Under the pieces are notes generated by a model. That model saw only the letters and a program-made list of their open reading frames with translations. It was not told where the DNA came from and searched no databases. A program made the translations under genes and the position numbers. DNA of 64,000 nucleotides from assembly GCA_050084985.1 (NCBI GenBank), contig JBITNC010000001.1, positions 105,772,001-105,836,000 of the forward strand. Direction: 5' to 3'. This DNA is from Nageia nagi (lineage: Eukaryota; Plantae; Pinophyta). Shown here piece after piece: positions 1 to 64,000 of the stretch; the first letter of the stretch is position 1, and every line of letters begins with the position of its first letter.

Positions 1-249
1 AAAAGAACATTTCAAGAAATTTCAAAAATAGCATAAATTAAATTATAATTGATTCATTTAAACTTATGTGGTACCATGCTTATTACCTCAACAAATGGTA
101 ATAAATATATCATGAACTTTATTAATGACTATACAAAGATGACATGCATTTACTTGTTAAACAAGTAAGTTTTAATTGTTTGAAATTTTTCATAGTTTTC
201 ATATATAGGTTGAAAATTAAATGAAATCCTATATTAGTATCCTTTTAAT

Positions 250-2690
250 TAACAATGAAGGGTAGTAAAATTAAAATACATTTGAGAGTTATCATTTCCA
301 ATATGGGAGCAAATATCACGTAATTATCCAATATAATCCATAGTAAAATGATGTATAAAAAATGATGAATAGGAAATTCATGAACATATACATATGTAAT
401 AATGCTTTAAAAATTTGAAGTAAAGCTCATGTTTTGGGGTGATTTAGTTTTGTATATTTTGTACCTTAGAAGTATATGTCCATCTAATTCTCTAAATAAT
501 AAGTTTGCTTTTGAGATATGGTATGTACACATTCCTTAGATTAAGTATATTAGGATTTTTGGTTCCACCTACGATGCTTTGCTTCCTAAGGATCAATGAT
601 GCCAAGAGTTAAAAAATACATCTTTTTAGGATACTCAAATATTTCAAAAGTATATTATCTCTATGAATAAGTGCATGGTAAGTTCATCATTTTAGGAGAT
701 ATCATATTTAGTGATACTTGTAAGGATGAAACTACTATTGAACATCTTTTGGATCATCTTAACAAATTTACAAAAGTAAACATATATGATGAGATTCCAA
801 AACTTGAGGGAGGGATACTGGAAATTAACTTTTGGAATCTACACCTCATGTTTCTAAAGGAAACACCTCATGATAAGTGGATTCATAGAATTACTTAATG
901 CATAAAGTTGAGATGATAGATCTTCATAAGTTGGATGATGTTATTGATAGGATTGTAAGGTTGACTATTGATGGATTTGAGCAACCAACACAATCCTAAT
1001 ATCAACCTAGATCATCATAAACAATTCTTAAATAGGTCATGAGAATATCTGATACAGTTCATCTTGATAAAATGGGAAAAGCAAGAACTAGGAGTTTTTA
1101 CATATATAAATATAAAGAAACACAAGAAGAATATTTTGAATATGAAGAAGTGGGTGATATATCTAATATGGAGTGTTCATATGATTATGAATTAAATTTG
1201 GAAAAAGATATAGAATCAATTTCATGTGAATAAATAACTCAAAATGTATGAAGGAATGTGATGAATAAGGAATATTATGCACTCCTAAAAATTTGAACAT
1301 GGAAGTTGATTGATCCTCCACAAAAAATCAAACCAAATGGTTGCATATGATTCTATAAAATCAATTACAAATAAAATGTCTACTTGTAAATAAAAAATTA
1401 GGCTTGTAGCAAATGGATTTTCTTAAAAAGAAGGAATTGACTATGAGAAGGCCTTTGTTTATATGATAAAATGGGCACCAATTCATGGTATGTTAGTTTT
1501 GTCAACTTAGTATGGATGGAAGATTCATCAAATAGAAATAGATTATAACTTTCTTGATTAGTGATATAAATTAAGGAGAATGTGTTCATCAGTCAACTTG
1601 AAAGTTTTTCCATAAAAGGAAGAGAACATAAAATATGTAAACTCATCAAGTAATTTAATGGACTTATTATGCTCCTCATTCATGGTATGAAAAATTGATT
1701 CAGAATATTTTGAAAATCAAGTTTAAAAACTTTATTCTTAATGATGCAACACTTTTTTTCAAAAAAGTTGATAAAATTATTGTATATAAAAAGGTAAAAG
1801 TAAAAATTTAACATCATTTAACCCTATTAGGTTCTAGGTCCTATCAAGAGTTTAAAATATAACAAATATCATGATTGGAAGTGGAATGTAAAACCTTCCA
1901 TGTGGGTATCTTCACACATCACTTATTCCCACTCCCTTATCAAGAGGTGATATTTAGTTATGTATATTGATGATATTTTCATACCATATAATAATTAAAA
2001 CTATATTTTTTTTAGGAAATTAAAAATCAAAGAGAGCTTTGAACTAATATATATGGATTATCATCCCTAGTATTTGGGAGTTGAAGTTGCTCAAATACTA
2101 AAATACATCTTCAGTTCTCAACACAAGTGCATTGGACAACTATTGAGTAGATTTGGGATGATGGATTGTAAATCACTTTGTATTCTAATGGAACAAAATT
2201 TGAAGTGGAAATCCATATAAGGATATCAATTTGAGGAATCTACAAGGTACACATAACTTGTTAGAAGTCTTATTTACCATTTGCAGTTGGATTTATTTCT
2301 CAATATTTACAAAAATCATGTGAAGGATATTGGGTAGAAACAAAGTGAATTATTTGATATTTTAAGGGAACATAAAATATTGGACTCAAGTATTCCAAAA
2401 TAAAATACTTCAATTTGGTTGGTTATTTAGAATTATATTAAGATGGAAATAAGGAGCATTAGGTATCTACATCAATATTTATCTTGAGTCTTGGATCAAC
2501 AATCATCTCATAGATATTATGAAAGAAATATATTCCATAAGAGTCCACAATAGAAGAAAATTACATGGAAGCTTTAAAAAAATCAAATAAATAATTTGAT
2601 TCAAGAATAATTATAGTAAAAATACATAAATGCTACTCCTCTTGATGGTTTATGACACTTCTATAATAAAATTCACCAAAACTCCTAAGG
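250..2690 (+). mobile_element. Degenerate Ty1/copia pol remnant (integrase C-term, SH3-like region, RT, RNase H)
   Basis: Interrupted translations: 'LRIFGST..LLPKDQ...KKYIFLGYS' (~545-640); 'TWKLIDPPQKIKPNG..FYKI...RLVANGFS.KEGIDYE' (~1295-1450); 'SQHKCIGQLLSRFGMMDCKSL..LMEQNLK' (~2115-2205); RNase H start 'FNLVGYL...STS.FILSLGS..IS...ESTIEENYM' (~2410-2570). Order INT-RT-RH; many stops and frameshifts. Confidence 0.85.
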
Positions 2691-3563
2691 ATTAGAAACA
2701 ACCCTTGGGATTAAGACAAGATTGTAACACATGGATTAATTTTAAATTTATTTTTGTTGTACTCATATGGAATGTAAACATATGATAGATTAGAAGTAAT
2801 AGTGAAGCTCAATATCCCCTCTACTCAATGTCATATGTTTGTACCATATATTTGTGTTTGGGGTGTATGATTTTTCATAGCTTGATGTTAATATATTTGT
2901 GGTTTATTATAGTCCTCATATTAACATTAGGTTTGATGGAACAAACCATGGGTGTAATTGAATATGTAATATATTTTCATCTATATAATATATTCTCTAG
3001 TAATTTAAGTATCCTTGATCTTTGTTTTGAGTTTTGTGTTCTAGGGACTTGTTGTATTTCTCTTTGCATAAGTGCATTAGGAATTTATGTGATTCATGAA
3101 ACTTTTATGGAAAACCATGGGTTACAAATGAATTGTTGGCAAAAAGAATCACCAACCCAACTATGGTGAAATCATAAAGGTTTAAATGTATTTGGTAAAA
3201 TAAAGTTTGAATGGAATCATTAGTCCTTCCATGTTTAGAAAAACTATTATGTTTCTCTAGGTCACCAATATCCATTGGTAAGTTAACAACATAGGAAAAA
3301 ATCATCAATCAAAGTATGGTCAAGTGCATCGCTAGACCAAGGTGAACCATAAGCTAGAAAAGAATCACCAAATTTCTATGACAAAAGGAAATCACCAATT
3401 ATACCTCTATATGAATCGCCAACTCCCATTATTTTGAATTACCAAATTTGGAGAGTATATGAAGATGTGAAGGTACACTACATTGCATGGTTTGTCTCTT
3501 CATAAAAGAGTCATTGTTGGGATAAATCTTATGCACTTCCAAAGTTTAACACACATATACAAA

Positions 3564-3576
3564 CATACATACATAC

Positions 3577-3620
<44 letters not shown>
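3564..3620. repeat. (CATA)n/(TA)n microsatellite
   Basis: Seen directly. Confidence 0.95.
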
Positions 3621-3625
<5 letters not shown>

Positions 3626-3693
3626 GGATATGTTATATTTTAATACCTTTAAATAAAACATATAAATACATTACATATTATATAAATTATTTT

Positions 3694-4903
3694 TGTGAAC
3701 ACTTTTGACAAATACAACCAAAGAAAAATAACTAGGTTTTCCAAACCCTTAGCTAAGTCTTCTATTTCCAATGTAGAACCTCTAGTGCTTCCAATCTCAC
3801 CACAAGCCTATCATTGAACTCCTAGAGCATCCAATACCCCCATAAGCTTGATGTTAGCCTTCCTATGTTACCAATCATACCACACATACAATGAATGTAC
3901 AAAATAGTGAATTTACAATTGCACAACACATACAATGATCATAGCATGGAAAACTAACATAAACAAATGTTTGAAACCCCAATGCATGTACATATATGCC
4001 AATCACATAACAAGAATGAGATCCTAATGTCCTCTGATGTATATTAATAATGTATAATAGAAATACAATACAATCAAGCCCATACAGTTGTTGTTGGTCT
4101 CATAGGAGCCAATATAGAGCATATCACCACCAAACCTCATTGAAAACTAATTAGATAACTTTGATACTAATCTATAGAACTATGGTACAAGAATGCTTCC
4201 TTAGATATGAGTACCCTCCATCGAACAAGTTCTTCTCAAAGCTAGATAGCTAATTGAATGATAAAAATAAACCCTTACATGCCACTAGATGGGCTAGATT
4301 CTCCACCTCACCATACATGAATGGGATCCCTTAGCCCAATCAACCTCTAGATTCTCTATTTAGGATAAACACTTAGCATCACTAAGTTTGCATAAGTCCT
4401 ATGGATAGAAGAGAAGTAATAATAATAATATAATGTACAATATGAAGCTCTAAACAAGTATTTATATCCATCCATCATAAAAGCTATCTCAAAATCATCA
4501 TAGCCATTCTAATCCAATGTGGGGCATTTAGGGGGCCTAGTAATGCCAACATGGAATCCCAAACACTCTAGTGTGCTAACGTGGGGTTCGTAGAATCCTA
4601 GTAATACAACATTAGGGTGTGGGACCCTCCCAACTATGATGCAAGCATGCTAATGGTCGTACACCCTTATGAGACATAAATAATTCTTAATATTCCCATA
4701 ATTCAAAATCTCCAATGCATATGAACCAATTCTAATCACCTAGGAGAGAGAAATGCCACTAGGGGCTCACAATAGGATCCACATGACCAATATGTCTCTT
4801 ATCCTAAGTTACATGCATCTAGCACATTGCTAACTAAATAAATATCTTTAAGATATCATTTACAATAAATACAATTATTCTCTATAATACAAAAGGGATA
4901 TCA
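3694..4903 (-). repeat. 3' LTR of the 3.7-8.9 kb element
   Basis: Colinear with 7682-8892 at ~4000-bp offset (e.g. actagg.tttccaaacccttagc, gccactagatgg, atcctaagttacatgcatcta); outer end eroded. Confidence 0.85.
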
Positions 4904-7681
4904 AAAAATCCTCCCTCCTAAGATTACTTATCCCCAAGCAATAATGGAAGACTATAGCATGTTGTCTTCCAAGAATCCTTTAATGATGATATCCCATCCT
5001 CATGAAATCAAGGCTCATTATTTAATAAGTAGGAAGCATCAAAACTATGGCAATGATGATGGTGTACCTATAACCTTTGAAATAGAAGTGAGAAGAAACC
5101 AATGGATCTCATGCTCCTTACATGTACCCAATCTCGACTCCATACCAACTTAACTCACCTAGCTAAGATCAACACATATTGAAGCTTCCTCACTCCCAAT
5201 GTCACAAGCCAAACTATCCCCTGGATTAGCAGTAACTAAAATCCTCCTCCCACATGCAAGTAGAAATGTGTGAGCCTTCCCAAGCTCCAACCCTCACTCC
5301 AATCATCCATCCAGCTCAACATGGGATGCAACTCATCCAAATAGCTCCTCACAATCAACTAGGCCTCTTTGCACTATAACTTGGTATGACTAGCCTCCCT
5401 TTAGCTCAACATTGGTAGCAAAACTCCTAGAATGGTTGTTTTGGGATCTCTTTCATCCTATTAGGTCAACATAGGATATTCAACTCCATACAATGTCAAC
5501 ATGGATCCTCCTATCACTAACATGCCTTACATAGGACCTCTAGGCTCTTGAATGCTCCATGTGGTAGATCCCTCCACCTAGATGCTCCCTGCAACATAGT
5601 TGGCTTCCTAAATGCCCCACATGGGTGTGTAAGGTACCAAAGTGCTCATTGTAAGATGACTACTCTTGAAACTACTCAAGGTGGATGGACTCATAAAGCT
5701 CATCCTCAAAAGTGTACACAATAGTCCTCAAACCACCATGAAGGTATACAACAATAATACATCCATTAGTAGTAGCCAAAGCATCATCAATCTTAGTCTA
5801 CAATTCCTAAAAGATAACCCTTTTCTTCAACATCAAAGTTTTCATCATGTTTCCCTCAATAAATGGTATGAATACAACCCCAAAATCTATAGTATGTGCA
5901 ATCCATGAAGTCTCCAATGATGTGTTAACAATAGCCCCTACTTCAACCTCTGAAATAGTAATAACAAACCCTATGTATTACTCATCAGTCTCAATCTTCC
6001 TGAGAATGGTAGTCCAAAATACATCCATCATGATGTTAAATGCGACCTCCAAACAAGAGGTAGATATGGCATCACATTCATCCCAATCAAACATAGTCAT
6101 CATGTTATCAATGCATGTAACAGTACACCCTTTAATAGTAACTAATTTATTATTAACTTCTATCCCCATTTTTCTTAAAATTATTATACAAATAGCCAAG
6201 AACTCTACCTAATATGCTGACAACCATGGTGACATCTCAACCCTAATTATCTTCCATCTTCCCCTATCAAATGTTGTCCTTCACATGTACCATCCCAACT
6301 CAAGGAAAGATGTAATCATGTTTGAATATGTCTATTCCAAATTAGTCCATACCAAACACAAAGGTAAAGAGTGTATCCTCCTAGTAATGCATGAGTTACC
6401 CTTATACATTGTTGGCTTTTGGGACAATAAAGTAGCTTTAGAAATGACATGATTCCTTACCTAAATAGTGATGGATATTTAGGAACATAATAAATATAGG
6501 AATGAAAAAATGTACCTCTCTTCTTCTTGATACCTTGGCTATGAGTGAATGTGTCATAAGAAATCATGTTTCCCCTCTCATGCTCTAATATTTCAACTGA
6601 GGCTATGGACTCCTCATTTGTGGATACAATGATTTATGATTTTCCAAGATTTGATATATTATTTCCTTGTTTTCAATCTTGGTCTTCTTCTATGCTAGGG
6701 TCATGTTTTACACCCATATCATTACTTTCTCCTAAAATCAAATCTGAAACAAGAATGGCTCTTTCCCCTTTCTTCCCAATGTTATCACTTCCAAAAATAT
6801 TAAGCAAAACCTCTAAATTATTGCTATGAAATTAAAATTGATATCATACCTTTTTGGAGTGTCAATATGGCTAACCCAAGGCTTGTATCTTATCACTTCT
6901 TCTTCTAGCACAATGTTGGGTTTCCAAGCTCCATGGTGCTCAACATGGGTGTTAAATTGCCTATTGGGTCAATATTGGGTTCAAGTTTATTCCATGTCTA
7001 TCATGGGATACTAAACCTCCTCTATACCCAACATGTGATGCCAATATTTTTTTTTCCTATTCTCATCTCAAGCATGGCATGGTGCCTCCTGATCCTTGCT
7101 AGCATGTTATTGAGGTGAGTGGTTCCTCTTTAGCTTATAAATCCCTCCCCAATGCTCAACCATATGCAAATCCATTGAATTGATCACTCTAGTCATATCA
7201 TTAATGGCTAATATGAGCTCATAAAACTTTTTATCAAAAGTGAATTCTCTAACTAAAGTAGAGCTCTTCCTTGTGGAAGTCTTCTACCTATATCTATGCA
7301 TCTCTCCTTCACCACTATAAACCCTAGCTTTTGGCTACATGTTGATCCATAGCCACCTCTCATCCTCTTGAATGATTACCTACCCAAATTTGCTTCTCCT
7401 ACAAGTGGATGCCATAGTTTTCAAACCCTCATATTAAATTTTTCTAATTATCTAGGATGATAGATCAAGTCCTTCTATACTTAGAAATAACCTTCAGATC
7501 TATAGATATGTCCTCCAAACCCTAGATGACCTAGTCTAGGAATTCAAACTTTACTAAAAAATTATCATTTTAACCCTAAAATTGACCTTTTAAATGTAGG
7601 ACCTCCTAATCTTCTAGTTCAATTTGCTACTAGCTAGGTCTTAACCCCACATGCTAACTAGATCTAGGCTTTGATACCATT

Positions 7682-8892
7682 TGTAATATCCCAAATGAAT
7701 ACTTATGCCAAATATAGAAAATGAAATACAACTAGGGTTTCCAAACCCTTAGCCAAGCCTCCTATGCTTCCAACATAGAACCTCTAAGGCTTCCAATCTC
7801 ACCACAAACTTGTTGTTGAATTCCTAGAGCACCTAATACCCTCACAAGCTTAATGTCATCCCTTTTATGTTACCAATCACACCATACATCCAACAAATTC
7901 ACAAAATAGTGAATTTATAAATGTGCAATGCATACAATGATCATAGCATTGAAAACAAACATAAATAAAAATTTGAAAGTACAACACATACACATATATG
8001 CCAATCACATAACAAGAATGAGATCCCAATGCCCTTTGATGTATATTCATAATGTATAATGGAAATACAATATAATTAATCTTGTAGGGCTATAGTTGGC
8101 CTCATAGGAGCCAATCTAGGGCTTGTCACCATCAAACCTCATTGAACACCAATCAGATAACTCTAATACTACTCTATAAAATCATGGGATAAGAATGCTT
8201 CATCAAATCTGAGTACCTTCCATTGAAGGAGTTTTCCTCAAAGCTAGATAGCCTACTGAATGATAGAAATGCACCCTCATATGCCACTAGATGGTTAGAT
8301 GCTCCACCTAATCATAGATGAATGGGATCCCTCAACCTAATCACCCTTTAGATGCTCCATCTAGGATAAACACTTAGTACCACTAACTCTGGATAAGTCT
8401 TATGGATAGAAGAGAAGTAATAATAATAATAATAATTTGATGTGTAGTACGAAGCTCCAAATAATTATATATATCCATCCATCATAAAAGCTACCTTAAA
8501 ATCATAATATCCATTCTAATCCAACATTTGGCATTTAGGGGGCTCAATAACTTAACGCACCAACCTAAAAACCTAGTAATGTGAATGTGGGATTTCAAAC
8601 ACTTTGGAGTGCTAGAGTGGGGTTCCTTGAAGCCTAGTAATACAACATTGGAGTGTGGGTTCCCCCCAACTATGATGTAAGCATGCTAATATTCATCAAC
8701 CCTTATGAGATATAAATACTTATTGGGATTCCCATAATCTGATATCTCCAATGCATAGGACCCTATTCTAATCACTAGTATGTCTCTTATCCTAAGTTAC
8801 ATGCATCTAACACACTGCTAACTAAATAGATATATCTATGATATCATTTATAATAAATGCAATTATTCTTTATAATACAAAAGGGATATCAC
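7682..8892 (-). repeat. 5' LTR of the 3.7-8.9 kb element
   Basis: TG...CA ends with short terminal inverted repeat tgtaatatccc/gggatatcaca; adjacent Met PBS. Confidence 0.88.
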
Positions 8893-10994
8893 AAATGATA
8901 ATAATTCTAATACTCATATAGAGATATTTGGATGAGCTAGTGGTGTTTTTCTTAGCAAGAGGAGCGATGATAATTAGACTTTTACATGTACATTTTGGAG
9001 TAAATTGCAAATTATATTTCTATATTCATCAATTTTAGTACAATGAATATAGATGCAACTTTAGAATCTTGAAATGGTGCATAGATGAATGTGTTACCAT
9101 GGATTTACTAGGGTATGAGTTCACTTGAGTTCATACGTAAGGGATCATAAATAGGTTGGAGTTATTGGTTTATTTTGTAGAAGCATGAGGTCAACTAAAC
9201 TAGATCTAATTTTGTCACTAAAATTTTAGGAAATAACTTTCTACATAGTTTTAAAATTGATTTTATAAAGTATGGGCTTAGGATTGCATTCAAAAACTTT
9301 CGAAGTTCCCTATAATCAATTAATCATAAAAGTACTATTTTTAATGCTTAAATTCATTTTATCAAAATACTATTACCTTTATCTACTATTTTCATTACAT
9401 AAATATTTATACTAATTTTATATTTTGAAAGGATATTATTTTAGTTAAGTAAATTTATATTATTTTAAGGTTTTTGGTAGATCCCAAAAGAGTTTTGGAG
9501 AAGGTTATCCTCTAACCAAATTCACACATATATCATGGTATTGTATCAAAAATATGTTAGATGTATATACATTTTGCTATCACCATCATTATCTAATTCC
9601 TCTGCTCCACCTAGATATATCTTGGGCATATATATAAAAATCATTATGGATGTATATCATAATTCTACCACCCACCTACTGCCTTACTCTATCACTCTGC
9701 TATGATTTATTATGGGTTTTATAATAAATAAAAAATATTTTTAGGTATATACATTCATGATATAAAGGGGGAGATAATAGTTTTTACATGAGACTCTTGT
9801 GAAAGGCTTTTCTTGTAAAGCTCTTACAAGAAATGGAGTTGTAATACTTTTTTATGAAGTTAATGCATGAGAGGAATATGGTAGGAATGTGAAGGGGAGA
9901 GAAATTAAATGGAATAATATTTTAAGATACTAATATAAAAAATATAATATAATACAATTAATATATAATAGATACTCTTCCATTAGTTACCCATGGTACA
10001 AAACTTTATTAGCCCTTATTCATGGCTTAAATGGTTAGATCTTTATTCAAGTGAGCTAACTCTATTTCACAAACCTAAGTATCTTCTTCTAGACCTTTAA
10101 ATTTTTAACAAATTAAATACTCCTTATATTCTATATATTTTATTTTTTCTATTCACTCTACAACACTTGATCACTTTCTTCTCATTATTTCTTTGGTATC
10201 TAATTTATCTAGTGTTTCACCTTACTAAATAATTGGTCCTTATCTCTTATATTATTCACCTCAAGATGGGAATAAAATTATGTATTTGATATTAAAGATA
10301 GGTGAAATATAAAATCATATTAGTAAATTTATCTCATGCACATTATATGAAAATGTACATTAGAGGGAGAATGGATCCTTTGAAAAAGAAGTGAATGGAG
10401 TTGTATCTTTGAAGCTTTAAATGATTCATCAAATATTCTAATAGAAACAAAATATGTCAAATTATCCATTCAAAAAGGATATGTCTATCTTATATTTCAC
10501 TAAATGAATGACCTCTAAACCCAACCCTTGCATGGAGGATCAAAGCATTGATAAAAAGATTGAGTCATTCATGGTGGGGAGAATGTATCTAGAAAAATCC
10601 TTACATATTATTCTCATATTATGGAAGGACTTCAAGTGGATTTATTAAGAATGCTCTATATGGATATCAATGTCTAATTGGACTCCACTTCTAGGTGTTT
10701 ATTATTAATGGTCCTTAGAGCTCCTATGAATATAGTTAAAGTATTAGAAAAGATACATAGGGATAAATTATTCCCTTGTTAATGTTATTTTTAATAGTAA
10801 TATTTTTATTTATTTATAACTATTATCAATCATTATTAGTATCTAGTATTTTTATGTGGAATATGTGTATTTTGTTTAAGTTTGTGGGCATGTGATGCTT
10901 ATCTTATTTGAGCAACAACCATAGTTATATTTTTTGATGTGTTATTTATAGTTTTGATCATGATGAAAAATATCCAATACAACATCACTTGTTC

Positions 10995-13900
10995 TATTTT
11001 GTAACAAGAGTTTGGAGTCTTTAAAAATCCTTCCATAAATAATAATTAAAAAATAAACCTAAGAATCATTTAAAGAATGGTCATTTGAATCTAAGCTTTA
11101 CAAGGTTATCATATGCAACCAATGCCCATGTTGGAAGGACTAGATGTGGTATATGTAAATATATCTTTATAACTATAAGGAAGGAATGGGATATTATTGG
11201 CTTCTACCTCACTTCCTAATGTTTGATAAGCTTAATTCCCAATAGAATCATTTCTCACTTTGACATATTTGAGCTCATCACTTACATATAGCTAAGTTTT
11301 TTTATTATATTCATGGAGGTTTTAAGGTCCTCTAACCATTACAAAATATATTTATAAACAGTCAATTTGAGTCCTCCTTACAAAATTCCATGGTGGGTTA
11401 ACTAATACCAATCTATAACCTAGTACCAATCCAAACTAGAACAAATAATGAGAAAAATCAAACCTACACAAAAAAGTTGTAATTGATTCATAAGCGAGTC
11501 CTTTTATGCCTCCTAAATCACATCCTCCACCAAGAATGATAGAGATGACTACATAAAAATACCATCTTTGGTTGAAAGTAGACTTGCTAAGGAGCTAATC
11601 AGAGAGTAATAAGAACTTACCTTCATCTTGAAGTCTAACTTAATCTCCTCATGGAAGAGTTGGCTCTTGGTTGAGGGGAGAATTACCATAATAGAGCCTT
11701 TAAATAACTCCCCCTTAAAGGAACTAGCAATTTCCACCTCCTTCTTTGGTTGGTTACCAATCTTGGGAATAGACCAAACATCCTTGATGACCAAATCCAA
11801 AATGATTCCAATAACTCTATGTTTCTTACATTTTCTACCTTGGAGATGTATCCCTAATAAATGCATCTACTATTTGTGATATACTCCATGGAGCTCTAGT
11901 AAAAGTGGAGATTCCCTTTCATGAACCCAATAATACCTTCTTGTAGAGACCTTTGATCAACTTCAAAAAATTAGACTATAATAAATTTAAATTTGTTGAA
12001 CTTGCTTATAAAAAAGGCAAGGATTTGACTCCCTTAAAGATAACCAAATAATATATTATAGAAAATCCTCCTTCCATATCCTTAAACTCTCCAAATTCAC
12101 ATCCAAATTGGTCATTAGGTTCATAGCTTTATTTCCTTCTTTGTACTTATGGATACACTTTATGGCTCCTAATTGTTCCTTTCAAATCTTAGCTTCCAAG
12201 ATCATCTCTGTAATCATCCAACTGACTGTACACTCTTCCTTGGCTACTTTAATGATATTCTAAGAATCTCCTTCAAATATTAACTACTGAGGCCCCTCAT
12301 TCCATGTAATTTTGATAACTATTCTATATGCTCTCGATTCAATAAATTAAATAGATTGGGAACCTAGAAGTTCTACAAAAGATAAGAAAATCTCCCCATT
12401 GGCCTTTCAAAAGACACCACGTACCATTGTTAGGCTCAAACTCCCTTTAGAGGCTCCATCAAAGTTAACCTTTATCCAACCAAGTTGTGAAGGGTGCCAA
12501 CAAATTGGTCCCTGAGGTTAGAAGTAGCTTGAATTATTTTTATTGGAATATTCCATTATTTAAAGATGTATCTTTCTTTGGCTCCTAGTAGTTTAGGTTT
12601 ATTGTAAAAGGTTTTCCAATTTTCAATCAGTAGTCTCAAAATTCTAAAGCTTAGATAGTGAGCCTCTAACTTCACTCCTGAGAAAATTCTTGCATTTCTC
12701 TCATTCCAAATTCCCCAAAGGAAGTGAAGAAGATAAATTTTCCATAATAATTTTAGTGTTTTTTTACCTAAAAGGAGGAATCTAGTACACACAAAAGTCT
12801 TCTATAGAGTTAGAAGAGACGCAGCTCAATTCAAACTTCTTAGTTAAATCAATAAACACTGCATAAGAAAAGTCACATGTTAGAAAAAGGTGGTCCACTG
12901 ATTCATAAGATCTTTCATAGATAAGGCATCTATAAACTAATTGGAAATGTCTTTTCTAGAGGTTATCAATTGTAAGAATTTTATTCATTGATAGTAACAA
13001 AAAAAGGTTATTTTTAGGGTTAAGTTTTTGATCCATATATTGGAGAATGAAGTCCATCCTAGGAATCCCCCATGCTCCAAAAGATAGGCTATCTAAACTA
13101 AATAATTTCCATTCCCTGATTTGATCTAAATCATTTTTTCCCTCCCTGTAATTGGGTTAATAAGCATGACTTTAAGGGCTTTATTGAGAAGAAACAAAAA
13201 TCTATCTTCCTCCAAAGTAGGGTTTTGGATTGAAATTTTTTGCCACTCAAGCATTCCACTATTATGAATGATAAAATTGCTAACTAATGACCCACTCTTT
13301 GATACTATTTTCTATTAGACTGGTTGAAGCATAGGTTCTAATCCAAAGGGGCATCTTCTACCCAATACTCCTTCCAAAAATCCACCTTATATCCATCCCC
13401 TATCCACCATCAAATTCCTTTATAAATTAATTCTCTACATTTCACCAAGCTATTCTAGAAATGAGATCCAATTGGAAGCCTAGTTGCTATGAGAAAATCC
13501 TTATGAAGGCTTAGATATTTAGCTTTGATCAATTTAACCCATCCTAAATCATCAATATTTAACATTTTTCAACCCATATTAACAATCATAGCTATGTTCA
13601 TTTATTTGATTATTTTTAACCCTATCCCTCCTTGATCTCTAGGGAAGCACACTTGATCCCATTTAACCAATGATAAACATTTTTTTCTTTTCAACATTGA
13701 CCATAAGAAGTTTCTTTGGATCCATTCTAGAAGTGAACGACCCTTGAATGGTACCTAGAAGATCGATATGAAGTTGATGGGGATACTCTAAAGAGTGGCT
13801 TGGACTAATTGAGCCTTGTTAGCTTGGTTGAGAAGACACTCTTTCCATCTTGCAAGATTTTTGAATAGATGATCTATCACCAGATGCTAGAGGGAAGATA

Positions 13901-16900
13901 TCATTCTCCCCATAAACATAAGCATTCCTAGGTAAGTAGTTGGGAGTTCTGCTATGCTGCAACCCATGATCCTAGTAATCATATGTTGCCTCCTCTATGG
14001 AGTATGGATATAATAGATATTACTTTTGTCAAAGTTAACCTTTTGACTTGCTTTCTCCTCATATATTTATAAAATGGATTTCAAAACCTTTTTCTATTGA
14101 ACTAAGGAAATTGAAATAATAAGTGTATCATCTATGAATTATTGATGGGAAACTAGGTCCATCGAAAGGGCTAGATTGAAACCTTTGAGGTTACCCTCTA
14201 GAACTATAGTGGAGATATTATGACCAAGATCTCTTGCTAAGATGATGAACAAAAAGAGGGAGAGAGGATCTCCTTGGAACAAACCTATATAACAATGGAA
14301 GTAGCTAGTAGGGGAGCCATTAATCAAAACTGAGAATCTTGGTGAAGAAATATAATCGAAGATCATATTTATCCATCGATGATAAAAACCAAATTGAGTA
14401 AGGACTTTGAAAAGGAACCTCTAAGAAACCCTATCATACGCCTTATTCATATCCAATTTTAGAAGCATTCCAACTTCATTTCTATGATCCATTGAAGGAA
14501 TGACTTCATGAATAGTGATAATCCCATCTAAGATTTATTGACCCTTGTAAAAAGACCCCCTTGATTCATATCAATAATAAATGAAAAATCACCTTCAACT
14601 AGTTGGCTAATATTTTGTTAACAATTTTGAGTAAAGTGTTGCATAGACTACTTATTTTGTATTGAGAGAATTTCATCTCTCATTCTAGTTTTGGAATTAG
14701 AGTGAGGAAGGTAAAGTTGATATCTTTTGGGACCACCTAGGTTGATTGAGCTTTTATGATAGCCTCAACTATATCCTCTCTAATAATAGGCTAGAAATGT
14801 TGAAAGAAGGTAGGTGGTAAACCATTAGGTCTTAGGGAATTGTCCCTACTCAAATCAAAGGTTGCTTTTCTAATTTCATGTGGAGAGAAATGGGTAAGTA
14901 AATACTGATTCAAGTTATCTATGACCAAGGTTGGAATAACTTGCAACAAAGAGTCATTATTATCTTCCAAAATGTTCATCACTCGAAGGAGCAATTGGAA
15001 GTAAGAGACTTCCTCCTCTTTGATTTCTTCCAAATACCTTATCCTATCCCCATTGCTTTTCTTGATTTCAAAAATTTTATTACAAATCCTATGCCAAAGG
15101 GTGGAGATATGAAATTATTTAATGTTCTAGTCCCCTTCCATGAGCCATTTCATTCTATATTTCTATTTCCACAAGGTTTATTTATAGCCTAGAATTTTAT
15201 GAAATTGAGCTAGGAGGTTTCCTTATTTAAGTCTAAGCTCCTCTATAAATGGATGATTAATTATGATCTCCTCAATCTCTTGCATCTAGTTTTGGAGTGG
15301 CTCCTTGTATTAGAAGATATTGTTGAAAAAGGTTTTATTCCACTCTTTTATGTTTGAATTAACATTCCTAATATTGCAAGAAATCTAACTAGGTTTATGG
15401 CTAGCAAAGGGTCTTCTTCACCACTCTATAATCTTATCCCAGAGCTCTTCATGCTTGAGCCACATGAGTTCAAACTTGAAGGTTCTATTATACCATATAG
15501 GTTGAGCACTCGAGTACCAAAGGAGAGGATCATGATCAAAATTAATGCAAGGAAGACTTGTTAAGGAGGATTCTCCAAACATAGTTAAACTATCCTAGGA
15601 GATCAAAAACTTGTATAGTATTACTTGGATAAGCTAATCTATAAGTCTTTAGTTGGTCCAAGCATAAGAAAAGTGCCTCATATCCATATCCATAAGTTCA
15701 TTGAAGTTAACAAAATCCCTAAATTCATTCATCCCTTCATCCACCTCATGAGATCCTCCATTTGTATTAGAAGGGTTAAGGTGAGTATTAAAATCTTGGC
15801 ACCACCCACCTTATACCAATCACTATTGCTCTTAGTTTTTCTAATTGAATCCACAACCTTCTCTTACCCACTCCTATGTTTAGAGCATACACATTGGATA
15901 ATATAAAACTCTTTGAAGTCTAATTATTGAAACAATATATACTGATAAACCATATAGAATTTAAAATGACTTGGTAGTCCAAATATTGATTGTTCCATAT
16001 TATTAATAGCCCACCTATCATTCCAACCACATCATAGGCTAGCATTTGAGACTTTCCAAATTTTAGTTTTGAAGAAATATAACTTACTATCATCCATTTT
16101 GGTTTCTTGAAGGAGTATTATGTCCAACTTATGCTCCCATTTGAGGTTGAGCAATGTTCATAATTTTTGAGGGTTATGCTCTCTAATATTCCAAGAGAGG
16201 ACTTTCATTTAAAACCTCTACCCCACTTGAACCAAAATTAAGGACATCTTGAGTACCATTTGTAATTTCCCTTATAGCCTCCTATAATAAAATTGCATTG
16301 GATGGTTTACCTCTAGAACCAGAACCAGAAGGCCTACCTAAATTCAAACCATGCATTAATATTTAGATTCTCATAAATCTCTTTTAAGGGGGTTTTCTAA
16401 TTTTGAATATCAATGGCTACTTCCTCTTCTTGAGATAAACTTTCAAAATGGTTGGAAGTGGGGATGACCTCCCTTATTTCTTATTCTAGCTAAGTCTAAT
16501 ATACCATAATGGTTTATTGGATTTTATCCCCTGGTAATTGCTCAACTCCTACTTCTAAAACTGGACCTCTATTGGAACCTATCTCTTGAAAACAATACCA
16601 TTGGGGCCCTTTTCCAAGGTCCCTAATCAAAATTTTATTTGGGTGTATGTGAGGCTAACTTCAATTTGAAACATTCTCCCATTAGGGATTAGATTTTTGG
16701 ATTGCTTGCTTTATTATTAATAATATTTCCTTTAGTTTGAGATTTTACATCCACTTCCTTTTTGTCATTATTCCTTTTGTCTTGAGGCGGTTTCTCTTGG
16801 GTGGATTAAAAAAATCTTTTAGAAATACATTGAGTACTTTGATGTACAAATTGGTTACACACACTACACTTGATGGTAGTATTTTCATATTCAAAACTCT

Positions 16901-17750
16901 AGGTGTAAATTCCCAACTTAGTAGAAATGGTTATAGTTTTTGGTAGCTCTTTACTCAAATCCACCATCACACATAGTTCGTAAAAAAGTAGTTTTTATTT
17001 ACTAAGAGTTGTTGAATCAATAGATGCAAGGTCCCCTATTTCACTAGCAACGCCAACTAATTTTCTTTCATCCCAAAAAGTCATGGAAATAACTAGGAGT
17101 CTAACCCAATTAGGGACTAGGTCTATTTCTTATAGAAGAGGGTTGATATCTAGAGTCTATTTTTTCAAAAATAGCCCTCACCTTTTGTAGAACCAAGTAC
17201 CTCCTTATAGAACTCTATCTATATCCTCTAGATAATGAAACTTAAACAAAAAGAAACTCTTTAGGAGGGATTTGATCTCCATTCAAGCTCTAGAATACCA
17301 TTTCTCTAATTCCCATCTCCTTATTTCCTCTAGGTCTGGCCACACTCCAATAAAGTTACCCACCTATGCAGATTTGGTCTCCTCGATCACGAGGTCAGTG
17401 AGAGAGTTTTGGATTTCTAGAATCTTGTTAGAAGGAACAATATTAAAGTAAACATCATCAAGTTTTTTCTTACCCCCAAGAATATTCATATAGGAATACT
17501 TCCATGGATTAGGTGTTCACAGTGAGTGTTCCTACTTGATAAAATTTTCTAGATGGTCACCATTAGCATCTCCAAGATATCCACTAGGATCAAGAGGTGG
17601 AATATCTGCTTCATCCATTGCTTCTTCCAAAGGCTCATCTAAATTTTGAGACTTGAAACCAAGACCTAGAGACCCCACTATATCAAAATCTATGCTACTA
17701 CCACCAAACCCCTACCTAATCGAGCTAGCTACTGAAGCTCTGCTCTAATT
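10995..17750 (-). mobile_element. Near full-length degenerate L1-type LINE (ORF1 DUF4283 + zinc knuckle; ORF2 APE-RT-zf-RVT-RNase H-like)
   Basis: Minus strand: ORF1 'VGNFIG..PDLEEIRRW...FFLFKFH...VPNWVRL' (~17050-17365); ORF2 start 'MKVLSWNIRE' at ~16208; RT 'FSVLINGSPTSYF...GLFQGDPLSLFLF' (ORF 14139..14366) and 'RPNGLPPTFFQHF' (ORF 14791..15033); 'LWGIWNERNARIF' (ORF 12556..12792); RNase H-like 'CWHPSQLGWIKVNFDGASKG' (~12443-12502). Confidence 0.92.
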
Positions 17751-17869
17751 CTTATCTCCCTTCTTTCCCTTCCTATATCTTAAAATCACCTTAAATAGGG
17801 AATATGTAAGATGTATATAGCTTAGTTTACTTATCTTTCTTTCTTTAAATGGTAAATGTATTAAGTCCT

Positions 17870-20800
17870 TTTTTTAAAAAAGACTTTTGAAAGGGTATCC
17901 AAACCTTTAATACTTCTATAAGTGATAAAGTTGATATTCTTTATAGATAAAAATATAATAGAATACCTCAATAAAATGAAATGAAGCATTAATCCTATAT
18001 TCAAAGTAAAGCATTATATATATTTACTATTATATAAAAAATGAATCTAACTATTATTTTGACCTTAATTCACCTTCTTCATCCATAACAATTTTGGAGT
18101 AAAAATCCTTTTAATATCAAATTCGACCATATGCATCCCTATTTCAAAACTTATCTTCATAACATCCTCACCATCTTCAAATTTGAATGATAAATTTTAG
18201 TAGTTATTCCTGAAATACTTAAGATATATTTTCTTCTTCACTATCTATACCTTTTTGGGATTCGACATGGTGATACTTCAAATAGATCATTTGGTTGGCC
18301 TTGGATAAGCTTATCTTTGACTAACATTCTATTGTGTATTTTGGAGTGTTGGGGTTTACAAATTACTTACTTCTTTGGTCTAAGCTTAGTTTCTTTTTTT
18401 CTCATAGCTACTTTATTTTTCTTATTCTACTTTTTCATGTTATTTTTCTACTTTTTTTAGTTGTGCTTCCTTTTTGTTTCTTTCTCTAATGACTCTTGAT
18501 CCAAGTCAATTATTTGAATACCATTGTTTTTAGCTCTTTTTCCTATGTTGTCCCTTTTATTATCTGGTTCGATTGAAGATTCCTTGCTTTTCTAAATTGG
18601 TATTAATCATGGTAGATTCCCTTGTTGCATTTATCTTTGTATCCTAATTATATTTTCCTTTCTCAATCCTCCCTTTCCTCTTTCCATTCCATTTAGATAA
18701 ATTTGGACTCTTCCCCTTATCCAAATCTATAGTATTATGCTAATTTCTACCTCTTGTTGATGTTTGTACTTCATTTTCCTCCAAATTTATTTCCTTTTTG
18801 AGCATCTTCTTTAGTTTAATGTCTTTCTCATCCTCTCTAATTACAATATAATTATTAGGGTTAACTCTAGGTTATTTTTCTAGAGTTACATCATAGACTA
18901 GTTTGATCACATATTGATGTAATGAAAATTCAATTCTATCTTGTTTAAATTTATTAACATAAGTTCTCATGGAAAGTTGAATAAATAATGGAAAATTAAT
19001 TATCTCATACTTATATTTAAAGTGGTTTAGTAATGTAAAATAGAAAGCTAACACCTCCTTTTGTCTCCCATCGAGTAAGATATATATTATAATTTATTTC
19101 ACTACTCTATCCCAAGGGCCAAGGAGACTAGTTCTATGGTACCTTATTATGTATTTCAAGCTTTGAATGCCCTCCCATTTAAAGTTTTAAACTTCATCAA
19201 TCTTGCTTAGTTTGGTGTTTCTTTTGGTTTCCTAACCTTTTTTCTTTAGGAATGTTTCCTCTAATTTTTTTCTCATTATAAAATTAACTTCTATAGTGTG
19301 AATTATACATTTTCTTCCATCCCACATTCTTCTAACTTCTAGAGATAATTCTTTGTTGAACCCTTTACATGCTTTGATGAACTATTGTAGACCTCCTTCA
19401 TAAAGTAAGTGCTAATTTTATAGGTATTTCTTCTCCTTTTTGGTATTTATAGGTTTTGTAATCACAAGTTCTTCCCTCCCCCCATCTTCATTCCATTCCT
19501 CTACAACTCTACCATATCAGTTATGTCTCATGCATGTTGTATCATGTTTGTGCAAACAAAGTTGTATGTATCGCATTATCTATAAGGATGGATTGATTTC
19601 CATCTTGTGTAAGCATTTAATTCCTACATGTAGAGGTACTTCATTATTTATATTATCCTCCTAATCATAATTATTTCTATTATAAATATAATATTCCTCA
19701 TACTTTCCAAATCTAGGAAACTTATATTCATTTTTTGATTTGACCTTCCCTCATCATGAGTTAAATTCCATATAGCTCTTAATTTAGATGCATTTTTTCT
19801 TATGTTTTTCTTTCCATTTGATTTAGATTCTATTAAAACATTTATATGTGTTAGATTAGAATTTTATAAATTCCATGTCTTGTTGTATACCATCAATATT
19901 AGCTTCTAAATTCTTTATTGTTCTTCACTTGGGTATCATATAAACTTGGAGGGTTTCATTCTTATTATTGTCAAAGAATTTGTTATTCCCTTCCTTACAT
20001 ATCTACCAATACATGTTAGGTAAAATGAATTTCTATAATGCCTTTATCTTTTTATTCTTTTTTCTTCCTTCCCATAATATTATGCTTTTAGATACTGAAG
20101 TAGGTGTACCCCAACAAAAGTAAAAGTCTTTCTTCATGAGATTCCAAACTTCCTATGTAAATTTACATTTTATAAAAAAATGTTCCTTTATTTCTTTATC
20201 TTCCATGTAGAGTTTGTATCTATTTGGTATTTGAAATCATTTTTTCTTAAGGTTACCTAAGGTTGGAAATTTATTATCACATGAAGAATGTAGTTTTAGA
20301 AATTACACCTTTTATTTATATTTTATTCCATAATTCTTAGCTTTCTATATGTTGATAAGTTTGAAGTAACTTTATTAATCCCTCAATATAAAATCTCCAT
20401 CTTTCATTCCCATCCATTTAGATTGACATTTTTGTTTTAATGATGTTATCCTTTTCTCCTATAGTTCCATCTTAGTTTTCCTCAATTGAATTTTAATCTA
20501 GTTATTTGGTGTTTGATTAGTTACCCACTTAGCTTTGTTCTCCTCAAAGTAATTTGTTACTTTTTGCTCCTTTATTTTTCATGGAACACTTTGTTTCCTT
20601 TTTGAGATTCCTATATTTTATTAGAGGTTTGCTTCTTAGCCAAGCATCTTCCCAAAACAAATGTTTTTCCCATATACTTACCTCCTAGGTAACATGCTTT
20701 ATAACCAAGTGTTTAGATTTCAATATATCATTCCAAAAAGGAGAACCATAGTGAGGGTTTTATATCCTAAGAATTGAAATATTACCTTGTAAATATTTAG

Positions 20801-22900
20801 CCTAACATGTTCTTACCCATTATCTATCTTCTTTTATAGCTAATTTCTAGATAAGCTTTCCCCTCAAGGATTGACCCATTTGGGCTATTTTCTTGAGATT
20901 CAAACCACCTAGTCTTTTTTCCATGCATATCATTTTTATAATAATAAATTAAATTTTATTTTATCTTCTTCACCTATCTATATAAATATACTACATATCC
21001 AATTTATCTTTTTACTTACAGATTATGGGATTTTGAATACCAATGAACTATATATGGGTGTGCTATGAACTAAGTATCTAATTAAAGTGAGTTTACCAAA
21101 ATAGTTTAAAAATTCATGCTTTTAAGCTACTAAATTTTCATTTTATTGTCTCAAGTAATCTCAATATTTTGTTCTTAGTATTCCTTTGAATAGGAGCATG
21201 CGTAAATATTTGGTTGATAAAGTATCTATTTTGCATACCATGATTGGCATCTATTTTGATAAAGTATCTAAAGATTATTATTTTGATGTGTAGCCTTCTT
21301 ATATAGTGTAAGTATATTTTTGAATTGGTTTTCTTTATTTATATTAACTTGTCCTATTAGAATTATAACATCTACAAATTGATGATGGGTAGTTTCTTCA
21401 CAAATTTTTCCTTCAAATTACTCCTTTCAATTTTTTACTATCTTTGGCTCTTTTGATGTCTCTCACTAATGCTTCTATCATAATAATGAAGAGGCGAGGA
21501 GAAATTGGATCTATTTTTATTAAGCCCCAAATTTCTCCAAAAATGCTAGTCACCTCTCCATTAACCAACATAGAGAATTTTGGTGTTGATATACATTCAA
21601 AGATCCATGATCTCCATTTTGTAGAAAATCCAATCTTAGGAATTATTGATCTAAAAAATAACACCTTACCCTATTATATGCTTTTTCCTTGTCCAACTTC
21701 AATAATATTACTTCTTCCTTCTTATAATGGATGGAATGTACTACTTCATATAGTATTATTATTCCATTAGTTGTTTTTCTTCCTTGTACAAATCAATCTT
21801 ATTATGGGGATATTATATGCAAAAGTAGATGCTTCAATCTATCTACCAAAATGTTTGTGAGTATTTTAAGACCACATTACAAAGACTTATTGGTCCAGTA
21901 TATTTAAAATCTTTTTTCTCTTGTATTTTAGCTATCAAATCCAAGAAGGTTATGCTCCATTGTTTAAGAAGCTTACCTTTTTTGAAGAATTCTTTGATTT
22001 CATTTATTACATCTTTGTCTATAATTTCCTAGTTTTGTTGGAAGAATCCTATTGGATTTCCATCTAAGCCTAGTGATTTATTCTTATTCATTATGAAAAG
22101 GGTATTTTTTATCTCTTAGTTAGTAACATGCCTTTTTAATTCTATAATTCTCTTTTGATCTACTATGCTAGGTATAAATTCTAAAAGATCCATCATTTCT
22201 CTTCTATTTAGTCTCTAATTTGATTTCAATAGTTTTGGGTAGAAATATACTCCTTCCTTCTTTACTCATACTCATCATTAGTAATACTTTCATCTAATTT
22301 CTTCACCTTTGTTATTTATTAAAGCCTATCCTTCTCATTGTATATATTTTGAAAATCTAGTGTTTATATGTCTCCTTTCAACCAATTTATTTTGTAATGC
22401 ATCTCCTCTTGTGATAGTGTATTGTAGTATTCTAGTAATATTTATTTTTCTTTTTGAGTCTATTTCCTTGTCCCTTCCTTTTTAGTTCCTATTTTTAAGT
22501 TAAATTCTTCTTAGCTTATACATTACCAAATACCTACTTATTCCATTGCTTCAATTTCCTTTTGACCTCATCCAATTTCTTTGATAATCTATACGTGGTT
22601 GTTCCTTTAAACTTTTTTTAATACAATGTACAAAACTATTTGAAATTAAGGTGGAACACCCATGTGTACTCAAATTTAAAAGGTGATTTTATTTATTTAT
22701 TTTTTCTTCTTTTGGATAGGTTTTAAATTAAGTAGGATTGGTTTGTGATTTGAAGCAATTCTACGTAGAGATATTTAGTCACTATTTTTATATTCTTCCA
22801 ACCAATCTAGGTTTACAAGAAATCTTGATCCACCTTGAACCGTAACAAACTTTCTTTATTTGGAGCTTGATCCACCAAATTCTTTTATTTAGTGAATGTC
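17870..22900 (-). mobile_element. Second degenerate L1-type LINE (5'-truncated within the endonuclease; RT, zf-RVT, extra 3' ORF)
   Basis: Minus strand: 'FLVNLDWLEE...SNHKPILL' (~22730-22825); 'KSLGLDGNPIGFFQQN' (~22030-22080); 'WRSWIFECISTPKFSMLVNG...DPISPRLFII' (ORF 21413..21664); zf-RVT-like 'NKFPTLGNLKKK.FQIPNR' (~20220-20275). Confidence 0.85.
18000..19485 (-). pseudogene. Decayed extra ORF 3' of LINE ORF2 (putative plant-transposon accessory protein)
   Basis: ATG GGG GGA at 19485, then with frameshifts 'LLYEGGLQ*FIKACKGFNKELSLEVRRMWDG' and 'YILLDGRQKEVLAFYFTLLNHFKYKYEIINFPLFI...LHQYVIKLVYD' (ORF 18872..19054), followed by a K/E-rich tail. Resembles a gymnosperm TE-associated family recalled from memory; needs a database check. 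Confidence 0.55.
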
Positions 22901-23464
22901 TTATCCATTTTGGATTTTCCAAACATTCATGGTGATCCGAACCTCCCAATATTTACACAAGAAATTGTTGTAAAAGATGACCATTTTTAGCACTTCAAAG
23001 ATGGATAATGTTCATGTGATGATTATTGGTGATTGACTAAAGGATGTTTTCTATAAAAATAGAATAAATATTGTTCTAAGAAATGATTTATTATATCAAA
23101 ATATTTCACTACATGATCATGTAGTTGTATTAGAGATAGGAAAGGATAAAAGTATAATGTCTTTGCACACTTGTCCCAACCTATTGTTAGATTCTATAAA
23201 CAATGTTATGCTTAATGAATGATGGTAATTTTTTTTTCAAATTTTGTCGAACATGATTCAAAGTCATGGTGAAAAGTCTTCGAAAGTTACGTAGAGTAAG
23301 AGGTGAAATTATTATTATTTTTAAAAAGTTGTAAATTATTGGTGATATATATTGATTTTTAGTTTTATGATGGGTGTATAAATATACCATAAGACTATTA
23401 TCTTAAAACCTGCATATGAATCTATAATGGAATTAAAATACATGTAAACAATCCATTCTTAAAA

Positions 23465-23830
23465 TATGTAGATGATCGCCTTTTAAACATTTGAATAAAA
23501 GATAGATAGTCATCACCCCTTTTGTGGAGATGATCATTTATACTTTTCTATAGATGATCATCTATACTATTTTCAAATGATCATCTGTACCTTTTTGTAG
23601 ATGATAATCTGTAGAAAAATGTAGACGATCATATGTAGAAAAGTGCAAATGATTATTTGCATAAAAGTGTAGATGATCATATGTAGAAAAGTGCAAATGA
23701 TTATCTGCATAAAAGTGTAGATGATCAACTGATAAAAGTGCATACGATCATTTGAATAAAGAATAGATGATCATCACCACTAATATAGAGATGATCGTTT
23801 GCACTTTTCTACATACAATCATCATCATAT
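23465..23830. repeat. Degenerate ~24/48-bp minisatellite built on the palindrome tagatgatcatcta
   Basis: Repeated gtagatgatcatatgtagaaaagtgcaaatgattatctgcataaaagt units (e.g. ~23621 and ~23669). Confidence 0.8.
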
Positions 23831-24049
23831 TAGCGCTATCGATCATCAATGTTTTACATATGATGACACTTTGAAATTAGATAAGGTATTTAATGTAGTT
23901 GTACATAATAAATTCCTACATGTGTTTACTATTATCAAAGGCCTTCGACAAGTCATTTGCCCTTCATTTCAATGCATTCAAGTCTCCAATGCTCCGAGTC
24001 TATAGTTCTCTTCATACCTCCTAGTCCCTCCTATCCCCATGAAATTTTC

Positions 24050-24950
24050 CCAATCCCTTCATGCCTCCTGCTTTACAAATCCTTCCTCTCCTCACTTCTC
24101 AGGACCACCATTTTGACCTCTAATGCTACTACCCAACAAGCATCTTATAGCTACAAAAATCTTATCTTCTTGCTAATTTTTGAGATTCTTACCACTCCTA
24201 TATATGACTTTAGTTGGCTATAAGAATTTGTTCTTTTACAATTGGTTTCAATTGGCATGTTTTTGAATGATATTCTTCTTTTTGATTTAATTGCAAACTC
24301 TTTTGACAATAAAAACTCAATCGTAATAATGATGGTCCATGGTAAACATGTTTCTTTCTCTGTTAAACCCTCTATTGTACATAGGTTGATAAGTCTACCA
24401 TGCAAGGATGTTGAGGAGCATATGAATACAAAGGCAACTCTTCTAACAAATAAAGAAAAAAATACTTCTAGAAACAACGTATGGTATCTCTACAGAATGT
24501 TTATTAGCTAAAAGGGTTTTTCATTTTTTAAGTCACCTTATGCATTTTTTATATTTCAATATATATTTTTATGTGTTATTTGTAATTTGCTTTAGTGTTA
24601 CAATAGGGTTAATGATGTAGTTTCATATTTTTTGTAGTTAGCTACAATCCCTCAAGAAGGGGTCTTAACATGGCAGATGTTTAGAACCCTTTTTGGAGGT
24701 CGTAATAGAGTTCTTTCAGGCCAGAATTGTTCTTCAAAGGAGACATTTAGATATTTTATTTGGGGCCTTTTCTACATTCTACAATGTATTGAGCACAAAA
24801 AATTTGATTGGAGCTCCTTCATCTTAAATAGGATTAGATTCGATATTTATCAAATTCTCAAAATATTTTCCTATCCAGCTATAATTATTTGCTTCCATTA
24901 TACTATGAGGCTTTATACAACCTGTAGAACATTTCATCTTAAACTATAGC
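24050..24950 (+). pseudogene. Possible decayed retroelement accessory ORF
   Basis: ORFs 24242..24511 and 24677..24949 read like pieces of one protein ('LFDLIANSFDNKNSIV...VHRLISLP', 'KFDWSSFILNRI...FSYPAII'); family uncertain. Confidence 0.3.
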
Positions 24951-25594
24951 TCATAGTGAGTTAAAATCATCGGCACTAATTGCAGAGGAAGTGTGGGTAA
25001 ACGAATTTATTTTTCTTTTTTGCTTTAATGAATTTATTTTATTAGTAAGTTAAGGAAAAAAGCTAAAAGGATTATTGATTTATTGAATTTTTTGTTTATG
25101 TTTAATGCAAAAAAAGTAGCAAAATCAACTTTTCAAATAAATGCTGCAATTAGAGGCACACAGCTCGAAGATTGAGATTCCGAAGGTAAAATTGGTACAC
25201 CTTTGATCAGGAAATCTATGAAAAAGTGAAAAGTTAATTGTAATTCATGAGTCAAAATTGATAATAATTTTTTTTTAATTTAAGATTTTTATAAATGTTA
25301 TTAAAAAATTGAAGTATATGATTGAATATATATAAGTTTAAAAAGGTAAAAGTATATTAACATCTACGAATATCAACAAGTCTAGAGAACGACTAAAGTA
25401 CATCTTGTAGTAAGAATCAAATATAAGACACAAAATGCAACAAAGTCATCTTATGACGAACTCAACCAAAAAACTAATCCATATTTATATATTTATAAAG
25501 GAAGCAAGTCTTCTCAAAGATATCATAACATTTTCATACAATTATTTATTGCTTTAGTCTTCGAGAACTACGAACGTATATACATGTTTAATAT

Positions 25595-25870
25595 TTAACA
25601 TTGACGCGTTGTGGCATTTGCGCTCGAAAACCAATACTTTGCAGGTTCTTCGCCAGTGTAGCTCGACTCAACTGCGGTTTCCACACTCTTGACGCTCTTT
25701 CCTGGTCATTTCTCAGAAGCTTCTGAAACTTGTTTCCTATCTCACAAATTTCGGCAATAAGTACTTCCCACAAATCCAAATCGGATAGAGGAAAAGCCTA
25801 AACAAGACAGCAATCCGTCGGGCATTGCTTCAATAACTTCTTCCTCCTTAGGCTTTTCCGCATCCAAAAA
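25595..25870 (+). promoter_or_regulatory. CpG-retaining proximal promoter/5' UTR of the HMA gene
   Basis: Local CpG enrichment against depleted flanks; ttgacgcgtt (TGACG plus CGCG-box-like, 25601-25610) and a second ttgacg (~25689). Confidence 0.45.
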
Positions 25871-25871
25871 A

Positions 25872-26241
25872 ATGAAGGTATGTAGAAGTTGCTACACTGT
25901 TACGAGTAGGAATATGTAAACTAACTGCTTGATATTTGCAGAAGATAATAGTGTTGAAGCTGTCGATAGAGGATGAGAAAGCCAAGAGAAGAGCCCTCAA
26001 GCTAGTGGCTGACGTCGAAGGTATTGCAGTTTGTTTTTCTTTCTTTCTTTCTTTCTTTGTGTGTAATCTGCGCTTCAAGGCAAGTGAGAAAGAGAGGAGT
26101 GATGCAGGGGTAGATTCGGTGGCGGTGGACATGAAGGAGGGGAAGATAACCGTTGTTGGGAATGCAGATGCAGTCTATCTCACAAGGAAGCTCAGAAAGC
26201 TTGCTCCAACCGACCTGTTCACCGTCGGCCCTGCCAAGTAA
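25872..26241 (+). CDS. Heavy-metal-associated (HMA) domain protein, HIPP39/Pik-HMA-like, 72 aa; probably truncated by a premature stop
   Basis: Exons 25872-25877 (ATGAAG), 25942-26020 and 26108-26241 with GT..AG introns of 64 and 87 nt. Protein MKKIIVLKLSIEDEKAKRRALKLVADVEGVDSVAVDMKEGKITVVGNADAVYLTRKLRKLAPTDLFTVGPAK. The 6-nt first exon and GVDS/VGPAK pattern are typical of this HIPP/HPP clade. Confidence 0.88.
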
Positions 26242-27469
26242 GACAAGTAAAAGGAAGACAATCCAGAGACTCTGCTACAGCCCCTACCCATACAAAAATA
26301 TTACAAAATACCATCCAACTGGCTGAACCATGTGCTGAATAGATCAAAATAGTAGCTTCTTAATTTGTAATTCATAGTTATAAAATAGTTAAGTAATGAC
26401 TCCTCGGTAAAACAAGTCAAATTAAATTATTTGGGTAAATTTTTGCTTTGTCAAACTCTCTTTTTTGTTTTTTTTATATTCAACATTAAAATAATAACTA
26501 AGCATCCGCTCATGGGGACTTGAAGTAGCAGGAACTAAAAACTATGCATCTAAAGAATGTAAATAAATTCTTCTAACTAGCTGTTATTGGTATGGACAAG
26601 GTTTTGGTGATTTGGATGGAAAGCATGTGGTAAATATTTTTGGATTGACGTTTTACCTATAGGAATATTTATCATGGTGATCAACAAAATAATATAATAA
26701 TAATTAAGCATTTTAATTAGATATTTATGTTGTTCAAAAATGATAATGTTTATTTCAAAAAGTATTTGAGGGTACTATGGTTAATCATGATTCTGAATTA
26801 AATTCTTCTTAGATATAATTTTTGTTTATCAATATCATGAAGAATAGTTAATATTTAATGATTTTGAATTAAAAAAGAAGAAGATTTAAATAGGTTTTTT
26901 TCTCAATTAATGATTTTGTTACATCAATATAGATCCAGTACCTATGCTTATTCATCACACTCAATTACAAATAGATTTTAAAAATTAAAGATATTTAAAA
27001 TCAAATTAGAGTACATTGCATTTCTTAATTGATTTAATTATTTTATCTAAATGAAAGCATCCTTCTTTTTATATGTTATTTATGTAGTTATTATTTTTCA
27101 TAGCTCTTTCAAAATAAATGTAATAAGTTGTATATCCCAATAATCATCTTGATCTTGTTTGGATCAATTTTGTCTACTTCAATTGAAACTATTTTCCTTA
27201 AATATACTACTTATAATATTAAAAATGAGAATCTAGACTTCTTCATGAAGAGTCGTTTCTTATATAAAATATTAAATTCTTATTCTACCTACTAATAATC
27301 ATCTTTCCATTTATTGTTACAAATCAATTGATATATCATCATAGGAAGTCAACAAAAAAATCCTCAAACTGGGAATAAAAATAAACTTCATAAGACTTTG
27401 GAATGTAAATCATACATTAATTAATATAAAGCATATAAATGGGACAATTGTATGGGGAGTACAATGTAT

Positions 27470-27552
27470 GTCATGGCTGGTGGGAATTGAACATAGGACT
27501 CAAGATGCAGTAAGGTCCGCATGTAGCCAACTCAACCCAGAGATATACCAGC
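27470..27552 (-). mobile_element. Possible degenerate tRNA-derived SINE head
   Basis: Minus strand tgggttgagttgg (A-box-like) ... gttcaattcc (B-box-like) at tRNA-like spacing; no good cloverleaf. Confidence 0.35.
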
Positions 27553-29199
27553 TTTTCAAATATAATTCCTTATAAAGGAATGCCTCTAGATATTAATTAA
27601 ATAACCTTTATTTGGTAATATCTTGATTCGAAATCCCATTTTATAAAAATTCTAGCATCAAATGAATTAAAGAAAATGATAAAAAATTTCTAATATAAAA
27701 TAACGAATAATAATAAAATTGTTACTATGAAGTTATATGTGTATGTCTTGTTTGTTTCATGACTATGACTATGATAACTATGAAATAAAAAAACATCATT
27801 CAAGCACTCTTTCTATGTTAAATTTGTATTATATATATTCTAAATCTAACATAATCATCCAAAATAGATTTTAAGATCATTTTAAAATTAAAATATGTGA
27901 AAATGTGGATTTATCACTTCATTTTGAATTCCTCTCTCTGTCATTGACATCCTAGATTGGGACACTATGTGTCTAATAATAAATGGGAGGTATTGCATTC
28001 CTAAGTTTCGAGGAGATAAATAAATAAATAAGGCGAATAATTTTTGTTTAACACCACCTTGGACGCCATGGGACATGCCATCCTAGTTTGGATGATGTTC
28101 GGTCAACAACGTTGTTGGTAGTCAAAACAAAATGGTGGATCTATCATCCACAAAGGCTCACGCAATAAGTTGGAAACTTGGAAGTCAACAAGCAGTTGGA
28201 GCGGCGGGGACCACGAGGTGGGTCCAATGTTCAATGGAATGAGACAAACACATACAGTAGTTTGCATTTTATCTATTACACTTTCATATTGTCCATGATA
28301 TTCATGTCATAGTTCAGGATGTTTATGATCTATTTTCAAGTACTGTCAACTCTTTCATGGTTTGTATTAGTCATAGTTAGACTTAGTGTTGAAGTGATTC
28401 ATTGTTTTTGGTATTTATAACAATTAATGAGTTATCTAAATTTAAATTCCATTTATTATTATGTAATCACAATTGCCAACAACAATAATTTTTTTTCTAT
28501 TTTAAAGTTTAATAGTTAAGATTATGATTGCTAAAGCATTAAGATAAGGATATTATTAATAAGAAAAGATCTTTTTCATATTATCAAGTTTATTTAGGTG
28601 GATTCAACAAATAAAAATATTATTCTTTGAAATGATATATAAACAAATGAGACAAAAAAAGAAGAATTCATCGACCTTGTATATAATCAACTAACTCCAC
28701 ATAAAGTGTTCAAGTTGCAAAATCCTACAAAGAAAGTGTCTTGATCATGAAGAGGGACCATTTTTTAATTAATTCTATAGAAACTTTAATACCACCCTTT
28801 AGGCAAACTACTATATTTGTAATGGAGAGCATTCCTTGGTTGGCTACCCTCTCAACTAATATTCAATTATTAGGTGTTCCCTTGAGAATGGGTAGAGTTA
28901 TCATATGGGTAATTCATGATTTGGCCCTTAATTTTTTATGATAGATTCCTAATTAAACCATCCATGGTTTCTTACTAGAACTCCCCAACTTTTTATCAAA
29001 CGTTGTTGAAAGTTAATCTTAATGTAGTTCGAAGGACAATTTATAAATGTAAGTACACTAAAGACTTGTAATACCTTGAAATATATAACCTTTTACATCC
29101 TCAAAATAGCTAACTAATGTGCCATTGTATGTACTAACTTAGATAAAAATACAAAAAATATTTGATACCTAGTTAACAAAAAATATCCTAACAATATAT

Positions 29200-29355
29200 T
29201 TCTAACACTACCCTCTAATGAAAAATTGGATATCAATCCAAGCTTATGCCTAAACATGATAACCTTATCTCTATTGAGAAGTTTCTTCATTACATCAACA
29301 ACTTGTTCATTTGTAGAATAATACTCAAGGCTATTTTTTTTATGCTTAGAAACCT
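29200..29355 (-). mobile_element. Copia RNase H 3' end with PPT/LTR junction (fragment)
   Basis: Minus strand 'SLEYYSTNEQVVDVMKKLLNRDKVIMFRHKLGLI' followed by agagggtag-tgttag. Confidence 0.65.
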
Positions 29356-30249
29356 ACCAAATATAGTGATATTTTTTTTTCCTAAAATTGAAGAAACTGA
29401 CATTCATAAAAAAAACCTAGATTTTTGAAAGGGTCTTTGTCCCTTGTACAAAATTGAGTCATTTACAATACATGTATGATATATACTAAAATAGCATAAA
29501 GTATAGACCTATAGAAAATGTAATATAACTATGACCCATTGATTACAATAAAACGCAACACCTAATATGCATACATATATCATACTGGATAACACATCTA
29601 AGGATAGAGAGTTGTGAATACAAACAAAATTCTAAATCTTTTAAATCTTCAAGTTTCCTTTGGTTTGTATGATCTGATCAGTTTTGAAAGAACAAGTATA
29701 TAAGACTAAATTCTTAATTACCCAAGATCTCATGAAAGCTCTCTAAGACATCATCACAATAGCATAATTAACACAATGACAACAATTTGACAAACTCATT
29801 AACATAAGTGACGCAAGTGATTATAGTGGTTCCTCTCACAATGGGAAGATTATTCCACTCTAATACTAGAATCCTTTACTTCTCAAGATAATTTTTACAA
29901 TGCTAAGAAGCTCTTCCTCTTTCCATCTCTCTATAAACTAATAGCATTTCTCTCCTACAAAGTTGAGTGAGTAAAAATGAGGGGAAGCCCTCTATTTATA
30001 GAAGAAATCCACACTTTGGGTTAATATCCAAGGTGCACACCAAGACCCAATAGATAAGCTTTCCCATTATCCTAAGGATAAGCATGCCTTACAAGTGGGT
30101 TGTGTGTGGATCAAGTCTCCTTAATTCTTTATTCATTTAAGAGAATAATATTAGGAAGGTTACATTTGTTTCTAGATACCTAAAATAGTATGCATTAGAT
30201 AGTTTAACACTCCTTCTTAATGCAATATTGGGGTTAGAGAGAAGAGAAG

Positions 30250-30252
<3 letters not shown>

Positions 30253-30342
<90 letters not shown>
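30253..30342. repeat. Perfect (GA)~45 microsatellite
   Basis: Seen directly. Confidence 0.98.
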
Positions 30343-30345
<3 letters not shown>

Positions 30346-31029
30346 CTCCTCCATAATAGATACAAGCAAAGATGAGAACTTTGACATCATTGAGAAGTAA
30401 CATGAATCTAAACAAGGCTCAATACTTTACCATTTAATAATGGTTTATAATACAATCATTAATCACAACTAATTTCAATGTATAAAGTAGTCATTCAACA
30501 ACAAGTTAACATGATGAGCCTCCATGAGTTTGCCCACTCAAAGTAGGTAACCTATACTCTTAAGAAGAAACCTACAAGGTACAAGTAGCTCACAAACAAA
30601 ATCAATCATATGCATCATATAAACATTAATATCATCATAAGATAGATGAATCAAGTAATACCTTTCATAAATTGATCAATGGTGCACTATAAGTTATCAC
30701 GAAGATGACAAGCCAATACTCATAGTCACCTATTGTCTAGAAAAATATGTGTTGATCAACCTCAAAGAATAGAGCATAAGAACATATGAGTTTCTCACAT
30801 ATGGATAACTTAATAGTGCTAAAAAATACATATTGGTTCCTCACATATGGATAATTGAAATAGTGCTAGTAAAAGCCATCATATGCTCAAAAAATCTACA
30901 ACTAGTTTCTCACATGAAGAAAACTAACCATGAAGGTGTACAAAAGAGATCAACACTATAAAACCATAAAATCCTCCTAGGGATGAAGTAATCACCACAT
31001 AAATTAATTTCATAATAATTTAACCTTCA

Positions 31030-32127
31030 ATATTCCCTTTTCACTAACCTAATATAATCCCTAATCTTGCAAAATAAAGCTTCAGGAAGGGGCTTCATGA
31101 ACAAGTCAACAGAGTTAAGGATCGATGGAAAATACTGCAATTGTAGGACACCATATATTTTTTCCTTTGATAGAAAATAGGGTTCTTTACCAATGTAATA
31201 ATCTAATAATTATCTAAATAAATTTGATATGAGTGAGCCTTATCATACCCAATTTGTTTCAAAAGATGCCTCAACCAAGTGGCTTTCTAAGTTGTGACTA
31301 ACATGGTTCAATATTTTTCCTTTATGGTCAAGAGAGAAGTAGTAGGATGCTTCTTGGAATCTCAAGAGATAGCACCTAAACTAATGCTAAACACATAAGC
31401 AAAGGTTGATTTCTTTTCATCTTTATCTCCTCCATAGTTAGAATTTGAGTACCTTGAGTGAAAAAATGAGGGTAACTTGGAATAATTGAGAGCAAGATCC
31501 TTTGTTCTCATAAAATACCTCAAGATTTACTTAACAACATTGAGATGCTCAACATACCATTTTTGCATAAAGTATGTCATAAGATTTACTATAAAGATAA
31601 TATATAGCCTAGATAAAGTTCAATAAAGTAGATTGCTAATTAATTTCCTATAAAATGTCACATTTGCCAACTGAGAGTTGAAGCTAAGAGAAAGAGTGAT
31701 TCCATGAGAGATTGGGATTGTAGTAGGTTTCGACTCCTCTATTCCAAACTTTTACAATATATTTAAGATATACTTAGATTAACTAAGGTAAGTATAATCC
31801 TTGTATTGGTACACTTGCATTCCAAGGTAGTTGTGTAAAAAACCAAGATTAGTTATTTCAAATATTGCCTTGAATTTGGATATGCACTCTTGGATGATTT
31901 CATTATTATTTTTGTGATTAAAATATCATCCACATAAGGAATAATTAAGATCAAGTCTTTTTTCTAATTGATCACATATATATCTTAATCAAAAAAGCAC
32001 TTGGAGAACCCAATATCCACAAAGTATCCTAAAAGCTTTTTGTACCAAACTCTAGGTGCTTGCTTAAGTTCATACAAGAACTTCTTTAGCTTGCACACAA
32101 GGGATTATTTATCTTCCATAAAAAAGC
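31030..32127 (-). mobile_element. Ty1/copia RT (C-terminal part) and RNase H, split by the gypsy insertion
   Basis: Minus strand '[20 protein letters not shown]' (~32040-32100), RNase H end 'LQYFPSILNSVDLFMKPLPE' (~31080-31140), PPT-like gaaaagggaa (~31033-31042). Confidence 0.85.
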
Positions 32128-32929
32128 TTTTGATATGTGTTTTGGTATCACCTAGGGTTTTATTCTAAATGAAATAAAATCACATAAATATTTACTATAC
32201 AATTTATCTAAGCTAAATAACTCAAACAAACATATATGAATGGGGGAATATCTTAGTCCAGTGATAGAATAATGAAATTACATTGATGTTTAGATGTAAA
32301 ATGAAGCTACATGTACTAAACAAAAAGGAATCAATTCAAAGAAAAATACATGTGTGTCCCTACTTGTATTTATGTTGAGGATATGATGGAAACATTTATC
32401 GAAGAATAATGACCTTGTTGTGTGAACCCCAAGGCCAAATACAAAAAAAACATGAGCATAGACGTAGATCACTCAAACCTCAACATGGGGATGAATATCA
32501 ATGTGAGTATGAACATTCTTGAGGAATTAGATTTTCCAATAAGGATTGATGATAATAGATGTGATGATAAGTCAAATCAAGTATATGATTACGAAAGTGG
32601 ATAACAAATATATGCTCAAGTGATAACAAGATTCTAGTCTCAATAGGTGGCATTTCAAAAAACCCAAGTGTAGGGTATTGACTATGAAGATATAATCTTG
32701 ACATGCTTTCCATAGGTTAGAGATACTTACATTTATATAAATCATGATTCACCATTTTACCCCTTAAATATTGGTTGAATTCATTTCAATGTATCTAAAA
32801 TAAAAAACATAAGAACATAACCTAAGAAATATGTGATAATATACTAAAATATGAGTAAATGTAATTAAATGTATATGTAAAGTTGCACTTAAGTGGGACT
32901 GTATTAAGGGGACCACTTTTATGTGTCAA
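32128..32929 (-). repeat. 3' LTR of the 32-41.7 kb gypsy element
   Basis: Colinear with 40907-41707 (agggttttattctaaatgaaataaaa, ataacaagattctagt, gtaaagttgcac.taagtggga). Confidence 0.9.
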
Positions 32930-34959
32930 CTTATGCCCTCTTTATAAGTATAATGAAATTGAATCTTGAAATGATATTATTATTGCAAAGGAAGTAAATG
33001 TAAAGAGAGGAAAATTTGACACTTCTTTGGTTTAGTTGTTCAGATCATCAAGGATTTGATGATGTATATTGCTGCCCCTTTGTCTTGGTTATGAGATGTA
33101 ATGGCTTGCATATAGTAGAATCAACCAAGATTAAAGAATGAAATCTAAAAATGAGAGGCACATACTTTCAATAACATATATGATTGTTAACTCATAAAAG
33201 GTATAACAATGAATAGTAAGAGAGAACATCATAGCATTTCATCAAATGATATAGCAATAATAGAGCAAGGATGAAATTAATATAATATGTAGACATTGTA
33301 TTGAGAACATTAAATATAGAAATAATCAATATTTTATTCTTAAATGCATACATAAGAAATCATGATAAAGATGTGTCCACATTATCGTGGGATGCATGCC
33401 CCATTCCTAGATGGAACACATGAAAACAAAATCATATATGTTAACATCATCATGATGTACATGCCCCATTATTAGATGCAACATAAGAATCAAGAAGGAT
33501 AACATGGTGACAGTTATTTGAGACCTAATCGACAAATATGACTCAAAGACATGGTTGGTTTGAATATTTATGAACCATGTTATATGGTATGTCATTCATT
33601 TTCATGAGGTACATACCCCATTCTTAGATGTGATTTAAGAATGATGGTTAGTTGAGACCCAACCAACAAAGGTGACTCAAAGATGATTAGTTTGAATATT
33701 TCCTAATCATGAAAATGATTAAATGTAAAGTATTAATAAGGATAGGAATATTCCCTATGACTTACCCACTATGTTAATGTGTTGTTATTTAGCCTAATTA
33801 ATACCTTTGTAACCCAACATATGTGCTAGGTGCAATGCATGCTAGTGCATTTGCACTAAATATTTCTATTGTTGAAACTACAATAAGTAGCATGATATAT
33901 GATTTCTAAAAAAGATATTTTCATACCTAATAATCAATGCTAATAGAGTGCTTGATTTTGTGACAAATAGCTTGGACCCAAGAATGAACGTGTGAAGACC
34001 ACATCATTATTCAATTGGATGTCTATCTATGCCTAAAACAAAATTATTCTCCAAGAAATGTTAATTATATATTAAGTTTTAAACCACATGTAGTTGGAGG
34101 GTTTGTGATTTTTAGGCTAAGGATGTGAATGCTAAGGGATGATAACATGGACAGTAATGTGAGCATAGATGTGAAGGTATGTTATGATTTTGGTTGTGAA
34201 ATATTTTGGCGCTTGATTCAAATGTCATGATTAGAAGGATTTTCATATTTTAGAGATAGAGAAGGTAGTAAAGGTTAGATAATTGGCATTTTCCACATTA
34301 ACTATGTCCTAATTAGAGTTTAAATAGGCTAGGATAGTGACTTATTTGTCACTTTCACTATTTGAATCTTGAGCTCTAGTCTAGGAAGGATTGGGTGAGC
34401 TTATTGAGATGATTTGGAGCATTGCGAGTTATCAACATTGCTAGGTAAGTTATTTTATTTATGAATTAAAATGATTTATGTTAGTTTTATTATTTTTTCT
34501 AGAGTTTTTAATCCAATTATTCATTTTAGGATGAATATTATGAACTAAGATAATCATAAGGCCTACCTCTTGCAACACAATAGAGTTTCAACACATGTGG
34601 TGAGTACCTAAGACCAAAATAATATTTTTATTTCATCAAATTTTAACTTAAATAGGTGAAATGGGAAAAATCATGGGTTCTAAGGTAGGATTGTTTAATA
34701 TAGGGCCTAGTCGATTTTGGGTTAAGAGGGTGTGTTTTGCACAAAGATGATATTTTTACTAGGTTGCAATGGTGAAGGGAGTTTGAACCTAATTTTCAAA
34801 AAAATTTGTCACAAAAAGCCCAATGTAGGAATTAACATTAATGCAGGTATTGGTGTGGTAGACTTTATTTTGAGATGGGGAAATGGCTATCCTATTGTGG
34901 TGTTTATTTATGTGTGCTAGAAATAATTTAATAAAATTGTTGTATTATGATTTAACTAA

Positions 34960-36953
34960 AATTAGATCAAGAATTAATGTGTACCTTGTTGATTTGTGCT
35001 TGGAATGTCACCAATTCTTCATGGAGCTCAAGCTTATGTCTCAAAGCTAGAAGAAGTTCCTAGTAATGAAGGATAAATTCATGGATGAGGAGATGGATAT
35101 ATTACAACATGTTGGTATGGGATGACTCCTGCATGCTCCATATGTTTGAGTGGATAAGAAGCTACCTACAACCCTGATGGAGAGATGGTCTGAGAGGATC
35201 AACACTTTCCATCTTCCTATTGGGTAGATCACCATAGTGCCAAAGGATATTCATGGGATCCTATGGGTGCTTATGAAGGGGTGGCCCATATTATTACAAA
35301 AGGGGATGAATGATGAATAATGCAAATGTTTGACTAATAAAATTATAGGCTTTGAAAAGTATCATAAAGGAAAGAAGGGTGCCTTCCTTCATCATGCTTT
35401 CAAGAGAAAGATGAAGAGGTTTAGGTAGGTTTGGTTGGTTATGGATGCATGCATCAATAGTATCATATATCTAGATAAAAATCATGAGGTCTTTCCAGTT
35501 GGATTGATACCAATGGTCTATAAGATGATATAGGTTCATTGATATGCATGGGTACCTTATATTATAGCTTAGATCTACCATGATTTGCATAACTTCATCA
35601 TGGTGTAGAAAAGTAGAAAGAGAGTGGCATATTAATTTATGATACAATGTTGGGCGTACAAGCATGTTACCATGGTTAGACCTAGAGAGATTCTTCTACA
35701 TGGGATAGATCTCAATCATCCTATGTGGTATCGATGGGCCAAGCATGGAATGATCATACGGGTCCATAAGATCATGGAGGCTTATAGGAAAGTCATTGAT
35801 GGATTGATGGGTGGTAGGTAACTTACCATGCATGTTTTAGTTTCATGGGTTATTGATTAAGAGAGAAGACTAACATGTGATTTTAGTTTTATAAGAGATG
35901 TTATTTACAAACATTATGCAAGGTTACCTTATTGGCCTAATGATCCAAGGGGTGAGCTAGATTAGCAGCACACACTGGGCTACTTGTAAAAATGTAAGAC
36001 CTTCATGGAGCCTTATATACTTAATAGGATCATGATGCAAATTGATAAGAGATAGGGCATTCCAAAATTTGTAGTGGGGATAAGGAGATATAGGGCACAT
36101 AACCCTAATTTGCACTAAACACCTCCCAAGTGGGTGGAGGAGTGGAAACCTCCCAAGACCATGGGTTGGGGAGTGACTTACATAATGAGAGGGATGAGGA
36201 CCCTAATTGAACATGTATTTTTATCAATCCTACTTGACATGGTGGGCTAAAGTGAGACCCAATACACTCAAATTATATGGAATGGAGTGGTTGGTGGAGG
36301 TTGTTGAGGGAGAGGTATAAGAAGGAGAAGAAGAAGAAGGGGATGATGAGGAAGAGGAAGATGTGTGGGTAGAGGAGCTACCATAATAGAAAGAGAAAGG
36401 AGGATGGAATGTTTTGATTAGGATTCATATCACAGATACACAATAAAAGCTCAAGATAAGCTTAGTAAGTATATTTATTTATGTACTTGCAAGTTAATAT
36501 TCATGTAATAATAATATAACTAACATACATGTTTTATTTTAGTTTTATAGATTAAACTAAGTTGGTATAGGAATTTGAAAAAGTAATAAGATAACAAGTG
36601 GAGGACATACTAGTGAGCGTAAAGGAGGAGATTGCTATGAAGGACCAAGAGATAGAGGGGCTAAAGGTGATATTGATAGCTCTAGATCAGAGTATGGAGA
36701 CACTGTGAAGATGCATCAGGATTCCCATGACTATAACTTCATAAGGATTATGGACCATGTGATTGAGTAGAACAAGAATATAAAATACCTATTGAGTGAG
36801 AAGGGATACCTACAATCTTAGTTTGTAGCTTTGAAGGAGCAAATTAGACTAAAGAGGCCAAGTTTGAGAAGGATGACCTCTAAGTCTAAGAGCTTCAAGA
36901 GTGCTAGTCTAGTCACCGTTGGTACCACTAGCAATGTTAGCATAGGGAATTGA
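34960..36953 (+). pseudogene. Decayed plant mobile domain (PMD; MAIN/MAIL-like) gene, antisense within the gypsy element
   Basis: 'MERWSERINTFHLPIG*ITIVPKDIHGIL' (~35177-35262), 'YAW' (~35544), 'IQCWAYKHV' (ORF 35639..35821), 'EPYILNRIMMQ' (~36009), acidic tract (~36320-36380), probable intron 36464-36550, then a coiled-coil-like tail. Confidence 0.85.
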
Positions 36954-38088
36954 CCTAGGTGTGGTTGGATGCTTGGATGTATATTTTGGAAAAGATAATT
37001 TAATACCACATTTTTTATTAATATAATTGAAAGATATTATTATCTATACTGAAAATGTGTTATTAAATGGGAATGATTTGCTTAGGAATTTATACTTGTT
37101 TTGGATTGGCTAAGTGTTAGGATATGTGTGGTTATTGGGTATTTATGTTATGTAATGATTAAATAATTAATATAATAGCTTATACATTACTTTAAGGGTA
37201 TTAGATATATATATATAAAGTAAATTAAACCCAACATGAGTGTTGGCATTTTTAAGGAATTAATATATTTGGTTGTGAATTATCAGGTCTTGATAACATA
37301 AAGGAATAAAAGTTATGGTTTAGACATGGGAAAGTGATTCATCATACTTGTATTTAAGAAAATGTGAAGGTAAAAAATGAATCTGAGTGCCCAAAATGGA
37401 TTTAAAGATGTATTTCAAAGTGAAACCATGTTCATGCTACTAGAAATAAATATGAGAGACAAGAAGTTTTTGATTGTGTGAAAAATATGGTAAGGAACCC
37501 AATGCAAGCACTAGTATAACAAATAGAAAATGGAGCTACGTATGACCTCTCTAGCATTAGTTTGATCCTCCAAGAATGTTTGGACCTACTAAAATGATGA
37601 TAGGTTGAGAAACTTATAGATGGACCTAAACAAAAAATTATCAAATGGAACTAGACTAAGTTTTTTCTTAGAAAATGATTACAAACCCAAAAAAGGCATA
37701 GGTTATGTCCTCTAAAAGAATATGAATGGTATCAATGTACTATTGCCTTCCTAAGATTTAGAAGGAAGACCATTGCACACATTGATGCTAGTGTCTATGC
37801 ATAGATACAAAGGGATATGTGGATATGATTCCTAATATTTAATAGATGTCCCTAATTTGGCAAAGATAAAAACAAAAATAGGTGGATTGCATCCTAGCAT
37901 GAGTGCAAGGATCTAGTAGAAATTTGATCACAAAACCAAAATAAAAATATTTATACTACTACATATATATATATCAAAAAACTATGAATGATAAGAGCAT
38001 GAATAATAATATGTACCTTTTTACTAAGGTGGAGGAAGAGTACTCATGAAGTTGACACTTATGTTTGATGACATGGCTTTGATAAAAT

Positions 38089-39150
38089 TTAGGAATGAGT
38101 TGTTAAATATGCCCATGGTCTTGTTCTTTTTGGCTTATCATTTTCTTTTAGTTCTAGGAAAGAGACATTCTTTTGATTAATTAGGTATTGAATCTTGTTG
38201 AGTAATGTCACATAATACTTTGTTGCATGACCTCTTTGTTGGTGATACTTGTATAACTCATTTGAATTGCACTCATTTGGTACTCTTGCTATAAAGGATG
38301 GCTCAGTTGTAGGCTTTAGTGGTGGAACCAATAACTTTTTTTGATTAAGGCCCTTGTTACTTCATCAATGTCATCATAGATGGGTGTGAATTTCCTTATA
38401 GTAAATGTTTGGTATTTTTTATAGAGTGATTTCTCTTCTTTGTCAAATTTTTGAAATTTAGTTGATGCTACTATAGGTTGTTGTATCTATTCCACTTTGG
38501 CTACAATTTTTTTCTTCTTGAGAATGATCCTATTTATTTTGATGTTGAGGCTATGAAGGTGATTTATCCCTTTTTCTCTTTGATTTAGGTTTCCAATGTC
38601 CATATATAATATTGAATTATTCCTTTTCCAATAATGATTGTAGAAATGCATCAAGTGGTAGCATGTGATAATTAAAATATTCTACTATATACTTTGATTG
38701 AAGTGCCTCTAAGAATTCCATGATCTTCATGTCATCATCAACATGAACTTTATTAGCCTTTTTAGTCTTAAATCTGATAAAATTCTCCATAGATTATCAT
38801 TCTCTTTTCCTGAACTTCATCAAATCATTAAATGTAAATTTATTTGCAATACAAAGGTGATAATGATTGCAAAATAGAATCTTCAATTGTGGAAAACTAG
38901 TAATGCTAGCATGTGGCAATTTGTTTAACCATTCTAAGGCTTCTCCTTTTAGAGATAAAGGGAATAACATGGCATGCAAGTCCTCATCCAAAGTGCCTAA
39001 AGATAATTCATTAGAAAAAATACACACATGAAGACAATGATCAATAGTATCGTAAAATTTTGTAAATTTCAACTCTTTTCCATAGAGTAATATAGTATTT
39101 CTAATTCACATACATAAGGGATTATTTTCTTCATTTCATTAGGTAGCTAG
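38089..39150 (-). pseudogene. Degenerate gypsy gag (Retrotrans_gag plus zinc-knuckle-like motif)
   Basis: ORF 38797..39072 'LFPLSLKGEALEWLNKLPHASITSFPQLKILFCNHY'; ORF 38089..38331 'YHQQRGHATKYYVTLLNKIQYLI'. Confidence 0.85.
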
Positions 39151-40906
39151 CTAATCCTTGACACTTAGCTATTATCTTGACTTGTTGCTATAGCCCCTCA
39201 ATTCTATCTTGAGTTATTATTGGCACTACATTCTCCAAGGGAAAAGGTGGTATGATAATTGGAATAGCTTCCCTTGCATGTTCCTATGATTGTTTAGAAT
39301 GTTGACCTTCTTCAAAGGTTGCTAGCTATTTTCCAGGTTTGAAGACTTCAAAATCTCTTATTTTATCATCTCTATGATGGATGATGTTATGTAATGTGGA
39401 TGAGAAAAACCATTATCTATCAATATAAGACATCAATATCATGTTCTTCCTATTTTATTTTAGAATTTTTGTACACTTGATGTCATTTTCTTCTTGATTC
39501 CATCTGGGTAATGGTTACATAGCTTGGGAAAGTAGTCTATCTACTTCTTCTTCCTAATATTTTCACTTATTTCTATAAGTGTAATGGATTGGTTGCTTAT
39601 TCATATTTTCAAATAATCCTATCTTTTTTGTATAATCATTTTGCACTTTTTGAAGAAACCATTTGTAGTATTTAATCTTTTCAAGGATACTCATGTTTTT
39701 TATAGCCTAATCATTGACTAAATGGAGAAATTTTGTTCTAATCTTGTTATATTCCTTTGACCAATCTAGATATGGTGCATCAACCTCTGCTAGAAGGTTA
39801 TTGATTTCTTCATATTTTGTAGGATATTCTTGCTCACATTCATCCTAAAAAAAAAAATCTATATCATCATCAAAATATGGAACTTGTTTATCCTATCTAT
39901 TATATTCAATTTGTGTGGTTGGACCATTGTTATCATTAGGTGAAATTGTATTATCAACCCAAGCTTCTTGATGAATTAAATCTTACAATGTAGTAGGTTG
40001 AATAAGCTTTTCACTAATTCTATTGATTAGATCAATGATATCCTATTGCTTTTCTTGAGCTACATCCATAATAGGAACTAATAAAGGAACTAGAGCTATT
40101 AACTCTGCCTGAGGCTCAACATCTACACTAAGGTTAGTGCTAGCACTGATGTGGGGAACCATGCCAGCTTTTGGAAGGATAAATGGGTGGAAATTTGGTA
40201 TGGGAGAAGACTTATTTGAAAATAATCCCAAATTTATGTTTCAAGGCATAAGATTCATTTCATTAGGAGGTATGTCCTCCTTGTACCTTTTACAATTCCA
40301 TATCTTGTGTTATTTTTCGACTTCTTCATCTTCAAGTGCTTCAATTGCATAAGCCTTTTCCTTAATTGGTAGTCCATTGAGAAGCTTTATGAACCTATTC
40401 TTATTCTCTTTAGAAATCATAACATTCTTAAATATCTCATCATCACATAATTAGGCAATGATATCCTCTTCAATTGTGATAGGAGGTTATTAATTTAGAG
40501 GAGTCTGATATCCAGTATTATCTAAATTAACCATCTGATTTACTATTTTAGTTGAATTTTTAGAGCTATATACAAAGCTCTCCTAATTTGAAATAATATT
40601 GGTAGCTTATTTATTTATTTACCCATATATATCAGTACATGGTTGTTTGGTGTGAATTTTCTCACTTCACCTTTGAACAACTTTAAGTATACCAATTCTT
40701 CTTCTCTTTGGAATTTTCTTGTCTATAAGATTAGTATTAAGATGCACATTTTTTATTACTAGTAACAAAAAATATTTTAAGCATATAATCTGTAAATAAA
40801 ATTCTTAATAGGTTTGACATTACAGTAGAATTGTAGGTTTGAAAGCAATTTTTTATTAACCCTAATTAAGAGAAATAAAACTCCATAAAAAGGTGTACAC
40901 CAATAT

Positions 40907-41707
40907 GTTGATATGTACTTTTGTATCACCAAGGGTTTTATTCTAAATGAAATAAAAGTACCTAAATATTTACTATATGATTTATACAAGATAAATAACT
41001 CAAATAAACATACATTAATAAGTGAATATCTCAATGCAATAACAAAATAATGAAATCACATGGATGTCAAGATGTAAAATAAAGTTACACACACTAAAGA
41101 GAAAGGAATAAAGTGAAAGATAAATACATGTTTGTTCTTACTTATGTTAATATAGAAGATATTAAATATGAACTTATTGAAGAGTAATGATCTTCTTGTG
41201 CGAACTCCAAGGCCAACTATTGAAGAAACACCAATATGAGTGTAGATCTATAAGAGCTCAGCATAGGCATGAATTTCAACATGGGTATGAATGTTCTTGA
41301 AGAATGAGGTTCTCCAATAAGGATCGATGATAATAGACATGATGACAAGTTTAACTAAGAATATTATTGCAAAATTAGATAACATATATGCACTCGAGTA
41401 ATAACAAGATTCTAGTATTAATAGGTAATATTTAGAAACACCCCAGTGTAGGGTACCAACTATCAAGATGTAATCTTGACATGCTTTCACCAAGTTTGAG
41501 ATACTTATATTTACATTAGGCATGATTCACCATTTGATCCCTTGAATATTAATTAAAGCCATCTTGGTGTACCAAACATAAAATTTAAGAACAAATACTA
41601 AGAAATATGTGATAATATCATAAAATATTAGTAAATATGATTAAATATGTGTGTAAAGTTGCACCTAAGTGGGATCATATTAAGGGTACCAATTTCAAGT
41701 ATCAATA
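40907..41707 (-). repeat. 5' LTR of the 32-41.7 kb gypsy element
   Basis: tgttgatatg...gtatcaata; homologous to 32128-32929. Confidence 0.9.
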
Positions 41708-43300
41708 AAATCCTATTAGTTGATTCATGTAGATATCCACATCTAATTCATTATTTAGAAAAACACTTTTAACATCAATTTGAAAAAATTTTCATCCCTA
41801 AGTTGTTGAAAGAGCAAGGATTAACATGATTGTGGGCATCTTTTCCATTGAAGCAAAGGTTTTCTCATAATCAACTCTGTATTTTTTAACAAAACCCTTG
41901 GCTACAAACCTTGCCTTATACTTCTTAATTTCTCTAACTAAATTTTATTTGATCTTGTTAATCTACTTATTACCAATCACATTTCATTCATTAAGATAGG
42001 GAACCACATCCCAAGTTTAATTTTTTATTAGAGCCTCATATTCTACATTAATATCCAACTAGTTTAGTGCAATACAAGAGTCATCAAGATCATCCAATTT
42101 CTCATAAGAACTATATTACTTAGGAATTCAATTTAACTTTACATCCCTCAAGATGAAAACTACTCTAAAAGAAGTAGAGCCTATAGCCTCTATGCTAACT
42201 ATCATAGGCCATAAAGATACACTTTTTGGATCTCTTATCCAACTTCTTTCTTTTCTTAGAAATAATGAAGGCATAGGCATCACAACCAACAACCTTAAGG
42301 TGAGCGATGTTAGGCTTATTTACCATCCATACCTCCTACCTCATATAGGGTTTTGCCTTCAACTACTTTTATAGAGAACCTATTTAGGGTATAGATCATA
42401 GTGTTAATAGCCTCACCCCATAAGAAACTAGGGAGATTTCCTAACATGCACCTAGTCATTTCTTGAATAATTCTAATCTTCCTTTCAATGTTATTTTGTT
42501 GAGGGGGGTGTAAGGAATCATGAACTACCTCTTAATCCCGTATTTGGCATAAAATCCATTAAACCTATTTCTATCATATTCTCCTCCAATGTTAGTTCTC
42601 AACATATTTAGTTTAAATTCAATCTAATTTTCAACAAAGGTTTTGAAATCCCAAAGATTTGAACATTATGTTTTGAGTAGATACCCATAGGTTATTCTAC
42701 TAAGGTCATCATGGGAAGTACTTTTAAGTGACATGGGCCTATATAAATGCATCAATTTGAGGACTTGATATGTCCTTATGTCTTTATCCTCCTTAATGTT
42801 TTTCCTTATAGGTCAACAAAGAGGTGAGATTTTCGGTAATCTTTACACAAAGATTTGAATCTCTATAGTCTATGAGGCATAGTAGAAGGATAAAACTTTA
42901 GAAGGCCTATTATCAACTATTTTCCCATATTCTTATTCATTACCAACTTTCAATCTCATGGTATTTAAGTATTATGTTGTCCCAAATTACTAATGCAACA
43001 TTATTTGAGAGAAGTTTCAAACACATATAATTCAATCACAAGGAAATTTGATTAAAAGATCATAAGCTATACAAAATCCATGAAGTCAAACAAATACCAA
43101 AATTATTATGCCACTAAGTTAGGTTTTACAAGCCACATCAAGTCAACTTGACCATTCCATAAATAATGCCATCTTAACTATAGAAAGTCATAACTCAATA
43201 TACATAAGTTCTTTTTTTTTACAAACATGTTAATTTAGAGCTTTATGATATTCTTCAACAATACTAACTCATAGATAAGAACAATCCACAAATAATGCCA
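41708..43300 (-). mobile_element. Ty1/copia integrase and RT N-terminus (continuation of 31030-32127)
   Basis: Minus strand 'MLRTNIGGEY', 'PYT.QQNNIERKIRIIQEMTRCML...FLWGEAIN' (~42400-42610); 'KKYKARFVAKGFVKK..VDYEKTFASM' and 'QIDVKSVFLNNELDVDIYMNQLIGF' ending at the LTR junction. Confidence 0.88.
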
Positions 43301-43487
43301 ATCTTGATCATGATACTAATCATGATGCAAGTGATGGATGAAGGTAGCACTAATCCATTAACATGGATTTAACTTCCATCAATGCATAAATACACTTCCC
43401 AGCAATGGAAGTAAATTGGCATCTATAATAGATAAACTTCCCAATAATGGAAGTGATATGGCATAAATTTGTATAATAGTTGTAATT

Positions 43488-43910
43488 TTGGAGAAGGGAA
43501 AACCTTTTGAACCACTCCAATAGGTTGCAACTTTGGAGAAGGGTAAATCTTTTCACTCCATCAAAAATTTTCAATCATGGATAAGTGTAAACCTTGTTAA
43601 CCACTCCATCAAAAAATTTCAATCATGGAGAAGGGTGAAACTTTTTAACCACTCCATAAAAAAATTTCAATCATGGAGAAGGATTAACCTTTTTAACCAC
43701 TCCATCAAAAATTTTAATCATGGAGAAGGATGAGCCTTTTTAACCACTCTATCAAAAAAATTTAATCATGAAGAAGGGTGAATCTTTTTAACCACTCCAT
43801 AAAAAATTTTCAATCATGGAGAAGGATGAACTTTTTTAACCACTCCACCAAAAAATTTCAATCATGAAGAAGGGTGAACCTTTTTAACCACTTCATCAAA
43901 ATTTTTGATT
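43488..43910. repeat. 48-bp tandem repeat, ~9 copies
   Basis: Unit ~tggagaagggtgaacctttttaaccactccatcaaaaaatttcaatca; ccactcca at 43601, 43649, 43697; gives the 16-aa periodicity of ORF 43533..43733. Confidence 0.92.
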
Positions 43911-46900
43911 TTCTAGTAAGAATGAAAAATGTAAACACTTTTCAAAAGTAGATAGACATCAATATAAAAAAATAGGCATAAACTTGTTACGACAAAAGGT
44001 ACTTATTCTTTTACACAAAATAACTTCAGACCATATAGTGTTGAATATCATGCATAAGATGCTAAGGTTTTATTTTCATGAGATTATTTTTCAATTAATA
44101 ATGCCACCAAATATTTACAGTTGAAGAAGTACAAATTTTAATCCATTCAAGAGATTAAGGCATATATATAAAAATAAGATTATTACACTATATAATAAAT
44201 GCAATTTATTGACTAAATTAATCAACTACACATGTTGAATTTATTTAACCAAGGTAATAACCAAATCATGTTAATTGTTCACATCTTAACAAATATCTTC
44301 AATCATATATCTCATACATCTAACATTTTGTCATAACCAAGTAATATTGTTGAGGGGTAGAGTTGAGGTTGTTTTCTTGTTTAAAAATTAGGCCTTCACC
44401 TAGATGGCCACGTGAAGCCTAAGTCCTACCAATCCTCAACTAGTTTCCTTGGGTTAGTAATATACTCTCATAGGAGGAGTAATACCTATTTTTCAAGGGT
44501 ATTATGTATGTTGGATTGGCAAAATTATTACCTTGATTAGGTTTTGAGTTATCCTTATTAGATTATCAAGATAGTCCTTGAACGGATGTGCAAACATGTG
44601 GTATTACTACACACATATTTGCCCACCTATATTGAGTTATGTCAAGACTAATAGAGGATTTAGGTTCAATTAAGAAGTACATATTTTACACCATTTGGAT
44701 CATCTAACTGAAGGTTCTAGTCTACCTTATGTTCCCCTCATGGCTTCCTAAACATGTTATGTTCCAGAATATACATGTGGATGAGGTCATTTTAGGGGGT
44801 GCACTTTCAATGTTTGATATTTTTTTAAAAATAAAAGAAAATTACTTAACATAAAGTAAAGTGATTTATTTTAAAATGATACATCATACAAAATTGAAAC
44901 CTAAGAGTTTTCAATAGGTTTTATTACTAACCTCAAGTGGACCTCTTTACAATGAGTGAGTTCATTAATTTTAAGTAGTTAAAAAAGAGTCTCCCCCCTT
45001 TTACTTAAAAAAAAAAACTTTAGTAAAAAAAAGTTCCCCTTCAATATTTAAAAAGTGTAGATGCCTAAAAATGATTTATCATTTATTTAATAATTAAACT
45101 TATTTAAATATTAAAAGCAATATTATATATATCAAGATAAATTTGATGTTACAATTTAATGCCATGTGTTATATTAAATGCAATATCATTTACCATGGTT
45201 CATGTTTTAAAGTATCTTGAATGCAACAAAGATTATATAATTACTATAAGTTGACTTTCACTACTTTCTATTTCCTTCTAGGGTATAAATATGGGAGTTG
45301 AAGGTTGAAATCCCTATTATATCTCTCTAATAGGTGGTTGTCCTATAAATCATACTTTTGGTATCTTTAGATGCCACCTATTAGAGAATTTATTATGCTC
45401 TAAGTTTTTATGACATGATATCTTTTGTACATGACTCAATTTTGTAGGTTTCAAAGCATCCGCATCGTAGAGTTGGCATGCTACATGACCATAAGATCTT
45501 GCAATCCATAGCTACAAAATAGAAGAGATAAAGAAGGTTGGTTTAAATGCTTCATTATCACCATCAATCCCATCTATGATTTGATCCAATCCTCCATGTA
45601 CCATTGTCATACCTTAAGGATTGTATTATTGTAATTAGGTGCACACTTTTCATTTATTTATCTATGTATTAGAATAAGTATCATCTCATGTACTTATTTT
45701 GTATTTATAATTATTATCTACATAATTTTAAGGTTAAATTTTTGGTGAACATCCTTATTTAGAGACTCATGAATCCATTTTAACTCCTTTTTCTTCCTTT
45801 ACCTGATGTTCTTAGAATAGTTACTCACTAAAATGATAAAACTAGGGTTGTTCTACCTATTTCCTTATGCTAATTTTCATCAAAGAACAACCTATAATTT
45901 CTATAGGGAATATTCATTTTGATGAAATTAGGAGTACTAGGGTTAATCTTGATATACCTCCTAAATTTTGTGAACCTCATCCACATGATAGAATAGCAAT
46001 CGATGAAGAAGAATCATAATCAATTAATTCTATTTTTTGTATGAATATTATTGGTCAAATCCTAATATATTTAATATGGACTTTGTTGATGATGATTTTG
46101 AAAGTATAAATCAAGATAGCTCTAAGGGTTCATCTACAAGTGAATCTAAAACTAATGATTTAGATGTTATTCCTATAAATATAATAGCTATAAAAGAATT
46201 GATTACTCATACTTATAGAATGGAATATTTTGTTACAAATAATAGTGAAGCTATTATGAATGTTTTGATAAAACATGAGCTATTAGAGTTGGAGTTTGGT
46301 ACTCCACTATCGTCGAATTCTTTGATTCGATATAAAAATGTAGTCTCATTGATATGAAGAATTTCTTCTATGAAAACAAAGGATGTTGATATCATTTCAA
46401 ATTGTTTGGGTGTTGTTCACACAAAAAAAGAACTTGTGAATGTTCTAGAAACAGGTTCGATTGATGACATTCCTATACATAATGAAGAAGATGAGAAACC
46501 TTAGGTAGATATTCCAAAAGAACTAGAAACAAGTGTGTTACATAACTACATCTTTCATGATGATGGTAAGGGTATTCTAATTGAACTTAAAAAGCTAAAA
46601 TGATGCATGATCAAATTAATGCTTTAATTAATAGAGCTTATGAAAAGAAACCTAATTGGACTAGAGAAGAACATGATATTATATTTGATGTTCTAATTGA
46701 GGCATAAGAATCGGATACCTTTCAAAAAGCCATTGATGATCAACAATTAGACTTCATGTCTGAATTGTTAGATAACATAGAGGAACAAATAACTAATAGA
46801 ATTGGTCCCTTCTTGAATTTAAAAGAAATCAAATTAAGAAAAGAATCTCAAATACCTATTCCACAACCTATACCTTCCCCTTCTCCATAATAAAGCACAA

Positions 46901-48461
46901 TTGAGATAACCCTAACAAAGTATTGATGTCAACTAAATACAAGTGTGGAACTAAATGAAAATAAATTGAAACTTGCTCAAAATTAAATGGAAGTAAAATC
47001 ATCTAGGTATAGGATGACTATAGAGTTATTTGGACAACCTACAAAATCATTCAAGTAGGGGATGATTTGTAGTCAAAATCAATGAGATGAAGGACAATTT
47101 GATTTGGAGTTAGATTGAGTCTATAATATTTTCATATCTTATTCTATTCATTCCTAGTAGATCTTCTTGCAAGTTTCATACAATATTAACTACATAAACT
47201 CTCTAAATAATGGGAAACATCAAACTTTACAATTCACAAAAATAATGGCAAGAATCTTGAAAACTCTTCTTAGCTTTCCAAATCTAGGGGAAGTAGGATC
47301 CCATCATGATCACCATTTGTAAATACCTAATTTCTTTCAAGTAAACACTCAACACACCTTGTGAGTAATTCAAGGACAAATATGTATTTTCATACTAATT
47401 TTCCTATGTTGTGATAAGCCAATTTGACAAGATATGAGGTGAGAGATATTACTTTTTTCTTGATGTGTTCAAATGATGTCTAAACAATAAAATGAAGACA
47501 AGAGTTATTGGGAAGCCTCAAATCACAAGGTCTATGGCCTTGTGATTAATCAAGAGGGGTGAACCCCAACTTAATAAAAATATAGGTCCCTTAATCTTCA
47601 ATCAACAAGATGATATAAATAAATGATATGCCTATAATACAAATGATAAGATCTATAGACTATGACAATATGTAAACAAGCTTTGAAAATATTTAAGATG
47701 AAGATTCAAGATATGTAATAAACAAGCCTATATGCACCTATGAACAAAGTATGCCAAAAATATATGGATAAGTTGATAAATCAAAAGTGGATCTAGGAAA
47801 TTTTATACTCACAAATGATAAATGAAATCCAAACCCTAACATTAGACCTTAAAGGATCTTTAGCCTACAATCCCTATATGAAAATCAAATAAGAAAAGGT
47901 ACAATATTAATGAAGGATACAAGTTTGTAGTTATGAATTAAAATAAGATTAAAACTTGCAACAAATCATGAAATCAATCATCAATATCATAAAGATTTCA
48001 AAGCCACAAAGATACCTTAATCTATCATGGATGGAGAAGAGATCCTAATGTTTCAAAGGTGTATGTTCAAAATTTGATGTTCTAACCCTTTAAATGATAT
48101 CACAAGGCTCATATTCACACTCAAAATGTCCAAAATGCTTAGAGTGCTTATGAAAAATGATGTTTCAATCCTTGAAAAGTGAGCCCATTTCACTTATTTA
48201 TAAATAGAATAGTCAAAATCATTCCAATGATAATGACCTACATGATCATCTAAATGATTAGCAAATTATCTATATGACTATAAAATAATGTTAAAAATTA
48301 TCTAAAGTGTTGAAATATTATCAATTGAATCATGCACGTTAGTTCTACATGATATGATACAATAATACAAGTACCATAATATCAATAAAACATCATCAAT
48401 AAGATAAAATACAATTTTAGGGTGTTCATAGAAAGTATCTAATGCAATATCATTTATTATA

Positions 48462-48762
48462 TTTTATAACAAGAGTTACAACTCTTTCCAAATCCCTCCA
48501 TAACCAATAATAAAATAAGTTACTTTTGAACTAGTTAAATAATGCTTAATTTAATATATACTTTACAAGGTTATTATATGCACCCGATGCCCATGGTGGA
48601 AGGACTAGAAGTGGTATGGAGATACATCTTTATAATTACAAGGAAGTAATGAGATATGAGTATCTTTTTCATCTCTTGCCAATGTTTAATAACTTTACTT
48701 TCCATTAGATTCCTTCCTCTCTTAGATATATTTGAGCTCATTGCTTCCATATAACCTACTCT
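48462..48762 (-). mobile_element. 5'-truncated 3'-end fragment of the LINE family at 11.0 kb
   Basis: Homologous to ~11000-11290 (ctttacaaggttat.atatgca.c..atgcccatg.tggaaggactaga.gtggtat; atatttgagctcat). Confidence 0.75.
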
Positions 48763-50539
48763 ACTTTCTCTAAACCCTATAAAACATTTTTTAAATTCAA
48801 GCCTAATCTAACAAGGACTCGTATTTGGTAAATTTATTACCCTTATCAAAGTTTCCAACCTCCTATGCCCTTTTCTTAACACACTTGAAGATCTTTCAAT
48901 ATATCATTTAGTAGTGCAATAAGGAATAAGATGTGTAGAAGTGGATTTTTACTTTATTTTAATTTTTATTACACACATATTTACATAGAAATAAGATGTT
49001 CATGGTGATCCCCATATCCCACTTTTTATGGAAATATGGTATATCTTTAGAGTTATTAACATAATATTTTCCTAATTATAATTTTAGCAACATGATTAAT
49101 GTTATGTTATCTATTTTTTTTATAGATATTTATCAATGCTAAAATAATTTCTATATAATTAGCCACCTCTAGGAGCTAATATAACATTGGAGGAGTGTTC
49201 CCTGCAGAGTAAAAAAAAATCTTACCTAAGCCTCCCTCTAAAGTTTATGCGATAATAGTGGTTGCAAAACAACTCAAAAAATAGAGCACCAAAGTTACAA
49301 AGTGTTATAATTATAGATAAGAGTGCTAAAGTTGTAGAGTGATAGAGTTACAAATAAGACCCCCAAAGTTGTAGAGTACCAAAGTTATAAAGAAAAGTAC
49401 CATTTTTATAAATGGAAGACTAAATGAGCTCAAAATGAGGAAAACAAAATATGGTTGGAAAGAACTTTATAATAAGTATCCAAAAATATAAAAATATTAA
49501 ATATTGAAATTTAGTTTTAGGACCACTAGAGTATTGAACAAAAACATGAAAGTTTGGGTAGTATTGCCAAACATTATGCACAAAATGATTTAAACATATT
49601 TTTCAAAGGTGACAATGAATGGTCAAACATAAATGAAACAAGGCACGTGATATTCAGATAAAAACATCTTTCTAATATCCTTCCAATGGTGTATTATATT
49701 TTGTAAATAGAATAACACAATAATTTATTAAGCTCCAAATTAGGTTGCTTATAATTTTATAAAATCTAGACTATAGAATACTAGAAAATAGAGTAAGCTG
49801 AAAAAATGGATTTTCACCTTCCATTTGTTACTTCATAGTTTGAAAACTTGTTCAATACAACTAAATTGTTGTTCAACTTTATAAAACTAATCAAATTAAA
49901 GAATCTAAGTTGTTACAAACAAACTAACAGTCCAAAAGTTGTTACAAACTAATTTATTCCTACTATTACATATCATTTTATTCTATAGTTATAAAAGGAG
50001 TTTCAATTTATTTTTATTGATCACAAATGCCACATGGTCAACACCATATTCCAACACCCTCACCATAAGGTCATTCACAATCTTGCCAACGATGTTTCTT
50101 GAGTTTTTCTAATAATCGTTGAGCCCCTCTCCTTGATGAAGTTAGTTGAGGATCTTAGAAGACACATGGGCTTGCTTAGATAAGCTAGCTACTCTTACTT
50201 TAATCATCTCCTCGATTAAAAACATATCCATAATCATTGAGCTCAATCTTGACTCTTCTTATGATCAAGAGAAAGTAAGGAACTTCATCATTTACATGAG
50301 GTTAGAGCTCATGTCCAATATTGTAAAAGTAAGTGATACCTAAAAGTACCTAATCAAATACGAATCATGATATGAAAAAACATGAAACTTATGAACTCAT
50401 GATTTTTTTTTAAATGTTACTTATTCATTAATATTATTAATAATTAAAAATATTTTTAACCTCTATTTTGTTGAAATACATACATACATACTTTTTATTG
50501 TAAAATTTTATTACTGTTTATATTATATTAATATAATAT

Positions 50540-50730
50540 GACATAGAAATTTGAAAGAACCTAGATCCATATCTTTATATTTATAAAGAGATGAAGTCTC
50601 TATTTACATATGGTTTAGTATTATTAAAGATGTCATAGCATTTTTATAGAGTTATGAGATCATCTAAATGAAGACTTGCTTTCTTTATAAACATATAAAT
50701 ACGGATCTAGCATCTCTGAAAGTTTGTTAT
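50540..50730. mobile_element. Small foldback/MITE-like element
   Basis: Inverted arms ctagatccatatctttatatttataaagagatgaagtct (50561-) and agacttgctttctttataaacatataaatacggatctag (-50710); a single related arm at ~25477-25512. Confidence 0.7.
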
Positions 50731-51325
50731 GGATGTGTGAATATGTTTAATCTTTTACCATTGACCCCTTAATTTGGTGGCAAACCAATATTTGGCGCAT
50801 CCTTAGCCAGTTTTGTTTGACTGGACTTCCCCCTCGCACCTTCAAACAGTTACAAACAACGAACCAACAGGCTGCACCATCTGCTGAATAGACCAAAGGA
50901 ATAGCATTTTATATTGTAATTTATAACTATAAATTAGTTATATAGCGTATGTGAAAGATTTGTCTAATAAATCATGTTAAAATGCAAAGGTAAGTTTTGG
51001 TCGAAACGCATAAAGGTAAGTTATATAGCGTATGTGAAAGATTTGTCTAATAACATTTATGTTATTTTAAATAATATATTCTTTGTTAGGAGAGGAACCT
51101 AATGGTATTATTAATTTTGATTTTGAATTTTTTTTTTTAATTTAAAAGAATGATTTCGAAGATTGATACTTTAAGATATTTTTAAATATATAATTTCATA
51201 AAATATCTAAATTAATTTATCAAATATTTGTAAAATTAATTAATTAGATAATTATAAGCCAACGAAGAAGTTCATTGGATCTGTACAACTATTTTAAATA
51301 TATTATGTTTTTATCTATTACATAC

Positions 51326-51830
51326 ATTCTTAGCATGTGTTGATTTTTTGTCTCCCAATTTAAATTAGTTGTTGCTATTTTGGGTGTTAGATTCGCCGAG
51401 TTGTGATAGGGTAAATTTAGAGTGTTTTAGTTTGCTTCAATGATTGATTGTAACAAGTTGTGATCATGCAACTTGAGTTTATATTTAGCATAATCTATTT
51501 TTTGATCTGTCCAAAACTATATATGTAATGATTTCATTTTTCAAATCAATGAAAGTATAATACTTTTTAGTCAAAGTTAAACTATTTTTATGTTATATGC
51601 ATCGTATGGCATGAAAAATAATCATTCAACATCAATATAACATGTAAAAAATTGTCCGTATAAAACAATTGTACGATATTATAACTCAAAAAACTCATTC
51701 ATCATCTAGCTAATAAACAACTGACAAGCATAAACTCAATCTCAAAGTTATCCATTTACAAAAGCAATTATCCAATAGTGATATTCCAACCTGAACATAC
51801 AAAATATGTGCTCATGAAATATAATGGTTA
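51326..51830 (+). repeat. Left arm of a ~510-bp inverted repeat
   Basis: Reverse complement of 54690-55216 (e.g. gatagggtaaatttagagtgttttagttt / aaactaaaacactctaaatttaccctatc). Confidence 0.9.
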
Positions 51831-52830
51831 ATGTTATGTATAGAATGGATTTGCGATGAAGCATTGAGAGTGTTAAAATAAATACCTCAAAGAGATAGAA
51901 TCTTTTGCAACGCAATGATCACAGGATATGCACATAATCCGTACGGTTTAGAGATCCCTACTGATGTTTTTAGAAAATGCAATTAAATAGTTAAAATTAG
52001 ATAATTAAATAGATAGATGTTAATGTTCTTTTAAACATTTTGATTTATAAGATCTATCAGGTAAATATACATTAAATAGAAAAACATTGAACAAATAGAA
52101 AATGAAATTCTATGATTGATATGGTTTTTTTCCATGCATGTGATTGTGGTTGTAACTTTCATGAACATGTATGAAAAATGCAGCAACATCATGAAATTCC
52201 AATTAGAATTGAGTTCTAAGGAAAATGCTCACGTCTTTGTAAAAGTAAGCACTAAAATGGAGTATCAAATGGAATCAACTCTCAGGAAAAATGGAATTGA
52301 GTAATCTATTTACAAAAGCAAATCACCAATGGTGAAAGCTCTATCGTGAGGTTGGAATATGATCAAACCTTGTGAATTTTTGATAAAATAACAAATAGGT
52401 TCATGTTGTCGTAGAAAACAATTTTTATAGATTATACCTTAATTGTCTTGTAAGTTGTGTTTGACTTAATTTGATTGACCTTGTTAATTTTTATTTATGT
52501 TGTCTGATCTGTTGTATTAGTAAAATATTTTAAATGTTTTTAAGACATCGCGGATGGATTCGACTAAATCGTGACAACGTACACAATAATTAGATTTACC
52601 ATGCACAAATGGGCTTTGAAACTTTTAAAGTAAATAACTAAGAAGAGATACGATCTCCTGGAATGCAATGATCAAAGGATATGCACGGAACGGGCAATGT
52701 TTAGAGGCCCTCTTTTTAAGTGTTTTCAAAAATGCAATTGAATGGTTTCAGACCAGATTCTATTAACCGCCACAAGTATTCCGGCTGATTGTACAACTTT
52801 TAAAGCTTTAATTAGATACAGGTTTCTTTT
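51805..52830 (+). pseudogene. PLS-class PPR pseudogene fragments (two related pieces)
   Basis: 'PQRDRIFCNAMITGYAHN' (~51885-51938), 'VIVVVTFMNMYEKCSNI' (ORF 52116..52304), 'RDTISWNAMIKGYARNGQCLEA' (~52643-52708), 'FSKMQLNGFRPDSI' (~52723-52764); stops and frameshifts. Confidence 0.8.
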
Positions 52831-53252
52831 AAATGTAATTGTGATAACAACCATGATGGTCAGGTAGGAAAAATATAGGAACCTTAAAATAAAGTATCAA
52901 ACGAATTTGAGGTTTAAGAAAAATGTTAACATGTCTCTGTAAAAGGTAACGACCCTTTTCAAATTCCCTCTGTTTAATTTAAAAAAAAAAAAGCAGCACA
53001 GCGAGAATGGTTAAAATTGCAGATTGAAGTAGAAACCAAATTTGGTGTTAAAGAGTACAGAAGCCTCGTAACACCTACGCTGCACTGCTGCTTTCACAAA
53101 AGGCGAAAGAAGGAAAATGGAAGCTTTTCTCCTACTCACTATCAGAGCCAGGTTTAGATCCTGCGCCACTCTGATGTATGTACGATTCTTAGGGAAAATT
53201 TTATTACTACAAAAAATGGAGCAGAGACGATACAAACTTCCATAAGGGAAAA

Positions 53253-53277
53253 TGCGGTGAGCGTGGATCGAACACGC

Positions 53278-53320
<43 letters not shown>

Positions 53321-53325
53321 CCCGC
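53253..53325 (-). tRNA. trnF-GAA: tRNA-Phe (GAA), cytosolic plant type
   Basis: Minus strand GCGGGGATAGCTCAGTTGGGAGAGCGTCAGACTGAAGATCTGAAGGTCGCGTGTTCGATCCACGCTCACCGCA, 73 nt, intact cloverleaf and A/B boxes, followed immediately by a TTTT Pol III terminator. Confidence 0.98.
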
Positions 53326-54689
53326 ATGATTATTTTAGTGTCATCTTAGATTAATCTTAGTTTAATTTGACCTCTGCCATGCGTTTTGCCCCAACAAATG
53401 TGTGTACGGCAGGTAGAATAATATCCTGACAAATAAACTTTAAAATACATGTTTAGATTTTAGATTTTGTTATAATGAATTGGCTTCTTATATTTACATA
53501 ACGATATTACGGGATTCGCCTACGTAAGTTTCGCTCCTTGATGTAGTCCATTAAGCAATTTCTTATATTCCCTAGGAGAAAAGTTCATATTATCAACTTT
53601 TTTAATATAATACAAGCAAAATTTTGGTTTTTGTATAATATACTTTGTATTTTGGTTTATTATTAGTATTATATATTTGATATAAATTAAGGGTTTTAGC
53701 CACGGATTTTCAATAAATATTATTTTTGATTCTTTTGAAAAGGATTTAATTAAATCATAGATCATTTAGTAGACAAATCTTTTATCAAGAATTATATATT
53801 ATAAAATTTTATGATCTTATATTGCATGCTTTTTTACTACATATTAAAAACTACTTTAAAAAATATTTAATTTTTTTTTAAAATGAGGTTCAAACATGAT
53901 TCAAGCTCTCTTAGGGGTTGTAGGTTTATGCAAGCTATCTAATTAGTTTTCAGGTACAATCCATCCCTGCAAGTTAATGCTCATTAATGTAACAAGAAAA
54001 ATGCCCATGCATCACAAGATATCCTACTAAACACTTCACATACTCAAATCAAATATGAATCTTTTAACAACAAATTCATTACTTGCTTGTAAACGAATCA
54101 CATGTACTACAAAGACTAATATAAATGCATAATTTGATGATAAAAAAATATTAAGTATCAACAATCATAGTAATTAATTCATATAAATAAATTCAAATGA
54201 TGAACCTTGAAATGATATGCAAAGAAGATGCATATATTATCCTTTCCTTATGATGATTATCATATTATTAAAATGGGTGCTAAATGTGATAATATATACA
54301 TCATCACTAACGAATTCAAATACCATCACAATCCAAGAATAATATGAAGAGTTAGTACTCAAATAAGTATATAAATAATAAACTATTGAAAATTTGTGCG
54401 AACTATTTAGCCATTAGTAATAATATGTCCAAAGAAACTACAAAACTTATAATGAGAATGCAATCCCTTAACAATGAAATATTTAGCTATGTAATCTAAT
54501 GTCAAACTTACTACAAGAGCAGTCCAATGATTATATACCAACATTATAATTACTCTATAATATTCTAAAATATGTTTTGGACAAACCTAGAAATAAACAT
54601 GACAAACCCATTCTAAAAGATTGTATCTCTTGGAGGTATTTACTTTAAAAGTCTTAATGCTTCATGAAAACCCACTCTTGTATAGATAG

Positions 54690-55216
54690 TAATCATTATA
54701 TCTCATGAGTTGTATATTTTGTATGTTTAGGTTGGAATATCACCATTAGATAATTGCTTTTGTAAATGGATAACTTGTGAGATTAAGAGTTTATGCTTAT
54801 GAGTTGTTTGTTAGGTAGATGACGAATGCATTTTTTGAGTTGTAACATCATACAATTGTTTTACATGTATGACTATTTTACATGTTATATTGATATTTTA
54901 TGACTATTTTACATTTCATACGATGCACACAACACAAAAATCATTTAACTTTTACTGGGAAGTATTCTACTTTCATTGATTTGAAAAGCGAAATCATTAC
55001 ATGTATAAGTTTTGGACAAACACAAAAATAGATTGTGCCAAATATAAAATAAATTGCATGATCACAACTTGTTACGATCAATCCATAAAATAAACTAAAA
55101 CACTCTAAATTTACCCTATCATGCTAAACGACAATTGGGCAAAACTAGCACCCAAAATAACAATAAATAATCTAAAGTGAGAGATGAAAAATTATAGTTC
55201 TGCATATGCTAAGAAT
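54690..55216 (-). repeat. Right arm of the ~510-bp inverted repeat
   Basis: Reverse complement of 51326-51830. Confidence 0.9.
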
Positions 55217-56199
55217 AGCCCATCAGGCTCTCATTAATTAAGGGGGATTCTAAGTTATTTTTTAGGGGGAAATCTAAATATTCTTTTAAAAAGGGGAGTT
55301 TAATTAAGATTTTTTTTAAAACTCTATGGGAGTTAATTTTAAAGGAAATTTTTTTATAATGGTAGGGTTAATCCTTTTTGAAGGGGTGATTTTTCTCTAG
55401 AAAAGGAGTATTTTTTTTACTCAAATGAATTAAAGGGGGAATTTAAGCATGATGCGATATTTTTCCTCAAAAATTAAGGGGAGAAACTTTTTAAACAAGG
55501 TATTAATTTTTTGAGAAAGTATTATTATAAAGAGGGAATTCTAAGTCTTTTTAAGCAATAATTTTTTTATCTCTCTCAAAAATTAAAAAGGGGGAATCTT
55601 TCTAAGTGTATTTTTTTAAGCATGGAATATTTTTTACCTTAACTCAAAAATTAAAGGAGGGATATATTTTTTTCTTTTCTAACATGAATATTTTAGTAAA
55701 AAAAGGAGGGGGATACCTTGATTCAATTTTTATAAAAATAGTGGACTTTGTAATTTTTCTCTCTCTCATCCTTATAAAAACGTCCTCTTGGGGTTATGAA
55801 CAATACCCATTAGACTTTGAGGTTTCAAGTAAATGGATGTTGTAATCTTTTTTGCATTTTTTATGCACCATTTTTCATGTCTTGTAAATCATAAAAATTG
55901 AAAAACACCCCCTCAAATGAACACATCCACATATTTTTATTCCACAACATGACTTGTTTGGGTAACCATTAGGAAAGGACAAGGCAGATTGAAGTCGTTA
56001 GTTCATCAATCGAAATGGTGAAAAGTTCGTACTTCTTAATTTCTCCCAAGTCCTTTATTAATCTTAACATAACTTCATATAGGTGGACAAACATATGTGT
56101 AGTGATACCACATGTATACATGTCCATTGATTTGAAATAGGATTATCGAATTATTAAAAAAGGTAAAAATACCACTTTTAAAAGTTAATTTTATCATAC

Positions 56200-59100
56200 C
56201 CATATTGTAGATCTCATCTCCATCTCTCCAATGATTTAAACGATGAGCAAAATAAACCCTCTTTGCAAAAGTTATGCTAGTTTGAAATTTTTTGTAAAAT
56301 TAAAATAATCCAAGTATACCTCACATGTCACATCAACAACTAAGTTAGCATCCAAATCAACGATGCATATATTTTGAGGTGCATAATCAGTAAGACAACT
56401 CAACATCCATGGTAGATGAGTATTGATAATATCAGAGAATGTGTCTAGATGCTAGTGAGACCTGTGCATATATCAAAATGGGTCAACATCCCACTACATG
56501 GTGGTATTTTCTTGTATTTGCCCCTCCTCTCTCTATTTTGACTAGTTAGTTTGAATTATTTAGGCAACTTTGATTATCCACAATGTTGGTCTCTCTTTTT
56601 AATTAGCAGCCCCCTTTATTTAAAAAGTGATCGCTCCTTTTTCAAAAGAGTCCTCTCATTAATCGACTTCCTCCATTTAATTGAGGTATCCTTTTCCCTT
56701 TTGAAATATATGTAGTCCCTCTTTTTGACTTATTAAATAGTCATTTACCCTCCTTATAACACTTGGTCATTCCTCCTTTTAGCTACCCTCTTTTAATGCG
56801 GTCCCCTTTATTCATTAGCCACTTAAAACCTTCAACTTATTATTTGACTCTTTTATTAGCCATTTTAATTGGTTGTCTATTCTTTTAGGAGTTTGGAGGA
56901 GTAGATATTTCAAAAAATGAAGGTACTTTATTTCAAATATCTTTAGACTTTTCCATTCCCAACAAGCATGAAACTTGGTATGATATCCACCCATTACATA
57001 TTTGAAGGTATAGTTGGGATATTAATAGTTTTGGAGATAAATATTTAAAATAAAGGTATTGTATTAAAAATGTGGGTAGGTATATTGACCTTGCATAATG
57101 GTGGAGCTAGCAAAAAGACTCCCATTTATTGTAAATGTTCTTTTAGAATCCTATAAAAAGGAGGTATTAAAGCTCATTTGGGACATGGGAAAATTTGCAA
57201 ATGCATGAGAGATAGAATAAAGATCTTAGAGAGGTTTTTTCTAGTTTTTGTGAGTGATCATTATTGTGAGAGAGAGTTTGTAAAGGCTAACTTCCTCATT
57301 TGTATACATATCTTCATCAAATTTTTAAGGAATAAGGATATTTTTGGCGATATTTCTTACTCAATTTATCTTTAAGTTATCTATTATTATGCAATCTATT
57401 GTAATTTATAAAGCTTAAAGTTATTTTGATCATTCTCTTCAAGCACTTGGATTCCAAGTATGAAGGATATATATTTGTTTTAACACCTATTCCCATCTAA
57501 GTATTTACAGATCATCCATTTAGGGATTATCTTGATAACCTAGTACAGACACTCAAAAATGATTGTTCTTTCAAAAGATGAAAGAAGGATGAAAAAATTA
57601 AAGTAAATTAAAAGTTTTACTATAGTATTCCAAACACTAGCATCTAACACCTAAACATCGATAATTCATCCCAAATGTTAGAGTCTAATACTTGGATGCC
57701 AATGATTCTAAAGTGGACAAAAGCAAAATAAAAATGGCAATATCTAAAGTGTCTTGGGAAGGAAGAAAAGGATAATAGATGACTCATCATCCATCTCATG
57801 CTTTCCCACTTTGGATCATAGCCATGACAAAGTTGGATAGACTTTTCTATCCATATTTTCTTCTAAAAATTGAAAACTTTGCTTATTTTTGAGATTTATA
57901 AATAAAGCCTTCAACCATGAAGCAAAGGTATCTAGTTTGAATGCAAAGTTACCCTATCGAAACACATCCAGGTTTTACTAAGTTAGATGCATTATTGTTA
58001 TATATTTTATATACTTGTTTATGTTCACTTTATGTTGATTTTATGATATGAAAAGGTATGTTCGATGTATTTCATGTTCTCATGTGTGCAAGGTCCACAT
58101 GTGTAGAGCAACCAAACTAATCATAGGAAGTCTTAAAGAGTTGAAGAGAACCAAGAGATCTCGATTCTTCTTATAAGTTTCAGAAGATAATCCTTGAAGC
58201 TTGTAGACATAGAAATTAGGCGTATGAAGACCTAAATATTCTTTTGTAAAAAAGCCCTTTTTGCAAGGCAATAGATCAAAATAGATTCATCATTTGACTT
58301 CTACTTAAGAGCAATAAACAAAAATATTGGTTGTAACATATCTCATCTTGTTTGCTAACAAGGTTACTTTTTGAGTATGAGATTTTGGCACTAGAAGGAG
58401 GTACCCTCATATGAAAACAACATCAGTGATAAGATAAGGGTTTTTTCATGTATATTTTATGCACATTTTGTTGGTTTATATCATGTGGTAGCAAAACTAG
58501 TTTCATTTTTATTTTTTGTATTTTTATAGGATTGACTTGAAGAAATGCTGGTGATTGAACTTCACATGCTAGTGATTGGATTAAAATGCCAACAATTTTG
58601 TCAAAACACCAATGATATTAGAAAAAAGTTGATTTTTTTTTTTTTATCAATTTGGAAAGCACAACTTAGGAATTAAGATTGAGGATCAAAGATGAACACC
58701 TTGTTTGTGATCCCTATGCTCAGAATGGCTGTAGGGGAGGGTATTGAATATCACTAATAATATGCATTATTTTTTTCATTTATTTGGATAAGTTTCTAAA
58801 GTTTATTTACTTCTTCTCTTTTTGGGAATGGATCACATAAACAAACAAACTCATTCACTTAATATTTTACTATATTTTCCACCTATGCTCTCCCATTGCG
58901 CTAAAAAGTGATCTGAGGTGACCAAAATGGATGTGATAGAAAGAGGGTAAATGAACCTTCTATTTTTTCACTTTATCATAATAAATTGTAAATGAATTTA
59001 CATCAAGTTACTTCCATATTTGGAAGGAGTAATTAATCATCATTAAATCTAGAATGAAGATAAGGTGAATTTACCAAGTCTAAGGTAGATTAGGGTACAC

Positions 59101-59602
59101 TAAATTGGTTAATGAATTTGGTGGTTATTCTCTACATATTAATACTCTTACTTGTATACCTTACCACATCGAGATGTGGTCAAAGGATTGTGACTTATAA
59201 CAAGGGGAAATAAACCTACATTAAAGGAAATGTACTCACATTAATGACTTCTTACTTGTCTACATTACCATATTGAGAGATGGTCAAAGGATTATGACTC
59301 ATAAGAAGAGGTAATAAACCATATTTTTAATATTTACTTTGATGAATGAACCTCATTAAAAGGTAATAAATCTCATGGGTATCTAGATTAACTTGCACAT
59401 TATTTAAAATATTATTTGAATCATATTAAAAAGTTTTAATTAATAAACATGTGTGATTGGGAGGTGTTTACAAATAAAAATTGAGAATGCAAATAAGTAA
59501 ATAGGGGGTTATCTACAAACTCAATATTATCTGTATTCTAGCTACGGATAGCAATTTATTCTAGATAACAATGAACAACATATAACTATTCAGAGGTGTA
59601 AA
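56200..59602 (+). mobile_element. Old gypsy LTR plus PBS and 5' leader, interrupted by the young element
   Basis: TATA-like cctataaaaagg (~57150); PBS tggcactagaaggagg (58386-58401), resembling tRNA-Arg-type PBS of Tat-like elements. Left boundary uncertain. Confidence 0.5.
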
Positions 59603-60320
59603 TGTAACCAACCAAGACCGTGATTTGTGTACTTACCTCACGGAACGTACCTGACAACGGAAGACGTAGATATTAGCGATGTACTGATGATAAGCTACCT
59701 TTCCAACAGCGTCGCAACCTGCAATGATGCCAAAAGAGGACCGCGGGCGGTCCGTTTCAGTAATATAAGAGCGCCGGTGGTGTTCTTCCGTTCACAAAGG
59801 AGCGCCGGCGGCCTTATCTTGATAGCTTTGACCTCTCAGTTAGGTCCAGTTCTTCAGTATAGATATCTCAGATAGCAGTATAATATCAGAATTGATCGCA
59901 GATGTCAGGATAGCTCGTGCAAGGAAGCACACAAACCACAGCCTTGTAGGCGGTACCAGAGAATACCTTAAGGGGTAGCCACTTACAAGACCATACGCGG
60001 GATCATGTGTATCCTTGTTGTTGTGGACTTACTATTAGATCCCTTATTTATATAGATATAGGTAATACCGCCCATAGGTCGGCGTGCATCCACATAAATA
60101 AGGTTAATTCACAAGATTTAAGATAAATACATCAATAAACAAGATGATTCACACAATACTCAAGATATACCATGCAATATTCAAGATAACCCATGCAATA
60201 TTCCCATTCAAGCCAAACATTGATATTATCACTTTTATCCATTCAAGACATATAGTTAAGCCAAGCATATTTCATTAATTTATTGATTTAAAAACATAAA
60301 ATCATTTTTATGTGTTAACA
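59603..60320 (-). repeat. 3' LTR (~718 bp) of the young element
   Basis: TG...CA ends, adjacent PPT at 60321-60333, minus-strand TATA-like ctatatataa (~60047-60056). Partner LTR not in window. Confidence 0.75.
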
Positions 60321-60689
60321 GATGCCCCACTTTGGATGTGAAATCGAAGAAATCATGAGATGACTTGAGATTTTATATTCAAAGTAAAAACACAACATCA
60401 TAGCAAGCAATTTTGATAAGCAATGATAAACACTAATCATTCCAAACTTAAGCAACATCATGATAAAGCTATATATAGGTTGAGAAAACTCCCTTTTTAC
60501 ATTACCTTGGGCATGCTTGCCCCTTGCATTTTGCTGTAGAAGGTGATAGTCTGATAAGCTGATAATCTTTGCTGCAATGTTGATGACCCAAGACAACAAA
60601 CTTGACAACACATATGACAATGACCGGACAGACGACTTGACCACACATGCCGGCTGGACGACAACTTGACAAGACCACATCACAAGACA

Positions 60690-60900
60690 AAACATGAACA
60701 ACTCACAAGACCAAGACATGATAACACACATGATCAACTCACAAGACAAGACATGATAACACACATGATCAACTCACAAGACAAGACATGATAACACACA
60801 TGATCAACTCACAAGACAAGACATGATAACACACATGATCAACTCACAAGACAAGACATGATAACACACATGATCAACTCACAAGTCCAAACATGATAAC
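60690..60900. repeat. 35-bp tandem array (~5-6 copies)
   Basis: Unit acaagacatgataacacacatgatcaactcacaag (60746, 60781, 60816, 60851). Confidence 0.95.
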
Positions 60901-60914
60901 CATAACCAAACACA

Positions 60915-61295
60915 GGGGAGAGCTAAGTATCCACACAACTGAGCCCTCTCATCAAGAGGTGTACTCCAGTTGCCGAAGAACCGAACTCCGCAAAACAAGT
61001 GATAAGCTGATAATGGGAGAGCTAAGTATCCACACAACTGAGCCCTCACATCAAGAGGTGTACTCCAGTTGCCGAAGAACCGAACTCCGCAAAACAATGA
61101 TAAGCAGATATGTGAGAGCTAAATTCCACACAACTGAGCCCTCGCATCAAGAGGTGTACTGCAGTTGCCGAAGAACCGAACTCCGCAAAACAATGATAAG
61201 CTAAAGGGGGAGAGCCAAGTTCCACACAACTGAGCCTTCACACTGGCTGCAGTCACATAGGAACCGAACTCCGCAAAACAATTGATAAGTTGATG
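60915..61295. repeat. ~96-99-bp tandem array (4 copies)
   Basis: Unit gggagagctaagtatccacacaactgagccctc.catcaagaggtgtactccagttgccgaagaaccgaactccgcaaaacaa.tgataagctgataat. Confidence 0.95.
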
Positions 61296-62095
61296 GAGCT
61301 GACACTCCACTAAGAAGCATGATAAGCTGACTATGGGAGCTGAACTCCTCTCACAAGCATGATAATCTGATCATGGGAGCTAGACTCCTCTCAAAAGCAC
61401 GGTAATCTGATCATGGGAGCTGGACTCCACTCATAAGCACATGATAAGCTGACTATGGGAGCTGGACTCCTCTCACAAGCATGATAATCTAATCATGGGA
61501 GCTAGACTCCTCTCACAAGCATGATAATCTGATCATGGGAGCTGGACTCCTCTCACGAGCATGATAACCTGATCATGGGAGCTGGACTCCTCTCATAAGC
61601 ATGATAATCTGATCATGGGAGCTAGACTCCTCTCACAAGCATGATAATCTGATCATGGGAGCTGGACTCCTCTCACAAGCATGATAATCTGATCATGGGA
61701 GCTGGACTCCTCTCACAAGCATGATAATCTGATCATGGGAGCTGGACTCCTCTCACGAGCATGATAACCTGATCATGGGAGCTGGACTCCTCTCATAAGC
61801 ATGATAATCTGATCATGGGAGCTGGACTCCTCTCACAAGCATGATAATCTGATCATGGGAGCTGGACTCCTCTCACAAGCATGATAATCTGATCATGGGA
61901 GCTGGACTCCTCTCACAAGCATGATAATCTGATCATGGGAGCTGGACTCCTCTCACAAGCATGATAATCTGATCATGGGAGCTGGACTCCTCTCACAAGC
62001 ATGATAATCTGATCATGGGAGCTGGACTCCTCTCACAAGCATGATAATCTGATCATGGGAGCTGGACTCCTCTCATAAGCATGATAGTCTGATCA
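61296..62095. repeat. 40-bp tandem array (~20 copies)
   Basis: Unit gctggactcctctcacaagcatgataatctgatcatggga; exact 40-bp period from 61461 to 62061. Confidence 0.98.
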
Positions 62096-62404
62096 CTCGG
62101 GTCTGTAAGCACGAAACTTAAAGCAATATTCTCCTGGATATATCATTCGTCAAACATCTATGATGCACTCATGATACTCAATAAGCTGATTTTCCAGATA
62201 AAGGAACGTGAACGATCCTTTCTTACTGACTTAGAACGCCGGCGGTCTTCAACTAAGACCGCGGGCGGTCCTTTTCTTGATGATTTTTCAAAAACCATAA
62301 AATCACGTCCCTACGAATCACCCCTGGATTCCAGATTGACGTCTAATTGCTGATCTACGTGCCCCAAACGCTCAAGTCGAAATTTACCTTGAAGTGTGTG
62401 CCCT

Positions 62405-62460
62405 AACCTTTTTATAAAAGGGGCCCCACCCCTCCTCATTTGTTCACCCTGTCATTTTCA
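62405..62460 (+). promoter_or_regulatory. TATA-box promoter of the antisense PMD gene
   Basis: tataaaag at 62413-62420 followed by a pyrimidine-rich initiator-like region, ~150 bp before the ATG at 62567. Confidence 0.6.
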
Positions 62461-62566
62461 TAGCTGAGAGCACTCTAGAGGTTGAGAGACTGATTCGGAG
62501 AGTTTTAGCCGGTGCTTTTTGTCACTCTCGCTAGATAATTCTTCCTGTATTGCTGTGTTGCACGCT

Positions 62567-64000
62567 ATGGCCCTACCAATCACACGCCGAGAGGGACACC
62601 GAGCTGCCTTGGTAGCTGATTCTCCTGCCGGTCATCAGGTACACCACCTCTTCTACCCCTTTTTTTTTTTTATGCTATGTTTTTGTTTCTCTTCAAGTTT
62701 TAACTGACTGTACACTGGTTTTCCCAATTTTGCCCCTAGGGTTTTACTGTTACATACCCTAGCTCTACATTTTTCTCTTTTTAGTCTGCTTTTCGAACTT
62801 CCGGTGCCATGGCTGCCTTATTCTCACCCGTACAAACCTGCACCCCGAATTTTTATTCCCCTTTTTCGTGGAAACAGGACCGCTGGCGGTCCTTTCTGCC
62901 CTAACTTGGACCGTGGGCGGTCCTTATCCTCTGACATAGACCGTGGGCGATCCTCTTTTTCATGTAGTATTTCTTTGCTATTTGTGTTTCACGTCTTAAT
63001 ACTGACTTGTCTTTCATTTTTCTTGCAGAACCGTGCATACCTTATGCGTCCCTCCGGCAAGAGTGCTGCCTTCACCACTGCCCAACAGTGGCCCCAAACT
63101 GACGCAGCCCGAAGTATTCTAGAGGATATTTCATTCAGCCACCTTGCATTTGCTGAATATGTGTTTCATGACCGCAACATGCTTACAGCTTTGATGGAGA
63201 GATGGGATCCGAATTCCAACACCTTTCATCTTCCCACTGGTGAGATTACAGTAACTTTAGAGGATATCTACAGGATCACTAGGCTTCCTATCAGGGGGAA
63301 ACTAGTGAGCATGATTCCTGTTCCGAGCTTGGAACAGGCAGAGGTGTGGGCTACATGGCTGACAGGATCAGACGAGGTGAATCACAGGAAGAGGGGTGTG
63401 TCACTAGTGAGACATGTGCCAGAGGATCCTCCAGCACGGGGTGACCTGCGGATGAGGCTCCTCATTGCCTGCCTTCTAGATGCTATTGTCTATCCAGACA
63501 AGAGCAGTGAGACTTTCCCAGTGGGTATGATTCCCATTATTCAGGACATGGTTATTCACAGACAACGATATGCATGGTGCCCCGCAATACTGGCACAACT
63601 TTATCATGATCTCCACGGCTTCGCAGAGGTGGAGAGGAAGGGGAGACAGGTGGCTCACTCTATGATCCTACAGGTGTGGGCCTATGAGCACATCACTATT
63701 TCTAGACCGACTATACTGCCCCTAGACCAGCCGGATGATGCCCCTACCTGGCAAAGGTGGGCGACGACCGAGGTACCAGACTTCCCTAACACAGACCTAG
63801 AGGGATGGCGTGTGCGACTTGACTTACTACAGGAGGTGCAGATCTACTGGCGTCCTTATCGGGGAGGTGTACCAGAGTGGGAGGAAGACATAGAGGAGAT
63901 GACATGGGTGAGACACCCTACCTATCTACAGGCACGGAGGGCACTAGTGGAGCCATACAGGCCAGAGCGGGTACTCCGCCAATTCGGCCTCCAGCAGGGT
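62567..64000 (+). CDS. Plant mobile domain (PMD, aminotransferase-like; MAIN/MAIL family) protein, open frame, 3'-partial
   Basis: Exon 1 62567-62638 (MALPITRREGHRAALVADSPAGHQ), phase-0 GT..AG intron 62639-63028 (branch-like ctgac at 63002, poly-Y tract), exon 2 63029->64000 without a stop: 'LTALMERWDPNSNTFHLPTGEITVTLEDIYRITRLPIRG', 'YAWCPAILAQLYHDL', 'LQVWAYEHI', 'EPYRPERVLRQFGLQQG'. Not in the ORF track because it runs off the window end. Confidence 0.92.

What the first reader, a model, noticed from the sequence alone, without database searches (positions are those of the whole stretch)
60321..64000. Retrotransposon cassette: tandem arrays, own promoter and an open, spliced antisense PMD gene (candidate TE-encoded chromatin or anti-silencing module)
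Seen: between the PPT/3' LTR and the missing pol lie ~1.4 kb of tandem arrays, a TATA box and a two-exon PMD ORF on the strand opposite to the element. Established: host PMD proteins (Arabidopsis MAIN/MAIL1) act in TE silencing and gene expression; PMDs occur in gypsy and MULE elements; Tat/Retand elements carry antisense 3' ORFs and tandem repeats; VANDAL transposons use VANC proteins to bind their own short repeated motifs and escape silencing. Inference: the PMD protein plus the adjacent arrays and palindromes may form an analogous protein/target pair in a gymnosperm-type retroelement. The components are individually known; the functional link is hypothesis.
Basis: partly seen in the sequence, partly recalled or inferred. 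Interest (0 to 1): 0.85.

Follow-up and report, generated by a model that had tools for sequence, protein, structure and literature searches.

The report
Retrotransposon-borne VANC-like PMD gene with arrays
This is the 3' part of a plant LTR retrotransposon that carries, on its opposite strand, its own conserved intron-containing gene for a PMD protein whose predicted fold matches the DNA-binding anti-silencing protein VANC21, next to arrays of one-orientation motifs that could be its targets.

Summary
Window 59465-60320 is an 856-bp LTR of a minus-strand element. It is followed by three tandem arrays (35, 96 and 40 bp; 60692-62095), a TATA box, a 24-codon exon, a 390-nt GT..AG intron and a PMD exon that stays open to the window end (Pfam PF10536, E 7.7e-47).

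Forty-three related copies fetched from metagenome contigs show the same layout in three or four deeply diverged clades.
- The PMD gene is under strong purifying selection: dN/dS is 0.09-0.18, and codon-position identity is about 0.77/0.85/0.52.
- The TATA box, start codon, exon 1 and splice donor are conserved.
- The arrays are always present and keep strand-specific core motifs.
- Three complete relatives with 5-bp target duplications hold only gag and the PMD gene. So pol is probably absent from the family, not merely cut off by the window end.

A confident model of the PMD has one clear structural match, the crystal structure of VANC21 bound to its target DNA (Z 14.8; next best 3.1).

Splicing and expression were not shown by reads, and binding is untested. 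Tat/Retand membership cannot be tested here.

Other first-stage notes of this scan describe pol-less gag+PMD elements elsewhere in the same genome.

The parts
59465..60320 (-). 3' LTR of the element (856 bp, TG..CA, near-palindromic termini)
   Evidence: Depth in DNA run X3 rises about 20-fold at 59.4-59.6 kb. A contig loose end with a PBS-like sequence lies just before 59465, and another contig diverges just after 60320. The ends match the LTR ends of complete relatives L009, L034 and L042.
59738..59753 (.). 16-bp palindrome GGACCGCGGGCGGTCC inside the LTR
   Evidence: 0 expected by chance. The same motif sits about 520 bp from the inner (PPT-side) LTR end in relatives.
60321..60336 (-). Polypurine-tract region next to the LTR (reverse complement reads AAAGTGGGGCATC)
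   Evidence: Read from the sequence. The same block follows the LTR in L009, L034, L042 and L029. It is only moderately purine-rich.
60692..60900 (+). Array type 1: 35-bp unit x 5.9, A/C-rich on the + strand, holds CATGATAA
   Evidence: Arrays at the same place in relatives have periods of 43, 10, 20 or 30 bp.
60916..61289 (+). Array type 2a: 96-bp unit x 3.4-3.9
   Evidence: The unit is related to the 71-, 82- and 145-bp units of relatives.
61295..62095 (+). Array type 2b: 40-bp unit x 20. The first unit keeps the family's core motif and the others hold a derived form.
   Evidence: CATGATAA occurs 25 times in 60321-62412 on the + strand and 0 times on the - strand. Contigs of a DNA run skip parts of the arrays, so copy number varies between copies.
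62233..62271 (.). Pair of palindrome sites about 180 and 156 bp upstream of the TATA box
   Evidence: Relatives have sites 157, 187 and 217 bp upstream of the TATA box.
62413..62419 (+). TATA box of the PMD gene
   Evidence: Kept in every aligned copy. The block around it is 74% identical to the window, against 53% for the promoter overall.
62567..62638 (+). PMD exon 1, coding part (24 codons from the ATG)
   Evidence: ATG in 21 of 22 lineages, no indels, codon-position identity 0.73/0.81/0.66.
62639..63028 (+). Intron (390 nt, GT..AG, pyrimidine-rich 3' end) with three palindrome sites at 62877, 62908 and 62938
   Evidence: GT kept in 21 of 21 lineages and AG in 14 of 22. Indels are not multiples of three, and there is one in-frame stop at 62705. 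No spliced read was seen.
63029..64000 (+). PMD exon 2, open to the window end (324 codons)
   Evidence: Pfam PF10536, E 7.7e-47. dN/dS 0.09-0.18. The AlphaFold2 model (pLDDT 83) matches the VANC21-DNA structure at Z 14.8.

Best explanation
ANATOMY (near certain). The stretch is the 3' part of a minus-strand LTR retrotransposon of an old, abundant family. In element orientation the family's plan is: 5' LTR, PBS, gag, then a convergent antisense PMD gene, two kinds of tandem array, PPT and 3' LTR. The PMD gene has its own TATA promoter, a 24-codon exon 1 and an intron. The related copies examined have no pol, so the family is non-autonomous.

MECHANISM (inferred). The PMD protein is a VANC-like, sequence-specific DNA-binding chromatin factor made from its own promoter.
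- It binds short motifs that the element carries at high density in one orientation in its non-coding parts. Candidates are the array cores CATGATAA, ATGGGAGCT and CCAAGAGGCAT, and/or the dispersed palindrome GGACCGNNGGCGGTCC in the LTR, promoter and intron.
- Binding would keep copies of the family transcribable by opposing DNA-methylation or Polycomb silencing.
- It would act in trans on every copy that holds the motifs.

Shown: the anatomy, purifying selection on the gene, retention of the motifs, and the fold. Inferred: binding, the choice of target, and the chromatin effect.
For: Fold:
- The AlphaFold2 model is confident (pLDDT 83, pTM 0.85).
- Its only clear structural match is VANC21 in complex with target DNA: Z 14.8, rmsd 3.9 A, 277 of 324 residues aligned, next best Z 3.1.
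- Foldseek's top hit is the same protein (probability 1.00, E 7e-3).
- Published work independently reports structural homology between MAIN (a PMD protein) and VANC (PMC13547354).
- A preprint reports that the PMD-C proteins MAIL1, MAIN and MAIL2 sit at specific DNA motifs and oppose Polycomb silencing (10.1101/2024.09.27.615353).

Selection:
- dN/dS of the window copy against relatives is 0.09-0.18. The median over 153 pairs is 0.17, and frame-shifted controls give 0.69 and 1.08.
- Codon-position identity is about 0.77/0.85/0.52, while introns and promoters are at 0.53.
- The PMD is at least as constrained as the gag capsid region (0.71/0.78/0.54).

Own gene: the TATA box, ATG, exon 1 and GT donor are conserved across clades.

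Candidate targets:
- Arrays lie between the PPT and the TATA box in every copy with enough sequence.
- Core 9-mers occur in 17 of 19 lineages.
- The two halves of the core motif occur 2-5 times per element, on one strand, and almost only in that interval.
- Strand bias of the repeated 8-mers is 46 to 1 and 50 to 2. This is the same-orientation, high-density pattern described for VANC21 targets (PMC5735166).
- The palindrome occurs at conserved places, often in pairs 30-31 bp apart.

Retention: pol-less elements keep the PMD gene.
Against: - There is no binding, methylation or chromatin data.
- No spliced or clearly expressed transcript was seen. The three runs used are only guessed to be RNA, and their contigs cross the intron unspliced.
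- Direct DNA binding has not been shown for any PMD protein; the preprint says so.
- Overall the array interval evolves close to the neutral rate: identity between clades is 0.52-0.65, against 0.50-0.55 at third codon positions. Only short cores are kept, and most units of the window copy carry a derived form.
- A related element (L029, nested) has the arrays but no PMD gene.
- Tandem arrays in the 3' region are common in non-chromovirus Ty3/gypsy elements that lack a PMD (PMC6317226).
- Two candidate targets, arrays and palindromes, are not told apart.
Confidence: 0.4

Rival explanations
1. The arrays are cis-acting or merely tolerated parts of the element's 3' untranslated region, unrelated to the PMD protein. 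They could be enhancer sites for host factors that drive the antisense promoter or the LTR. They could be sites used in reverse transcription, RNA export or packaging. Or they could be slippage-prone filler. The PMD protein would then work elsewhere.
For: - Arrays in the 3' region are usual in non-chromovirus Ty3/gypsy elements (PMC6317226; Retand in PMC7264820).
- The nested element in L029 keeps type-2 arrays without a PMD gene.
- The interval as a whole diverges at about the neutral rate.
- Array copy number varies between copies.
Against: - Short cores are kept in one orientation across clades whose neutral sites are only about 50% identical.
- The units are not unusually structured as RNA on either strand (z -0.5 to -1.5).
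- The neighbouring gene encodes a fold that binds exactly such arrays in VANDAL21 (PMC5735166).
Confidence: 0.3
2. The PMD protein serves the element without binding the element's own DNA. For example, it might act on host chromatin regulators or host genes, as MAIN/MAIL1 do. Or it might work with Gag in nuclear entry or particle biology.
For: - There is strong protein-level constraint, and pol-less elements retain the PMD gene together with gag.
- Accessory antisense proteins of Grande and others are nuclear with unknown roles (PMC7264820).
- Host PMD-C proteins act with PP7L at host promoters (PMC7156037).
Against: - The closest solved fold is a sequence-specific DNA binder caught on its own transposon's DNA.
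- The element carries dense one-orientation motifs and phased palindromes, which otherwise lack an explanation.
Confidence: 0.2
3. The PMD open frame is a passenger: a transduced host gene fragment, or an antisense transcript that matters only as RNA, with no protein function for the element.
For: Every one of the 26 metagenome copies compared has 3-13 in-frame stops in the 324 codons. No expression was shown.
Against: - dN/dS is 0.09-0.18, with the classic pattern in which third codon positions vary most.
- The same gene structure is kept in three or four deep clades.
- The stops look like decay after insertion: mostly C>T and G>A changes, and low CpG in the older copies.
Confidence: 0.03

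Closest known systems
VANDAL21 / VANC21 anti-silencing system of Arabidopsis (PMC5735166; structures 9LNK and 9LNJ)
   Same: - A transposon-encoded accessory protein with the same fold (Z 14.8).
- The gene has its own promoter and an intron.
- The transposon's non-coding parts, including that gene's intron and upstream regions, hold short motifs in one orientation at high density as tandem repeats that expand and contract.
   Different: - The carrier is an LTR retrotransposon, not a Mutator-like DNA transposon.
- Sequence similarity is undetectable (13% identity). Pfam calls it PMD, and a profile search of PDB sequences does not find VANC21.
- The motifs differ from YAGTATTAY.
- Binding and hypomethylation are untested.
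Host PMD-C proteins MAIN, MAIL1 and MAIL2 with their M1M/M2M motifs (PMC5418596, PMC7156037, preprint 10.1101/2024.09.27.615353)
   Same: - The same Pfam domain.
- Those proteins associate with specific, partly palindromic DNA motifs near promoters and oppose silencing.
- The published VANC-like fold.
   Different: - Those are single-copy host genes of angiosperms, 22-30% identical to this protein.
- Here the gene rides in a high-copy retroelement and the candidate motifs are in the element itself.
- The clade (A, B or C) was not determined.
Antisense extra ORFs between pol and the 3' LTR in Grande (gene23), RIRE2, Retand and PvRetro13 (PMC7264820), and Gypsy-borne PMD-A proteins (PMC5418596; Steinbauerova 2011, as cited there)
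   Same: - An antisense accessory gene in the 3' part of a Ty3/gypsy-type element, with its own promoter as in Grande.
- PMD is the most frequent extra domain in Gypsy elements (PMC9289625).
- Tandem repeats lie nearby, as in Retand.
   Different: - The relatives here lack pol altogether.
- The gene is spliced and shown to be under strong purifying selection.
- A fold-based mechanism can be proposed, whereas the review states that no function is known for these ORFs.
Non-autonomous LTR retrotransposons that keep part of the coding capacity (gag-only types such as barley BARE2; from my own knowledge, not checked here)
   Same: They have LTRs, PBS, PPT, target duplications and gag but no RT or IN, so they must use a helper's enzymes.
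   Different: This family also keeps a second, non-retroviral gene under selection.

Membership tests
LTR retrotransposon | Long terminal repeat with TG..CA ends, present at both ends of the element | tested here: met
   The window LTR is 59465-60320 with TG..CA ends; the second LTR lies outside the window. Relatives L009, L034 and L042 have LTR pairs 85-92.6% identical.
LTR retrotransposon | PBS after the 5' LTR, PPT before the 3' LTR, and a 5-bp target-site duplication | tested here: met
   - PBS: TGGTGAACCCGA lies 2 nt from the 5' LTR in L007, L017 and L029, with near-identical variants in L009, L034 and L042. A read contig joins it to the window's LTR type.
- PPT: the block is next to 60320.
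- Target duplications: GTTGC (L009), ATAAC (L042), and ATTTT/ATTTC (L034).
- The duplication of the window copy cannot be tested.
Autonomous Ty3/gypsy element | A gag-pol region with protease, RT, RNase H and integrase | tested here: not met
   - gag is present (Pfam Retrotrans_gag, E 2.4e-5).
- The gag capsid region lies about 2.95 kb after the start of exon 2 in about 20 loci.
- Complete elements are only 6.5-7.9 kb, with no RT or IN ORFs.
- The window copy itself is cut at 64000, so for it this is an inference.
Tat / Retand lineage of Ty3/gypsy | Placement by RT/RH/INT phylogeny and an extra RNase H domain | not testable with these tools
   There is no pol in the window or in the relatives, and no reference set of lineage-typed domains was at hand. 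A PBS that is not the tRNA-Met type, an antisense 3' ORF and 3' arrays fit non-chromoviruses (PMC6317226) but do not define Tat.
Plant mobile domain (Pfam PF10536) | A match to the family model above its gathering score | tested here: met
   160.6 bits against a cut-off of 34.9, E 7.7e-47, covering profile positions 14-289 of 347.
PMD-A (Gypsy-encoded) clade of Ikeda et al. 2017 | Phylogenetic placement with the PMD-A1/A2 reference sequences | not tested
   No labelled reference sequences were available. The nearest full-length proteins are 30-37% identical and have mixed annotation.
VANC-type sequence-specific anti-silencing system | A protein with the VANC21 DNA-binding fold, encoded by the transposon | tested here: met
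   Z 14.8, 277 residues aligned to VANC21 residues 304-618, next best Z 3.1; Foldseek top hit.
VANC-type sequence-specific anti-silencing system | Short target motifs in one orientation at high density, as tandem repeats in the element's non-coding regions | tested here: met
   CATGATAA occurs 28 times on the window's + strand, 25 of them in 60321-62412, and 0 times on the - strand there. Across clades the counts are 46 to 1. Whether these are the protein's targets is unknown.
VANC-type sequence-specific anti-silencing system | The protein binds the motifs and causes loss of DNA methylation and derepression of its own family | not testable with these tools
   This needs EMSA or DAP-seq, ChIP and methylome data.
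VANC-type sequence-specific anti-silencing system | Carried by a VANDAL (Mutator-like) DNA transposon, with sequence membership in DUF1985 | tested here: not met
   The carrier is an LTR retroelement. Pfam reports only PMD. A profile search of PDB sequences does not find VANC21.

The most novel reading that the evidence does not exclude
A whole superfamily of pol-less LTR retrotransposons persists because each copy carries a retroelement counterpart of VANC. This would be a spliced antisense PMD gene whose product binds the family's own one-orientation array motifs or phased palindromes and shields the family from silencing. It may also shield the pol-supplying helper lineage, which holds the same arrays but no PMD gene. 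That would be a division of labour between helper and dependent elements.
Probability: 0.25. Interest if true: 0.85.

Novelty: new variant of a known kind. Interest (0 to 1): 0.66.

Why it matters
Antisense extra ORFs of plant Ty3/gypsy elements, PMD among them, have been catalogued for fifteen years without a function (PMC7264820). Separately, VANC is the only well-worked case of a transposon protein that recognises its own repeats to escape silencing, and it is known only from Mutator-like DNA transposons of dicots.

This stretch and its relatives link the two. A retrotransposon-borne PMD has the VANC21 fold. It has been under strong purifying selection through deep family divergence. It sits beside exactly the kind of motif arrays that VANC proteins bind, in elements that have given up pol but not this gene.

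If binding is confirmed, sequence-specific anti-silencing would extend to retrotransposons of large, repeat-rich plant genomes. That could help explain how such families reach very high copy numbers. It would also give a concrete protein/motif pair for testing what PMD domains, including host MAIN and MAIL, do on DNA.

Tried and rejected
- RNA evidence. The one reads call used three runs only guessed to be RNA. Their contigs cover the LTR, the arrays and the intron, cross 63028 unspliced, and show no joint from 62638 to 63029. Exon depth exceeds intron depth in the DNA run as well. This gives no verdict on expression or splicing.
The genomic context of the closest database proteins could therefore not be fetched that way; the search for related loci on metagenome contigs replaced it.
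- Word-based protein search found only two hits. The full HMMER search found fragments at 65-79% identity and full-length relatives only at 30-37%, so no annotated orthologue exists in those collections.
- No sequence from 58000-64000 recurs elsewhere in the window.
- A sequence profile against PDB chains found nothing. Only fold comparison found VANC21.
- RNA-structure reading of the arrays is not supported (z -0.5 to -1.5). Rfam gives no family in 59000-64000.
- The M1M, M2M and 'DOWN' motif sequences are given only in figures, so they could not be compared with the element's motifs. The VANC21 structure paper is not held, so DNA-contact residues could not be checked.
- The spliced product was not assembled. 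Exon 2 was searched and folded by reference. Exon 1 was only translated and aligned.
Stops in decayed copies were skipped codon by codon in the pairwise comparisons.
- Complex prediction was not used, because no protein-protein claim is made.
Full report
WHAT IS IN THE SEQUENCE

Tandem Repeats Finder confirms three adjacent arrays (direct-repeat families):
- 60692-60900: 35 bp x 5.9 copies, 97% matches.
- 60916-61289: 96 bp x 3.4-3.9 copies.
- 61295-62095: 40 bp x 20 copies, 93% matches.

Downstream, on the + strand, the sequence reads as follows:
- a TATA box at 62413-62419;
- an ATG at 62567 that opens 24 codons;
- GT at 62639-62640;
- a pyrimidine-rich stretch that ends in AG at 63027-63028;
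- a frame open from 63029 to the window end, 324 codons.

The two exons join in frame. The same frame read straight through the intron meets one stop at 62705.

Exon 2 matches Pfam PMD (PF10536) at E 7.7e-47, 160.6 bits against a cut-off of 34.9.

The palindrome GGACCGNNGGCGGTCC occurs five times in the 64-kb window, where none is expected by chance. All five lie in this element: one in the LTR, one upstream of the TATA box and three in the intron.

IT IS A RETROTRANSPOSON ON THE OPPOSITE STRAND

Nothing from 58000-64000 recurs in the window, so the evidence came from outside it.

Contigs of a DNA run that holds the stretch show depth rising about 20-fold between 59.4 and 59.6 kb and staying very high up to 64000. 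One contig reaches 59465 preceded by TCGGGTTCACCAAA. Another matches up to 60320 and then diverges.

Position 59465 begins TGTTTACA and 60320 ends TGTTAACA. These are the TG..CA ends of an 856-bp LTR.

A scan of metagenome contigs with the PMD translation returned 43 loci at 54-85% amino-acid identity. Most are collinear with the window from the LTR through the PMD.

Three loci hold complete elements:

| Locus | Coordinates | LTR pair identity | Target duplication |
|---|---|---|---|
| L009 | 451-8339 | 92.6% | GTTGC |
| L034 | 967-8867 | 91.7% | ATTTT/ATTTC |
| L042 | about 2546-9009 | 85% | ATAAC |

In these elements the PBS lies two bases from the 5' LTR. It reads TGGTGAACCCGA in L007, L017 and L029, with near-identical variants in the three complete elements. 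The PPT block next to the 3' LTR is the same as in the window.

The loose end at 59465 is the reverse complement of that PBS.

So the element lies on the minus strand, 59465-60320 is its 3' LTR, and the PMD gene is antisense to it.

THE 'MISSING POL' IS PROBABLY ABSENT, NOT CUT OFF

In the complete relatives the internal region is 4.8-6.3 kb.
- Downstream of the PMD, on the other strand, lies a gag of about 700 codons. It has an N-terminal region, an acidic part, a capsid and a knuckle-like region. Pfam Retrotrans_gag matches L014 at E 2.4e-5.
- The gag capsid block sits about 2.95 kb after the start of exon 2 in about 20 loci from all clades. That leaves no room for protease, RT, RNase H or integrase.
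- No such ORFs were found in the complete elements.

The family is therefore non-autonomous: gag plus PMD. For the window copy, which is cut at 64000, this is an inference.

First-stage notes of this scan describe pol-less gag+PMD elements at several other places in the same genome. They are unchecked notes, but they agree.

A related element nested in L029 (281-6176) has the same kind of LTR ends, PBS and type-2 arrays. It carries gag, a protease-like stretch and an integrase core (Pfam rve, E 7.3e-14). No RT was found and it has no PMD gene. Its gag is only 24-28% identical to the gag of the PMD family. It may descend from the helper lineage.

THE PMD GENE IS CONSERVED AS A GENE

All 26 metagenome copies compared have 3-13 in-frame stops within the 324 codons, with almost no indels. 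The window copy has none.

Pairwise Nei-Gojobori estimates, skipping stop codons:
- dN/dS of the window copy against relatives is 0.09-0.18.
- The median over 153 pairs is 0.17.
- The same calculation in the two shifted frames gives 0.69 and 1.08.

Identity to the window by codon position is about 0.77, 0.85 and 0.52. The intron and promoter are at 0.53. Third positions have therefore drifted as far as non-coding DNA, while first and second positions are held.

The gag capsid region shows 0.71/0.78/0.54 between clades. The PMD is at least as constrained as gag.

THE PROMOTER AND INTRON ARE SUPPORTED BY COMPARISON, NOT BY RNA

In an alignment of 29 loci, and counting distinct lineages from it:
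- The TATA block is kept in every copy that reaches it.
- The ATG, in a CCATGGC context, is present in 21 of 22 lineages.
- The GT donor is present in 21 of 21.
- The AG acceptor is present in 14 of 22; the other 8 read AA, as expected from G>A decay.
- Exon 1 has no indel in 72 bases in 22 lineages. It is 74% identical to the window against 53% for its flanks. Its position identities are 0.73/0.81/0.66.
- The intron, in contrast, has many indels that are not multiples of three.

The reads call gave no proof. The three runs are only guessed to be RNA. Their contigs cover the intron and cross 63028 unspliced, and no joint from 62638 to 63029 was seen. Contigs cannot show absence.

Exon 2 was used by reference.

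THE ARRAYS ARE A RETAINED FEATURE WITH CONSERVED CORES

The copies fall into three or four deep clades:
- A: the window copy with L001 and L002.
- B: L003 to L038.
- C: L018, L030 and L041.
- D: L027 and L043.

Between clades, third-position identity is about 0.5.

Every copy with enough upstream sequence has arrays between the PPT and the TATA box, in the same order:
- An A/C-rich type next to the PPT, with periods of 43, 35 or 10-30 bp.
- A second type next to the promoter, with periods of 40-45, 71, 82 or 145 bp.

The PPT-to-TATA interval is 911-1403 bp in relatives and 2088 bp in the window, where the 40-bp unit has expanded to 20 copies.

Taken whole, the interval diverges at about the neutral rate or slightly more slowly: 0.52-0.65 between clades. 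Short cores persist nonetheless:
- 9-mers of CCAAGAGGCAT occur in 17 of 19 lineages.
- The two halves of the core motif occur 2-5 times per element, on one strand, and almost only in this interval.
- The 8-mers repeated in all clades are strongly strand-specific: TGGGAGCT 50 to 2, CATGATAA 46 to 1, CCAAGAGG 32 to 0.
- In the window, CATGATAA occurs 28 times on the + strand, 25 of them in 60321-62412. It does not occur on the - strand there.

The units are not unusually structured as RNA, and Rfam finds nothing.

The palindrome recurs at conserved places in relatives:
- about 520 and 460 bp inside the LTR;
- 157, 187 and 217 bp upstream of the TATA box;
- 130 and 99 bp upstream of exon 2;
- in the 5' part of gag.

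The sites often come in pairs 30-31 bp apart.

WHAT THE PROTEIN LOOKS LIKE

An AlphaFold2 model of the 324 residues, built with a 60-sequence alignment, is confident (pLDDT 83, pTM 0.85).
- A search of about 48,000 representative solved chains gives one clear match: VANC21 in complex with its target DNA (9LNK). Z is 14.8, rmsd 3.9 A, and 277 residues align to VANC21 residues 304-618. The next best match has Z 3.1.
- Foldseek independently ranks the sister entry 9LNJ first, with probability 1.00 and E 7e-3.
- Sequence methods do not see the relationship (13% identity).

This agrees with published work:
- MAIN, a PMD protein, and VANC are structural homologues (PMC13547354).
- The PMD-C proteins MAIL1, MAIN and MAIL2 sit at specific promoter motifs, one of them palindromic, and oppose Polycomb silencing. 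Direct DNA binding is still unproven (preprint 10.1101/2024.09.27.615353).

VANC21 binds a 9-bp motif. [quoted passage not shown] Binding causes loss of DNA methylation (PMC5735166).

MOST LIKELY MECHANISM AND ITS LIMITS

The best-supported reading is that this family carries a retrotransposon counterpart of VANC. The PMD protein, made from its own promoter, would recognise the family's repeated motifs and keep copies transcribable.

Shown here:
- the anatomy;
- purifying selection on the gene;
- retention and strand bias of the motifs;
- the fold.

Inferred:
- binding;
- which motif is the target (the array cores or the palindrome);
- the chromatin effect.

I put this at about 0.4. The main rivals are:
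- The arrays are 3'-region features unrelated to the protein (0.3). This is helped by the PMD-less L029 element that keeps the arrays, and by how common such arrays are (PMC6317226).
- The protein acts on host targets or with Gag (0.2).
- The PMD frame is a neutral passenger (0.03). The codon data essentially exclude this.

COMPARISON WITH WHAT IS KNOWN, AND NOVELTY

The following are already known:
- PMD in Gypsy elements (PMC5418596, PMC9289625).
- Antisense 3' ORFs with their own promoters (PMC7264820).
- 3' tandem arrays (PMC6317226).
- The shared fold of PMD and VANC (PMC13547354).

Not found in the library searched:
- a retrotransposon-borne PMD matched directly to the VANC21-DNA structure;
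- an old, pol-less gag+PMD superfamily that keeps a spliced PMD gene under strong selection;
- conserved one-orientation cores and phased palindromes beside that gene.

Membership in Tat/Retand and in the PMD-A clade could not be tested. I file it as a new variant of a known kind.

The organism was not identified. The nearest named protein is from Cryptomeria japonica at 35% identity. The window is 27-34% G+C outside the element. Several air metagenomes hold about half of the sampled words of 62400-64000. All of this would fit a wind-pollinated seed plant.

Noticed in passing
window 35084-35809 (+): A second PMD-coding stretch, 33% identical to the one studied (tblastn E 2e-35). It lies in the region that another first-stage note calls an older pol-less gag+PMD element. 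No tandem arrays of score 50 or more lie beside it, apart from an (AG)n run and two short repeats.
   Followed up: partly
L029 281-6176: A related LTR element is nested inside a PMD exon of another copy. The host PMD sequence continues across the insertion, and the flanking target duplication is probably CTAGG. It has the same kind of LTR ends, PBS and type-2 arrays (71 bp x 4.8). It also has gag, a protease-like stretch and an integrase core. No RT was found and it has no PMD gene. It may be a deleted member of the helper lineage.
   Followed up: partly
window 62607-63187: One contig of run X12 skips 579 bases here. The ends of the skipped part read CT..AC on the + strand, which is GT..AG on the element's own strand. 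This could be a sense-strand splice or a deletion variant. It rests on a single contig, and the letters between the two sides are not known.
   Followed up: no
window 51404-55121: Inverted repeats of about 400 bp (four collinear arm pairs, 81-95% complementary) flank about 3 kb that holds a tRNA-Phe(GAA) gene at 53252-53326 (-). It could be a foldback or terminal-inverted-repeat element, or an organelle-derived insert.
   Followed up: no
relatives L003-L041; window 59738, 62233-62271, 62877-62953: The 16-bp palindrome recurs at the same places in all clades, often in pairs 30-31 bp apart (about three helical turns). In L030 and L031 both arms have changed together, to AAGGCCT...AGGCCTT, which keeps the symmetry.
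   Followed up: partly
window 62400-64000 (runs X1, X4-X8): Several air metagenomes from different studies hold 40-55% of the sampled 31-mers of the PMD gene. This suggests airborne material, perhaps pollen, from the source species or a close relative.
   Followed up: no
L041/L042 about 4961-5275 (L042) and 7031-7345 (L041): In this clade-C element (6.5 kb, target duplication ATAAC) only the first 105 codons of the PMD exon are matched. So it is a shorter derivative that has lost most of the PMD but keeps gag and the type-1 array.
   Followed up: no
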